Assembly (NCBI GenBank): GCA_963788395.1
Contig: CAWBGV010000031.1
Span: 7,116 to 71,115 of the forward strand
DNA from: Candidatus Doudnabacteria bacterium
Lineage (GTDB): Bacteria; Patescibacteriota; Doudnabacteria; UBA920
Length of the DNA stretch: 64,000 bases
Reading direction: 5' to 3'
A model generated the notes under the pieces. It ran no database searches. It was given only the letters and a program-made list of their open reading frames with translations, and was not told the DNA's origin. Shown here piece after piece: positions 1 through 64,000 of the stretch. The stretch's first letter is position 1. Every line of letters begins with the position of its first letter. The position numbers and the translations under genes are program-made.

Positions 1-593
1 ACGTCCGTCAAAAAGGACCTTTGGGCAACGCTACCCCCATTTGGAACGCACGCGAAATTATTGGCGATGAGCCGTTTTTAGTGTTATGGGGAGATGAATT
101 TATGGACGCCCAGCCCAGCCGGTCACAACAATTAATTAAAGCCTTCGAAAGTTTAAACAGCAGCGCCGTAATTGCCAGTATCACCAAAAAGACTCCGGAA
201 GACTATAAACGTTACGGATATGCTGCCGGCAAGGAAATGTCTCCGGGAGTTTTGGAAATTCAGGAAATTATTGAAAAACCGGGAGTGGAACGAATCAAAT
301 CCGACTACGCTCTGATTGGCGGTTCGGTTTACGAACCGGAAATGTTTAATGCTATCGAAGAAGCCATGCATCGTTTAGAGGCCGAAAATACCCCCCGCGA
401 ACTGGTATATATAGACGCAGTCAATATTTTATTGGAGCGGGGCAAGGCCTGCCACGCGGTTAAAATAAAAAATGGTAACTTTTTTGACTGCGGCAACAAG
501 CTGGAGTACCTAAAAACCGTGGTGGAATTCGGCTTAAAGCACGAAGATTTACACGAAGAATTTGCAGAATATTTAAAATCGATAAAAATATAA
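1..593 (+). CDS. galU: UTP--glucose-1-phosphate uridylyltransferase-like sugar nucleotidyltransferase, 3' part (5' end outside window)
   Basis: The frame is open from the window edge (VRQKGPLGNATPIWNAREIIGDEPFLVLWGDEF...), with GalU-type nucleotidyltransferase motifs. Stop TAA at 591-593. The listed ORF 21-593 is only the TTG-initiated inner part. Confidence 0.7.
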   Translation, partial: VRQKGPLGNATPIWNAREIIGDEPFLVLWGDEFMDAQPSRSQQLIKAFESLNSSAVIASITKKTPEDYKRYGYAAGKEMSPGVLEIQEIIEKPGVERIKSDYALIGGSVYEPEMFNAIEEAMHRLEAENTPRELVYIDAVNILLERGKACHAVKIKNGNFFDCGNKLEYLKTVVEFGLKHEDLHEEFAEYLKSIKI

Positions 594-595
594 TA

Positions 596-647
596 GCGAA
601 TAGTGAATAGGTAATAGTGTTTCCACTATTCGCTATTGCCTATTCGC
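596..647. repeat. Imperfect hairpin whose arms are tandem heptamers (GAATAGT/GAATAGG/TAATAGT vs ACTATTC/GCTATTG/CCTATTC)
   Basis: gcgaatagtgaataggtaatagtg-tttc-cactattcgctattgcctattcgc lies between the galU stop and the next start. Possible terminator, but there is no T-run. Confidence 0.5.
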
Positions 648-654
648 TCACTGT

Positions 655-1966
655 ATGAAACAAAAAATAAAATCCATCAAAGTCATTATTTTGGCGGCGC
701 TGCTCGCGGCACTCTCTTTTGGCTGCGGAACAGCTTCCAGTCCGGGTATAACGAACCAGCAGGTAACCCTGAATTTTTGGATGCCATTTGAACCGACAGA
801 AAATATTGAGCCGCTAATTAACGATTACGAGAAGCTGCACCCCAATGTGCATATCGTCTACACAGAAAAAGATGAGACTACTTACCCGACCGATTTAATT
901 AATGCTCTGGCCAGCGGGAATGGTCCGGATATATTTTCCATCAATAACGCCTGGTTGCCCGCGTATAAAGACAAAATTACGCCCCTGCCCGCAACGCCTG
1001 TTGACCCCAACTTTAATTTTGCCACCTATAAAAAAGATTTTGTCAGCGTTGTTACCCAGGATTTTACTCAAAATCAACAGATTTACGGAGTACCGCTTTC
1101 GGTAGATTCTTTGGCCCTCTACTATAATAAAGATTTGCTCGGGGACCGCCGGTATTGCCACGCCCCCGCAAACTTGGCAACAACTGGCTCAGGATGTGCA
1201 ATTAATTAAGCAGCAAGATAGTACCGGTTACTTTACCCGCAGCGGGATTGCCATGGGCACGAATGCCAACGTGAATCGCGCTGTGGACATTCTTTACTTA
1301 TTTATGCTTCAGGACGGCGTGGTACCCTACAGCAGCGATGGTACCACCCCGACTTTCGCCCAGTCAGTCGTGCAGAGCGGTAATACGCTAAATCCGGGAG
1401 TGGACGCGTTAACTTATTATACTTCTTTTGCCAATCCTTCCAGCCCTAACTATAACTGGAATGCGCGGAGTGATTATTCTATCGATGCTTTTGCTAATGG
1501 CCGAGCGGCGTTCTTGATCAGCTACTCTTATTCTCGGGCAACCATCTTAGCCGAAGCTCCCAATTTAAATTTTGATGTTGCGCCGGTTCCTCAGCCAAAT
1601 TTAAGCAATCCTAGCGTTAATTTTGCTAATTATTGGGGCGAGGTGGTCAGTAAACAGACGAAAAGCCCAAATACAGCGTGGGATTTTCTGAAATTCATTT
1701 CTTCTAAAACTGAACTGGATAAATTTTATGCTCTATCTAAAGAGCCGGCTTCACGGACCGATTTGATCGGTCTGCAGATTACTGATCCCGATATTGGAGT
1801 GTTTGCCAATGCCAATTTGACCGCCCAGGATTTTTACCGCCCCGATCAAGCACAAATGGATACAATTTTTGGCCAAATGATTGACAATGTCATCCTCAAC
1901 GGCCTAAGCCCCAGCGATGCCTTAAACCAGGCTCAGCAACAAGCTGCCACCCTGACCCAGCAGTAA
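655..1966 (+). pseudogene. ABC-transporter extracellular solute-binding protein (family 1, sugar-type) with lipoprotein-like signal peptide; frame broken by 1 nt in a GGGG run at 1141-1144
   Basis: ORFs 655-1209 and 1196-1966 are two halves of one SBP. Frame A reads ...LYYNKDLLG, then nonsense. Frame B continues TAGIATPPQTWQQLAQDVQLIKQQD..., the expected SBP sequence. N-terminus is MKQKIKSIKVIILAALLAALSFGCG. Confidence 0.8.
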
Positions 1967-2042
1967 TTCAGAAGCAGTCTCAAATATTTTTGTCATTCTT
2001 TAAATTTCCTGTTATACTTAAGCAGCAACAAGTACCAAAAAT

Positions 2043-2360
2043 ATGTTTACCCATGTCGTAATATTTCTTTGGATTTCTATGGCTCTGCTGGTGCTGGGCA
2101 GCGTCTATTTAATCGTTGAAGGCGTAAAAGTCCACAAGTTATTTGCCGATTCCATAGTGGGTAAACTGGTCAAGGCACTGGTGGTAGTATTTTTGATCAA
2201 TTTGTATTCGTTGGGGATTGTCAGCCTGGCTTTTGTTACTTTTAAACCCGACGGAATTGTCGTCTTGTTGCCGATAATCTTTTTGTGGATTCTGACTTTG
2301 ATTTTTGCCATAATTGCTATTCGCTCAGCAAAAATGGAAGTAAATAAACTCTTGCAGTAA
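2043..2360 (+). CDS. Hypothetical small integral membrane protein (3 predicted TM helices)
   Basis: 105-aa ORF of hydrophobic helices, with no recognisable family. The antisense ORF 2105-2311 is rejected. Confidence 0.5.
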   Translation: MFTHVVIFLWISMALLVLGSVYLIVEGVKVHKLFADSIVGKLVKALVVVFLINLYSLGIVSLAFVTFKPDGIVVLLPIIFLWILTLIFAIIAIRSAKMEVNKLLQ

Positions 2361-2382
2361 TTTAATTATTAATCAAGTTCAT

Positions 2383-2592
2383 ATGCCAAAATCTACTGCG
2401 CAACCGCAGGAATATGACCCTCGTTGGTTTATTTGGACAATAGTTTTTTTGGTCGTCACCGGGATTTCTTTGGTCAGTTACATTGTATTGAGCGACAATG
2501 GCACGGAAAACATCTACCCTAACCAGGGTCCTCGGATGATCATGCATCCCCCCAAAGATCTTTCCACCACCGCCAATACTACAAAAAAATAA
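2383..2592 (+). CDS. Hypothetical small membrane-anchored protein
   Basis: 69-aa ORF with one TM segment (WFIWTIVFLVVTGISLVSYIVL), followed directly by a strong terminator. Confidence 0.4.
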   Translation: MPKSTAQPQEYDPRWFIWTIVFLVVTGISLVSYIVLSDNGTENIYPNQGPRMIMHPPKDLSTTANTTKK

Positions 2593-2607
2593 AATAATTT
2601 TTACGCG

Positions 2608-2640
2608 AATCGTTTTTACCGAAAGGTAAAAACGATTTTA
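2608..2640 (+). terminator. Rho-independent terminator
   Basis: aatcgtttttacc-gaaa-ggtaaaaacgatt: a 13-bp perfect stem with a GAAA loop, followed by tt. Confidence 0.6.
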
Positions 2641-2653
2641 GCTTTGAAGCTTC

Positions 2654-2682
2654 TTGATTTTTTTTCTCAGGTATGCTATAAT
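2654..2682 (+). promoter_or_regulatory. Sigma70-type promoter (TTGATT-N17-TATAAT)
   Basis: -35 ttgatt at 2654-2659, a 17-nt spacer, and -10 tataat at 2677-2682, upstream of the CAP-domain gene. Confidence 0.45.
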
Positions 2683-2829
2683 ATATCTAAGTTAAAGATT
2701 TGTTTGCCGGACAAAATTTTCGGCAAACTTGAAACAAAAACACATTTTTTAAGCACAAAAGTACAATACGCGGGCTAAAATCGTCCTTTGTCTTTATTTG
2801 TGCTCAAAAAAAACAAAAATAAAATTTTC

Positions 2830-4110
2830 ATGGAATACGTCTTAAAAGCATTTTACGTCCCTGAGGGGTACTTAAAAAAAGTCTGGGCGGGTCCTCAATG
2901 GTTGGCTGTGCACTTGCACGACCATTTTATTCCGCATGCCCGCAATAACTACCACCCCCACATTTTTAGTCAGCGGATGACCGCGTTGCTTTCGGCGTTG
3001 CTGGTAACGATTAAAATTTTTACCCTGGCCAGTATTACGCTGGGGCCAATCGCTCCCGCCTATTCATCGGCGATTAGCGTAGCAAATATTATCAGTCTAA
3101 CTAACCAGTCGAGGAATCAATACAACTTACCGGCTTTAACTGAGAATCAATTGCTTGATCAGGCTGCTCAGGCCAAAGCCAACGATATGTTGGCCAAGGG
3201 TTATTTTGCGCATGTCACCCCCACCGGTCAGACTCCCTGGGATTTTATTACCGCAGCCGGTTATAATTATATTACCGCCGGCGAAAATTTAGCCGTTAAT
3301 TTTACCCAAGCAGAAGACGTAGAAACTGCTTGGATGAACAGTCCAGATCACAAAGCTAATATTATTAACAGAAATTATCAGGATATTGGGATTGGTATCT
3401 CTCAAGGCCAATATCAGGGCCACCTGGCAACCTTTGTGGTTCAGATGTTCGGAACGCAGGCTAACGAAAAAATTGCCTTAACCAGCGCGCCGACTCCTGT
3501 TCAAACTCAAGCTGTCCCTCCGCCCCAATCTCAACCCCTGCCGGTTTTGTCGAAAGGTACGGTGAAGTCGGCCCAAACCTCAAATCTTGCTCCCGTACCC
3601 ACTCCGGTTAGCCCCCAGCCGATTGCGCTTACTAATCCCCAAGCTAATTATGTGGATAACCAGCTGATTGTTTCTACTCAAGCCTCCCCAAATGTTATAA
3701 AAATTATAGCCCGGTATGGATCCGAAGGTTTCATGTTAGCCCCAGGACCAAATGGACAGTGGCAAGGAACCGCTAATCTAAGCGATCTAGCCAATAGTAA
3801 TGGAGCTTTGTTGCTCCAAGCTTACGATATTTTCGGCAATAGCCAAAATATTCAGGTTGCCGACTTTGCGGCCAGTACCCCAGCCAATTATAGCCTTATG
3901 CCACAGGCCAAAAACAATCAAATTAGCTTATTTGGGCTGCAATTTGATCCCCAGGCGGCAGAACAGCGATTTTACGCAATCTTTATAGCAGCTATGCTGA
4001 CTTGTTTAATCGTGGCGATTGCAGTCAAGCGAAGGGTCCAACATGTCAATTTAGTGGCAAATGCCGCTTTTATGGTGCTTTTAGCTTGTATATTTTGGGT
4101 AGGACATTAG
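2830..4110 (+). CDS. CAP/SCP (PR-1-like, YkwD-type) domain protein with N-terminal TM segment, Pro-rich linker and C-terminal double TM anchor
   Basis: CAP-domain sequence NQYNLPALTENQLLDQAAQAKANDMLAKGYFAHVTPTGQTPWDFITAAGYNYITAGENLA...WMNSPDHKANIINRNYQDIGIGI. C-terminus is FYAIFIAAMLTCLIVAIAV...FMVLLACIFWVG. ATG 2830 is preferred over TTG 2788. Confidence 0.8.
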   Translation: MEYVLKAFYVPEGYLKKVWAGPQWLAVHLHDHFIPHARNNYHPHIFSQRMTALLSALLVTIKIFTLASITLGPIAPAYSSAISVANIISLTNQSRNQYNLPALTENQLLDQAAQAKANDMLAKGYFAHVTPTGQTPWDFITAAGYNYITAGENLAVNFTQAEDVETAWMNSPDHKANIINRNYQDIGIGISQGQYQGHLATFVVQMFGTQANEKIALTSAPTPVQTQAVPPPQSQPLPVLSKGTVKSAQTSNLAPVPTPVSPQPIALTNPQANYVDNQLIVSTQASPNVIKIIARYGSEGFMLAPGPNGQWQGTANLSDLANSNGALLLQAYDIFGNSQNIQVADFAASTPANYSLMPQAKNNQISLFGLQFDPQAAEQRFYAIFIAAMLTCLIVAIAVKRRVQHVNLVANAAFMVLLACIFWVGH

Positions 4111-4210
4111 GCTCGCTAGTAAGGGTAAAAGCATTTTTTATAGCATTGACTTCACGAAATTTAAAAAATGTCGTATAATATTCCTATCACTAGTTTACTA
4201 AAAGAAATAA

Positions 4211-4693
4211 ATGGAAAATTCAAATTCCGAACCTAATCGTTCGCCGCAAAGCCAAAATAAATGGCTGTCTTTGCCTATAGTATTAGTAGGCGTTGTGGTG
4301 CTGATTATTTTGATTATAGTTTACGCCTATTTAGAAAGCCCGGGATATAAAAAGGGTCACTTAGCCAAATTAACGGGTGTTCCGGAAAATTTTATATTAA
4401 CCTCATCTGCTACCCGAGCCCCTGTTCCTGATGTAAGCAACTACCCCTTGTTCTCTTTTGAAACTATGGCTCCGGGATTGCAATACCAGTTGCCGATAGC
4501 TCGCCAAGAGGCTGCCAAAGAAATATTGCAGCAGATGCAAACTGGCGGTTGGGTCGCTATAGGAGGCTCTGATACTTATTCAAATAGGACAGTATTCAAA
4601 GTCGGTAAAGGCAATCAAGTTATAATGATTCAGCTCACGGACGCAGCTAATGGCCATACCCAAGTCAGTATTTATAAAGTCAACCATAAATAA
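4211..4693 (+). CDS. Hypothetical membrane-anchored protein
   Basis: 160-aa ORF with an N-terminal TM segment (WLSLPIVLVGVVVLIILIIVYAYL) and a soluble C-terminal domain. No recognisable family. Confidence 0.55.
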   Translation: MENSNSEPNRSPQSQNKWLSLPIVLVGVVVLIILIIVYAYLESPGYKKGHLAKLTGVPENFILTSSATRAPVPDVSNYPLFSFETMAPGLQYQLPIARQEAAKEILQQMQTGGWVAIGGSDTYSNRTVFKVGKGNQVIMIQLTDAANGHTQVSIYKVNHK

Positions 4694-4739
4694 TTTCAAG
4701 ACTAAATTTTATTTCAGTTTTAATAAAAAGTCGCCTGGT

Positions 4740-10342
<5,603 letters not shown>

Positions 10343-10378
10343 AAATAGCTCCCCCTCGAGGGAGCTATTTTTATTTAT
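10343..10378 (+). terminator. Hairpin / probable terminator after guaB
   Basis: atagctccccctcgagggagctat followed by ttttatt. Confidence 0.5.
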
Positions 10379-10533
10379 AGTTGTTTACAGCTCCAGTTGT
10401 CAGTCGCAAAGGCAAAGCAATTTTTGCAGCGAGGACTGTTTGAGCCAACTTTATTTTAAATGAATATAGCGGCGAGTTCCGCAGCAAAAAAATTGCTTTG
10501 CCTTTGCGAACAACTGGAGCTGTAAACAACTTT
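10379..10533. repeat. Long imperfect inverted repeat (~50-bp arms, ~55-nt centre) between convergent guaB and guaA
   Basis: Left arm is gttgtttacagctccagttgtcagtcgcaaaggcaaagcaatttttgcagcg. The right arm's reverse complement is gttgtttacagctccagttgttcgcaaaggcaaagcaatttttttgctgcg. Confidence 0.7.
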
Positions 10534-10534
10534 T

Positions 10535-12139
10535 TTACCCCCATTCTATTGTGGTAGGTGGTTTGTCCGAAATTCGGTAAACTACATTGCCGACTTCGCG
10601 GATTTCGTTGGTCATGCGTTGGGAAACGGATTTGAGAAAATCATACGGTAATTCCGCGGCCCGCGCCGTAAAGCCATTGACGCTCCAGACTGCCCATAAA
10701 GCCACCACGCAGCCTTCAGCCGCGTCATCACCTTTGGTGCAAGTGGTCATAGACAAAGTCACTACCGCGCCGGCTTGCCAGACACTTTCGTACAATTTCC
10801 AGGCGCGTAGTTCTTCAATGTAAATTTGGTCAATTTTTCGGGCGATTGAAAGTTTCTCGGCAGTCACTTCGCCTTCTATCCGGACCACCAGGCCGGGTCC
10901 GGGAAAAGGGTGCCGGATTAACAAGGCTCCCGGAACCCCCAATGAGCGGCCAATGTTGCGGGCGCTATCTTTAACGCAATCATCCAGGGGAGCTAATTCC
11001 GGGAGGGAAAATTTCAAATCCACATTATGGTGGATTTTAATTTGGGCTTTGCGCGCGCCGCTCTGGTAACCGCCGCCGCTTTCGGAAATATCGGTATAGA
11101 GCGTACCTTGAGCGATAAAATCCGCGCCAAAATTTTTGGCTTCGGTTTCCAGAACCTCTTTGTAAATGCCTCGAATAGCCAGGCGTTTGTCTTTCATCGA
11201 CGTTTGACCCTTCAGGGCTTCAAGGAAAGCGCTGGTGGCGTCAGCGATTTTGACTTCTATCCACGGCTGCCCGTTAAAATATTCCAGGACATGAGCCTCG
11301 TCATCCGGGCGGTCAATCCCTTTAATATAGACGCCTTTGATTGTAGTTCCGTTATTTTCGGCGGCTTCCTTGAGCAGGTAGGCGACTACCGACGAATCAC
11401 TGCCTCCGGAAAGAGCGATCAGAATTTTTTTGCCCGCAATTTTTTCTCGTAACTCCATCACCTTTTGCTGGGCAATGCTGGCAGCCGGATAGCGGTCCTT
11501 GGCGCCGCAGATTGTAAAGCAGAAATTTTCGTAAATTTGCAGACCATATTCGGTCTCAGTTACTTCCGGATGGAACTGGACGCCCCAAAGGTGTTCAAAA
11601 TTGCCGGCGGAAGCCGGAGCGTGCTCGGTGATTCCCAAAATATGCATTTTGGGATCGGCTAAAATTTTATCGCCGTGGCTTTCCAGCACGCGGGAAATTT
11701 TGGGGACGGCTTTGAATAACGGAGAAGACTCGTTGGTAATAGTGAATTGATGCGTGCCAAACTCGCGTTGGTCGGAACCGACAACCGGAACACCAATGTG
11801 CCGGGCCCACATTTGGAAACCGAGGCAGATGCCGAGCGTGGGTATTCCCAGATCAAATATTTGCGAATCAAACGGCGGCGGTTCGGCATGGACCGAAGCC
11901 GGGCCGCCGGAAAGGATAATGCCGGTTGGCTGGATGGTTTTTACGTCTTCGGCATTCAGGCTGCTTGGATCGGCCACTAAACAAAAAACGCCCAGGGCTT
12001 CCAGACGTTGCTTAATCAGGTGGTCAAACTGGCTGCCCATGGCGAATAGCAGAAAAAGTTCATTGGTTTTACGGAGGGTTTTTTCTTCGGCAATTTCCCG
12101 CAGCGTGGCCGGGGTAGTGTTGGTTAAGGTTTTGAGCAT
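10535..12139 (-). CDS. guaA: GMP synthase (glutamine-hydrolysing)
   Basis: GATase domain (GICLGFQ, HPE), ATP-pyrophosphatase P-loop ALSGGSDSSV, and C-terminal dimerisation domain ending PPTTIEWG. Confidence 0.95.
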   Translation of the reverse strand: MLKTLTNTTPATLREIAEEKTLRKTNELFLLFAMGSQFDHLIKQRLEALGVFCLVADPSSLNAEDVKTIQPTGIILSGGPASVHAEPPPFDSQIFDLGIPTLGICLGFQMWARHIGVPVVGSDQREFGTHQFTITNESSPLFKAVPKISRVLESHGDKILADPKMHILGITEHAPASAGNFEHLWGVQFHPEVTETEYGLQIYENFCFTICGAKDRYPAASIAQQKVMELREKIAGKKILIALSGGSDSSVVAYLLKEAAENNGTTIKGVYIKGIDRPDDEAHVLEYFNGQPWIEVKIADATSAFLEALKGQTSMKDKRLAIRGIYKEVLETEAKNFGADFIAQGTLYTDISESGGGYQSGARKAQIKIHHNVDLKFSLPELAPLDDCVKDSARNIGRSLGVPGALLIRHPFPGPGLVVRIEGEVTAEKLSIARKIDQIYIEELRAWKLYESVWQAGAVVTLSMTTCTKGDDAAEGCVVALWAVWSVNGFTARAAELPYDFLKSVSQRMTNEIREVGNVVYRISDKPPTTIEWG

Positions 12140-12387
12140 GTTTGATAGTTTATACTACCATATTTGCTTATTCTTGAAAAATCCCCGCTAACTCTTTATA
12201 CTAGTGTAAGAAAACCTAGAAGTAGTCTTAAAACTTGCTTTGGAGCCGGGATTGCAGAATTTCGAGCGGATTGACGAAAACAATTTTTGACGTTTAGCCT
12301 GAGCTAAACGGAGAAAATTTTTTCGGCAAGCCGCCGAAATTATGCAATTACGGCCCGAATGAAGTTTTGAGACCACTTCCTAACTAC

Positions 12388-13217
12388 ATGCGCACTCTCC
12401 TTCATCTTTCGGATCTGCATTTTGGGAAAATAGACCAAGAAATTCTCAAACCGCTGCGGCAGGCGGTTATTTCTATTAAACCGAACATTGTGGTGGTTTC
12501 GGGCGACTTAACGCATCGGGCGCGGCGGTCGCAGTTTTTGGAGGCTAAAAAGTTTTTGAGCTCCTTGCCGTACCCCAAAGTCGTGGTCCCCGGCAATCAT
12601 GATATTCCTTTGTACGATGTGTTTACGCTGATGACCGACCCGCTCGGTCCTTACCGGCAGTATATTTTTGAAAATACTGACCCATTTTTTATCGACGAAG
12701 AAATTGCGGTTTTGGGTTTAAACACGGCCTGGCCTTTGGGGATGGCTTTGGCCGGCAGAATTGACCGGAAGCACCGCCGTTTAATTGAACAGTATTTAAA
12801 AGGCGTGGATGATACGCGGACAAAAATTGTGGTGACGCACCATCCGTTCGAATTGCCGGAGGTTCATATTCCGTTCGCGCAGCTGCGGGTCCGCGGCGCG
12901 CGCAAGGCTATGGCCGTGCTGGCGCGCTGCCATGCGGATGTTTTTCTTTGGGCCACTTGCATATTAGTAATATTGCTCATTCAGCGGCGCGTTATAAAAT
13001 CGAAGGACACAATGCGCTGATTATTCAGGCCGCCGCCGCGGCCGCCGCCCATGAGCGACGCGATATTCATTCTTTTAACGTGCTCCAGATAGAAAAACCG
13101 CGTATTGCGGTTACGCGGTATGTCTGGGACGAAATTCAAAATACTTTTTACCCGCTCCCGGCCCAGCACTTTTTGCATAGCGCGGGAGGGTGGAAAAATA
13201 ATCGGGAAAAGTTTTAA
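12388..13217 (+). pseudogene. Calcineurin-like metallophosphoesterase; frame broken by a 1-nt deletion near 12947-12952
   Basis: Motifs DLHFG, GDLTH, GNHD and THHP are in ORF 12367-13020. The final GHLH motif continues in ORF 12948-13217 (GHLHISNIAH...). The junction ctttgggccac reads L-W-G-H-L-H only if GGG is GGGG. Confidence 0.75.
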
Positions 13218-13531
13218 TGCATCATGTTGCCGGAAGTAGTCGGGCTTGGCATCATGGAATTGTTGTCCATCATCCCCGAGCCGGAACTGGAAGAATTGTT
13301 CATCATTGAGCCGCTATCATGCATTTGAGTTCCGTCGGGCATCTTCATCATGGTATCGTTGCTGCTGCTGCCCATCATCATGGTTTCAGTGGGGGAGGGT
13401 GTTGGGGTGATTGCTGGTGTTTGGCTAACTGTTTGATTCCCCGGTTGGCTGGCCGTCTGCTGGCTACAACCAGCGGCCATTAAAGCTAATAAGGCTAAGG
13501 GAACGGCCACGTAGGCGTACTTTGCTTTCAT
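13214..13531 (-). CDS. Small Met/Ser-rich secreted lipoprotein (possible Cu(I)/metal-binding)
   Basis: Start MKAKYAYVAVPLALLALMAAGC (lipobox AAGC), preceded by an agga SD-like sequence. The mature part carries many MxM/MM/MH clusters (TETMMMGSS..DTMMKMPDGTQMHDSGSMMNN..GMMDNNSMMPSP..GNMMH). Confidence 0.6.
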   Translation of the reverse strand: MKAKYAYVAVPLALLALMAAGCSQQTASQPGNQTVSQTPAITPTPSPTETMMMGSSSNDTMMKMPDGTQMHDSGSMMNNSSSSGSGMMDNNSMMPSPTTSGNMMH

Positions 13532-13696
13532 TTTTTTCCTTTCGTTGAATCTTTGGAAAAGATTCATGTTAAGTTTACTTTACATTTATAATAAGCTATT
13601 AAAAAAAGAGTGTCAAGTTGGCTTTACATGGACTGTTTACAGTTGATGCCTGTTTTGGTAAAATAAGAAATCTTCGAAAATACCAAGGAGGCTGTC

Positions 13697-14215
13697 ATGA
13701 CTCGGGAAGAATACGGAGCGGCATACGAAAAGGGTTTTGGTACAACGGTAAGGTTTCTACAAACCAAAGGGGCATTTTATGACGCTGCGGTAGAGACGGT
13801 GCAAGCGGCTTGGGCCAAAGGGTGGGAGAGGCTTTACCAATTACAAGATCCCCATAGGCTCTTAGTCTGGATGAACTCCGTGGCTTACAATTTATTCCGC
13901 AGTTCGTTTCGACACGCGGAGATGCAAGCCCTATCAGCGGAGATAGCACCAACGAGTTATCTCAATTTGTCGGCCATGGACGCCCGGCGGATACTGAAAC
14001 TTTGCAACCACTCAGACCGGCAACTGTTAGAACAGCACTACTTTGATGGTTACAAAGTTCAAGAGATTGCCGAGTTAACCGGTATTGTGGAAAACAATGT
14101 CAGGGTTCGTTTGACGAGGGCCAGAAAAAACGCCCGCAAGATCTTAAAAATGAGCGCAATTCCGAAACTCCGAACTAAACGAAAAGCAAGAACAACTATC
14201 TCCAAAGCAGTCTAA
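13697..14215 (+). CDS. RNA polymerase sigma factor, sigma-70 family, ECF-like (regions 2 and 4 only)
   Basis: AAGGAGG lies 6 nt upstream. Region 2-like sequence LLVWMNSVAYNLFRSSFR and region 4 HTH LLEQHYFDGYKVQEIAELTGIVENNVRVRLTRARKNARKIL. Confidence 0.8.
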   Translation: MTREEYGAAYEKGFGTTVRFLQTKGAFYDAAVETVQAAWAKGWERLYQLQDPHRLLVWMNSVAYNLFRSSFRHAEMQALSAEIAPTSYLNLSAMDARRILKLCNHSDRQLLEQHYFDGYKVQEIAELTGIVENNVRVRLTRARKNARKILKMSAIPKLRTKRKARTTISKAV

Positions 14216-14246
14216 TCCCGCATCGGAATGCTTTCTAAGCACTATA

Positions 14247-14277
14247 AAACACCGAAACTTTTCGGTGTTTTTTTATT
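14247..14277 (+). terminator. Rho-independent terminator
   Basis: aaacaccgaaa-ct-tttcggtgttt followed by a T-run. Confidence 0.6.
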
Positions 14278-14320
14278 TATGATCTATTAGCAAAAATTAG
14301 ACTGGATCCAAAGTAAACTC

Positions 14321-14394
14321 TGGTGGACCATGGGAGAATCGAACTCCCGCCTATCGGATGCAAACCGATTGCACTACCACTATGCTAATGGCCC
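14321..14394 (-). tRNA. tRNA-Ala (anticodon UGC), CCA encoded
   Basis: Reverse complement is gggccattagcatagtggtagtgcaatcggtttgcatccgataggcgggagttcgattctcccatggtccacca. It folds as a cloverleaf with the G3:U70 Ala identity pair and anticodon loop tt-TGC-at. Confidence 0.9.
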
Positions 14395-14513
14395 GTACTT
14401 TACTGATTACGAATGGGTACGAATATACCAATTACTAATTGAGGGCTTTTATTCGTAATTGGTATATTAGTATAAATTAGTAATCCGTAAAGTCAGTAAA
14501 ATCCTAAGCTGTC

Positions 14514-14735
14514 TTAAAAACTCCTGGTGGGCAAGAGGTTAAAAAACCACAAAAACGCTAAAATACAAAGTAACAAGCCAAACAAGCGCCAAAACGTGTA
14601 GGTACCGGCCGCCACGCCCGTGCCTAAATACTTTTCCGCCCAATCCACCTTACCCGTATTATTGGTAATTAGCACCGTGTAGCGCATACACAGTATCCCA
14701 AGAATAAACACAATCGGCGCAAGAAAAAATCTCAT
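14514..14735 (-). CDS. Hypothetical small membrane protein (2 TM) between the two tRNA genes
   Basis: 73-aa ORF on the same strand as the flanking tRNAs, with hydrophobic helices, followed by a long AT-rich hairpin (~14398-14500). It may not be a real gene. Confidence 0.35.
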   Translation of the reverse strand: MRFFLAPIVFILGILCMRYTVLITNNTGKVDWAEKYLGTGVAAGTYTFWRLFGLLLCILAFLWFFNLLPTRSF

Positions 14736-14902
14736 AAAGAAAAATTTTGATATTTAACCCACTGCTGTTCCCGATTGGGGTAAGGGGCAACATTACGAAC
14801 GTAATGGAGTCCGCCCGAGGCGGACGGAATGAAGTGAGTAATGATTGACCCGTTTTTGCGGGGCAGGCGCGCATCCATTCAAGGCCTATCCCTAGGCGTT
14901 AC

Positions 14903-14979
14903 TGGTGGGCGATTGAGGAATCGAACCTCAGACCTCGTCATTATCAGTGACGCGCTCTAACCATCTGAGCTAATCGCCC
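14903..14979 (-). tRNA. tRNA-Ile (anticodon GAU), CCA encoded
   Basis: Reverse complement is gggcgattagctcagatggttagagcgcgtcactgataatgacgaggtctgaggttcgattcctcaatcgcccacca, with anticodon loop ct-GAT-aa. Confidence 0.9.
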
Positions 14980-15010
14980 AGGGAAAAGCACTGAATGTTT
15001 TTTGCTATAT

Positions 15011-15105
15011 GTAGAAAGTTATCAAGTGGAAAGTTATAAAGGAAATGGATTTCAAGATGAATAAGCCCTTATTGCTTGATAACTTTATGCTTGATAACTT
15101 CCAAC
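15011..15105. repeat. AAGTTATNAAG-unit hairpin (family member 1), in the leader of tRNA-Ile
   Basis: The left arm gtagaaagttatcaagtggaaagttataaagg pairs with ccttattgcttgataactttatgcttgataacttccaac. Confidence 0.6.
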
Positions 15106-15136
15106 TTAACTGGAATTATAGCAAATAGCGCTTATT

Positions 15137-15165
15137 TTGACAACTAGTCAAAAATATATTATGCT
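15137..15165 (+). promoter_or_regulatory. Sigma70-type promoter (TTGACA-N17-TATGCT) for the pilM operon
   Basis: -35 at 15137-15142 and -10 at 15160-15165. Confidence 0.4.
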
Positions 15166-15224
15166 GAATATAACATTTCTCTTAAAAAGTCCTGAAATCA
15201 AAATAAATTTAGTCTCCTTTTAGG

Positions 15225-16235
15225 ATGTTCTTCTCCAAAACAAAATCTATTTTAGGAATCGATATCGGTACCTCTAATATTAAAGTAGCGCAAATTTCTC
15301 ATTCTGGACAGCCCTTGCTGGAAACCTATGGAATTGTCAATGTTCCCTATCAAATCGGCACCAAAAACGACGAACGGGTCATAGCCAACATGGGATCCAT
15401 TTTACGGACCCTTATCCAGCGTTCCGGAGCTACCGCCAAGCGCTGTATTATCAGCTTTCCCAATAGTTCCGTGTTTACCTCGGTGGTAGAATTACCTAAA
15501 ATGACCGAAAACGAGCTAAATTCCGCCGTAGAATTTGAGGCAAAAAAATATATTCCCTTAACTTTAAGCGAAGTTGACCTATCCTGGAGTATTATAGCTA
15601 ACACCGGCCAAGATAATATGCAGAAAGTTTTGTTAACTGCTGTACCTAAGCAGGTAACTCAAAACTACATGAAAGTTTTTGAACTGGCCCAACTAGAACC
15701 GGAGGTCGGCGAAATCGAAGCCTTGGCCCTTATTCGATCATTAATCGGAAGCGTTCCCATAAGTTGTGTTATAATTGATATAGGAGCTAAAAGCACCGGG
15801 CTAAATATTATTGAAAATGGTTTTTTGCGGCTTTCCAGAAACCTCAACGTTGGCGGCGATACCGTCACCAATAAAATTGCTCAGTCACTGCACATAAGTA
15901 CAGTACGGGCCGAGCAGTTTAAAAAGGATTTCGGAGTCAGCGGCACAACTTTTATTCCGGAAACGATTAAGCCGGTGCTCGACGTTATAAAAAGTGAAAC
16001 AAAACAGCTGTTAACAATCTACCAATCCCACAACATGCAGGTTGAAAAAGTGCTGTTGGTAGGCGGGGGAGCCAGTCTGCCAGGGATCATTGGCTACTTT
16101 GGTGATTTAGGGGTTAAAATTGAACTTGGTAATCCGCTCCAGGCGATTGGTTACGCGAAAGAGATGGAGCCTGTTCTAAAGCGGTACGCATTAAATCTCC
16201 CGATTGCGATTGGATTAGCCTTGCGCAATGAATAA
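15225..16235 (+). CDS. pilM: Type IV pilus assembly protein PilM (actin-like ATPase fold)
   Basis: ILGIDIGTSNIKVAQI..., a second phosphate motif IIDIGAKSTG, and LLVGGGASLPGI. Confidence 0.85.
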   Translation: MFFSKTKSILGIDIGTSNIKVAQISHSGQPLLETYGIVNVPYQIGTKNDERVIANMGSILRTLIQRSGATAKRCIISFPNSSVFTSVVELPKMTENELNSAVEFEAKKYIPLTLSEVDLSWSIIANTGQDNMQKVLLTAVPKQVTQNYMKVFELAQLEPEVGEIEALALIRSLIGSVPISCVIIDIGAKSTGLNIIENGFLRLSRNLNVGGDTVTNKIAQSLHISTVRAEQFKKDFGVSGTTFIPETIKPVLDVIKSETKQLLTIYQSHNMQVEKVLLVGGGASLPGIIGYFGDLGVKIELGNPLQAIGYAKEMEPVLKRYALNLPIAIGLALRNE

Positions 16236-16276
16236 TAAAATAAAATTAAAAAATATTTCCACTTTCTACTTTTTTC

Positions 16277-16846
16277 ATGCCGCAAATTAATCTTTTAAAA
16301 CAAAGCTCCACCACATCCCACATTATGAGGGGGAGTCTTAATGGAGTTTTGGTTAAAATTTTGGCAGTAGTGTTAGTCGGTGTCTTGGGCTGGTACGCCT
16401 GGATGTTTTTTGAAACCTCTAAAATTTCGGCCAGTAACGACGCCTTAGCTATCCAGATAAGCCAGGAGCAAAACCAATTAAAGAATTTTACGAATCGCAG
16501 CGAAATTTTAACGCGCCAAGCCCAGTTGCAGCAATTTAATACTTTAGTCGAAAATCATATTTACTGGTCAAACCTATTTCCAGAGTTAGCCCGGGTTACT
16601 CTCCAGGGCGCCGATTACACCGCTTTGAACGCTACCAATGACGGCACTATCAACGTTTCGGTTGCCGTACCGAATTTAGTGGACTTGGATAATTTTTTAC
16701 AAGTTTTTGATCTAACCGATATCAATAAAAGTTTTAGCAATTTGACGATTGGTTCGGTCAGTCAAGATAGTATAACCAATACCGTCCGGGTTGACGTTAA
16801 GTTTAATTTTGACACAGGCTTACTTCAATACCACACAGGCAATTAA
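16277..16846 (+). CDS. pilN: Type IV pilus assembly protein PilN-like
   Basis: N-terminal MPQINLL (the INLL motif that binds PilM), a single TM segment, a coiled-coil region, and its position after pilM. Confidence 0.7.
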   Translation: MPQINLLKQSSTTSHIMRGSLNGVLVKILAVVLVGVLGWYAWMFFETSKISASNDALAIQISQEQNQLKNFTNRSEILTRQAQLQQFNTLVENHIYWSNLFPELARVTLQGADYTALNATNDGTINVSVAVPNLVDLDNFLQVFDLTDINKSFSNLTIGSVSQDSITNTVRVDVKFNFDTGLLQYHTGN

Positions 16847-16879
16847 CAGTTCGGGCGCGACAGCGCTTGATTGGAACCT

Positions 16880-17497
16880 ATGAATATCCCTATTCCGAAA
16901 CAGATGTTTAAGACTCAGGCCCCCAAAAGCGGCATGACCTTTAATATTTGGCACGTTGTTTTGCTGGCTGCGGTTATTGGTATTTTGATTTGGCAGTTTT
17001 GTTTGCCAAAGCTCAACGCCATGCAAGCCGCTCAAGCCACGGCCACTACGCTCAAGAGCCAGCAAACCAACATCACGAACAGTCAGGATACTCTTAAGTC
17101 ACTGCAGGCAAAAATCCAAAATGGCAGCAATAGCCTGGCTGAATTAGACGAAGCACTGCCGCTCCAAAGCAATACCATAGTCCTGCAGCTCATTTTACAG
17201 CAGCTGGCTTCGTATTCCAATATTACGCTTAACAGCATTTCAGTTACCGATAATAGCAGCTCAATCATTGCTGGTAACCGAGCTCTTTTAGCCGATCCTT
17301 ATGATGCTTCCCGCAGTTTAAAAACCATTAGTGTTAATTTGGCGGTAACCGGAACGTTCCCCCAATTTGAAAATTTCCTGCAAAAATTAGAAGATAGCGC
17401 CCGGATTATGGATATTCAGGAATTGGGTATCACCGCCGGAAAAGGCGACCAGTTGAATATTACCCTGTCCTTGACCGCTTATTATTACGCCCCCTAA
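16880..17497 (+). CDS. pilO: Type IV pilus assembly protein PilO-like
   Basis: TM segment WHVVLLAAVIGILIWQFCL, then a coiled coil and a ferredoxin-like C-terminal half, positioned after pilN. TTG 16871 is an alternative start. Confidence 0.6.
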   Translation: MNIPIPKQMFKTQAPKSGMTFNIWHVVLLAAVIGILIWQFCLPKLNAMQAAQATATTLKSQQTNITNSQDTLKSLQAKIQNGSNSLAELDEALPLQSNTIVLQLILQQLASYSNITLNSISVTDNSSSIIAGNRALLADPYDASRSLKTISVNLAVTGTFPQFENFLQKLEDSARIMDIQELGITAGKGDQLNITLSLTAYYYAP

Positions 17498-17501
17498 GTC
17501 T

Positions 17502-17804
17502 ATGAACAAGAAAAATATTGAACTCGTTATAATTATCGTTGCCTTTCTGGGCACCGGTTTGGTGTTGTATAACGGCTTGCGCGGCACGAGCCCGACAGCA
17601 GGTAATCCGCTGGTGTCCGTAAATTCCACCGCTACTTCTACTGCGAGCGTGCTTCCGTATGGCAATAATTTAGATTTTACTATTTTGCAAAAAAATAGTC
17701 TTAATTATAACCTCATCAATTATCCGCAGGTCAACGAGAATGCGGTAGGTGTAGACGTAAATACTCTTATTCACCCATTGCCTACCCCCCTCCCGGCGCA
17801 GTAG
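17502..17804 (+). CDS. Hypothetical membrane-anchored protein in the PilP position
   Basis: 100-aa ORF with an N-terminal TM segment (LVIIIVAFLGTGLVLY), tightly packed between pilO and pilB. No motif recognised. Confidence 0.45.
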   Translation: MNKKNIELVIIIVAFLGTGLVLYNGLRGTSPTAGNPLVSVNSTATSTASVLPYGNNLDFTILQKNSLNYNLINYPQVNENAVGVDVNTLIHPLPTPLPAQ

Positions 17805-17824
17805 AGACTTAAATCACCACTTCC

Positions 17825-19576
17825 ATGGCCCAGCCAGTTACAACCAACTCCACTGCCTTTGAGCAGTTTTTGGTCAACAATGGTTTTATTGCCGCTCAGG
17901 TTCTGACCGAATTGCAGGCAGCCCAAGCCCAAACCGGAAAAACGATTCAGCAGCTGCTGCTGAGTCAGCAGGTTCTGGACGAAGAAGACTTGGCTAAAGC
18001 CAAGGCGGCTTTTTTTAATTTACCCTACGTAGATTTGCGGAAAAATCAAGTGCCTTCGGAAGTTTTGAGTTTAATCCCCCAGGAATCGGTGAATTTTTAT
18101 AATATTGTTCCGTTTGAGCTGAGCGACAAAACTCTGAAAGTCGCGATCATGGACCCGACCAACCTTTCAGCCCTGGAAGCTTTGGAATTTTTAGGACAAA
18201 AACAGAATCTCCAGGTCCAGCTCTATTTAGCTTCGGAGTCTTCCATCGATATAGTCATTGGGCGCAAAAAGAACCTCAAAAAAGTTGCGGAGCAGGCTTT
18301 AAAAGATATTCAAACTAAGGAGCAGACCGAAAAAAGACCGGCCGGAGGACTGAAAGAAGCCGATAAACCCCAGCAGGTTATTGAAGAAGCTCCAATTATT
18401 AAAATTGTCGACGTCATTTTAGCCAACGCCATAGAAGGGAATGCCTCGGATATTCATATTGAGCCTTCGGAAAAAGACGTTCGTGTCCGGTACCGGATCG
18501 ACGGCATGCTCCATACCTCGCTGATGCTGCCCAAAAGTGTGCACGCGGCTATCATGACTAGAATTAAGATTCTTTCGAACTTAAAAATTGATGAATCCCG
18601 CTTGCCGCAAGACGGCCGGTTCCATATGGACGTGGGCAAAAAATCGGTGGATTTGCGCGTTTCCATCCTTCCGCTCATTTATGGCGAAAAAATCGTCATG
18701 CGTATTTTGGACAAGAGCAGTAAAGCGCCGACTTTGGAAGATTTAGGATTGCGCGGCCGCGGTTTGAAGTGGGTCCAGGAGAATATTAAAAAAAATCACG
18801 GCATTTTTTTGATTACCGGTCCAACCGGCAGTGGGAAATCCACGACTTTGTATTCAATCCTCACCATTCTGAATCAGCCGAACGTTAACATTATTACGTT
18901 GGAAGATCCGGTGGAATACTTTATAGATGGAATTAACCAAAGCCAAATCAACGCCGATATTGGATTGACTTTTGCTTCCGGTTTGCGCAGTATCTTGCGG
19001 CAAGATCCGAATATTGTCATGGTTGGTGAAATTCGGGATAAAGAAACCGCCGAAATCGCGGTCCACGCCGCGCTGACCGGTCACTTGCTGTTTTCTACCC
19101 TCCACACCAACAACTCCATCGGCGCCATGCCGCGTTTGATCGACATGGGGATCGAACCTTTTTTACTGGTAGCTTCGGTTAATATAGTCATGGCTCAGCG
19201 CCTGGTGCGGAAAGTTTGTCCGGACTGCAAGAAGGAAATGCCGGTCAGTAAGCCGATTGAAGAAGAAATTAAAAAAAGCCTGATTGGCGTACCCCCGGAA
19301 TATTTGGAAGGTTTGGATCCAAAAAATATCAAAATTTACAAAGGCCAAGGCTGCGAAAAGTGCGGGCATACCGGCTACGTTGGGCGATATGGGATTTTTG
19401 AAGTCTTGCCGGTCGTACCGGAAATTCAAGATTTAGTTATGGGCAAAGCGTCAGCCCACACCATATACGAAGCTACTTTAAAAATGGGGATGATTACCAT
19501 GCAGCAAGATGGGATGATTAAAGTCATGCGCGGCGAGACCACCATCGATGAAATTATCAGAGTGACTACCGAATAA
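17825..19576 (+). CDS. pilB: Type IV pilus assembly (extension) ATPase PilB/GspE family
   Basis: N-terminal T2SSE_N-like domain, Walker A GPTGSGKST, Asp/His boxes (MVGEIRD, LVFSTLHTN) and a tetracysteine motif CPDCKKE...CEKCGHTGY. Confidence 0.9.
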   Translation: MAQPVTTNSTAFEQFLVNNGFIAAQVLTELQAAQAQTGKTIQQLLLSQQVLDEEDLAKAKAAFFNLPYVDLRKNQVPSEVLSLIPQESVNFYNIVPFELSDKTLKVAIMDPTNLSALEALEFLGQKQNLQVQLYLASESSIDIVIGRKKNLKKVAEQALKDIQTKEQTEKRPAGGLKEADKPQQVIEEAPIIKIVDVILANAIEGNASDIHIEPSEKDVRVRYRIDGMLHTSLMLPKSVHAAIMTRIKILSNLKIDESRLPQDGRFHMDVGKKSVDLRVSILPLIYGEKIVMRILDKSSKAPTLEDLGLRGRGLKWVQENIKKNHGIFLITGPTGSGKSTTLYSILTILNQPNVNIITLEDPVEYFIDGINQSQINADIGLTFASGLRSILRQDPNIVMVGEIRDKETAEIAVHAALTGHLLFSTLHTNNSIGAMPRLIDMGIEPFLLVASVNIVMAQRLVRKVCPDCKKEMPVSKPIEEEIKKSLIGVPPEYLEGLDPKNIKIYKGQGCEKCGHTGYVGRYGIFEVLPVVPEIQDLVMGKASAHTIYEATLKMGMITMQQDGMIKVMRGETTIDEIIRVTTE

Positions 19577-20010
19577 TGCTTATGCCGTACGTTTACAAGC
19601 AAAAATTTAATATCGCCGACCTGGTCCACTTGCCGCCGTCAGAAACCGGAGTGGTCATATATGAGCCGGAAGAATATTTAGCGGCCCTTTACGGGTACCA
19701 TTTACAATTGGCCGATTTTACGGTCAAGTTTTGCCGACAGTTTTCTCAGCTTCCCGCGGTGGTTCGGACGTATCAACCCCAAGCTCTCCTGCTAAATCCG
19801 CAGTCTGAACGAATGGCTCTGTTTAAACCTTTAATCCAGCTGCTTTTAAGGGATACGCCGTCGCTAAAAGTGATTACCATCAGCCTGTCTATAGAACCGG
19901 AAAAAATCAAACAGCTTATGGCGTCGGGCGTAGTTAGTCACATCGACCGCCACCTGACCCAGCCGCGAGATGTCGTCCATATTGTTCGTTTGGTTACGGG
20001 AAGAGCATAA
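19576..20010 (+). CDS. Hypothetical protein, possible degenerate CheY-like receiver (pseudo-receiver)
   Basis: Its start overlaps the pilB stop (TAATG). The alternating beta/alpha pattern VVIYEP...FTVKFC...ALLLNP...KVITISLS...GVVSHIDRHL resembles a receiver fold, with N in place of the phospho-Asp. No strong motif. Confidence 0.45.
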   Translation: MLMPYVYKQKFNIADLVHLPPSETGVVIYEPEEYLAALYGYHLQLADFTVKFCRQFSQLPAVVRTYQPQALLLNPQSERMALFKPLIQLLLRDTPSLKVITISLSIEPEKIKQLMASGVVSHIDRHLTQPRDVVHIVRLVTGRA

Positions 20011-20137
20011 TAGTAATATGGAGTATGAAATATGAAGTATGCCGAGTTTAAATAAAACAAATACCTGCCTTATGCTTCATGCTTCATTTTACACCCCCCT
20101 TTCTAATTCCTAAATTTCTAACCCTAATCCCAATTCC

Positions 20138-21208
20138 ATGTATAAAGCCAATGAACTCGAACTGAGTAAACTGCTTTCCGTAGTTTTGGAGCGTGACGCC
20201 TCAGACTTGCACTTAATAGTCGGGGAACCGCCCATTGTTCGGGTAGATACCCAGTTGCTCCGCCTCGATACCTATCAGGTTTTAAGCAACGATAATATCA
20301 ACGAGTTTTTAAATATTTTGTTGACCCCGGTACAGAAACAGGTGTTTGCGCAGGCCATGAACATCGATTTTTCCTATGCTTTTAAAGATAACATCCGGTT
20401 CCGGGTCAATGCCTATCGCCAAAAAAATGTCACCGGAGTTGCTTTGCGGGTCGTGCCAAACCGTATTAAAAGCATTGAAGAACTGAATTTACCCCCTATT
20501 TTTCGTAAATTTTCTGACCGCAAGCAGGGATTAGTGCTGGTAGTCGGGCCGACTGGACATGGAAAATCCACAGCGTTAGCCGCCATGGTTAATGAAATTA
20601 ATAACACCCGGAGCGAACATATTTTGACGATTGAAGATCCGGTAGAATTTATTTTCACACCTGCTAAATCCATTATTAGCCAACGCGAGGTGTTAATTGA
20701 TACGCCAGATTTTCCTTCGGCTTTAAAAGCAGCTTTGCGCGAAGATATTAATGTTGTGCTTGTTGGTGAAATGCGGGATTTAGAGTCTATTTCTACAACT
20801 TTAACTATTGCGGAAACGGGGCATTTGGTGTTTGGAACTTTGCACACGAATGACGCCGGCCAAAGCATTGACCGTATTGTAGACGTTTTTCCTTCCACCC
20901 AGCAAGCCCAGGTCAGGAGTCAGTTGGCAAGCGTGTTGGTCGGAGTCATATCGCTCCGCTTGCTGCCTAAAATTGGCGGCGGCCGCATTCCCGCGTATGA
21001 AGTTTTGATTTCCAATCACGCGGTCCGCAATATTATTCGCGAAAACAAAATTTACGAGATTCCTAATGTTATCCATACCAACCTGGAAGAAGGCATGGTC
21101 CCGCTCGATAAAACTTTGGCTCTATTAGTAAAACAAGGTCAGGTAGAATTTGAAGTCGCCCAAAACTTTGTGGTGGATAACGAATATTTTCTTTCCCTGG
21201 TGTCTTAA
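20138..21208 (+). CDS. pilT: Type IV pilus retraction ATPase PilT
   Basis: About 356 aa; ASDLHL, Walker A GPTGHGKST, VGEMRD, LVFGTLHTN, and an AIRNLIRE-like HAVRNIIRE. Confidence 0.9.
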   Translation: MYKANELELSKLLSVVLERDASDLHLIVGEPPIVRVDTQLLRLDTYQVLSNDNINEFLNILLTPVQKQVFAQAMNIDFSYAFKDNIRFRVNAYRQKNVTGVALRVVPNRIKSIEELNLPPIFRKFSDRKQGLVLVVGPTGHGKSTALAAMVNEINNTRSEHILTIEDPVEFIFTPAKSIISQREVLIDTPDFPSALKAALREDINVVLVGEMRDLESISTTLTIAETGHLVFGTLHTNDAGQSIDRIVDVFPSTQQAQVRSQLASVLVGVISLRLLPKIGGGRIPAYEVLISNHAVRNIIRENKIYEIPNVIHTNLEEGMVPLDKTLALLVKQGQVEFEVAQNFVVDNEYFLSLVS

Positions 21209-21271
21209 ATAAGTAGGTAGTGGGCCCGCCTAGTTGCTACTCATTACCAACTACTCCCCACCCCCTTCCCT

Positions 21272-22477
21272 ATGAAATTTCTTTATAACGCGAAAAATAA
21301 AGACGGACTAATTAAGACTGGCACCGTGGTAGCCAGCGATCAGGTGCGTGCTGAGCAGCTTTTGGCTGAGAACGGTTTAATAATTATTAGTTTGCAGGAA
21401 CAGCAGGAAGATATATTCGAAAAGTTGGATATCTTTCAAGGTTCGGCCAGCAATAAAGATATTGTCTTGTTTTCCCGCCAATTGGCGACTCTGATATCCG
21501 CCCGCGTGCCAATAATTCAGGCTCTGCGGATATTAAGCGAACAGCTGACAAATAAATTTTTGTTAAAAACTTTGCAGGATTTGATAGCCGGCGTCGAGAA
21601 CGGCGAGAATCTAAGCACCGCCATGGCCCGCCATCCTAAAGTTTTTGGCACTGTGTATGTGAGTTTGGTTAAATCCGGCGAAGCTGCGGGCGGTCTGGAT
21701 AAGTCGTTGACCTATTTAGCCGACCAGTTGGAAAAAGATTATGAATTAAAGGGCAAAGTTAAAGGGGCAATGACCTATCCGATTTTCGTGATTTCGGCTT
21801 TATTGATCGTAGGCTTTTTGATGTTTAAATTTATTTTACCCAACCTGACCGTGACTCTGCAGGAGCAGGGGGGGACGTTGCCGCCGGTGACTTTGGCGAT
21901 TATTGCCCTGACTAATTTTATAAACCATTTTTGGTGGTTGGTTTTAATCATGATTGCCGGTGCCATTTTTGGTTTTAAATTTTGGATTAGCACCCAAGTG
22001 GGCCGCTACCAGTGGGATAAGCTAAAAATTCATTTTCCGATTATTGGCGATATCTTCCAAAAAATTTATCTGGCCCGTTTTTCCAGAAATCTTTCTACGC
22101 TTATCTTGGGCGGTATTCCTATTATTAAGTCTATGGAAATCATCAGTGACTTAATTAATAACGTGATTTATAAAGAAATAGTCATGGATGCTGTCAATAA
22201 AATTTCCAATGGCAGCGGCATCGGAGCAGCCCTGAGCGGCCACCCTGAGTTTCCGGCCATTGTTATCCAAATGGTTGAAGTGGGGGAGAAGACTGCCCAG
22301 CTGGACGACATTTTGGCTAAACTTGCGGTGTTTTATGAAAAAGAAGTTGATTCTAAAGTCTCAACCCTAACCACTTTGCTAGAACCGCTAATCATGATTA
22401 TTTTGGGTATTGGAGTAGGAGTGTTGGTGGCCGGTATTTTGTTGCCAATTTATAACCTGGCTAGTACTTCGGGATAG
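21272..22477 (+). CDS. pilC: Type IV pilus platform protein PilC (T2SS F family)
   Basis: Two T2SSF repeats (FSRQLATLISARVPI... and FSRNLSTLILGGIPI...), 3 TM segments, and C-terminal LLPIYNL. Confidence 0.9.
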   Translation: MKFLYNAKNKDGLIKTGTVVASDQVRAEQLLAENGLIIISLQEQQEDIFEKLDIFQGSASNKDIVLFSRQLATLISARVPIIQALRILSEQLTNKFLLKTLQDLIAGVENGENLSTAMARHPKVFGTVYVSLVKSGEAAGGLDKSLTYLADQLEKDYELKGKVKGAMTYPIFVISALLIVGFLMFKFILPNLTVTLQEQGGTLPPVTLAIIALTNFINHFWWLVLIMIAGAIFGFKFWISTQVGRYQWDKLKIHFPIIGDIFQKIYLARFSRNLSTLILGGIPIIKSMEIISDLINNVIYKEIVMDAVNKISNGSGIGAALSGHPEFPAIVIQMVEVGEKTAQLDDILAKLAVFYEKEVDSKVSTLTTLLEPLIMIILGIGVGVLVAGILLPIYNLASTSG

Positions 22478-22549
22478 AAGATGGGCGAGATTAGTTATTT
22501 TAATTGTTCTCCGCCAAAGGCGGATCTGCCGCTGGCTTGATAAGTATCC

Positions 22550-22700
22550 TAAAGAAGTTCTAAATTCTAAACCCTAAGTTCTAAACAAATAATAAATATT
22601 AAATTAATAAGTTCCAATGGTTTTAGAATTTGATTACTTTGAATTTAAATCTTATTTAGAGCTTAATTTAGAATAATTAGATCAATTAGAGAATATTCCC
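22550..22700. repeat. AT-rich TTCTAA/TTAGAA-unit inverted-repeat region between pilC and the pilin gene
   Basis: gaagttctaaattctaaaccctaagttctaaac ... tttagagcttaatttagaataattagatcaattagagaat. Preceded by the small hairpin ctccgccaaaggcggatc (22508-22525). Confidence 0.5.
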
Positions 22701-22749
22701 CCCGCCTGCCGATTGCCAACTACTTACTCCCCGCTGTGTATAACCGATT

Positions 22750-22778
22750 TTGCTAGTTTTAAGCCTTCCTGCTATAAT
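22750..22778 (+). promoter_or_regulatory. Sigma70-type promoter (TTGCTA-N17-TATAAT) for the major pilin gene
   Basis: -35 at 22750-22755 and -10 at 22773-22778. Confidence 0.5.
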
Positions 22779-22845
22779 AATTAATGTAAACTCATAAATA
22801 AACAGGTTACTTATGTTTATTTACTACGGATTGGGGGTGAAAATT

Positions 22846-23331
22846 TTGAGAAACAAAAATCAAAAAGGATTCACCTTAATCGAATTGTTGGTGGTTATTG
22901 CCATTATCGGTCTTTTGGCATCCGTGGTCTTATTGGCCTTAAACTCGGCTCGAGCCAAGTCTAGAGATGCAAAAAGAATTTCCGATGTCCAACAGATGGT
23001 GAGCGCCTTTGAATTGTTCTATAACGATGCTTCGTCTTACCCAACAGGTACTGGATATATTACCAGTCCGGGCGGCGCGGTACTCGGTTCAGCAACAATG
23101 CAAGCTAATAGTATTACCCTAACACCGACCTATTTGGGTCAGACCCCAACCGCTCCGTTGCCGGCTGACGGCAACTGTACCGCAGCAGCTTCGGCAGTTC
23201 CGGGAACAGCGACGAATGCCTATACCTACTGGTCTAACGGCGTAAGCTATACCTTAACATTCTGTTTAGGTGGACAAACCGGAGGTTATACCGCCGGCGG
23301 CCACTGGGCTTCTCCGCAAGGAATTCAATAA
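22846..23331 (+). CDS. pilA: Type IV major pilin (class III signal peptide)
   Basis: Prepilin motif (L/M)RNKNQKG|FTLIELLVVIAIIGLLASVVL with Glu+5. TTG 22846 has a GGGGGTG SD 6 nt upstream and gives an 8-aa leader; the alternative ATG 22813 gives an atypical 19-aa leader. There is a C-terminal Cys pair. Confidence 0.8.
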   Translation: MRNKNQKGFTLIELLVVIAIIGLLASVVLLALNSARAKSRDAKRISDVQQMVSAFELFYNDASSYPTGTGYITSPGGAVLGSATMQANSITLTPTYLGQTPTAPLPADGNCTAAASAVPGTATNAYTYWSNGVSYTLTFCLGGQTGGYTAGGHWASPQGIQ

Positions 23332-23364
23332 GTATTTTGTCCTTTATCGGTTAGACTACATGAT

Positions 23365-23402
23365 GGGAGGAGTGTGTAAGAGACTCTTATAATACTCCTC
23401 CC
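23365..23402 (+). terminator. Strong hairpin after the pilin gene (possible terminator, no T-run)
   Basis: gggaggagtgtgtaagag-a-ctcttataatactcctccc. Confidence 0.4.
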
Positions 23403-23481
23403 AGGGACAATTCGGCCATTAATTTTTAATTTAAAGTTTAAAATTAATCATTGCAAATTAATTAAAAATAAAAAATTTTTC

Positions 23482-23862
23482 ATGTTCTTTGCCTCGAAAA
23501 TTTGGCAAACCCTAACAGTCATAGCCATGGCTGTTGTTTTGTTAATCGTCATCTTTTGGGGGTTGGCTGTTGGCAAGCTCCAGGCCCAGTCTGAGTACGT
23601 GCTTGCGGCAGCTCAAAATGTTCGACAAGGTCTGGAGTATTTTTATTCAGACCAACAGCGGTTTCCTACGGCCTATGAATTCGCGGAAAATACCATTATG
23701 GAAAAATATTTTAATCAATTCCCGCCATTGCAAATTACCAGTTCCAACTGTTCCCAAAATTTTTTATACACCAGAACCGATACTAATGATTATGCTTTGC
23801 AGTACTGCCTCCCGGAAAAAGCCGATGGCCTGGCGGCAGGCTGGCATAGTTTGAACAATTAG
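23482..23862 (+). CDS. Pilin-like protein lacking a prepilin cleavage motif
   Basis: N-terminal TM segment WQTLTVIAMAVVLLIVIFWGLAV without G|FTLIE. The body parallels the major pilin: EYFYSDQQRFP vs ELFYNDASSYP, and YALQYCLPEKADGLAAGWHS vs YTLTFCLGGQTGGYTAGGHWAS. Confidence 0.45.
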   Translation: MFFASKIWQTLTVIAMAVVLLIVIFWGLAVGKLQAQSEYVLAAAQNVRQGLEYFYSDQQRFPTAYEFAENTIMEKYFNQFPPLQITSSNCSQNFLYTRTDTNDYALQYCLPEKADGLAAGWHSLNN

Positions 23863-23898
23863 CTTAGTAGAGGACCTGTTGGTCCGATAGGCCCTATC

Positions 23899-25887
23899 AT
23901 GAAACTACCCCGTTTTCCTTTCCCCAACGATACTTCGTTCGCCCTGCTGGCGGCGCTAACCCTTCTAGTGCCGTTGTTTTTTACTTTGAATACTTACGAA
24001 CACTATGAGACCGTGAAATTCGCCTTGTGGATGTTTATAGTCGGCGCGTTAGTTTTAGTTTTTGGTTTCCGGAAAAAAACAGATTCAGAATCCGCCACCC
24101 GTAAGACTGTGGTTGTGTACGAACCATGGTATTATGTTTTACTTGGTTTGTTTTTAGTAGTCGGTTTATTTTCAGCTCTGTATTCTTTGGATGTTAACGT
24201 GAGTTTTTTTGGATTTTATACCCGCTTTGATAACGGTTGGATTTTTTACGCCCTCTGGGCGGCATTAATATTTTTTTTACTGCAAAATGTAACCCGGGAA
24301 AAATATATCTTCTTACTGAGGATTTTAATTTTAGATAGCCTGGTAGTGGCTGCCTATGGAATTATGCAAAGTCTTGGCTTTGCTTTTTACACCGGTCCGA
24401 CGACCCAATTATTCCAGCGCGCCCCCAGCCTGCTGGGTAATCCTGATTTTTCCAGTATGTTTATAGTTTTGGCGCTGCCGCTGGTTTTGGTTTTTATGGT
24501 CCAGGCTAATCGCCGCTGGTCCAAATTTTACTACGCTCTTACCGCTTTGGCTATTATTTTTTGTACAGTTGTGCTTTCCAGCCGGGGAGCACTGGTAGCT
24601 TTGCTGGGAAGTTTATTACTCTGCGTGCTCGGCTTATGGCTATTTCGGGTCCGGCGGACGTATCTCTATTCGTTTGCCGCTGTCTTTGGTTTAGCGCTGC
24701 TGGCGTCCGGTCTATTTTTTAGTTTGGTCCGTCCCACTGTCTTACAGGCTACGGTCGAGCTGAATGAAACGAATATTAGCCAGCGCATTTGGGTTTGGGA
24801 AACAGCCTGGCAGGGGATTAAACAGTGGCCGTGGCTGGGCAGCGGGCTTGGTAACTTTTCCATAACCTTTGAGCATTTCCGGCCTATCTTCATGAGTGAT
24901 TTGGCCGGAGTGTTCGACGATGCCCACAATCTATTTATTAATCTAGCCGCGACCGGCGGGATACTATTTGTGCTCTTGTTTGTAGCGTTGCTGCTCTACC
25001 CGGTCATCCGTAACTTTCTGCGTCTGGAACGTGAGAAAGACCCCTTAGTATTGGCCGGGATGGGCAGTATTGCCGCGTTTATAATCGCCGCCTGCTTTAC
25101 TCCCGTAGTCATACCCTGTTTTTTATTTATGGCCATAGTGCTTTGTGGGTTGCTGTTGCCATTGTCCAAACAAATAACTTGGAACAAGGGAGCGATTTTT
25201 TCCGGAGTTTTTAAAACTGCCGGAAGTCTGATTATGCTCGCGGCCTTGGTTTTTATTGTTGCCGAACATTTGTTTTTTGCCGGCCGCCAAGAATATTTGT
25301 ATAACCAAAATTACGCGCTGGCTAACCGTTTATTGGTATGGGCGGTGGATTTAAACCCCACCAATCAACTCTACCGATTATACCGTACCGCCGCCCGGAT
25401 TGAACTGCAGGGAGCGCCGGCCGCGGGCCAAGTAGCCCAGACGGTCGCGGTTCATCCGTTGGATTCTAACAGCTGGGCCGAAGGGGCGCGCTTAGACGAG
25501 CTGTTGTATGAGCGTACCGGCCAAAAGCAATATATCGACGCCGCGGTAGTCAGTATGCGGCGGTCAATATCTCTGGATCTTTTTGCCGGTTATCACTACG
25601 CCCTTTTGAGCTACTATATCACTGAACAAGGCCAGTTAGGCCAAGCCAAAGAAATGGCTAAAACCAGTTTAGATTTATATCCTGACAATGTCCCGCCCTG
25701 GTTATTGCTGGCCCGCATCTATCAATTGGACGGTAAATGGAAGTCGGTAGAGGCTACCCTGGATTCAGTGGCAAAGAAGTACCCCCAGGACGAATTTTTA
25801 CATTTGATGGACCAAAGGGCCAACCAGGATCCCAAGGCTCAGCAAGTTCCGATTTACGTTCCGCCGCTCCAACCGGCATTGGAATAG
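23899..25887 (+). CDS. O-antigen ligase-like (Wzy_C family) polytopic membrane protein with C-terminal TPR repeats
   Basis: At least 10 TM segments. Wzy_C-type loop VLSSRGALVALLGS ... WLGSGLGNF ... DDAHNLFINLAATGG. The C-terminal ~190 aa is TPR-like (YALANRLLVWAVDLNPTN..., LARIYQLDGKW). Confidence 0.7.
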   Translation: MKLPRFPFPNDTSFALLAALTLLVPLFFTLNTYEHYETVKFALWMFIVGALVLVFGFRKKTDSESATRKTVVVYEPWYYVLLGLFLVVGLFSALYSLDVNVSFFGFYTRFDNGWIFYALWAALIFFLLQNVTREKYIFLLRILILDSLVVAAYGIMQSLGFAFYTGPTTQLFQRAPSLLGNPDFSSMFIVLALPLVLVFMVQANRRWSKFYYALTALAIIFCTVVLSSRGALVALLGSLLLCVLGLWLFRVRRTYLYSFAAVFGLALLASGLFFSLVRPTVLQATVELNETNISQRIWVWETAWQGIKQWPWLGSGLGNFSITFEHFRPIFMSDLAGVFDDAHNLFINLAATGGILFVLLFVALLLYPVIRNFLRLEREKDPLVLAGMGSIAAFIIAACFTPVVIPCFLFMAIVLCGLLLPLSKQITWNKGAIFSGVFKTAGSLIMLAALVFIVAEHLFFAGRQEYLYNQNYALANRLLVWAVDLNPTNQLYRLYRTAARIELQGAPAAGQVAQTVAVHPLDSNSWAEGARLDELLYERTGQKQYIDAAVVSMRRSISLDLFAGYHYALLSYYITEQGQLGQAKEMAKTSLDLYPDNVPPWLLLARIYQLDGKWKSVEATLDSVAKKYPQDEFLHLMDQRANQDPKAQQVPIYVPPLQPALE

Positions 25888-25915
25888 GGCGCGGAAGTTC
25901 TATAAAATTTAATCT

Positions 25916-26704
25916 ATGATAATTCTGCTCTTTATTTTTGGGTTGCTGATTGGCAGTTTTTTGAACGTGGTAATTCTCCGTTTGCCGGCGGAAGAAGATT
26001 TAGGCGGCCGGTCCCATTGTCCCCGTTGCCGCCACCAGCTCAGCGCGGCCGAATTAGTGCCAGTATTCAGCTATCTTTTTTTACGCGGGCGCTGTAAAAA
26101 TTGCGGCCAGCCGATCTCATTTCGGTATCCTTTAATTGAGCTGGTAACCGGACTGCTGTTTGCGCTGGCTTGGGTTAGTGTTCATCCCGCAACTTTGGCC
26201 GGGTACATAGAGTTGGTCAAGGTAGCCTGCGTTTGTGCTGTTTGCCTGGTAGTTTTTATGGTTGATCTTGAGCATTTTTTAATTTTAGATCAGGTTATTT
26301 TTCCGGCTATAGTGCTAGTGGCTTTGTTAAACCTCGGTTGGGACTTGGCAGCCGGTCACGCGGTGTTTAACCTGTCTTCTGCCTTCAGTTCGGGGCTTTT
26401 GGCCGCGGCCGGTGCCGGATTGGCCTTTTTTGCGGTTTGGTACTTTTCCGGCGGTACTTGGATGGGTTTTGGCGACGTGAAGTTGGCTTTGTTACTGGGG
26501 ATAATCTTAGGCTGGCCGCTGATCGCGGTAAATTTACTGCTGGCGTTTTTCTTGGGAGCTGCGGTTTCCGTTATCTTGTTGATCCGAGGCAGTCATTTGA
26601 AGACTCAAGTTCCATTCGGGACTTTTTTGAGCTTTGCATGCGTAGTCACTATCTTTTGGGGCCCGCAGCTACTTCACTGGTATTTGGGTTTATTGGGTGT
26701 TTAA
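25916..26704 (+). CDS. pilD: Prepilin peptidase / N-methyltransferase (A24 family)
   Basis: Cys cluster CPRCRHQL...CKNCGQPIS, catalytic Asp motif GFGDVKL, and the second Asp region (FMVDLEH). Confidence 0.9.
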   Translation: MIILLFIFGLLIGSFLNVVILRLPAEEDLGGRSHCPRCRHQLSAAELVPVFSYLFLRGRCKNCGQPISFRYPLIELVTGLLFALAWVSVHPATLAGYIELVKVACVCAVCLVVFMVDLEHFLILDQVIFPAIVLVALLNLGWDLAAGHAVFNLSSAFSSGLLAAAGAGLAFFAVWYFSGGTWMGFGDVKLALLLGIILGWPLIAVNLLLAFFLGAAVSVILLIRGSHLKTQVPFGTFLSFACVVTIFWGPQLLHWYLGLLGV

Positions 26705-26747
26705 TGGTATAATAAATAAAATACAACAACATCCCGTTCCATATTAT

Positions 26748-27392
26748 ATGGCAACTTCTCCCTCATCCCTCAAAGCAGGTTTTACCTTGATCGAACTTTT
26801 AGTCGTGTTATCGATTATGGCCATTATTATGTCTTTGGTCACGGTTAATTTTGCCGGCCAGCGGGCTATGCGCAACCAGCAAATTTCGGAAAATCAATTG
26901 GTCAGCAATATTCGAGTGGTGCAGAATTACGCTCTCTCTTCACGGAATATTTATGGCACCCAGCCGGTGGAATATTATGTGATGAAGTTCGACCTTTCTA
27001 AGCCTTATCAGTACACGATTGAGGCTATGTACAACACGCTGAGTACTCCGACTTTGGTAGATATTCAAACGGTTCAGCTTTCGGGTAATTCGCGTTTACA
27101 AAGTCCAATCCTTATAAATTTAGAAGGGGGCACCCAGCAGTCCGTTACTGGTTGCGCTTTGCTGGTCTTTAAAGAACCGTTTGCCAGAATTCTGACCAAC
27201 AACAGCTGTACCGCCAACGGTTTTGGTAGCGGCGATTCTTATAACCAAGTTCTTAATTTTGTGACCAATAACTCCGGCACTACGGTCAATGCGGACTCCA
27301 GCATGGTGATTTCTTTAATTGACAGCGGCGGCGGCGTGACTCCTAAAGCCGTGACCATAAACGGAGCGACTGGTTTAGTTTCGTTCCAATAA
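26748..27392 (+). CDS. Minor pilin / pseudopilin (FimT/GspH-like)
   Basis: MATSPSSLKAG|FTLIELLVVLSIMAIIMSL. The ORF track's start at 26697 adds 17 unlikely residues. Confidence 0.7.
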   Translation: MATSPSSLKAGFTLIELLVVLSIMAIIMSLVTVNFAGQRAMRNQQISENQLVSNIRVVQNYALSSRNIYGTQPVEYYVMKFDLSKPYQYTIEAMYNTLSTPTLVDIQTVQLSGNSRLQSPILINLEGGTQQSVTGCALLVFKEPFARILTNNSCTANGFGSGDSYNQVLNFVTNNSGTTVNADSSMVISLIDSGGGVTPKAVTINGATGLVSFQ

Positions 27393-27396
27393 ATGT

Positions 27397-28068
27397 ATGG
27401 GTAAGAAAAAACAAACAGGACAAACGTTAATAGAAACCATGGTCGCGGCGTTTATTTTGATTATGGGGATTACGGCCGCGTCCAGTTTGGCCACATTCTC
27501 TTTGGATAACTCCACCGAAATTACGAAAGAGATTGTTGGGACGGGTTTGGCCCGGGAAGCTTTGGAGGCCGTGAAAAATATGCGTGATACGAATTGGTTG
27601 TGGAATACTTTAAGCAATCAATGTTATAACTATGTTACTAATCAACCGACCGGCGGAAATTGCTACCAAAACTGGCTGACCGCTTATTACACCATTCCAA
27701 ATTCCAGCAGCGGCTCCACCAATACATTACAGATTAATTTAACTCCCGGCCAGAAATTTTGGAGCTTGCAATCCCCGGGCTCCAACCTGTGGGGGCTGAA
27801 CCTGAATACTAATACGACCAATACGCTCTTTACCGAATTTTATATTCCTTCGGGCGCCAGTGTTGGCACCTCTGGCTATTATCGCGAGGTCACCATTACC
27901 GCCATTACGACTTCGCCTTTTAACGAAACTTATCCCGGGCCGGAACTTAAAGTTACTTCCCAAGTTTGGTGGATAGACAAGCGCTGTCCGGCTTCGCCCA
28001 CCTGGCCCACTGCCAGCGGCTGTAAAATTGAGCTCGATGAATACCTGACTAATTGGAGAGATTTTTAG
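27397..28068 (+). CDS. Minor pilin (PilV-like)
   Basis: MGKKKQTG|QTLIETMVAAFILIMGITA, with Glu+5 present. Confidence 0.65.
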   Translation: MGKKKQTGQTLIETMVAAFILIMGITAASSLATFSLDNSTEITKEIVGTGLAREALEAVKNMRDTNWLWNTLSNQCYNYVTNQPTGGNCYQNWLTAYYTIPNSSSGSTNTLQINLTPGQKFWSLQSPGSNLWGLNLNTNTTNTLFTEFYIPSGASVGTSGYYREVTITAITTSPFNETYPGPELKVTSQVWWIDKRCPASPTWPTASGCKIELDEYLTNWRDF

Positions 28069-28073
28069 GTTAT

Positions 28074-28790
28074 ATGAACATGAAACGGGCGGATCAACAA
28101 GGTTTTACGTTAATGGAGATCGTGGTAGCCACGACGATTTTTGCGATAGTTGCCGCGGCGATGATGTCTTTATTTAACTATACTTTAAAAATTAACCGCA
28201 AGACCGAAGCCTTGCGCCAGGCCAGCCAGGGCATGCGCAATTTGGTGGAATTTATTGTTAAAGAAGTCCGCAATGGCCAGATAGATTATTCAGTAATCAA
28301 TGGTACAGTTATTGCGCCCCTGCAACCCTGGACCGCGGCCAATTCTCCCTGTCCGGTTTCATCCAGCGGCGTGGGTAATGCCAACAGTAATACGGCGACC
28401 ATTTATGGGCGCAGTAACGTAGGTCTCACTGGCAAGGCCGATAACGCTCTGGGTATTATTACCACCGACGATGACCGCGAATGCATTTATTTGGCCGACA
28501 AGAACGGCAATCCGGTATCGTATAGCAGCTCCACGCCCTTTAATGGTGCCCAGTTGATGATGAATAAAAACGGGAATATTTATTCTTTAGATCCCTCAAA
28601 TTTTACCGTAGCGTATGCCCAATTTGGGGTTCAGCCTCTGTATGATCCCTACACCACCACGCCATCCCCGGCCAAACTTCAGCCTATGGTCCAAATGGAA
28701 TTTGAATTTATAGTTACCTTACCTACCGGGGAAACCTACCCGATTTATTATCAGACTGCCGCTTCGACCGGCCATTATGATGTACCATAA
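28074..28790 (+). CDS. Minor pilin (PilW-like)
   Basis: MNMKRADQQG|FTLMEIVVATTIFAIVAAAMMSLF. TTG 28053 is an alternative start. Confidence 0.65.
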   Translation: MNMKRADQQGFTLMEIVVATTIFAIVAAAMMSLFNYTLKINRKTEALRQASQGMRNLVEFIVKEVRNGQIDYSVINGTVIAPLQPWTAANSPCPVSSSGVGNANSNTATIYGRSNVGLTGKADNALGIITTDDDRECIYLADKNGNPVSYSSSTPFNGAQLMMNKNGNIYSLDPSNFTVAYAQFGVQPLYDPYTTTPSPAKLQPMVQMEFEFIVTLPTGETYPIYYQTAASTGHYDVP

Positions 28791-30611
28791 TATGCATACG
28801 CAAGGTCAAAAAAATAACAACACTTTTAAACAGGCGGGTATCACGTTGCTGCTGTCAATTTTGGTATTGGCTTCTATAATGGCTATTAGCTTAAGTCTGG
28901 CGTCGATTACGTTTTTAGAAATCCGGAGTTCTTCGGATTTGCAAAAAACTGAACCGGCTTTTTATTCCGCCGAGACCGGCACGGAGGAGTCGCTGTACGC
29001 AACCCGCCGCCAAATTTCCAATACTACTTTTGAAACTAACTCAGTGAACGGTATTAGCATTACGAGCACAACCCAAAAGATCAATAACCCAATTTTTCAG
29101 GATAAGGTGCTGCAGACTTCTAATAGTTATACGAATACCGCTAATAAGTATGAGTTATATAATATCAATAATTTTTATTCTCCCAGCTCCGGGGGCGACT
29201 ATAGTAAAATCAATATTACGTTTTTAAATACCGGCACTACCGGATACTTAAATGTGTACGACTGTAATTATAATCCTCAGGGCGAGTATAATTGTGATAG
29301 TTCAACCAGTTCGAATGTTACTGCCTACCCACCTCTGCAACCGGGGCAGACTGATACAATAAGTTTGCCCGCTACGGCAACGAATAATCGGTTAATTATC
29401 TATGCTTACTATACCAGCGCGACGGCTTATATTAATGTTGAGACTTATGGTACAGGCTCCAATCAAACCCCTAAGGGCATGCCTTTGACCGGTTCGGTAA
29501 ATGTGGATATAGCGGCCGCGGGTAGTAGTTTGACCCGCGAAATCCAGGTTAATATTCCAAATTCCTACACTTCGGGGGGAAGTTCGGTGGGGGGATACAC
29601 CCACCACAGGGTTATAACCATAAATGGCGCCCAGATTAGTACGGTCAATCACACTACGCTGAATTATTTTCCCGTATTGATTAATTTTAGTGATCCGACT
29701 TTTAAATCTGCTTCAAATGGGGGTGAAATCCAAAGCCCCAATGGATACGATATTGTTTTTAGCTCCGACCCGGTCGGTAATTCTCCACTTAATTTTGAGC
29801 AAGAAAATTATTCTGCCACTAATGGTCAGATTGTCTATTGGGTCCAAGTGCCAACCTTAATCAATGGTTCTAGCACTCCAATTTATATGTGGTACGATAA
29901 AGCCGGCGTGAATTCGTTCCAAAGTGCAGGTAGTCCTTGGGACAGCAATTTTGAGGGAGTTTGGCATTTGCCCAATGGTACTGTTTTAAGCGCTAATGAT
30001 TCCACGGGCAATGGTAATAGCACTAATACTTTTAATGGCGTTACCGCCGTGGCTAGCCCTCTTGACGGGCCGCCGCTATAACAAGCGACAGTCAATACCT
30101 TCGCGTTCCCAACTCCAGCAGCATGAATGGTTGGTCAACCCAAACGGTTAGTTTTTGGGTTAAAGCCCAGAATTCTATGGATAACTATGGGCGTTTTCTT
30201 GAAAAAGGCGGTAACAATGAGTGGACCATTATCAGAAATGGCTCGAATAATACCGTTGCTCAGGCGACCATTGGCACTAACTCCGTGTGCAATGTCAGCG
30301 GCGCTAGTATTTTTGACGGTCAATGGCATATGGTCGACGCAACTTTTAACTATAGTACGGGCGCTGAACAATTATATGTAGATGGGACTTCGAGCGGCTC
30401 AGCGACCTGCGCTCCCGTGGCTTCCAACAGGAATGGTGATTTGTTCTTTGGGACCTATGGTGGCGCTCCGGGAACTTATGGATCGCCCGGGGACTTGGAC
30501 GAGGTTGAGCTTTCCAATACTATACGCTCTGCTGACTGGATCAATACAGAGTACTATAACCAAGTTTCAGGTTCTACCTTCTACAGTGTGGGTGGCGAAC
30601 AAACTCCTTAA
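28777..30611 (+). pseudogene. PilX-like N-terminal anchor fused to DUF2341 and LamG (concanavalin-A-like lectin) domains; frame broken by 1 nt at the GGG run 30067-30069
   Basis: N-terminus is QAGITLLLSILVLASIMAISLSLASITFLEIR (PilX_N type). DUF2341-like sequence: GYTHHRVITINGAQIS...LNYFPVLINF...YDIVFSSD...LNFEQENYSATNGQIVYWVQVPTL...TPIYMWY. The LamG domain starts in ORF 28777-30081 (WDSNFEGVWHL...) and continues in another frame: AAAITSDSQYLRVPNSSSMNGWSTQTVSFWVKA...DGQWHMV...LYVDG...GDLDEVELSN. Confidence 0.7.
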
Positions 30612-30647
30612 CATATTGCCAAGACCAGTTGCTAAAAAACTTCTGGG

Positions 30648-30676
30648 TTGATTTAGCCGTGAGCAATAGGTATAAT
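30648..30676 (+). promoter_or_regulatory. Sigma70-type promoter (TTGATT-N17-TATAAT) for aguB-aguA
   Basis: -35 at 30648-30653 and -10 at 30671-30676. Confidence 0.5.
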
Positions 30677-30705
30677 ATACTATTAAAAGAATTAAGTGTA
30701 CATCT

Positions 30706-31635
30706 ATGAAATCCAGGATGGTTACTATTGGTCTCATTCAGTCTAAGGTTGGGAACAATGTAGCGGCTAATGTTAAGAAAACTATAGCACTAATTCGGCA
30801 AGCTGCGAACAAAGGAGCGCAAATTGTCTGTCTATCGGAGTTATTTTCCACCCCTTATTTTCCTCAGCGTCAGGGATTAAAAAAAACCGACTTTGCCGAA
30901 ACTATTACCGGACCAACTCTCAAGGCCATGAAAAGCCTAGCCAAAGAGCTGGAAATTGTTTTAATAGTTCCGTTCTACGAGAAGTCCGCTAATGGCAGTT
31001 ACTACAATACAGCTGTTGTCTTTGATGAAAAAGGCCGCTCATTGGGGCAGTATCATAAAATTCACATTCCACACGACCCCGGATTTTACGAAGATGAGTA
31101 CTTTGAAGCTGGTGGCGGCTATAAAGTATTTAAGACCAAATTCGGCCAGTTTGCCGTTTTGATTTGTTTTGACCAATGGTTTCCGGAAGCCGCCCGTGCT
31201 TGCCGCTTGGCCGGAGCGGAAATTATCTTTTATCCCACAGCTATAGCCAACGTTATTGGGTATGTTCCACCCGACGGTGATTGGCACGACGCCTGGGAAA
31301 CCGTTATGCGCGGGCATGCGGTTGCTAACAGCGTGGTTGTGGCAGCGGCTAATCGGACCGGCATTGAGGGTCGTTCGCATTTTTGGGGACAATCATTTAT
31401 TTGCGATGCCTTTGGTAAAGTCCTCAAGCGAGCTAATCCCACTCGGGAACAGGTCGTGCTGGCAAAAGTTGATTTAGCAATGAACAGTTTTATTGCGGAT
31501 GGTTGGGGTTTTCTGCGAGACAGGCGGCCAGATAGCTATGCTAGATTGACTGAGACATCTTTAGCTGGTGCGAAAACCAAGCCAGTTAACATCCAGCAAG
31601 AAGAAGAAAAGTTGCGCAAAATTTTGGAAAAGTAG
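30706..31635 (+). CDS. aguB: N-carbamoylputrescine amidase (CN-hydrolase family)
   Basis: Glu-Lys-Cys triad contexts CLSELF, YHKIHIP and AVLICFDQWFPE. About 300 aa, directly upstream of agmatine deiminase. Confidence 0.85.
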   Translation: MKSRMVTIGLIQSKVGNNVAANVKKTIALIRQAANKGAQIVCLSELFSTPYFPQRQGLKKTDFAETITGPTLKAMKSLAKELEIVLIVPFYEKSANGSYYNTAVVFDEKGRSLGQYHKIHIPHDPGFYEDEYFEAGGGYKVFKTKFGQFAVLICFDQWFPEAARACRLAGAEIIFYPTAIANVIGYVPPDGDWHDAWETVMRGHAVANSVVVAAANRTGIEGRSHFWGQSFICDAFGKVLKRANPTREQVVLAKVDLAMNSFIADGWGFLRDRRPDSYARLTETSLAGAKTKPVNIQQEEEKLRKILEK

Positions 31636-31636
31636 A

Positions 31637-32737
31637 ATGATTAAAACTATGTCTTTGACCCCAGCAGCACAAGGTTGGTCCATGCCGGCGGAGTGGGAAC
31701 CGCACGCCGCGGTCTGGCTGGCCTGGCCCCACGACCCAACTACCTTTACCCAGGGAATTGAAAAAGCCGAACGGACTTTCTGTGAAATCATCAAAGCCCT
31801 GGAAGGCAGCGAAAAAGTGGAACTAATTGTTCTGGATGATAAAATGCGAAAACGAGCCGAAGCTATGCTGGTGGAGTTCGGAGCGGATTTAGGCAATATT
31901 AATTTTCATGAGGTTGAATACGCCGATGTTTGGACTCGCGATTACGGGCCCACGTTTTTAACCAACAGCGCCTGGGTTAAATGGCAATATAATGTTTACG
32001 GTAAAGCCGGAGATGATGAAATTTATTACGCTCCGTTGTTAAAAGATAACGATGTTTTTAACAAGCTGGCGTTGCCGGGGCAAAAATTTGAACCCAATAT
32101 GGTTTTGGAAGGTGGGTCGGTGGAAGTTAACGGCCGGGGGACTTTGGTTACCACGGAACAATGCTTGCTTAACCCTGACCGTAATCCTAACTTAACTAAA
32201 GATCAAATTGAGGAGTGCTTGATAGATTATTTAGGAGTAAGGCAGATTATTTGGCTGAAGCGAGGACTTGTTAATGATCATACTGATGGCCACATAGATG
32301 ATTTGGCCAAATTTGTCTCTCCCGACAAAATTTTGTGCGCGTATGAAACTGATCCAAGCGACGAGAACTATAGTCAGCTGAAAGAAAATTACCAAGTATT
32401 GAAAGCCGCTACCGACCAGGACGGTCGTCCATTCGAGGTTGTTAAACTGCCAATGCCGCATATGAGATACGCGGCCGGCCATACCGTGCACTCGGGTATT
32501 GCAAGTAATTCTTCTTCCGGTCAGGAAGCCGAAAAGGCAGCGGTTTCATACCTAAATTTTTACATCGGCAACCGGGTTCTTTTGGTGCCGAAATTTGAAG
32601 ACCCGAACGACGCCGAAGCCTTGGCTATAATTCAATCATGCTTCCCTGATCGTAAAGTCGTGGCCATTGATTGCCGTGATATTATCTATGGCGGGGGAAC
32701 GCTGCATTGCATGACTCAGCAGCAACCTTTAACTTAA
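31637..32737 (+). CDS. aguA: Agmatine deiminase
   Basis: GWSMPAEWEPHAAVWLAWPH, WTRDYGP, DGHIDD, and catalytic Cys in GGGTLHCMTQQQP. ATG 31637 is preferred over the ORF start at 31568, which overlaps aguB. Confidence 0.9.
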   Translation: MIKTMSLTPAAQGWSMPAEWEPHAAVWLAWPHDPTTFTQGIEKAERTFCEIIKALEGSEKVELIVLDDKMRKRAEAMLVEFGADLGNINFHEVEYADVWTRDYGPTFLTNSAWVKWQYNVYGKAGDDEIYYAPLLKDNDVFNKLALPGQKFEPNMVLEGGSVEVNGRGTLVTTEQCLLNPDRNPNLTKDQIEECLIDYLGVRQIIWLKRGLVNDHTDGHIDDLAKFVSPDKILCAYETDPSDENYSQLKENYQVLKAATDQDGRPFEVVKLPMPHMRYAAGHTVHSGIASNSSSGQEAEKAAVSYLNFYIGNRVLLVPKFEDPNDAEALAIIQSCFPDRKVVAIDCRDIIYGGGTLHCMTQQQPLT

Positions 32738-32842
32738 GCCCGATGAATTTTGCGGAGTTTGGCTCAGCTCAAATAAAAAAAGACAGTCACCGGAATTAAC
32801 CAGTTGACTGTCCTAAGATGTCGACGTTGATGAATCAGTATT

Positions 32843-33205
32843 TCATCCTCCCACCGTTACAACAAAACCTCCCTGAATTAAATTACCGAGAGCCAGGGGG
32901 TCCTCCTGTGGTGGTTTACAGCCCAACACAATCTTGTCACCGAGTAGCCGCAGTGTATAGCTTAAGCGGTCAACAATATCACCATTGTGGGCGAATGCAT
33001 TTGTTAAGGGTAGTGTAATAGACTCGCATTGGCCTATAGCTCCCGGCTTCAATTGATACATAAAGAGTATCATGTTGGCGATGGTAGCCTTCACCACCTT
33101 TCCACCTAGCTCAATTTCGACCTCTAACCCAATCAGACGAGACGCGTCAATCCTGCTCAAACTGATCTGGGCGTCAATAAATTCCTCTAAGTTCTGTTTT
33201 GGCAT
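32843..33205 (-). CDS. Hypothetical protein
   Basis: 120-aa ORF with a strong SD (ggagaggagag) 4-5 nt upstream of the ATG. No recognisable motif. Confidence 0.5.
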   Translation of the reverse strand: MPKQNLEEFIDAQISLSRIDASRLIGLEVEIELGGKVVKATIANMILFMYQLKPGAIGQCESITLPLTNAFAHNGDIVDRLSYTLRLLGDKIVLGCKPPQEDPLALGNLIQGGFVVTVGG

Positions 33206-33256
33206 CAGCTCTCCTCTCCAAAAGTGGATACTTTATGGTATCAGAGGCGTGTTATT

Positions 33257-33285
33257 TTGACAATACTCGAATATAGTTATAAAAT
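33257..33285 (+). promoter_or_regulatory. Sigma70-type promoter (TTGACA-N17-TAAAAT)
   Basis: -35 at 33257-33262 and -10 at 33280-33285. It would give a ~125-nt leader before the DHS-like gene. Confidence 0.35.
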
Positions 33286-33413
33286 ATTTTTGTTATTAAT
33301 ATTTTTCGCTGAACTTAAAAGCGGTCTGCCTTCACCAAAGCTTTAGCGGACCGAATCCTATTAATTATTTGATTAAGGTGGTGAGGAACTCGCGAAACAC
33401 AAAAGGATAGGAA

Positions 33414-34514
33414 ATGCAAAAAAATAAATTTAGCAAGCTCTCTCCGGCCTTGCGTAAATTGGTAGTGCCGGACACCAGTAAGTCGACGGGGACTTTGAGT
33501 GCGGCGGTTAAAAAGGCCGGGAGTCCGCTTTCGACATACGCAGACAAGACCTTAAAGCACTTAAACGGCGGCTCAAGCATGCAGGCGGCGCTGTGGTTAA
33601 AAGAGCATTTGGATAACGGCGGAAAGTTAGTCATTACACTAGCCGGAGCTTTAAGTTCTTTTCAAATTGGGACCATGCTGGCCGAACTTATCCGTCAAAA
33701 TAAGGTTCATTTAGTTTCCGCGACTGGCGCTAATCATGAAGAATCGTACTATCGATATGTCGCCCACTCTCATTATGCTTACATCCCTCGTTACACAGAG
33801 CTGACACCCGAACAGGAGGCCGAACTCCGCGATGCCGGTTTACGACGCATAACCGACACCTTTTTGCCCGAAGACGAAAGCGTGCGGATTATGGAACCGC
33901 ATTTGTATAAAATGTGGAAAGAAGCCGAAAAAAAAGGCCAAAAGCATTTTCCCCATGAATACTTTCGCCGATTATTTCAGGAAAAGCTGATTAAGCCCGA
34001 TCCGCAGGCAAATCCTCAGGATTGCTGGGCCTATGCTGCTTACAAAAAAGACATCCCCATAGTCATTCCGGGTTTTGAAGATTCCACCATGGGCAATATT
34101 TTTGCCAGTTACACCTACAACGGCCCGCACAAGAAAAAAGGCGAACCGGTCATTAGCGGTAGCGTTATGAAAAGCGGTCTGGAATACTTTCATTTTATGT
34201 ACGACTGGTACATGAAAGAAGCTAAAAATGCGCCTATTGCCTTTTTACAGCTTGGCGGGGGCATTTCCGCCGACTTCCCCATTTGTGTAGTACCCTCACT
34301 CAAGCACGATTTGCATTTGCACGGTAAAGTGCGCGACTGGGCCGGTTTTATAGAAATCGGCTCCTCGCCCATGTCATACGGCTCTTACTCCGGCGCGGGC
34401 GGTAAAGAAAAAATTACCTGGGATAAACTTTCCACCAAGAGCTACTATCAAATTATCCAAAGCGACGTCACCGTAGTCTTCCCCTGGATCGCCGCAGTCC
34501 TGCTCGGATTATAA
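33414..34514 (+). CDS. Deoxyhypusine synthase-like protein (possible homospermidine synthase)
   Basis: DHS-family sequence VITLAGALSSFQIGTMLAELIRQNKVHLVSATGANHEE. The catalytic-Lys context EKITWDKL matches the eukaryotic/archaeal EAVSWGKI. Confidence 0.8.
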   Translation: MQKNKFSKLSPALRKLVVPDTSKSTGTLSAAVKKAGSPLSTYADKTLKHLNGGSSMQAALWLKEHLDNGGKLVITLAGALSSFQIGTMLAELIRQNKVHLVSATGANHEESYYRYVAHSHYAYIPRYTELTPEQEAELRDAGLRRITDTFLPEDESVRIMEPHLYKMWKEAEKKGQKHFPHEYFRRLFQEKLIKPDPQANPQDCWAYAAYKKDIPIVIPGFEDSTMGNIFASYTYNGPHKKKGEPVISGSVMKSGLEYFHFMYDWYMKEAKNAPIAFLQLGGGISADFPICVVPSLKHDLHLHGKVRDWAGFIEIGSSPMSYGSYSGAGGKEKITWDKLSTKSYYQIIQSDVTVVFPWIAAVLLGL

Positions 34515-34518
34515 AAAT

Positions 34519-34547
34519 AAAAAACCTGCCGTTCGGCAGGTTTTTTA
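34519..34547. terminator. Bidirectional rho-independent terminator
   Basis: aaaaaacctgcc-gttc-ggcaggtttttt between convergent genes. Confidence 0.7.
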
Positions 34548-34570
34548 CATAAAGACAAACCGTAATGTAG

Positions 34571-34951
34571 TTACTGTTTTGGAATTTTCAGAATTTCGCC
34601 GGGCTTTAAGACAAAGGGGCTTTGGATATTATTCACTGTAGCCAGCGTGCTCCAGGTAATGTTAAATTTTTGACTGACATCAAACAACGTATCGCCTTTT
34701 TGAACCGTGTATTGGATAAATTGGACATCCGGTACAGTCACGGTTCGGGTATCGCTGGCACCTAAAACTTTTCCGGTGTAATTCGTGGTTTTGGAACTGT
34801 AGAGCAGGCGGATATCATTCGCCGTCAGCCCGATAGCTAAGACTAAACAAACGACAGCGCTAATCTTGAGGATTTGATTCGGTGTCCGGGCTCGGTCAAC
34901 ACCGAATTTTAAACGAGGGGAGAGCTCGACTTTTTTTGGTTTTCGAGGCAT
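34571..34951 (-). CDS. LysM-domain protein with N-terminal membrane anchor
   Basis: MPRKPKK..., TM segment ISAVVCLVLAIGLTA, and C-terminal LysM YTVQKGDTLFDVSQKFNITWSTLATVNNIQSPFVLKPGEILKIP. The 54 extra N-terminal codons of ORF 34571-35113 are judged spurious. Confidence 0.7.
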   Translation of the reverse strand: MPRKPKKVELSPRLKFGVDRARTPNQILKISAVVCLVLAIGLTANDIRLLYSSKTTNYTGKVLGASDTRTVTVPDVQFIQYTVQKGDTLFDVSQKFNITWSTLATVNNIQSPFVLKPGEILKIPKQ

Positions 34952-35170
34952 GTCGTGAGTTGTAACGGGATAAAGAATATCTTTATCCTGAATAAGAAAT
35001 TTTAAAGAAATTCCGGTTTTGTTTCTGTAACACGCAGTACATCTTTTCTTTATTATAGAATAATTTTCGATAATAAACAAATGTGGATAACAAAGTGGAT
35101 ATCGAGTGGTCAAGGGGTGTTTAAATTGTTCTTAACTAAAGCAATTACAGGCAAAAACCCTAAAATATAG

Positions 35171-37228
<2,058 letters not shown>

Positions 37229-37241
37229 ATTCCAGCGCCTT

Positions 37242-38729
37242 ATGAATACGACGGTTTTTCTGGCGAGAGTTAAAGCAGCGTTCATCCGGTTTGATATATA
37301 TTGGTTATTGCTGGCGGCGGCGCTGCTTCGGGTATTCGGGCGCGGCTCTTCGTCGTATGGAATTACCGGAGAATTGTTCCGCGACATGGAGGTTAGCTAC
37401 CGGTTCCTGCGTTTGGGACAGTGGCCGTTACTTGGCCCGGTTTCAAGCTTTGGCGGCCTCCACTTTGGGGCGGTTTATTATTATTTGTTGGCTCCGGCCG
37501 TTTTGTTATTCCGCTCGGCCCCTTATGGCGCCACAGCCGTAAGCGCCTTATTTTCTTTGGCTTCTATCTGGATGCTCTATCAATTATTGGCCGTCTGGTT
37601 TGGGCGCCGTGATATTGCCCGCTTAGGGGCTTTTTTACTTTCCCTCTCGGCGGTAGACATTCAGTATAGCTATTATATTTCTAATCCAAATTTGTTGCCG
37701 TTCTTTTTGCTTTGGTTTTTCTATTGCTTAACAAAAGTCTGCGCCGGCGACAGCAGGTGGCGAAATTATATTGGGCTCGGACTGGCGCTGGGGATAGCCA
37801 CTCAACTTCATGCTACAGCGCTGCTGCTCTTACCCGTTTTGCTGATTATTTCTGTCTTGTGGTACCGAAAATTTTGGAACTGGGCGCGGGCTATAATCGC
37901 GGCCGTTTTAGCCGGGGTGACGTACCTACCTTACATTATTTATGAGTTTGCTCATAGTTTTTCCAATAGTCGGGGCGCTTTGTTTTTGGGCAAAACTTAT
38001 CTCTCGATCTGGATCCACGGCCCTTCCGCGGTTTCAGTAGCTGTCTTTTGGCAAAGTGTTTTACTTTCGCGCGTGAATTTATTTGATTTTGCTGAATCGC
38101 ACCTGTTCTTGGCTATCATCCTGCTGATCGGATTTATTATCTGCGCGGCAGGGGGGCTAGCATTGCTGAAGCGCCGGCCGGAGAGCGACTCGGCAGCCAT
38201 GAGCCAACCCGGAGTTACTATTTTTTTCTTATGGATTGGATTGGGAACCATGATGTTTTTATTGTTCCGGGGCATCATCCAGTCGTTTTATTTTTTAGTT
38301 TTGTGGCCAGCGCCGATTATTCTCGTCTGCTGGTTGGCCGCACGGCTGCTGGCTGGTCCAAAAGTTTGGGGTTGGTGCTTCGTCGGCATTTTTGTATTAG
38401 CTCAAGCCTTGCAGCTGTGGTATTTTTATCCCCTAATCTACAAGCCCGCGCTGGCGCACGGAAATATTTTAGCCATTTTTAAGCGCATCTCTGCCGCCGC
38501 CGGGAGCCAAAGCTACGTTATGGTCAACAATCTGCTGGATATAAACGAATTCCATTATTACCAGCAGCTGTCCGGCATGCCGACGCGGTCCGCAACTAAC
38601 GTTTCTGTGGTATATGTTCTTTGTGCCGCGGCTCATGCTCCCGCCTGTCACCTGAGGGATTCGGCTTACCGGCCCCTAAATACTTTTATTCAAAACGGCT
38701 TATTGGTTGTTCAATATCAGAAAATTTGA
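37242..38729 (+). CDS. Polytopic membrane protein, GT-C / ArnT-PMT (family 39)-like glycosyltransferase
   Basis: 495 aa with about 12 TM segments. The overall pattern resembles lipid-carrier-dependent glycosyltransferases. The family call is tentative. Confidence 0.55.
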   Translation: MNTTVFLARVKAAFIRFDIYWLLLAAALLRVFGRGSSSYGITGELFRDMEVSYRFLRLGQWPLLGPVSSFGGLHFGAVYYYLLAPAVLLFRSAPYGATAVSALFSLASIWMLYQLLAVWFGRRDIARLGAFLLSLSAVDIQYSYYISNPNLLPFFLLWFFYCLTKVCAGDSRWRNYIGLGLALGIATQLHATALLLLPVLLIISVLWYRKFWNWARAIIAAVLAGVTYLPYIIYEFAHSFSNSRGALFLGKTYLSIWIHGPSAVSVAVFWQSVLLSRVNLFDFAESHLFLAIILLIGFIICAAGGLALLKRRPESDSAAMSQPGVTIFFLWIGLGTMMFLLFRGIIQSFYFLVLWPAPIILVCWLAARLLAGPKVWGWCFVGIFVLAQALQLWYFYPLIYKPALAHGNILAIFKRISAAAGSQSYVMVNNLLDINEFHYYQQLSGMPTRSATNVSVVYVLCAAAHAPACHLRDSAYRPLNTFIQNGLLVVQYQKI

Positions 38730-38757
38730 TCTTAAAATTCAAAAATAAAATTGTACT

Positions 38758-40509
38758 ATGCGAAATTTTTTGCGATTTCATAAAGTTAAAATAAATGTTT
38801 TGGCAATTAGTCTGATTTTATGCTGCCTGCTTGCCGTCTACCAGGTGTTACTGTATAAAAATTTTGTGATAGATTCGGCTGGCAATATGCGGACCACAAT
38901 TGCCGGCTTTGGCGATATTCCGTATCATCTGACTCAAATGAGTAAGTTCGCCTTTAGTCCTTTTAATACCGACGACCCGATTTTTACCGGCACCAAGCTA
39001 CGCTATTCGTTTGTTGTGAACTTGTTAAGTGGTTGGCTACTGCGGGCTACCCGGGCTTGGACTTTTTCTGTAAACTCGCCGGTCATGTTCTTTGGAGCTG
39101 GCAGCATGCTCTTAGTTTTTTTCATTTACCGGAGTTTTCTCAAGTCTTCCTGGGCGGCCCTCTGGACTTTAATTTTATTTTATTTAGGTTCCGGCTGGGG
39201 AGCCTACGACCTGGTTCGCCAGCAGGTCTTGGGAGGGCATGGTAGTTTGGGACAATTTTTTAACTATTTGATTAACAACAACATCTCGACTATTTTGCGG
39301 TGGGGGGCAGTCTACCCGCAGCAAAATATTGTGTGGGGGGCGCCGCTGAGTTTGGTTTTTTTACACCAACGGTCGTTTGTAATGGGATTTTTTGTATTTA
39401 CCATTGTGCTTTGGTACTTAATGGACCTCGCGCGCCTTTCGCGCCTCTGGGCTTTGGTTGCTATAGGATTTTTAATTGGACTCACTCCGCTCATTCACAT
39501 TCATACCTTTGTGATTCTTGTTGGCGTGCTGGGCGTCTGGGCGCTGCAAAAGTTGTGGATTAAAGATTATCTATCGTTTCGAAAGCTTCTGATTATCAGC
39601 GTGACGGCTGCGGTTGTAGCCGCGCCGCAGCTCTATTATTTAATGGCCGCGCAGCCGGGTTTGCCGGCCAGTTTTGGTTCATTCTTGGCTTTCCGGCTGG
39701 GGTGGATGGTCCCGCCGACCATTGGCTCCGTAGTTTTTCCGCCGGCCGCCAGCCCGCTGGTAATGTTTGGGGTTTATTTGAAGTTTTTATGGGTCAACCT
39801 TGGCTTGCTGCTGCCGTTTTTTATCCTGGCAGGTATAATTGTTTGGGCGGCAAAAAAACGCCAGGATCGGCCAGAATTAGCGCTGTGGTGGCTTATGGCT
39901 GCCGCAATTTTTATACTCCTCCAATTAGTTAGATTGCAGCCCTGGGATTTTGATGACAACAAGCTCGTGGTTTATTTTGCTTTTTTTGCCGCGCCGGTGA
40001 TTGTGGCTATTTTTTGGAGATATCTTCGGGAATACAAAATCACCGTTACCGTAGTTTTTGCTCTTTATTTTCTCCTCAGTATTTCGACGGGTGTTTTGGA
40101 TATTCTGCCACGATTGGCAATTCCGCTTAATCAGTTGCCGGTTATGTTTACGCTCCAGGACCGGATCATGGCCAATTACATTATTCAAGATGTGCCCCAG
40201 CAAGATCTGATTCTGACCAGTGAAACTCCTTTAAACCCGGTTAACGCTTTGGCTGGCCGATCGGTTTTGGTCGGCTATGGCGGCTGGCTGTGGACCGAAG
40301 GCGTTGTTCCCGGCCAGCGGGAAAGGGACATCGAAAACTTTTACGCGGATCCGTCGAGTTACCAAAACGTGGTACAAAAATACAATATCAAATATATTAT
40401 GCTGGATTCGGATTCTATTACTCAATGGCACGCTCAGCCGCTGGTGTTTGATCAATTGTTTCAGAAAGTCTTTCAATCCGGCGATTTGATCTTATATCGC
40501 GTTGATTAG
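38758..40509 (+). CDS. Large polytopic membrane protein, possible GT-C-fold glycosyltransferase
   Basis: 583 aa with at least 12 TM segments and a soluble C-terminal domain (GYGGWLWTEG..., IKYIMLDSD). Function not established. Confidence 0.5.
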   Translation: MRNFLRFHKVKINVLAISLILCCLLAVYQVLLYKNFVIDSAGNMRTTIAGFGDIPYHLTQMSKFAFSPFNTDDPIFTGTKLRYSFVVNLLSGWLLRATRAWTFSVNSPVMFFGAGSMLLVFFIYRSFLKSSWAALWTLILFYLGSGWGAYDLVRQQVLGGHGSLGQFFNYLINNNISTILRWGAVYPQQNIVWGAPLSLVFLHQRSFVMGFFVFTIVLWYLMDLARLSRLWALVAIGFLIGLTPLIHIHTFVILVGVLGVWALQKLWIKDYLSFRKLLIISVTAAVVAAPQLYYLMAAQPGLPASFGSFLAFRLGWMVPPTIGSVVFPPAASPLVMFGVYLKFLWVNLGLLLPFFILAGIIVWAAKKRQDRPELALWWLMAAAIFILLQLVRLQPWDFDDNKLVVYFAFFAAPVIVAIFWRYLREYKITVTVVFALYFLLSISTGVLDILPRLAIPLNQLPVMFTLQDRIMANYIIQDVPQQDLILTSETPLNPVNALAGRSVLVGYGGWLWTEGVVPGQRERDIENFYADPSSYQNVVQKYNIKYIMLDSDSITQWHAQPLVFDQLFQKVFQSGDLILYRVD

Positions 40510-40573
40510 GTCTATTTGCTCCCGAGTAGAATTTTAAGATATACTAGTGTTACACCGGAGTAATCTAAAAAAA

Positions 40574-41503
40574 ATGGCCGCCGAAGACCAGAAAAAGAAT
40601 AATGAAGATTTAGGCCTGGGCTCAAAAGTTATCCAGGGTAACCGCACGCGTTTTGTAAATCGCGACGGGACTTTTAACGTCCATCGTAAAGGAATGTTTG
40701 AACGCGGCGCGTTTAGCCCTTACCACGCCATTTTGCAGGCTTCGTGGACCAGGTTTTTTTGGGGTGTTATTGCCTATTATATTTCGGCGAATGTTATTTT
40801 TACCGCGTTCTATTTACTGTGCGGAAAAAATGCTTTTCCGGCCATTGCTACCCTGGATGTCTCCCAGCGGGCCGGGCAATTATTTTTTTACAGCATTCAA
40901 ATAATTAGTACACTGGGCTCCAGTCCGCTGCATCCGGCGACTACGCTATCCGATATTGCCTTGGCCTTGGAATCGATGATTGGCTTGTTTGGTTTTGCGA
41001 TTGGCGCCAGCTTAATGTTCGCGCGATTTTCTAATCCGCCCACCAGAATTCTGTTTAGCAAAAAAGCGGTTATCGCCCCGTATAACAATATTAAGGCTTT
41101 TATGGTCCGGATTATTAATGGCCGCAGCAATGAATTAATTAACGTCAACGCGATTGTGACGGTTTCTTTAACCGACGCGGAAGGTAAGCGCGCGTTCCAG
41201 CGGTTGGCATTGGAACGTGATTCGGTCTATGTTTTTCCTTTGAGCTGGACGATCGTGCATCCGATTGAAGCCGATAGTCCTTTGTGGGGCTTAACCGCGG
41301 CCGATTTAAAAAAACGCGAAGCGGAATTTTTGGTTAACATTAGCGCTACCGATGAGGATCTTTCTAAGACCGTCTACGCTCGGTCTTCTTACTTGTACGA
41401 CGAAGTAGCTGTAGGAGCAAAATTCGTAAATATTCTCGAAAATGACGCTAACGGTGCCGTGGTAGTAGACCCAAAGCGGATAGGGGAAATAGAGAAAGTG
41501 TGA
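40574..41503 (+). CDS. Inward-rectifier (KirBac-like) channel homologue with atypical selectivity filter TLGSS
   Basis: Alignable by eye to KirBac over its full length: slide helix RFVNRDGTFNVHRKG, M1, pore helix FFYSIQIISTLGSSPLHP, M2, and a cytoplasmic Ig-like domain FSKKAVIAPYNN...FPLSWTIVHPIEADSPL. ATG 40574 is preferred over GTG 40547. Confidence 0.85.
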   Translation: MAAEDQKKNNEDLGLGSKVIQGNRTRFVNRDGTFNVHRKGMFERGAFSPYHAILQASWTRFFWGVIAYYISANVIFTAFYLLCGKNAFPAIATLDVSQRAGQLFFYSIQIISTLGSSPLHPATTLSDIALALESMIGLFGFAIGASLMFARFSNPPTRILFSKKAVIAPYNNIKAFMVRIINGRSNELINVNAIVTVSLTDAEGKRAFQRLALERDSVYVFPLSWTIVHPIEADSPLWGLTAADLKKREAEFLVNISATDEDLSKTVYARSSYLYDEVAVGAKFVNILENDANGAVVVDPKRIGEIEKV

Positions 41504-41600
41504 ATATCCTGTGCATTTCATGTCTTAACAGAAATACAATCTCTTTTATATAAGCCATATTTTACAAAGGCTCCAAGAACAAAAATTTTTTCGATCTGAC

Positions 41601-41629
41601 TTGACAAGCCTGGCGTTATCTATTAATAT
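41601..41629 (+). promoter_or_regulatory. Near-consensus sigma70 promoter (TTGACA-N17-TAATAT), probable 23S-5S operon promoter
   Basis: -35 at 41601-41606 and -10 at 41624-41629. No ORF follows for more than 800 nt, up to the 23S rRNA. Confidence 0.55.
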
Positions 41630-41691
41630 TGTTAATACAGTAAGCAAGGACTTAAAAACATGTTAAAAATCACATTAGAATTAACAAAACA

Positions 41692-41753
41692 GCGGTTTAT
41701 GTAAAACGGCCAATTTAACTTGTGCCTTACATAACCGCGAAAGCGGTTTTTTT
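41692..41753 (+). promoter_or_regulatory. Mutually exclusive hairpins (antiterminator-like vs terminator-like) in the rRNA leader
   Basis: Hairpin A pairs gcggtttatgtaa (41692-41704) with ttacataaccgc (41727-41738). Hairpin T is aaccgc-gaaa-gcggtt plus TTTTT (41733-41753). Both use aaccgc at 41733-41738. Confidence 0.35.
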
Positions 41754-42032
41754 GTTCACTTTAATGAAATTATTATAGAGAACAATCCGCCGTAGCCTCC
41801 CAACCTAATCTTACATAAACTTAATTAAGACAATAAAAATTTTACCCACAGCTAAACCTATTAGCACGGGCGAAGGCGGATACCCCGCCAAAAGTCAGTT
41901 ATTGTCATTAATTATAAGTTATAGTTTCTCTCTATATACTTACTGCTCACAGATCTCAGCATTCCTTCAAACTTAGGGAATCCAGGCTCGTAGATCCTCT
42001 CGGGGCAGTAGCTATATGGCGGGAATTAGTTA

Positions 42033-42116
42033 GAAAGTTATAAAGTTCGTAAGGTTATAAAGCCTGCAGTTGCAGCCACTTTAAAAACTTTCAACTTTAA
42101 AAACTTTACAACTTTT
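42033..42116 (+). repeat. AAGTTATAAAG-unit hairpin (family member 2) in the 23S leader
   Basis: gaaagttataaagttcgtaaggttataaagc-ctgcagttgcag-ccactttaaaaactttcaactttaaaaactttac. Confidence 0.6.
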
Positions 42117-42337
42117 TCAGCCACGTACTTTAAAAACTGAATAGTAAGTCATCAATCTCAACCAATTTGATGACTTATGGGTAGAAAACATTGTAAATAA
42201 ACCGCTGATGAGACGCTGATATGAACGCGGATTAGACGCTGAAGCAATTCAATTCTAATCTGACAAAATATCGACGCCGAATCATCGGTATACAAAGAAC
42301 ATTGTATCCAAATCAAATAGTAGTTTGGAAGATCATA

Positions 42338-42425
42338 GAAGTTTATAAAGTTATAAAGTTCATAAAGTTTATAAAGTGTTGCAGTAATGCAGTTACTTTA
42401 TAACTTTCAACTTTAAAAACCTTAT
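42338..42425 (+). repeat. AAGTTATAAAG-unit hairpin (family member 3) in the 23S leader
   Basis: gaagtttataaagttataaagttcataaagtttataaagtg-ttgcagtaatgcag-ttactttataactttcaactttaaaaacc. Confidence 0.6.
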
Positions 42426-43096
42426 CAACTAATTTGGTCATCACAAATTGCTAGTCAATTACAAAAGATTAGAACAGACAAGGGTATATGGTGGATGCCT
42501 TGGTAATATGAGCCGATGAAGGACGTTGTAGCCTAACGAAAAGCCTCGGGGAGCTGGCAAACAAGCTTTGATCCGGGGGTGTCCGAATGGGGAAACCTAT
42601 GCACTGGAAGAGTGCATGCCTATATGTCGTGGGATATATAGCGCGGGAACCGTGCGAAGTGAAACATCTCAGTAGCACGTGGAAAATAAATCAATTGTCC
42701 GCCTTTGGCGGACATCGAGATTCCGTTAGTAGTGGCGAGCGAACGCGGATAGATATAGAAATTTATTCGTTGGACGAGTATATAGTAGTGTCCGGCGAAT
42801 AAATATCTATTAGCCCAAACCTAATTAGTGTTGTTGATATCGCAAGATTGAAACTTAAAGATTACAGTCGTTGTTAATTAGGCGTTATAAGTGGAAGTCA
42901 TTGTGAGGCTGTAACCTCACTGGGAATATAGTGTGCTGTTTAGCAGAACACGCCTGGAACGGCGGACCAAAGAGGGTGATAGTCCCGTATCGCGAAAAAC
43001 CATGCAATTTCCTGACTTTTTCTTGAGTACGACCAGACACGAGAAATCTGGTCGGAAATCAGGTCGACTAAGATCTAAGGCTAAATACTCATATTA

Positions 43097-43135
<39 letters not shown>

Positions 43136-43194
43136 CACCCCGGAAGGGGAATGAAATAGTTTCTGAAACCATATACTTACAAGGAGTGGAAGGC

Positions 43195-43460
43195 CGTATT
43201 CGTGTTGCGGGTTAGAAGTCTTAAGTTAGATTTTATAGCTAGTGCAAGAATTAGGTTTTTGAGAAGAATTAACCTAATTATTCTAATTTCTAATTAACCT
43301 AAATAATACCCAATATTGAAATGTCTAAAATTAGGACATTCTGATATTGTGATTTGTTTAGAAATTAGGTCAATTAGAATAATTAGAAATTTTGTCCAAT
43401 GAATTTTGCACGAGCGATAAAGTTTAATATTTAGGAAATCTTACCCGTAGCACGAATGGC
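43195..43460 (+). other. 23S expansion segment: ~250-nt AT-rich rod (TTCTAA/TTAGAA units) replacing a short hairpin (probably the helix 25 region)
   Basis: ccgtattcgtgttgcggg...cccgtagcacgaatgg closes the rod. The interior has ctaattattctaatttctaattaacctaaat ... atttgtttagaaattaggtcaattagaataattagaaatt. Confidence 0.7.
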
Positions 43461-43566
43461 TAACCGCGTGCCTATTGAAGAATGATCCAACGAGTTAATC
43501 TTCAGCAGCTTGATTAAGTCCTATCAAGGACGAAATCGTAGTGAAAGCGAGGATGAATAGTCCGTA

Positions 43567-43677
43567 AAAGTTTATAAAGTTCTTAAAGTTAGTAAAGTTC
43601 ATAAAGTAACTGCAGCAATGCCGGTACTTTATAACTTGATGAACTTGACGAACTTTATAAACTTTATGTTGCTGGAG
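43567..43677 (+). repeat. AAGTTATAAAG-unit hairpin (family member 4) inserted inside 23S rRNA
   Basis: aaaagtttataaagttcttaaagttagtaaagttcataaagta-actgcagcaatgccgg-tactttataacttgatgaacttgacgaactttataaactttat. It lies just upstream of the conserved gttagacccgaaaccc block. Confidence 0.7.
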
Positions 43678-44055
43678 TTAGACCCGAAACCCGCGTGAGC
43701 TACGCATGGCCAGGATGAACGTTATGTAAAAGTAACGGGAGGTCCGAACCCACTATTGCTGCAAAAATAGGGGATGAGCTGTGCGTAGGGGAGAAATTCC
43801 AATCGAACCGGGTGATAGCTGGTTCTCCTCGAAATAGCTTTAGGGCTAGCGTCGAGAGTTCCCTTGAGAGGTAGAGCACTGAATGGAAACCTGCTGCGCA
43901 AGCGGTAGGCTCCAACCAAACTCCGAATTCTCAAGATTAAGATCTCGGCAGTCAGTCCGTGAGGGCTAAGCTTCACTGGACAAATGGAGAAGAATCCACA
44001 CCATCGTCTAAGGCCCCCAAATCCTAGCTATAGTGCAAAGGATGTGGGGTTGCTC

Positions 44056-44092
<37 letters not shown>

Positions 44093-44192
44093 TAAAGAAA
44101 GCGTAACAGCTCACTGGTCAAGCGATCCTGCGCCGACAATATATAGGGGCTAAGCTAGGTGCCGAAGACATGGATCAGGGCGGAGCCCTGTA

Positions 44193-44338
44193 ATTCCCAA
44201 ATTACAAAACCCAAATAACAAATAAATTCCATCCGCCAAAGGCGGACAAAATTTCAAAAACTGCGATTGCGGTATATGGGTGTTTGAATTTTGTTTATTG
44301 GATATTGTTTGTAATTTGTTTTTTGAGATTTGGTGCTT
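44193..44338 (+). other. 23S expansion segment (~145 nt rod, probably the helix 45 region)
   Basis: cagggcggagccctgtaa ... ttacagagcttcgctctg closes the rod. The interior has caaaacccaaataacaaataaattcc-atccgccaaaggcggac-... ttgtttattggatattgtttgtaatttgtttt. Confidence 0.65.
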
Positions 44339-44925
44339 ACAGAGCTTCGCTCTGGTGGTAGAGGAGTGTTGTGCACGGGTTGAAGCGGTATGCGTAAGCG
44401 GCCGTGGACAGTGCACAAGTAAGAATGTTGGAATAAGTAATATATATAGAGGTGAGAATCCTCTTCGCCGAATATCCAAGGGTTCCAGGGCAACGATCGT
44501 CGTCCCTGGGTTAGTCGATCCTAAGAGTGGGCCCCAAGGGGTTCACCCGATGGAAAATACGGTTGATATTCCGTAACCACTATACAATTATCTTAGGCGG
44601 GACGCATCCTGGTAACGCTAGCGTCATCTGACTATTGGCGTTGTCGTGCTTGTAGGATGGGTTGTAGGTAAATCCGCAACCCACTACTGTCCGCTTTGTC
44701 CGCAAGGACTCAGCGTCCGGTTTCAAGTTCGAGAGCACGAAGAAATCTGGCAACGGAGATTGGCGTGAACCAAGGTGTCAAGAAAAGCGTCGAAGTTATG
44801 TTGTATTGTGATCGTACCGTAAACCGACACAGGTGGATGGGGAGAGAATCCCAAGGCGTCCGGAACAATGTTCGTTAAGGAACTCGGCAAAAAAGCAGGT
44901 GTACCTTAGGTATATACCTTGACCC

Positions 44926-45300
44926 TTTTGTATGCTGGGTAATGGAAAAGGTCTCTTTATGGGGACGGTTGAGTTTGCTGCCAAGATTCCGGGGTGATAC
45001 CGGTTTGTCATTTTCAGCCCGTGCTGATAAGACGGGACTCAACTCCCCACCAGTTCGGAGTAGATGAAAATAATCTATGATAGGATTTTTTGTCATAGTT
45101 TAGGGTCTTACCACCCACCTATCAACTCCGTTCCGAAGGAGGGTTAAGTGTGTCTCATTATTGACGGTGGCAAGATCGTCAGTTGTGAAAAGTAGCGATA
45201 GTTTGCGTTGGGAGGTGCTTTCTCCTTTCGTCGCTATGACATTCTCCCTCCTTCGGGAAATATTATAAAATATTTCCCTTCATTACCCAGCATATTAAAA
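44926..45300 (+). other. 23S expansion segment (~375 nt, structured, probably the helix 63 variable region)
   Basis: Closed by ttttgtatgctgggtaatgg (44926-44945) pairing with cattacccagcatattaaaa (45281-45300). It contains internal hairpins such as gggaaatatt-ataa-aatatttccc, has no ORF, and shows no group I core motifs. Confidence 0.6.
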
Positions 45301-45462
45301 GGGCCCGCAGCGAAAGACCTCTCCCGACTGTTTACCAAAAACTTAGGTCCGTGCTAAAGCGCAAGCTGATGTATACGGGCTGATGCCTGGCCAGTGTCAG
45401 AAGGTTAAACCGGTTGGCGCAAGCTGATCGGCCAAGCCCTGATGAACGCCGGCAGTAACTAT

Positions 45463-46198
45463 GAAAGTTGTAGTTATAAAATTCGACCATTTGCGGGAAA
45501 CACTGTGCACGCGTGGACAACGACGTGCTTAAAGCTTGTAATACTCGTCTGAAAAATGGCAGTAAAAATTTACAAGATACAGTCAATCCGCAGGAAAGTT
45601 TCATTAAAGATCCATAAGGAGAACAAAATTATGGATCAAACCTGGCTTAAACAAATTCCTTTAGAAAAAGGTTATTACTTTGCTGGTTTCACTGATGGTG
45701 AGGGAAGCTTTAACGTTTCAATGCGTAAGCGGCCTGACCATACTATGAAATGGCAAATAATACTAACCTTTAATGTATCACAACGCGACCCTGTAGTGCT
45801 TTCAGAAATGAAGCGTTACTTAGGTTGCGGGAGATTCCTAAAGCGCAAAGATGGGGTGAACTGTTATATAGTTCAAAATCCGTCAGCCATCCAAGAACGG
45901 GTAATACCGTTCTTTAAGAAGTTTTCTTTTTTATCTTCAAATAAAAAAAAGAATTTCTCAATTTTTACTCAAATTGCTGAAATGGTATTTGGTAAACAAC
46001 ATCTTACAAAGATGGTTTGCTAAAAATCATTCAATTAAGGGAAACCTTAAATGAAGGCAAAGGGCGAAAGAGAAAATATAATTTAGTAGATTATCAAGGA
46101 TCTACAAATGAAACCCCTCAACGACTAAACGCCGAATCCGCCGAAATGGCGGAATGATATAGTCTGATCTTCATAGAAATATGAAGTTAACACACATG
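45463..46198 (+). mobile_element. Group I intron with LAGLIDADG homing-endonuclease gene, inserted in 23S helix 69 after the U equivalent to E. coli U1917
   Basis: Exon sequence ggcagtaactaT | ... G | aactgtcctatggtaagcgaaattcc restores the conserved GUAACUAU-AACGGUCCUAAGGUAGCGAAAUUCC block. The 5' exon ends in U and the intron ends in G. R-like tcaacgactaaa at 46118-46129 and S-like gatatagtc at 46156-46164. Confidence 0.8.
45631..46023 (+). CDS. LAGLIDADG homing endonuclease (single-motif, I-CreI-like), C-terminus truncated by a 1-nt frameshift
   Basis: AAGGAG SD 9 nt upstream, and motif YYFAGFTDGEGSF. The frame stops at 46021-46023 (HLTKMVC*), but the +1 frame continues DGLLKIIQLRETLNEGKGRKRKYNLVDY...AEMAE* to 46157, the typical family C-terminus. 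The A-run at 46008-46010 is one A short. Confidence 0.85.
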   Translation: MDQTWLKQIPLEKGYYFAGFTDGEGSFNVSMRKRPDHTMKWQIILTFNVSQRDPVVLSEMKRYLGCGRFLKRKDGVNCYIVQNPSAIQERVIPFFKKFSFLSSNKKKNFSIFTQIAEMVFGKQHLTKMVC

Positions 46199-46782
46199 AA
46201 CTGTCCTATGGTAAGCGAAATTCCTTGTCGCGTAAGTTGCGACCCGCACGAATGGCATAACGAGTAGAGGACTGTCTTAACGAACATTCCGATGAATTTA
46301 CAATGGCGGTAAAGATGCCGTCTACCCGCAGCAAGACGGAAAGACCCTATGAAGCTTTACTATAGCGTGTCATTGCAGTTTTATTTTTATTGTTTAGCCT
46401 AGGTGGGAGACTTTGAAAGCTCGGCGCTAGCTGAGCCGGAGTCAAACGGTGAAATACCACCCTGTAAAGATGAAACTGCTAACCAAGGCTTAACCTACTT
46501 TGGGACAGTGGCTCGTGGGTAGTTTAACTGGGGCGGTTGCCTCCTAAATGGTAACGGAGGCGTTTATTAAGGTAGGCTAGGCGCGGATGGAAATCGCGCT
46601 GGTAGTGCATACGCATAAGCCTGCTTGACTGCAAGGGCGGCGACCCGCGCAGGTACGAAAGTAGAAGTAAGTGATCCGATGCGTTCGAGTGGAAGACGCA
46701 AAGCCCAACGGATAAAAGTTACTCTAGGGATAACAGGCTGATCCTCTCCAAGAGTCCACATCGACGAGAGGGTTTGGCACCT

Positions 46783-47212
46783 TAACATATCGGGGTGCAT
46801 GGACAGCAATGTCCTTCCTAGTTTTTTCGTCCGTCTGTCCCGTTTTATAACGGGATGATAATAAATCGAAGAAACAATAAATAAATTCGGCTTATAACGG
46901 TGAACCCGTAATTACTCATGTGAGAATTTAAAGTTCTGAGTAAATGGAAATACCGTGGGAACCCAACACTTTTTCAGTGAATGCGAGAGTTGGAAAAGGT
47001 GTTGGAGGCAACAAATTTCGTGGGACGTATCAGTGAGTACACGAAAAGTGTTGGGCCCGTAACGACTGACCCGAAAGGGGAGATTTAAATTTATAAATTT
47101 AAATAATACGCCGACTCTTATCACAAAAAAAGCAGGTGATGGTAGCATAAGTACCTAATACCGCTGATAAGATGAAGATATAGTCTGCACCATATGAAAG
47201 TATGGAATTATG
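46783..47212 (+). mobile_element. ORF-less group I intron in the 23S peptidyl-transferase-centre region (near E. coli U2500); boundaries +/-3 nt
   Basis: The conserved block gtttggcacct is interrupted and resumes at (t)acgatgtcggctcatcacatcctgggg. R-like gtaacgactgac at 47059-47070 and S-like agatatagtc at 47176-47185. No ORF longer than 60 aa in sense. Confidence 0.7.
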
Positions 47213-47244
47213 TACGATGTCGGCTCATCACATCCTGGGGGTGA

Positions 47245-47281
<37 letters not shown>

Positions 47282-48091
47282 TGGTACGCGAGCTGGGTTC
47301 AAAACGTCGTGAGACAGTTTGGTCCTTATCTGCTGTGGGTGTACGAAACTTGAGTAGTCGCGTCTCTAGTACGAGAGGACCGAGACGCATAGACCTCTGG
47401 TGTACCCGTTGTCGCGTCCGCGGCATGGCGGGGTAGCTAGGTCTAGTTCGGATAAACGCTGAAGGCATATAAGCGTGAAGCCGTCTACAAAACTAGGTTT
47501 CGTTTTACGTAGTAATACGTAAGAAAGGTTCGGGGAAGACTACCCCGTAACAACGTAGTATTTTGTATTAAGTATCGAGTATTATGTAGCAATACATAAT
47601 ACAAAATACAAGATACGGTATACTATTTTATAGGCTGCAGGTGTACGCACAGTAATGTGTTTAGCCGAGCAGTACTAATCAACCGAAAGTTTTAATCTTA
47701 TATTGACTAGCGATTTGTGATCCACAAAAATTATCTTAATAGCGGATCATCCGCCGTAGTTTTTAGCGAAGGCGGATGACGCTGGAGATTTTAGTGTTCA
47801 CGTATATACAATGTTCAAACACAATCTGAAAATGTTAGCGCTCATAGGAGCACTTTTAGCGGTATTAGGACTCTTTTTTGTTCTTTCCACAAACGCAATA
47901 GCGTTAATAAAATAAGCAACTAAAGGCCTTCCTCGTCACTCTTTATTAAAGGGGCCCCCAAATTGCTTTTCACACTTTGTTTTTTCGAGCGAGAGCGAGA
48001 AAAAAAAGAGAAAAGGAATTTGGGGAAGAGGAGCACTTTATGAAGGCGGCACAAAAGAAATTTTTAATTTCTTTTGTGAAGCCGGAATAAA

Positions 48092-48213
48092 GGGCGACGA
48101 GGGTGACATTTCCAGCGTGGTCCGTACCTGATCCCTTCCCGAACTCAGCAGTAAAACACGCTTGGGCCGATGATAGTCCTACGCATGTAGGTGCAAAAGT
48201 AGGTGGTTGCCCG
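48092..48213 (+). rRNA. rrf: 5S rRNA
   Basis: gggcgacgagggtgac...gcgtggtccgtacctgatcccttcccgaactcagcagtaaaacacgcttgggccgatgatagtcc...aaagtaggtggttgccc matches 5S loop A/B/C/E consensus blocks (CCGAACUCAG, GCCGAUGGUAGU-like). Confidence 0.9.
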
Positions 48214-48220
48214 TTATATA

Positions 48221-48254
48221 AAAGACCGAACGTCAATCGTACGGTCTTTTTTAT
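48221..48254 (+). terminator. Rho-independent terminator of the 23S-5S operon
   Basis: aaagaccgaacg-tcaat-cgtacggtcttttttatttt. Confidence 0.7.
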
Positions 48255-48489
48255 TTTCTGGCTTATTTTTTAAAAACTGCCCTTACTACAGTAAAAAAAT
48301 ATTTTATCACCCTCGTTTAAACTATGAATCGACTTTTTGGGGATAAAAAAGCTCGACCAGCCACCGCCTGTTTGTTACACTTGATATACTAAATCCTTAT
48401 GGCGTGAATGGGATTTTTTTGTGTCGTTTGATTTCTTTTTTACTAAATATTAATCTTTTCGGAAATCAAGACTAAAATAATTAAACAAA

Positions 48490-51126
48490 ATGAAAATGAA
48501 AATCAGTATTTCGCGAATTGCAGTAGCGGTCTTGGCCGTGGTTTTAGGCCTGGAACCGGTAACCGTAAGTTATGTCCAAGCTGCGAGTATTGTCCATCAA
48601 GTAAGCCTGCCTTCGGGGGACAGCTGGTGTGATGATTCTCTGATTAATGGTTTGTTTAGTGATATTAACAGCTACCGCACCCAGCACGGCGTAGCTGCGC
48701 TGTCCATGGATACTTTGGGCATGGAAGACGCCGAACTTCGGGTGGTGCAGTTTAGTCAGTATATGACCACGCACCAGCCGAGTGATCCCGGCTTTGACCC
48801 TCATACAGGTTACGATACTACAGCGGCTTCGATCGGTTATAATTTGGTCAGCGAAAATTTAGCCTACATGACAACCGATCCTGCGTATGTAGTTAACGTG
48901 GCTTGGGATGACAGTTTGCACATTGCCGCTCTGTTGGCTTCCAACGCTAACGTTATGGGCGTCTCTTGTATTTATGCCAATGGTACGGCCTATTGGAGCT
49001 ATGAGCCGGGCTATAACGCTTCGGCTGTCTTGCCAACCCCCACTCCTAGTCCCACGCCCACCGTGACTCCAACTCCCACCCCAACTGGTACTACTCCAAG
49101 TTTAACTGCCGAAGAGGCTGAGTTCCTGACTCTAATAAATCAATATCGGGCTCAGAATGGCGCGGGACCGCTGCAAGTTTCGGCTGCTTTGGAAAATTCC
49201 TCCACGTGGATGAGTAATGATATGGCCACGAATAATTATTCCAGCCATACCGACAGTTTGGGCAGAAGTGCGGCCCAGCGTTTGGCCGCGTTTGGGTATC
49301 CCTATTCTCCGTGGGGCGAGAACATCGCCGGCGGTTTTAGCGACGCTCAAAGCGTACTGACCGGCTGGGAAAACGTCTGCGATCCCAATGCTTCCGGCAC
49401 CTGCACCTATGCGCACAGAGCCAATATGCTTAATCCCAGTTTCCAGGTAATCGGTATTGGCGAGGCCTACAGCGCCACCTCGACGTATGGCTGGTACTGG
49501 ACAACGGATTTTGGCGGAGTAGTTGATCAGACTATTAGCAGTTCACCTTCTCCGACCCCCACCCCGACCCCCACACCTTCTAATGGCTTGGCATTTACCA
49601 CTCCTCAGAATGGTCAAACCATTTCCGGGCTCACCGGTGTTTCGGTAATATTTCCGAATGCAGCGAGTAATATTAACACAACGTTGAGTGTGGATGGCGG
49701 CACGCCGTTTGCCATGTATTGGGATGGTAAAGGCTATAGTATTCTGTTAAACACCAATGTCATGAAAGTTGGACCGCATACGTTAACCGCTACCGTAACG
49801 TACCCAAATAATAGCACGCTCTCAACTACCATAGACGTTACCGTATCCACTAGCGCGTCGCCCACTCCAACTCCAACTCCAACTCCTACACCTACAGTTG
49901 TTTCCACACCGACCCCTAGACCTACTTCTACCCCCACACCGACCCCGACCCCAACCCCGTCGTCAGCTCCGACTCCCACTCCCACCCCGACAGCCATTCC
50001 GACCGGCATTAACGGTTCTCTTACCGGCCATCTCGATGGAGTCACCAGCAACGGAACTATTTATGGTTGGGCGGAAGATATGAGCAATACGTCTTCTCCG
50101 GTAAAGGTTAGTATGTTCGTCGATGATAACTTTAGCACGTCTACTATTGCTTCGTCGACTCAGACTAGCGGCACAAGCGGCGGCTCTACTATAATTAACG
50201 GCAATAGTTGTGACATGAGCCTGCTCAGCCAGAATACAGCCCTACTATTATTACCGATTAATTTAGCTTGTGCTACCATTAACAGGCAATTTGTTGGAAA
50301 AATTAATTATTTGGGGACCAATGGCATTTGCTATCATGCCGATTGGAACGGTACCAGCCCGGTAGCCTGTACTCCTACTACGCCAATGCTGCCTAATGGA
50401 CAACTACCGAGCCCCTTTGATCCGACCTTTAATTGGAACGCGGCCCAGGCTCATTGCTATTACACTCAAGGCGATACCGGCAACGGCGCATATTACGGCG
50501 GTAGTTCGGAAAAAATATGCGGCCTGGGAGGCAGTGATCCGCGTTCGGCCAGCCACGTAGCCGTAATTTTAACCGTAATCAACGGCGGCGGAACTGCGGT
50601 TCCGGTCGGTACTGCCACGGCTTCAACCTATCGGTCCGACGTTGGTGACCATGCCTTTAATTTTACGCTCCCATCTGCTTATTTGGATGGTAAAACCCAC
50701 ACGGTTTGGGTTTGGGCAACCAGCCTGGCCGATACCAGCGGCGGTTACGATTTGCAGCTGCCGGGATCTCCGGTTTCCTTTACCTATAGCACGACTACTC
50801 CAACTCCAACCCCAATTCCGACACCAACACCTTCCCCAACCCCAACTCCGACGCCAAACCAACCGCTATCTTTTGTTAATTTGGCTAATGGTGCGACTAT
50901 TTCGGGTCTAACAGGAGTTGTAGCTCAGGCCTCGTTTAGTCCTACATCTGTTAGTCTTTCGGTAGATAATGGTACCCCGATAACTTTGTATTGGAGCGGA
51001 TCCGGCTACAGCACGCTGGTTAATACTTCCCGATTGGCAAATGGGATTCACACGCTGTCTTTGGAAGCCACCGACCAATCCGGAAAAAATTATACCGCCA
51101 CTATTAGTGTTACAGTAAAAAATTAA
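48490..51126 (+). CDS. Secreted multidomain protein (878 aa): two CAP/SCP domains, three Ig-like modules, an HLDG/YRSDVG module, Pro/Thr linkers
   Basis: Signal peptide [34 protein letters not shown] domains: ...[13 protein letters not shown]... and [61 protein letters not shown]...GENIA...[18 protein letters not shown]. (TP)n linkers at about 49030-49090, 49545-49580, 49860-49990 and 50790-50860. Confidence 0.85.
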
Positions 51127-51135
51127 TCATTATTT

Positions 51136-51169
51136 TAAAAAGCTCCTTCATTTTTGAAGGAGCTTTTTC
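51136..51169. terminator. Bidirectional rho-independent terminator
   Basis: aaaaagctccttca-tttt-tgaaggagcttttt between convergent genes. Confidence 0.7.
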
Positions 51170-51177
51170 ATGACTGT

Positions 51178-51516
51178 TTAGTTTGCACCTAATTGTTTGC
51201 GAATTTTATCTATTTCTTGGGTGTCCTGCTGTTTTAAGGTTTCTTTGTGGGCGGCTTTGACCTCATCTTCCAGTAAGCTGTATTCGTTTTCGATGCTTTT
51301 AAGATTTTCCGATAGTTCAAATTCAATTTTTTGAATAGCAGCTTCCGATTCTTTTTCGAATTCGGTTACGGAGCTGTCGATGATGTCCCGGACTTTTTCC
51401 AGAATCCCTTGATTGACCCCCTGTTGTTTAATGGCATTTAAAAGCTCCTGTTTAACCGAATCTTCGGCATACAAGTTTTGGATCAGCTGGGTGGTGCGGG
51501 TAGATACATCTGTCAT
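51178..51516 (-). CDS. Hypothetical acidic coiled-coil protein
   Basis: 112 aa, E/K/Q-rich with a heptad-like pattern and no TM segment. It sits 6 nt downstream of the preceding gene on the same strand. Confidence 0.55.
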   Translation of the reverse strand: MTDVSTRTTQLIQNLYAEDSVKQELLNAIKQQGVNQGILEKVRDIIDSSVTEFEKESEAAIQKIEFELSENLKSIENEYSLLEDEVKAAHKETLKQQDTQEIDKIRKQLGAN

Positions 51517-51522
51517 AAGAGT

Positions 51523-52422
51523 TTAAGCGGCCTGGGTGCGTTGAGCCTGGCGATTATTTAGATCTTTATGAATCAATTTAGCGGTGTTTTGCAGGAGTGT
51601 GAGTTTTTCCGCCATTACTCCAATATTTTTTAAACCATCGATAATTCTTAAGCCATTCTGGAGATTTTCTTTAGAAACCTTGCCATTTTGGAAATCATTG
51701 ATCATCTCGGAATTAGCAATACCAAGAGCTTTTAAATATTCGGCAAAACGTTTGTAGGTTTGCCGCCGACCTTCCGTGGTCTCGCGCTGTTCTCTTTGAT
51801 TGATGGCGGTAACTTTCGGTTCTTTATCTTCGGATTGTTCATCCGTCCATTCTACTCCCGGATCTTTATTTTCCCGGTAGGGATTTTCATCTTCACTTTC
51901 AGCGGCCGGAGTTGCTAAGGTTTCATAATCGCCTTCGTGTTGGTTGGTCCATTCATCTCCCAGCTCAGCTATGATTTCCTGTTGTTGCTCCAAAGTTTGA
52001 CCCAGCTGTTCAACTTGCGATAATCGTTGTTCGGCTAATTGCTCTGCGGCTTGAGCTTTGGCTAGTAAGGCTTCATACCGACCCCGGGTAGTTTCCTCTT
52101 GCGGGATAACTGAAAGCACTTCCGATTTAGGCAAATGAATTTTTTCCCGCAGCGATTTGCCATAGGCTTTAATTTTTTCTTTTGCTTGGCCAAGTTTTTC
52201 GCGAATATGGGGGAATGGGCCGCCTTGTTCGTGGAAATTGCGGTTTCGTTCCCGGTCTTGTTGGCTTAAGTTTAAATCTAAAGAGAGAATCGCGTCATTG
52301 TCGCGATTTTTATATTCTGCTTTCATGGCGGTCTGGTCTTCTGCTTTGGTTTTGGCTGCTTCTTCTGCCAGGTTTTGCTTAAGTTCTCCGCCAGGCGTTA
52401 TGCCGTAGCCTTTAAATTCCAT
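51523..52422 (-). CDS. Hypothetical highly charged coiled-coil protein
   Basis: 299 aa, E/Q/K/R-rich (AQAAEQLAEQRLSQVEQLGQTLEQQQEIIAELGDEW), with no TM segment or signal peptide. No recognisable family. Confidence 0.6.
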   Translation of the reverse strand: MEFKGYGITPGGELKQNLAEEAAKTKAEDQTAMKAEYKNRDNDAILSLDLNLSQQDRERNRNFHEQGGPFPHIREKLGQAKEKIKAYGKSLREKIHLPKSEVLSVIPQEETTRGRYEALLAKAQAAEQLAEQRLSQVEQLGQTLEQQQEIIAELGDEWTNQHEGDYETLATPAAESEDENPYRENKDPGVEWTDEQSEDKEPKVTAINQREQRETTEGRRQTYKRFAEYLKALGIANSEMINDFQNGKVSKENLQNGLRIIDGLKNIGVMAEKLTLLQNTAKLIHKDLNNRQAQRTQAA

Positions 52423-52487
52423 ATTTTGATTTCTAATCGGTTTGTAGTTTGAATATATTATAACATTATGTTTAAATTTTTTCCAAT

Positions 52488-52516
52488 TTGCCTTTTTCCT
52501 TCACCTGTGCTATAAT
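52488..52516 (+). promoter_or_regulatory. Sigma70-type promoter (TTGCCT-N17-TATAAT)
   Basis: -35 at 52488-52493 and -10 at 52511-52516, upstream of the 1233-aa gene. Confidence 0.5.
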
Positions 52517-52603
52517 ATCTATACAAATAAGCAAACATTCTCCTTCACCAAAATCAGTGAGAGGGGAGTATAGAAACAAAATAACAACTAAATAGCTTTT
52601 CTT

Positions 52604-55600
52604 ATGAAAAAAAGCCTGTTCGGCCCCTTAGGCTTAGTCCTAACGGCAGCCTTTAGCTTAGTGGTTTGTATATATATAGGCAGTCAAACCTCCCAAACCC
52701 TGTCTTACCTGGACAGTAACACCGCCAGCTCTGGATTAGCCCTATCCACCCAATCCCTCAGTCTAGAACAGGGGATAGTTCATGGTATCCATTACGGCTC
52801 AGTCTTAGGCCTGTCCACCATAGCCCAGACTACGGGAGTCAGTATTACCGCTCCTGCCAGTGGTGCGGTCATCTCAGGACTCGTAGGAGTGGATGCTTCA
52901 GCCTATGGCTTTACCCCCATAAGCTCAGGAGCAAGCAGCGGTGTTACCCTCCAGGTAGACAGTAAAACTCCCCTGCAGATGACTGTCTACTCCAGAGGTA
53001 CCAACACCTCAGGCTACGACGTATCCTTTAAGGTCAGTTCCTACAGTTTAGCCAATGGTCCCCATACCCTAACCGTTACAGCCATAGGACCTTCCCAGAG
53101 CTATACCGCTTCCGAGACTGTCTACGTAGGCACAGCTCCTACTCCTACTCCAACTGTTACCCCTACTCCAACTCCTACATCCATACCTACCATAACCCCT
53201 ACTCCCACTCCCAAGCCTACAGCCACTCCTACACCCACCCCAACTCCTACAACAGTACCAACTCCAACTCCCACTACAACAGTAACCCCTACTCCTACAG
53301 CTGTACCTACTCCTACTCCCCAAGGAAGCTTAGTTACCCCCTGGAAGACCCTGTCAACCAATATATTAGGTACCGGAGCCTATGACTACAACTCAGGCTA
53401 TAGCTTTACTGTCCTACAGAGTGGCCAGGTTACCCAAGTTTCCCTAAGGACAGCCGATACCTCTGCCCATACAGTCAGGCTGTATAGCTCAAACGGTATT
53501 GTCTTAGCCAGTACTACCTTAACCTCTATCCCAAATACCTGGGTAACTGCCAGTATTGTTCCCATAACCCTAAACCAAGGACAGACCTATACCATAGCTG
53601 AACGCTTAACCTCAGGAGGCGTCCAGCGTTACTACTATGAGCATACCAGTTTCCCCCAGACCATAGGGAACATTAAGATTAACAGTTCTGTTTACATATA
53701 CGCCTCCAACAACATCCCTGTCTACACCAATACTACCTACATGTATGGTCAGGCTGATATTGGGTTTGTGAGTGGGGTAGTTCCTACACCGATACCTACA
53801 CCGACTCCAATTCCCACAGTTACTCCTACGCCTACGCCAACTGTTACACCAACGCCAACCACTACACCAAGTCCAACACCAACACCTACTCCCACCCCCA
53901 CTCCCACACCTACTCCTACACCTACCCCGACACCTACACCGACTCCTACTGTTACTCCTACTCCAACACCTACACCAACCCCAACTCCCACCGACACTGA
54001 CCCTACTGGTCATTTAGATGGAGTTAAGACTGATGGTACGGTCTATGGCTGGAGTCAGGATCCGGATAATACCTCTGTAGCCAACAACGTAGATATCTAT
54101 ATTGACAAGAACGCCGGAACAGCAGGAGCTACCCCGCTTGTCAGGGTCTTAGCCAACCAGTACCGTTCAGACGTTGGTAATCACGCCTTTAACTATGTTC
54201 TCCCCAGTAATTACTTTGATGGCCTAACCCACCAGGCCTGGGTCTGGGGTGTTGACTTAACCGATACCACAGGAGCTCATAACAGCCAACTCCCAGGATC
54301 ACCTCTATCCTTTAGCTTACCGGCTCCGACACCTACCCCAACACCTACCCCAACGCCAAGTCCTACTCCAACAGCTGTTCCCACTCCCACTCCAACACCT
54401 ACGCCTACACCAACTCCCACTCCAACACCTACGCCTACACCAACTCCCACTCCAACACCTACGCCTACACCAACTCCCACTCCAACACCTACGCCAGTAA
54501 CAGGCGCACCGGTTATTAATTTTTTTACAGCTAGCGCTTCCACAGTGAATTTGGGTTACTACTCTACTTTGTCTTGGAATACTACTGGCTCTAATACTAC
54601 AACAATAACCAGTACTGGTATTCTCACCAATTTGGCCAACAATGCAGGAACTTTAGGGAGCTATGGTTCTACGAATCAATACCCCTCTCAAACAACAACT
54701 TATATTTTGACTGCCTCTAACAACTTAGGGACTGTCACAGCACAGCTTACAGTAACCGTTATTCAACCGAGTGTACCTGACACACAGCCGCCAACAGTTC
54801 CAACAAAATTGTCTGTATCTACAAATTACTCCACTTCTCAATCTTATCTTATGTGGCAGCCCTCGACAGATAATTATCTGGTTGCCGGATATCAAATATA
54901 CAGAAATGGAAATTTACTAGCTACGGTTGATGGTCAAACCGGTTATTATTTTGATACCACCACAGCCCCATCCAATAATTACAATTATCAAGTTAGGGCC
55001 TTTGATTCGGCGGCCAACTTCTCTGCTCTAAGCAACCCGGCCTATCTTACAGTACCACCTCAAGTTATCTTTTTTACGGCAAGTCAATCCGCATCCATCA
55101 TACTTGGACAATCAGTAACTTTGTCTTGGCAGGTAATTGGCATCCCCCCCGGCTCTATATATTTAGAAGATGGTCAGGTAGATACATTTCCGGATATCAC
55201 TAATTTGAATTCCCTAACGATCAAACCACAAATAACGACTACGTATTATTTATTTACAACATTTAATGGAGCGAACAATGTTCAGGCTTTGCAAGTTGTA
55301 GTTAATCCGGATACTGTGCCTCCGACTACGCCGGTTTTGAGCGCTCAGGCTACTAATTGGAACCAGGTCAGTTTATCTTGGACGCCGAGCACCGATAGTA
55401 TCGGTATCAATGCTTACTATGTATATCGCAATCGGTCACTCCTCACTACCGTAAACAGTTCCGTCACAAGCTACATTGATACCAACCTAAATGCTATTCC
55501 CAATACTACGGATACTTACTATGTCGAAGCATCGAATATAGACGGACTCCATTCAAATAGTAATGCCGTTACAGTAACTATTCCCGCTCCGGCCGTAACC

Positions 55601-56305
55601 CGTACCACCAATATTCCGCTCAATCTAAGCACAGAAGAATGGAATTTTTACAATCAGATGAATATTTATCGGGCATCAATGGGCTTAAAGCCTTTACAGA
55701 TATCTATTGCTATGGAAAATGCTGCTCACTGGATGGCCAATGACATGGCCACTAAAAATTATTTTAGTTATAACGACAGTCTCGGAACTTCAAGCGCTCG
55801 TTATTCCGCGTTTGGGTATCCATATAGCAACGTGTCTGAATTTTTAAGCACCTCAACCCTTCAAAGCGGAATGAATCATGAGAATGAAGTAATATCCGGC
55901 TGTTATCCCAACTCCAGCGGTAACTGCACGTATGTAGGTTTAAGTTATTTACAGACTACCAGATACAATGTTATGGGAATTGGAGAGTGGTATAACCCAA
56001 CTACCTCCCAATGGGATTGGGTAATGGATTTTGGCATTTTTGTTGACCAAACATTTGTTCCTACCCCTCCGCAAGTGACAATTTCAAATTTTACCGCAGT
56101 ACCAAGGACTATTACCTCGGGACAGCAGGCAGCATTGGTCTGGCAGCTTAACGGAGCCACGAACGCAAGCATAGATAATGGGATTGGTGACGTTTCAAAT
56201 ACAACCTATAAGTATATTTCTCCTACACAAACTACTACTTATACGCTCACGGCTACAAACTCCGCCAGTAGTGCCACAGCTAAGATAACCATAACTGTAA
56301 ACTAA
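52604..56305 (+). CDS. Membrane-anchored/secreted multidomain protein (1233 aa): Ig-like, long Pro/Thr linkers, HLDG/YRSDVG module, FN3 repeats, one CAP/SCP domain
   Basis: N-terminal anchor [20 protein letters not shown]3-like [22 protein letters not shown]...YNYQVRAFD and [23 protein letters not shown]...YYVEASN. CAP domain [49 protein letters not shown]...YNVMGIGEW. Confidence 0.85.
54383..54495 (+). repeat. Perfect tandem repeat, 30-bp unit x ~3.5 (encodes [10 protein letters not shown] linker)
   Basis: The unit tccaacacctacgcctacaccaactcccac occurs at 54391-54420, 54421-54450 and 54451-54480, all identical, plus a partial copy at 54481-54495. Confidence 0.9.
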
Positions 56306-56314
56306 TAATAAGGC

Positions 56315-57900
56315 ATGCCCAAACACTCCCTCTACTCTACCTTAGGCCTCTCAGCCTTAGCGGTAGTAGTCTCCATAACCATAGGCCCCAAACCTCCCAA
56401 ACCCTGTCATATATGGATGGACTTTCTTCGCTGCCTCAGATATTGGCTATCTCTTCCCATGCCCTTGGCTTAGAGCAGGGGAGCCTGCATCTATAGTTCT
56501 GTCCTGGGTATAGAGACCATAGCCCAAACCATGGGAGTAACCATAACCTACCCAACAGCTTCCTCTGTCATCACAGGGACTAGTGGGTGTTTCATGCCTT
56601 AGCCAGTGGCTTTACCCCGATTAGCATCGCCAACTGCCAGCGGAATTACCCTCCAGGTAGATCGTAAAGTACCCGCGGTTATGTACCGGTACTCGGTAAC
56701 CTCAACCAGCACAAACTACAGTACTAATTTCTCTGTCAGTAACTACGGATTAGCCAATGGTCCCCATACCCTAACCGTTACAGCCATAGGACCTCCCAAA
56801 ACTATACAGCTCAAGAGACTGTCTACGTAGGGACTGGGCCTACCCCAACACCCAAGCCAACTATCACCCCAACTGCCACCCCTACTCCAACGCCAACTAT
56901 CACCCCAACACCTACTCCTACTCCAACGCCGACTCCCACGGTAACCCCATCCATGACCCCTACCCCTACTCCAACCTCCAACTATCACTCCTACTCCTAC
57001 ACCTACCATTACACCAACTCCTACCTCCACGGTAACCCCCACTCCAACTCCCATAGCTACCCCCACTATTACTGCCAGCTCCACTCCCGTTCTGAGCTTA
57101 ACCAGTACTGGCAGCGCTATCAATTTGGTCTGGACCTCCGCCTAATACCACGACTCCTGTTACCAACTACACGGTTTACCGGGATTTTTATGGACATGGA
57201 TATATTGGCTATTGACATCACCCAGGACTGAATTTACAGACAGTTAGTGAACCCAAACACCATTTACAGCTACTATGTAGTGGCCAATTTAAGCAATGGG
57301 ACTAAATTCCAGGGAACACCGATATCTATTAACTCTACTCCTCCTACTTCTGCCCCAATCATAATTCGTTTACCACCAGCTCATCATCAGTCGGCCTTGG
57401 ACAAATATTGTATTAAGTTGGAAGGTTTCCAATGCTGATTCCATAACTATAGACTCCGGAGTCGGTGACGTTGGTTCAATCGCAACCGATTCAATTACAA
57501 TCTATACCTAACCAGACCACCACTTATACCTTAACCGCCAGCAATTCTTTAGGGCAAAAGACATCCCAGGTTAGGTTACTGTCAATGGTTCTACTGCTAA
57601 TGGCATACCAATTAGTTCTTGCAGAAGTATTACCATACCAGGAAGTTATATCGTGCCTTCCAATTTAACGGGAACTCCTACCGCCTCCGGTGGCTGTATT
57701 AACGTTATAAATACCAATAATGTTCAGTTAGACTGCCAGGGTCATACCATAAACTCCAATGGGGAAATTGGAGTTAATGTTAATAATGCCCAGAACTTTA
57801 CCATGAAGAATTGCACAGTGGTTGACTATGGTAATTACGAAGTTCCGCTGGTTATGAATGGAGTTAGCAGCAGCACCGTTTCGAGCAATAGTTTTGGCGA
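56315..57900 (+). pseudogene. Decayed 5' two-thirds of a paralog of the 52604-56305 gene (signal/anchor, Ig-like, PT linker, FN3, start of beta-helix) with many frameshifts and stops
   Basis: Nucleotide-level parallels with 52604 onward include ataggc..caaacctcccaaaccctgtc and ttagccaatggtccccataccctaaccgttacagccatagga. The fragments MPKHSLYSTLGLSALAVVV..., [11 protein letters not shown]..., SVLGIETIAQTMGVTITYP..., SGITLQVDRKVP...[17 protein letters not shown], (TP)n, [15 protein letters not shown] and CINVINTNNVQLDCQGHTINSNGEIGVNV lie in different frames. The ORF track shows only 60-100-aa pieces. Confidence 0.75.
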
Positions 57901-59306
57901 GCTGCAAAGTAATAAAGATTATAGCAATCAATATTGGAAACTCGAATCACGTCACTTTGTCTAGTAATACTTTCGACGTCGAGCTTGCTATGGGAAACTC
58001 AAGCAATATGCTTTTAACCGCTAATCAGTCGGCCTGCCCAGTTTTAAAAACCTTTACCACCTCCAACTGGCTGGATTATACTTGTAGTGAGAATTTTGAC
58101 GACGTTGATGGAACTAATAACGCGATTACAAACAATACAATTGACGGACGAGGTGGTTATAATTTCGCCTTGCTGGGATCATTTGGCTTTTATGGATCTG
58201 ATGACGGCATAGTTACTAATGGGGATGTCAACATACAAATTAGCGGTAATAATATCAAAAATGTTTGGGACGCCGGTATTGAGTTCACTGGTAAAAATCA
58301 GACCAATGTCGGGACCAATAATATACAGGGTTCGTCTCCCGGGATGCCAGCAATTAACCCCATTGCCTGTTATGAGCAATACGTACCTGATCCGAATGGA
58401 ATTAATGTTCCTTGTATTTATACCGGTGGTACTAACGTTCATGGAAGTCAGTATTTATGGTACCCCGGTGAACCGATTCAGGCTTATATGAATTTTAAGG
58501 CTACCGTTAACCCTGCCTTCGCCGGGCAACCAGTGTCTATAGTAGCCGTATTGACTCCTTCAACAGTGACCGGCTCAGTCTATTATGATGATGGAAGTCA
58601 TTTGTTGGGAACCGCGATTATACATAATGGGACCGCAACTTTTACCACGACGTCTCTTAGCGTGGGCAATCATTTAATTGATGGTGGCTATGAAGGGAAT
58701 AGTAATTATTTGAGTTTTGGAGCCGGGCAAATAAGTGAAATTATCAACCAGGTAGGAGCGAAGTCAGATATAACTTCTCCCACAATACCAGATCATATCG
58801 TTCAAAACTCAGCTTTTAACGTCGGCAGCGTAAGTTTTTATTGGGGTGTATCAAGCGACCCGATAGTTCCAGGCTACATTACCAGCGGCCTCGCAGGGTA
58901 TAATATCTATAGGAACGGCATTATGATTGCCACCGCCGGCCCAACCAGCATCTTTTACAACGACACGGCTGCCAATATGCATTCAACTACTTATGTCTAT
59001 ACCATGAGTGCTTATGATCAGGCGGGAAATACATCCGCGCTGTCTCAAAAATTCATCGTCACAACCGCTCCTCCTCTTTCGACCAAATTTACTGTGGGAC
59101 AAAGGGTTCAGGTTACGGCGAAAGTCAATGTATATAGCGGCGCAACCGTAGTTGGAACTGAGGCAAAAGGCGCTCTTGGCGCCATAACTTTTTCACCTGA
59201 ATATAGTATTCAAAATGGCACAGCTTATTATAAAACCTGGGGCGTAACCTTCGATAATAATATTAAAGGCTGGGTTGTGGAAGATAACCTGGCAGCCTAT
59301 CCCTAA
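57858..59306 (+). CDS. Open 3' part of the same gene: parallel beta-helix repeats, Ig-like, FN3 and a C-terminal SH3-like domain (482-aa ORF)
   Basis: Beta-helix-type repeats NIGNSNHVTLSSNTF, ITNNTIDG, IQISGNNIKNVWDAGIEFTG and TNNIQGS. FN3-like SFYWGVSSDP...GYNIYRNG...YVYTMSAYD. The first ~25 codons overlap the previous frame, so an independent start is doubtful. Confidence 0.55.
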   Translation: MELAAAPFRAIVLASCKVIKIIAINIGNSNHVTLSSNTFDVELAMGNSSNMLLTANQSACPVLKTFTTSNWLDYTCSENFDDVDGTNNAITNNTIDGRGGYNFALLGSFGFYGSDDGIVTNGDVNIQISGNNIKNVWDAGIEFTGKNQTNVGTNNIQGSSPGMPAINPIACYEQYVPDPNGINVPCIYTGGTNVHGSQYLWYPGEPIQAYMNFKATVNPAFAGQPVSIVAVLTPSTVTGSVYYDDGSHLLGTAIIHNGTATFTTTSLSVGNHLIDGGYEGNSNYLSFGAGQISEIINQVGAKSDITSPTIPDHIVQNSAFNVGSVSFYWGVSSDPIVPGYITSGLAGYNIYRNGIMIATAGPTSIFYNDTAANMHSTTYVYTMSAYDQAGNTSALSQKFIVTTAPPLSTKFTVGQRVQVTAKVNVYSGATVVGTEAKGALGAITFSPEYSIQNGTAYYKTWGVTFDNNIKGWVVEDNLAAYP

Positions 59307-59320
59307 ATAATCTAGAATTT

Positions 59321-59350
59321 AAAACCCCTCTTGACACAGAGGGGTTTTAA
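59321..59350 (+). terminator. Rho-independent terminator
   Basis: aaacccctc-ttgacaca-gaggggtttt. Confidence 0.65.
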
Positions 59351-59418
59351 AATTAGCAATTATGATATAATACAGATGTAAAATTTTTGGAATTTACAAA
59401 TTATTAAATTTAATTTCT

Positions 59419-61245
59419 ATGTTTAAAATCGCGTTTAGGGTTTTTTTGACCTCGGGAGCTTTATTGGCCGCTATTTTTTTTACTATTTTGGGCTCGCCGC
59501 ATAAGGCTGCGGCTTATGCCACTCTGCCTCCGCCGGTGGTTACTATTATCGCGCCAGTGGCCAGTTCCACTGTTTCTGGAAGCGTGCAAATTTCCGCGCA
59601 AGTAGTTTCTAGTAGCCCTATCGCGTCAATTCAATACCAAATCGACTCTACGGTCATTGCCGGAAACTCCACTACCACTACTTGGGACACTACGGTTTTT
59701 AGTAACGGCAACCACACTATTACAGTGACCGCTACCGACACCAATGGCGGCCAGGATAATGCTAGCGAAGTAGTGTTGGTCTATAACCCGCCTCAGCCAA
59801 CCCCAATAGTTACACCGTCACCCCTCCCCGGTTCCTCAGTTAATTTACTTAACATAGATACTACCACTCAGGGTAACTGGCAACCAATCTATGGCGCGGA
59901 TGGGGAAATTATGGCCGGTGATGCCACTCATTTGCCCGCCTATGTGGGAGTAGTAGTTAATGGTCCGGAATATACCTGGGCTAGTTCCACTACAGACATT
60001 CGGGCGCTCCAAAAATTCAATAAACCCACTGACCGTATTGCCGCGACTTGGTACTCGACTACTACCCAGTTTACTATAAATTTAAATTTTAAAGACCAGA
60101 ACGTTCACACCGTTGCGGCTTACTTTTTGGATTATGACAGCACGGCGCGCGATGAAATTGTCAGTTTTCAGGACCCGGTTTCGCACCAAACGCTCGATGC
60201 TCACACCGTTTCCGGTTTTAATGGTGGTACGTACTATGTTTGGAATATCCGCGGACCGGTTATTATGACGCTCTATAAAATACTTGGAGCTAATCCGGTG
60301 GTCAGCGCTTTATTTTTTGGCGGACCGCCCCCGCCAGGAATAAACTTTTTCTCCGCTAAACCGGCGACTATTACGGCGGGACAGCCGGTTACGCTTTCTT
60401 GGAATACTACCGGCGCTACCGCCTTAAGCATAGATAACGGGGTGGGTACTGTTACTGGACTAACTTCCAAAATAGTTTATCCTACCGTCAATACTACCTA
60501 TACTCTGACAGCGACTAATAGCGGCGGCATTTCAACCAGTACTGCCGCGGTCATGGTCAAGCCAAATCCTCAAGGCCCTACCTCGCCCATATTAACTTCT
60601 GCTGTCGCCGCAAGCCCGACTGAGGTGGATTTAGCTTGGATGGCTAGCAGTGATAAATTAGGCATTAGTGGTTATAAGATTGTCCGGAATGGTACCGTTA
60701 TTAATTTAGTCGCTTTCCCTACCTTAAATTACATTGATACAACAGTGAGCGCCAGCACGACCTATGCCTACACTATTGAAGCCTACGACAGCGGCGGCAA
60801 TATTTCCGCCGATAGCAACGCCCTGCAAGTTACTACTCCGGCCTTGCCGACTGTAGGCTATTGCCCGGGTCCGGCTACCAATGCCTTTACCGGCTGTTAT
60901 TACAACAACTCGACCTTAACCGGTAACCGGGCCTTAGTGAGGACGGACAGTGCCATAAATTTTAATTGGAGAAATACTTCCCCAAGCCCTTTAATTACGT
61001 CTCCGGCAAATTTTTCTGCCCGTTGGCAGGGAAATTTTAGTTTTACTGGCGGAACTCAGATCTTCTATGCTGTGACATCTGATGGAATGAGAATATATAT
61101 AGACGGCAGTTTGGTTTTGGATAGCTGGCGCATTCAGCCCCCCTATGAGTACCGAATTGTTGAAAACTTAGCCCAAGGCACTCACCTGATAACTGTGGAG
61201 TACTTTAACACCGGCAGTAGCGCGACTGCAGAGCTGAGTTGGTAG
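59419..61245 (+). CDS. Secreted protein (608 aa) with Ig-like, unknown central, Ig-like/FN3 and C-terminal PA14 domains
   Basis: Signal peptide FLTSGALLAAIFFTILGSPHKAAAYA. Ig-like VTIIAPVASSTVSGSVQISAQV...NGNHTITVTATD. FN3-like VDLAWMASSDKLGISGYKIVRNG...YAYTIEAYD. PA14-like GCYYNNSTLTG...FSARWQGNFSF..GTQIFYAVTSDGMRIYIDGSLVLDSW...GTHLITVEYFN (about 60890-61242). An extended -10 (TGaTATAAT) lies at 59363-59371. Confidence 0.85.
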   Translation: MFKIAFRVFLTSGALLAAIFFTILGSPHKAAAYATLPPPVVTIIAPVASSTVSGSVQISAQVVSSSPIASIQYQIDSTVIAGNSTTTTWDTTVFSNGNHTITVTATDTNGGQDNASEVVLVYNPPQPTPIVTPSPLPGSSVNLLNIDTTTQGNWQPIYGADGEIMAGDATHLPAYVGVVVNGPEYTWASSTTDIRALQKFNKPTDRIAATWYSTTTQFTINLNFKDQNVHTVAAYFLDYDSTARDEIVSFQDPVSHQTLDAHTVSGFNGGTYYVWNIRGPVIMTLYKILGANPVVSALFFGGPPPPGINFFSAKPATITAGQPVTLSWNTTGATALSIDNGVGTVTGLTSKIVYPTVNTTYTLTATNSGGISTSTAAVMVKPNPQGPTSPILTSAVAASPTEVDLAWMASSDKLGISGYKIVRNGTVINLVAFPTLNYIDTTVSASTTYAYTIEAYDSGGNISADSNALQVTTPALPTVGYCPGPATNAFTGCYYNNSTLTGNRALVRTDSAINFNWRNTSPSPLITSPANFSARWQGNFSFTGGTQIFYAVTSDGMRIYIDGSLVLDSWRIQPPYEYRIVENLAQGTHLITVEYFNTGSSATAELSW

Positions 61246-61247
61246 CT

Positions 61248-61790
61248 ATGTACTATACAATCCTTCTGGTGTTTCTTATACTCTTTCTGTTATTTACGCT
61301 GCTGGTACTGTTTGTGATTACCAGCGCGTTGATAGGTTTTTTGTTAACCCGCGTGCCATTTGTACCGACCAGTAAAAAGGATGTTGAATTTTTGGTTAGC
61401 AAAATCGGAATTTCTAGTAAGGATTATTTTTTCGATTTAGGCAGCGGCGACGGTAAGGTTGTGTTTTTGGTTGAGCGGTTAAGCGGGGCCCGAACGCGCG
61501 GGTTTGAACTGACCTGGTGGACATATTTGTTGGCTAAACTCAAAAAGTTATTTAAAGGCTCGAAAGCGGAACTTGTAAACCGGAATTTTTTTCGTCAGGA
61601 TTGGAGCCAAGCTACCGTCATCTACGGCTATTTGTACCCGCCGTTGATGCGGGGAGTAGAGGAGAAATTTTTGCAGGATTGCAAACCCGGCACGTTAGCG
61701 GTTATTCGGGATTTTCCTTTGCCGACGCTTAAACCCCTAGAAGTTTTTTATCGGCCTAAGAATCACGAAATTTACGTCTACAAAAAATAA
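61248..61790 (+). CDS. Class I SAM-dependent methyltransferase with N-terminal TM segment
   Basis: Motif I FFDLGSGDGKVVF and N-terminal sequence ILLVFLILFLLFTLLVLFVITSALIGFLL. ATG 61248 is preferred over TTG 61239. Confidence 0.7.
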   Translation: MYYTILLVFLILFLLFTLLVLFVITSALIGFLLTRVPFVPTSKKDVEFLVSKIGISSKDYFFDLGSGDGKVVFLVERLSGARTRGFELTWWTYLLAKLKKLFKGSKAELVNRNFFRQDWSQATVIYGYLYPPLMRGVEEKFLQDCKPGTLAVIRDFPLPTLKPLEVFYRPKNHEIYVYKK

Positions 61791-61832
61791 TATTAATACA
61801 CTGTGGATAATTTTCCACAAAGTAATATCTAA

Positions 61833-61860
61833 ATAAGGCTTTTATAAGCCTTATTTTTTA
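61833..61860 (+). terminator. Rho-independent terminator
   Basis: ataaggctt-ttat-aagccttat followed by ttttt. Confidence 0.6.
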
Positions 61861-61886
61861 ATATATATAATATTGTAGAAAAAAAC

Positions 61887-61914
61887 TTGACAAAGTTTTG
61901 TAGGGGTATATGAT
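61887..61914 (+). promoter_or_regulatory. Near-consensus sigma70 promoter (TTGACA-N16-TATGAT)
   Basis: -35 at 61887-61892 and -10 at 61909-61914. It is followed by ~270 nt without any ORF. Confidence 0.5.
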
Positions 61915-61920
61915 GTAAAC

Positions 61921-62160
61921 AGATAACCTAAACGGAGGGTAATCTCAAACAAGTTCACCTCGGTGAACGTTAGATCAGAACAAGATTTCAAGGGGAAAAA
62001 TTATGGTTTAAGGAAATAGGCCACGCGGTAAGATCAAGGTTTTGTCCCCGGCAGCCGGAGACTTCTACGCTTCGCGTAACCCTTTATCTCTCACCCTTTC
62101 CCCTAACTAAACCATAAATCTCTCCCCCGTTATTCTTCCTCTCTGATCTTCTTCTTTTGT
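61921..62160 (+). ncRNA. Candidate structured RNA: small hairpin plus ~176-nt imperfect rod (6S-RNA-like architecture), or a long structured 5' UTR of the TrmB-like gene
   Basis: Hairpin gttcacc-tcg-gtgaac (about 61953-61970). The rod is closed by gatcag (61973-61978) pairing with ctgatc (62143-62148). It has a perfect internal 10-bp helix (ttatggttta at 62001-62010 with taaaccataa at 62108-62117), acgcg/cgcgt pairs, an apex ccgg-cag-ccgg (62048-62058), and asymmetric internal loops. Confidence 0.3.
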
Positions 62161-62188
62161 GCAAATCTAATGGTAGTAGAATATTTTT

Positions 62189-62938
62189 ATGGATATTAGG
62201 GCACTATTAAAAAATTTCGGTCTAAACGATAAAGAAACGGCTGTGTACGTCACACTGGTTGAGCTGGGGCCGTCTCCGGTCCGGACGATTGCCGCTAAGT
62301 CTAAAGTCAATCGTGGTACGACGTATGATATTTTGAAAGCACTGCGCGATCAAGGATTGGTTAATTTTTATAATACTAAGTCACACCAGTATTTTAATGC
62401 TGAACCGCCGGATAAGTTATTGGCAGCATTGGAAGAAAAACAAGAAGCCTTGCGTCAGGTTCAAGAGGACATCGAACAGAATTTACCAGAACTAAAGAGT
62501 GTGTTCGAAAAGCAGGGCGGTAAGCCGGTAGTCAAACTGTATGAAGGTATCAAAGGGATTAAGGCTATCTTGCTGGATGTTTTAGACACTATGGCCGCTA
62601 GCGCGGAAAAGATGTATTATGTGTATTCTTCGGCCACGGTTCGTAAAGATGTTTATTTGGCCATGCCGGATTTTAGCAAGCAGCGAATTAAGCGGGGAAT
62701 TAAGGTTAAAACTATTGCTTTTGGTGAAGGCGGCACGGTAGTGGGTTTGGACGAACGCAAATGGATGCCGTTGCCCGGTAATAAAAACCCCAAAGCTACC
62801 TACGAGATTATGTATGCCGGCAAAGTCGCGCACATCAGTCTGGACAACGCCGAAAACCCGGTCGGCGTAGTCATTCAAAACCAAGAAATTTACGAAACGC
62901 AAAAAATGATTTTTGAATTTACCTGGAAACAAATTTAA
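62189..62938 (+). CDS. TrmB-family transcriptional regulator
   Basis: N-terminal winged HTH LNDKETAVYVTLVELGPSPVRTIAAKSKVNRGTTYDILKALRDQGLV, a coiled-coil linker, and a C-terminal effector-like domain. Confidence 0.75.
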   Translation: MDIRALLKNFGLNDKETAVYVTLVELGPSPVRTIAAKSKVNRGTTYDILKALRDQGLVNFYNTKSHQYFNAEPPDKLLAALEEKQEALRQVQEDIEQNLPELKSVFEKQGGKPVVKLYEGIKGIKAILLDVLDTMAASAEKMYYVYSSATVRKDVYLAMPDFSKQRIKRGIKVKTIAFGEGGTVVGLDERKWMPLPGNKNPKATYEIMYAGKVAHISLDNAENPVGVVIQNQEIYETQKMIFEFTWKQI

Positions 62939-62998
62939 GTTCTAGGTAAGTTCTACAATCCTTTTTGGGTTGTGGCAATATAAACGGAGGTATTCAAA

Positions 62999-63805
62999 GT
63001 GTCTCAGCGAGTTGGTTGTATTATTCCCGCAGCAGGGTATGGTTCTGTCTGTCCGATCCGATCATCTTCAAAAGTTGTGGAAGAAACCGAAGGTGATTTG
63101 ATGATTGCGCGAGTGGTTACGATAGTAAAACAAGCTGAAGTGGTAGGTTCAATTGTAGTCGTTATTGGCGGCCCTAAAAATCCCTACAGCGCACAAGTCC
63201 GTGAAGCGCTTAGGTTAGCCGGCCATACCGATGTTACATTTGCTGTCCAACCGGAGCGGTTGGGAGCTGCGGACGCCGTATTGAGAGGTCTTTGCCACCT
63301 GCAGGATGAACCATCTATTCTTGTTACTCTTGGTGATATGCCGGCCTGGCGTCCTGCGACAATTCGGCGATTAGTAGAGACGCACCTGCTTGACGAACAA
63401 GCGACTATCAGTATGGTTACTGTCCGGCCTCCTCTGGGCGACCCGATTGAACAGTACGGCCGGATTGCGCGCGACGAACGTGGTGAAATCTTGGCTGCTT
63501 TTGAACCCGACGAGTTTGAAAGAAGGCAGCTCACCGGAGTTAAGACCGTCAATCCGTCGTTGTATGTTTTTCGTCGACAATGGTTTGAAGCAAATGTGAA
63601 TAAAATTAAGCCGGTTAGTAAAGATGGCTATTCGGCAGAACTGCACTTACCCAAACTGTTGCCAATCGCCCACGAACAGAAAGCAAAAATTCTGGAGGTT
63701 AGACTTGAGGATTACAATGAGGCTCGGGGAGTGAATAATCTTAAGGAGCTTGCGATTGTCCGAGAAATTTTGCGCCTTCGCAACGGTAACCACCAACAAA
63801 TCTAA
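62999..63805 (+). CDS. Nucleotidyltransferase (GlmU/MobA-like NTP-transferase fold)
   Basis: GTG start with a GGAGG SD 8 nt upstream. Motifs IIPAAGYGS..., QPERLGAADAV and LVTLGDMP. Confidence 0.65.
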   Translation: MSQRVGCIIPAAGYGSVCPIRSSSKVVEETEGDLMIARVVTIVKQAEVVGSIVVVIGGPKNPYSAQVREALRLAGHTDVTFAVQPERLGAADAVLRGLCHLQDEPSILVTLGDMPAWRPATIRRLVETHLLDEQATISMVTVRPPLGDPIEQYGRIARDERGEILAAFEPDEFERRQLTGVKTVNPSLYVFRRQWFEANVNKIKPVSKDGYSAELHLPKLLPIAHEQKAKILEVRLEDYNEARGVNNLKELAIVREILRLRNGNHQQI

Positions 63806-63822
63806 CTACAAAGGAGTGAATT

Positions 63823-64000
63823 ATGTTTAATGAAAATAGGCCCGCATCAACTTTTTTTATCAGCTCATGGTTGAGGAGACATCGACCCGAGGTTCCCCTC
63901 GTCTATCTGTTATATTCTGAAAAACCAGGAAAAGAGTTACTTGCCTGTGGCATGGTCCACGGTTGGCAGGTGGGACAGGATGGTGAAATATCCAATTTTG
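63823..64000 (+). CDS. Hypothetical protein, 5' part only (runs off the window)
   Basis: ATG 63823 with an AAGGAG SD 6 nt upstream. The frame stays open to the window end (MFNENRPASTFFISSWLRRHRPEVPLVYLLYSEKPGKELLACGMVHGWQVGQDGEISNF). Confidence 0.4.
   Translation, partial: MFNENRPASTFFISSWLRRHRPEVPLVYLLYSEKPGKELLACGMVHGWQVGQDGEISNF

Follow-up and report, generated by a model that had tools for sequence, protein, structure and literature searches.

The window, i.e., the whole stretch of 64,000 nucleotides of DNA that was analysed, carries a complete type IV pilus cluster with PilM, PilO, PilB, PilT, PilC, a pilin, PilD and three minor pilins, and the minor pilins are followed by two reading frames that together span positions 28777-30611. 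The features are listed below.

15225-16235, + strand: PilM, type IV pilus cluster
16277-16846, + strand: PilN-like protein, without Pfam match
16871-17497, + strand: PilO, type IV pilus cluster
17825-19576, + strand: PilB, type IV pilus cluster
20138-21208, + strand: PilT, type IV pilus cluster
21272-22477, + strand: PilC, type IV pilus cluster
22813-23331, + strand: major-pilin candidate, type IV pilus cluster
23482-23862, + strand: small pilin-like ORF, type IV pilus cluster
23899-25887, + strand: Wzy_C and TPR protein, last of the cluster 15225-25887
25916-26704, + strand: prepilin peptidase PilD, with A24_N_bact and Peptidase_A24
26697-27392, + strand: minor pilin 1, GspH-like (GspH 43.9 bits, below cutoff), G↓FTLIE, with Glu5
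27397-28068, + strand: minor pilin 2, G↓QTLIE, with Glu5
28053-28790, + strand: minor pilin 3, G↓FTLME, with Glu5
28777-30081, + strand: upstream ORF, with carrier domain and DUF2341-like region, then three residues (PPL) read out of frame and, at 30079-30081, a premature TAA
28777-28839, + strand: leader (aa 1-21), hydrophilic, ending in Gly21; candidate prepilin-peptidase site G↓ITLLL, with Leu and not Glu at +5
28777-29586, + strand: carrier domain (aa 1-270), predicted N-terminal helix (aa 20-78) and 12-strand beta domain
29587-30069, + strand: DUF2341-like region (aa 271-431); Pfam match at aa 323-385 (nt 29743-29931)
30067-30069, + strand: GGG run, one base short of the intact frame; restoring any of the four bases gives a Gly codon (GGN)
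30069-30611, + strand: distal -1 frame, Laminin_G_3/ConA-like module; Pfam match at nt 30087-30542, stop at 30609-30611

Translation of the upstream ORF (28777-30081) gave a protein of 434 amino acids ending in ...ASPLDGPPL; the public protein P0001 of this locus starts at the ATG at 28792. The -1 frame is free of stops from 30066/30069 to 30611, and these 181 codons, which by our own estimate would stay open by chance with a probability of about 4e-5 at 45% GC, contain an ATG-initiated ORF of 162 amino acids (30123-30611). The first-pass annotation had joined the two ORFs by one additional base at the GGG of 30067-30069 into a protein of about 610 amino acids; these coordinates proved exact, and the joined product has 611 residues, reading ...ASPLDG-AAAITSDSQYLRVPNSSSMNGW... 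across the junction. The joined protein is 35-40% identical to three intact orthologs, P0002 (642 aa), P0005 (622 aa) and P0007 (728 aa), all of which align straight across the junction, where PLDGAAA of the window protein lies on IDGGGN, VDSAID and IDGAGL, respectively. The match to Laminin_G_3 begins seven residues past the junction. Because intact orthologs of 622-728 aa cross the junction and the LamG module starts just after it, 28777-30611 can be regarded with high confidence as a single modular gene, whose product is best explained as a minor pilin in the type IV pilus of a Patescibacteria bacterium.

Genomic context analysis agreed with the earlier placement of this gene at the end of the minor-pilin operon. 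The tail order of PilD, minor pilins 1, 2 and 3 and, as the last gene, the carrier gene was found in 20/20 related loci, wherever the contig reaches, and the longer of these loci add PilT, PilC, pilin, small ORF and Wzy/TPR genes upstream. The relatives are thus pilus-linked in all 20 related loci, as opposed to the absence of any such linkage that would have spoken against the initial proposal. The three minor pilins (26697-28790) showed N_methyl/TIGR02532 matches and weak matches to GspH, PilV, GspI and GspJ, so that three H-, I- and J-like minor pilins with Glu5 precede the carrier gene, which is the fourth and itself lacks Glu5, as defines the K position. A homolog of PilY1 or of the PilC adhesin had been reported as missing, and this holds for the ORFs scanned in the window, including every ORF of more than 480 aa, none of which gave a Pfam match to either.

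The N-terminus has pilin character without belonging to an established pilin family. The hydrophilic leader of 21 residues ends in ...KQAG↓ITLLLSILVLASIMAISLSLASITF, where the hydrophobic stretch begins, and the Gly-ended short leader and the hydrophobic segment of about 21 residues that are required of a pilin are therefore both present. Across the carrier family, the motif Q-x-G↓(V/I)TLLL is invariant, with Gly in 95/95 sequences and Leu at +5 in 92/95, and the median leader length in the same 95 sequences is 18 aa. Neither Pfam N_methyl (PF07963) nor TIGR02532 (IPR012902) matches the window protein, which has Leu at +5 and thus lacks Glu5; PilX and GspK, which are tip subunits, are likewise characterised by the absence of Glu5 (PMC7541494). 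Tertiary structure prediction of the carrier with AF2 (mean pLDDT 82.4) showed a helix of 58 residues (aa 20-78) followed by 12 beta strands, and the 'lollipop' architecture of a long N-terminal alpha-helix and a globular beta domain is seen in this prediction only. The segment had been described as of PilX_N type, of which the pilin-like nature stands and the family assignment does not: PilX_N (PF14341) scored 13.9 bits with the full protein and 15.2 bits with the carrier alone, below the cutoff of 25.5, with the sub-threshold match covering profile positions 1-50 of 51, and Foldseek searches of the PDB with the carrier model returned no pilin, GspK or PilX structure. The Foldseek matches obtained were weak (best E 2e-3) and consisted of jelly-roll capsids and CBMs, and a sequence-profile search of the PDB with the carrier alignment was empty. 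Within the family, PilX_N was found in 1/77 long members at E <= 0.001 and in 2/33 short members at E <= 0.1. Membership of the carrier family in PilX_N was accordingly rejected, as the threshold failed both in the window protein and across the family; the protein resembles a K/PilX subunit by position and Glu5 loss, and not by demonstrable family membership.

Profile searches of the C-terminal half recovered the LamG module of the first-pass annotation, Pfam Laminin_G_3 (PF13385) passing its cutoff of 27.6 with 59.2 bits (E 6.6e-16; aa 438-589, profile positions 3-150 of 151). The DUF2341 domain (PF10102) that had been placed before it reached 19.0 bits in the window protein itself, against a cutoff of 23.4, and is here called DUF2341-like; the region is 40-53% identical to the orthologs, and two of them, P0005 (29.8 bits) and P0002 (23.5 bits), pass the cutoff. 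The AF2 model of the C-terminal half was poor (pLDDT 35-85). Foldseek with the LamG module matched pentraxins, the lectin domain of trans-sialidase, domain 4 of AbnA and CBM40 of NanA, with E values of 1e-6 to 1e-3, while a sequence search of the PDB with the C-terminal part gave nothing better than neuronal pentraxin-1 (E 0.013). The only NCBIfam match of the window protein was TafC (NF052521), with 22.1 bits against a cutoff of 410 and in the LamG part only; an identity with TafC was rejected, the similarity being at the domain level only.

The carrier (aa 1-270) belongs to a Patescibacteria-specific family that is unannotated and has no Pfam model. A profile search found 143 cluster representatives at E <= 1e-30, and another search gave 60 matches. 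Among the best 115 family representatives, 38 are shorter than 370 aa, consistent with a carrier only, and a carrier version of 267-300 aa occurs in 9/20 related loci. The modules of the 77 longer members of these 115 were tabulated, showing Laminin_G_3 (25), DUF2341 (18), F5/8 type C (13) and NedA-like galactose-binding (11) domains, and more rarely Malectin (4), PA14 (3) and DUF4082 (2), as well as SpaA-like, Big_1 and cohesin domains. The C-terminus of the carrier is thus followed in relatives by nothing, or by LamG, discoidin, malectin, PA14 or DUF4082, which shows that modules are swapped across the family. The unit of DUF2341 and LamG was also found in ordinary surface proteins with a signal peptide, which fits a module grafted onto the carrier. 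A modular pilin is marked by an additional domain at its C-terminus that has no specific link to pili, and in the window protein this is the Laminin_G_3 domain. Modular pilins are widespread, CPR included, and PF13385 is among their modules (PMC8179133); the carrier family would have been missed by that published census, since it lacks IPR012902, the search criterion used there.

The concept of a modular tip-adhesin pilin is already published for PilC of S. sanguinis and for PilX1/PilX2 of Saccharibacteria. PilC of S. sanguinis is composed of a pilin, an Ig-like and a ConA-like lectin domain, binds sialylated glycans and has been modelled at the tip (PMC9934059). The window protein shares with it a pilin-type N-terminus, an intervening beta domain and a C-terminal module of the ConA-like/LamG superfamily, encoded in a pilus locus and proposed to act as a tip-located glycan binder. 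However, no sequence similarity between the two was detectable, the search of the PDB with the C-terminal part having yielded only neuronal pentraxin-1 as given above. In S. sanguinis PilC, the class III signal peptide is canonical and the pilin moiety very short, whereas the window protein has a Glu5-less carrier of 270 aa and is encoded in an operon of four minor pilins (H-I-J-K-like). Closer in lineage are PilX1 and PilX2 of Nanosynbacter lyticus TM7x. No minor pilin of their loci is larger, their C-termini are lectin-like, a PilD signal is not predicted in them, and PilX2 is required for host binding (PMC11623550). By description, the window protein is likewise a Patescibacteria protein, the largest minor pilin and without predicted PilD signal, and both sets of loci encode PilMNO, PilB, PilT, PilC and PilD. 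PilX1 consists of a helix and a beta-jelly-roll, for which structure searches found carbohydrate hydrolases, lectins and capsid proteins, the same kind of matches as obtained by Foldseek with the window carrier, and both TM7x proteins have been proposed as lectin-like tip adhesins (PMC11623550). In contrast, PilX2 carries a beta-propeller and not LamG, and the window protein adds DUF2341 and LamG beyond the jelly-roll carrier.

Like GspK and PilX, the 'K' subunits in the conserved H-I-J-K tip complex of minor pilins and pseudopilins (PMC7541494, PMC9934059), the window protein follows as the fourth after three Glu5 minor pilins, lacks Glu5 and is the bulkiest subunit, expected to cap the filament; it differs from them in that PilX_N is below threshold and neither a GspK family match nor a structural match was found. 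In diderm bacteria, the adhesin PilY1 is a separate protein docked on PilX, whereas in the window protein subunit and adhesive module form one fusion. [quoted passage not shown] The window protein shows none of these features and is an analogue, not a homologue, of PilY1. Haloarchaeal TafC, a subunit of Tat fimbriae, also bears a LamG-like domain distally on a filament subunit and has been modelled at the tip (PMC11821415), but is secreted and assembled in another way (Tat, donor-strand exchange).

Based on these comparisons, the following mechanism is proposed. The short basic leader ends in the invariant Gly, with PilD predicted to cleave after Gly21, and the roughly 26 hydrophobic residues without Glu5 that follow run into the predicted helix of about 58 residues and the beta-sandwich of the carrier. 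Given its K/PilX position, the protein would be the first to go into the pilus, the three minor pilins would prime assembly, and it would end at the tip. There, the DUF2341-like region and the LamG/ConA-like jelly roll (aa 271-611), grafted onto the carrier as a module, would serve as a lectin-type adhesin, whose target would most likely be surface glycans of the microbe to which the episymbiont attaches. We hold with moderate confidence that the window protein is such a tip adhesin or lectin, and this is the best reading because the same carrier bears interchangeable modules of the carbohydrate-binding type in relatives. The candidacy for a tip-located binding module put forward by the first-pass annotation is therefore upheld, whereas its analogy with PilY1 fits less well, carrier and adhesin being in one chain and nearer to S. 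sanguinis PilC or TM7x PilX1/PilX2. Its suggestion of host-cell glycans as the target was not sustained: in an organism of the ultrasmall Patescibacteria/CPR, the surface of a microbial host is likelier than glycans of animal host cells.

That the protein is not a filament subunit at all, and is held in the membrane by an uncleaved N-terminal anchor, where, co-expressed with the pilus, it serves as a surface lectin or primes or stops pilus assembly, would agree with the missing N_methyl/TIGR02532 match, the missing Glu5 and a globular part in which Foldseek detects no pilin fold. This appears improbable, as the invariant Gly right before the hydrophobic stretch and the short basic leader are what prepilin peptidase requires, GspK and PilX are genuine tip subunits of pili and pseudopili that also lack Glu5 (PMC7541494), and the position after PilD and three minor pilins is strictly kept in the 20 loci. 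Still less probable is a catalytic role of the ConA-like module, which would then attack the cell wall of the host as a glucanase, lyase or glycosidase: glucanases do belong to the ConA-like superfamily, modular pilins with peptidase modules exist (PMC8179133) and the top Foldseek matches are modules of glycoside hydrolases and sialidases, but these are the non-catalytic ones, namely lectin, CBM and pentraxin domains, the Pfam matches are confined to Laminin_G_3 and Laminin_G_2 with no GH family, and discoidin, malectin, PA14 and DUF4082, the sister modules in relatives, serve in binding.

The one-base deficit in the GGG at 30067-30069 is probably a consensus or assembly error, and the gene is very probably intact in the organism. 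DNA ligase is normally essential, and its gene, ligA, has an in-frame TAA at 36731 in the same 64 kb; a solute-binding-protein gene is also split, at a GGGG run at about 1141, and its frame is repaired by removing one G. With ligA and at least one more gene of the window broken as well, a biological origin of the frameshift is improbable. A further candidate, the ORF pair 4211-4693/4650-8759, was rejected because 4650-8759 carries a signal peptide of its own. The distal 181 codons show no stop and no decay, and the distal LamG part is as conserved with the orthologs (30-38% identity) as intact orthologs are among themselves. What speaks against an error is the shortness of the run, since 3-4 G do not make a typical hotspot of errors. 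In the Logan assembly of run ERR11630400, the same strain was found with 99.96% identity over 2647 nt, on a contig that ends at window position 27562, the single mismatch being a synonymous SNP and not an indel. Searches for an independent copy of the G run gave no exact product for P0001, the 162-aa LamG ORF, the downstream gene or two start variants of minor pilin 3, and JGI metagenomes scanned for the exact pattern, with either GGG or GGGG accepted, contained no match.

If the frameshift were real, which we consider possible and rather unlikely, the product would be the 434-aa protein with carrier and DUF2341-like region and without LamG, still a fourth minor pilin, with adhesion specificity lost or altered by a recent loss of the module. 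Such a truncated product could function and the frameshift be tolerated, because many family members naturally lack the module, which is dispensable for the core role as judged from the short members and loci counted above; the ortholog in locus L014 is likewise split between carrier and module, and the lone mismatch with the independent assembly, not being an indel, points the same way. On the other hand, the stop-free and conserved distal codons would make the mutation very recent, the two other broken genes point to sequence quality, and L014, as well as L008, comes from a MAG with other broken genes too. Adhesins are often phase-variable, and a programmed change of frame, either by ribosomal -1 frameshifting or by phase variation at the G run switching the lectin module, would suit two frames related by -1 at a short G run. 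This was rejected as highly improbable, since GAC GGG CCG contains no X XXY YYZ slippery heptamer and a run of 3-4 nt is far below known slipped-strand tract lengths; moreover, the orthologs are in one frame here and a second G-run frameshift lies in the unrelated solute-binding-protein gene. Together with the two other broken genes of the window, the frameshift is a warning on the consensus quality of the assembly. The explanation as a whole, a modular minor pilin with a lectin at the tip and a frameshift that is likely an error, seems to us reasonably probable.

Most Patescibacteria are episymbionts that have not been cultivated, and little is known of their host recognition. The carrier described here extends the idea of the modular pilin to a Glu5-less subunit at the K position, which signature-based searches would miss, and a conserved carrier, presumably at the pilus tip, with swappable modules of the glycan-binding type is a concrete candidate for host specificity that can be read from sequence. 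More speculatively, the carrier family may be a general host-recognition device of Patescibacteria, in which a fixed scaffold at the pilus tip bears at its C-terminus a lectin module that can be exchanged (LamG, discoidin, malectin, PA14, DUF4082 or none) and that would set the host cell-wall glycan recognised and hence the host. If this were true, the host range of an episymbiont would be predictable from its module.

The last gene of the minor-pilin operon is split between two reading frames:

28777-30081, forward strand: upstream ORF of 434 aa, ending ...ASPLDGPPL*
30066-30611, forward strand: second open frame, containing a 162-aa ATG-ORF (30123-30611)

The distal frame is -1 relative to the upstream frame, and insertion of one base at the GGG at 30067-30069 yielded a 611-aa product (...ASPLDG-AAAITSDSQYLRVPNSSSMNGW...), the junction codon being GGN (Gly) whatever base is put back. 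The coordinates, the GGG-to-GGGG join and the joined sequence were all identical to those of the first-pass annotation. A search with the joined protein showed that the 429-aa public protein P0001 is the truncated product (100% identical), while three full-length relatives are unbroken, namely P0002 (642 aa), P0005 (622 aa) and P0007 (728 aa, with an additional Ig-like insert), sharing 35-40% identity across 97-99% of the length of the joined protein. The alignment with these relatives revealed a conserved (I/V)DG(A/G) motif at the junction and stayed conserved past it, up to a C-terminal ...RSADWI-TEY-NQ...F-SVG-E motif. The two ORFs are thus one gene, as had been proposed.

Pfam analysis of the joined protein located Laminin_G_3 at aa 438-589 (59.2 bits against a cutoff of 27.6, E 6.6e-16). 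DUF2341, claimed alongside it, fell under its cutoff (19.0 against 23.4 bits), but a DUF2341-like assignment is supported by homology, since the orthologs P0005 and P0002 score 29.8 and 23.5 bits and this region is the best-conserved part of the protein (40-53% identity to orthologs). In the full-length AF2 model (mean pLDDT 68.6) the carrier, that is, the N-terminal 270 aa, was good and the C-terminal half poor; despite this, Foldseek matched ConA-like lectin domains at E 1e-6 to 1e-3, comprising pentraxins, the trans-sialidase lectin domain, AbnA domain 4, NanA CBM40 and botulinum neurotoxin (BoNT) binding domains. Identity with TafC was rejected, the resemblance being at the LamG level only.

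The PilX_N-type N-terminus proposed earlier was not borne out, as PilX_N reached 13.9 bits against a cutoff of 25.5 and is rare across the family (one of 77 long members at E <= 0.001; two of 33 short members at E <= 0.1). The profile scan gave no N_methyl match in the window protein, and Foldseek of the carrier against the PDB returned marginal matches to jelly-roll capsids and CBMs (best E 2e-3) but no pilin; membership in PilX_N or GspK was therefore rejected. The carrier profile likewise retrieved nothing from PDB sequences. The AF2 model of the carrier, in which 12 beta strands follow a helix at aa 20-78, was confident (mean pLDDT 82.4). A four-sequence carrier profile detected 60 proteins in a word-indexed database. 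In an exhaustive search it recovered 143 cluster representatives at E<=1e-30, a number that rose to 250 at 1e-10 and to 910 at 1e-3; the domain was always N-terminal, in proteins of about 250 to about 900 aa. After a leader of median 18 aa, the family shares the start motif Q-x-G|(V/I)-T-L-L-L-A-I-L, with Gly in 95/95 and Leu at +5 in 92/95 sequences. Judged from this motif, the predicted signal is class III-like with Glu5 changed to a hydrophobic residue, a change reported for the tip subunits PilX and GspK (PMC7541494). By operon position and absent Glu5 the protein resembles the GspK/PilX 'K' subunit, although it is not placeable in either family.

Profile scans showed the type IV pilus cluster to be complete, with assembly genes for PilM, a PilN-like ORF, PilO, PilB, PilT, PilC and the prepilin peptidase PilD, genes for a 172-aa pilin and a small pilin-like ORF, and three minor pilins (MP1-MP3) with canonical G|FTLIE, G|QTLIE and G|FTLME motifs. 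The order PilD-MP1-MP2-MP3-carrier gene was found on both ortholog contigs and in 18/18 genome loci detected with the N-terminal profile, wherever the contig extends that far; longer loci have PilT, PilC, pilins and a Wzy_C+TPR gene further upstream. Each of these loci bears the label Candidatus Doudnabacteria, 'uncultured Candidatus Saccharibacteria' or Patescibacteria group. The operon position of the carrier gene is fixed, in agreement with its description as the last, pilus-linked gene. The reported absence of a PilY1 homolog also held among all window ORFs >480 aa and the many smaller ones scanned. Two further genes lie in the cluster:

23482-23862, forward strand: 126-aa ORF after the major-pilin candidate, with an N-terminal hydrophobic helix
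23899-25887, forward strand: 662-aa Wzy_C (O-antigen-ligase-like) + TPR membrane protein, between the pilin genes and PilD

The former lacks the G-FTLIE motif, has weak similarity to pilin, is conserved at this place in almost every related locus, and possibly represents a degenerate pilin-like protein. The latter occupies the same place in every related locus (L001-L020) long enough to show it. PglL/TfpO are Wzy_C-type pilin O-oligosaccharyltransferases, and by analogy this protein may be a pilin glycosylation enzyme.

Among the 115 best family representatives tabulated, 38 were <370 aa, consistent with carrier only. The 77 longer ones contained Laminin_G_3 (25), DUF2341 (18), F5/8 type C (13), NedA-like galactose-binding (11), SpaA-like (5), Big_1 (5), Malectin (4), PA14 (3), DUF4082 (2), Cohesin (1) and NHL (1) domains. 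In the syntenic loci, the last gene was module-less (267-300 aa) in nine, and carried Malectin in L004, discoidin-type modules in L011 and L018, DUF4082 in L015, and DUF2341+LamG in L001, L002 and L017. Modules are thus exchanged on a fixed carrier. The DUF2341+LamG unit was also found in ordinary secreted proteins with type I-like signal peptides and TIG, fn3 or Big domains, which fits a module grafted onto the carrier.

Two other genes bear on the origin of the frameshift:

607-1206, forward strand: solute-binding-protein gene, first part (SBP_bac_1 profile positions 6-122)
1106-1963, forward strand: same gene, second part (positions 123-303)
35171-37228, forward strand: NAD-dependent DNA ligase with in-frame TAA at 36731-36733 (...ENIVNSL*AHRTVKLSRFIYALGI...)

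Removal of one G from the GGGG near 1141 restored a 450-aa ORF, making this the second homopolymer frameshift in the window. The ligase stop separates the adenylation, OB and Zn-finger domains from HhH+BRCT, and the L001 ortholog is a single 690-aa gene; the ligase gene is normally essential, and the TAA reflects either an error in the sequence or an unusual split. Broken orthologs were likewise seen in two further long-contig MAGs: in L014 (7806-10158) one ORF encodes the carrier+Big (Ig) part and another the DUF2341 part, with an indel located within CTAGTAAGCATT, and in L008 (2268-4311 and 7971-9494) the discoidin module end is garbled, frameshift-like, and the Wzy/TPR gene is split. Together with the undecayed LamG part (30-38% identity to orthologs, the same range as the 31-40% among intact orthologs), these observations favour a consensus error at 30067-30069 as the probable cause.

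The conservation of the distal part speaks against a real mutation, which is nevertheless a plausible, if less probable, explanation: the G run is just 3-4 nt, many relatives are without any module, and the sole difference from an independent same-strain assembly (2647 nt shared, ending at 27562) is a synonymous SNP. No independent sequence was found over the GGG itself. Programmed frameshifting or phase variation is highly improbable because the site lacks a slippery heptamer, the G tract is short and each ortholog keeps to a single frame.

The window holds other features:

2788-4110, forward strand: large predicted surface/secreted protein
48490-51126, forward strand: large predicted surface/secreted protein
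52604-56305, forward strand: large predicted surface/secreted protein
59419-61245, forward strand: large predicted surface/secreted protein
57575-57961 and 57858-59303, forward strand: ORFs overlapping in different frames
40547-41503, forward strand: 318-aa protein with IRK_C (inward-rectifier potassium channel C-terminal cytoplasmic domain), E 5e-22
42467-47699, forward strand: 23S rRNA gene
45556-46023: LAGLIDADG homing-endonuclease ORF inside a 23S rRNA insertion
48099-48215: 5S rRNA

CAP (cysteine-rich secretory protein) domains occur in three of the large proteins and Big_7 + PA14 in one; these proteins may also contribute to adhesion or host interaction. The overlapping ORFs share similar repeats resembling a parallel beta-helix (NCTVVD..., SNHVTLSSNTF...), the sole domain detected being Big_3_5 in 57858-59303, and may represent another frameshifted gene. 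The IRK_C domain is unexpected for so small a genome. At 5.2 kb, the 23S rRNA gene exceeds its 2.9-kb model and hence carries large insertions, a known CPR trait; no 16S rRNA was found in the 64-kb window.

In the proposed mechanism, PilD would cleave after Gly21, and the Glu5-less subunit would go in first alongside the three minor pilins, prime assembly and end up at the filament tip, where the DUF2341-LamG module would bind a glycan on a partner cell. As to the host-cell glycan suggested earlier, a microbial host envelope is more likely than an animal glycan because the organism is a CPR bacterium. In Nanosynbacter lyticus TM7x, a rhamnose polysaccharide of the host cell wall is important in binding; its PilX1 and PilX2, which exceed all other minor pilins of their loci in size, have lectin-like C-terminal domains and no predicted PilD signals, and PilX2 is needed for efficient host binding (PMC11623550). 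TM7x locus one is similar in gene content to the window cluster. Streptococcal precedent is given by S. sanguinis PilC, a modular pilin (pilin + Ig-like + ConA-like lectin) that binds sialylated glycans and heparin-type probes and was modelled at the tip (PMC9934059). A census of modular pilins (>1,200 proteins, 264 architectures, CPR examples among them) named PF13385 among carbohydrate-binding modules but required the IPR012902 motif (PMC8179133), which is absent from the carrier family. The comparison with PilY1 stands for presumed function only. The earlier reading was largely right, and the protein falls into a class already known; the new part is comparative, a Patescibacteria-wide, unannotated Glu5-less carrier with a fixed operon position that exchanges lectin-type modules, which makes it a testable candidate for a host-specificity determinant.
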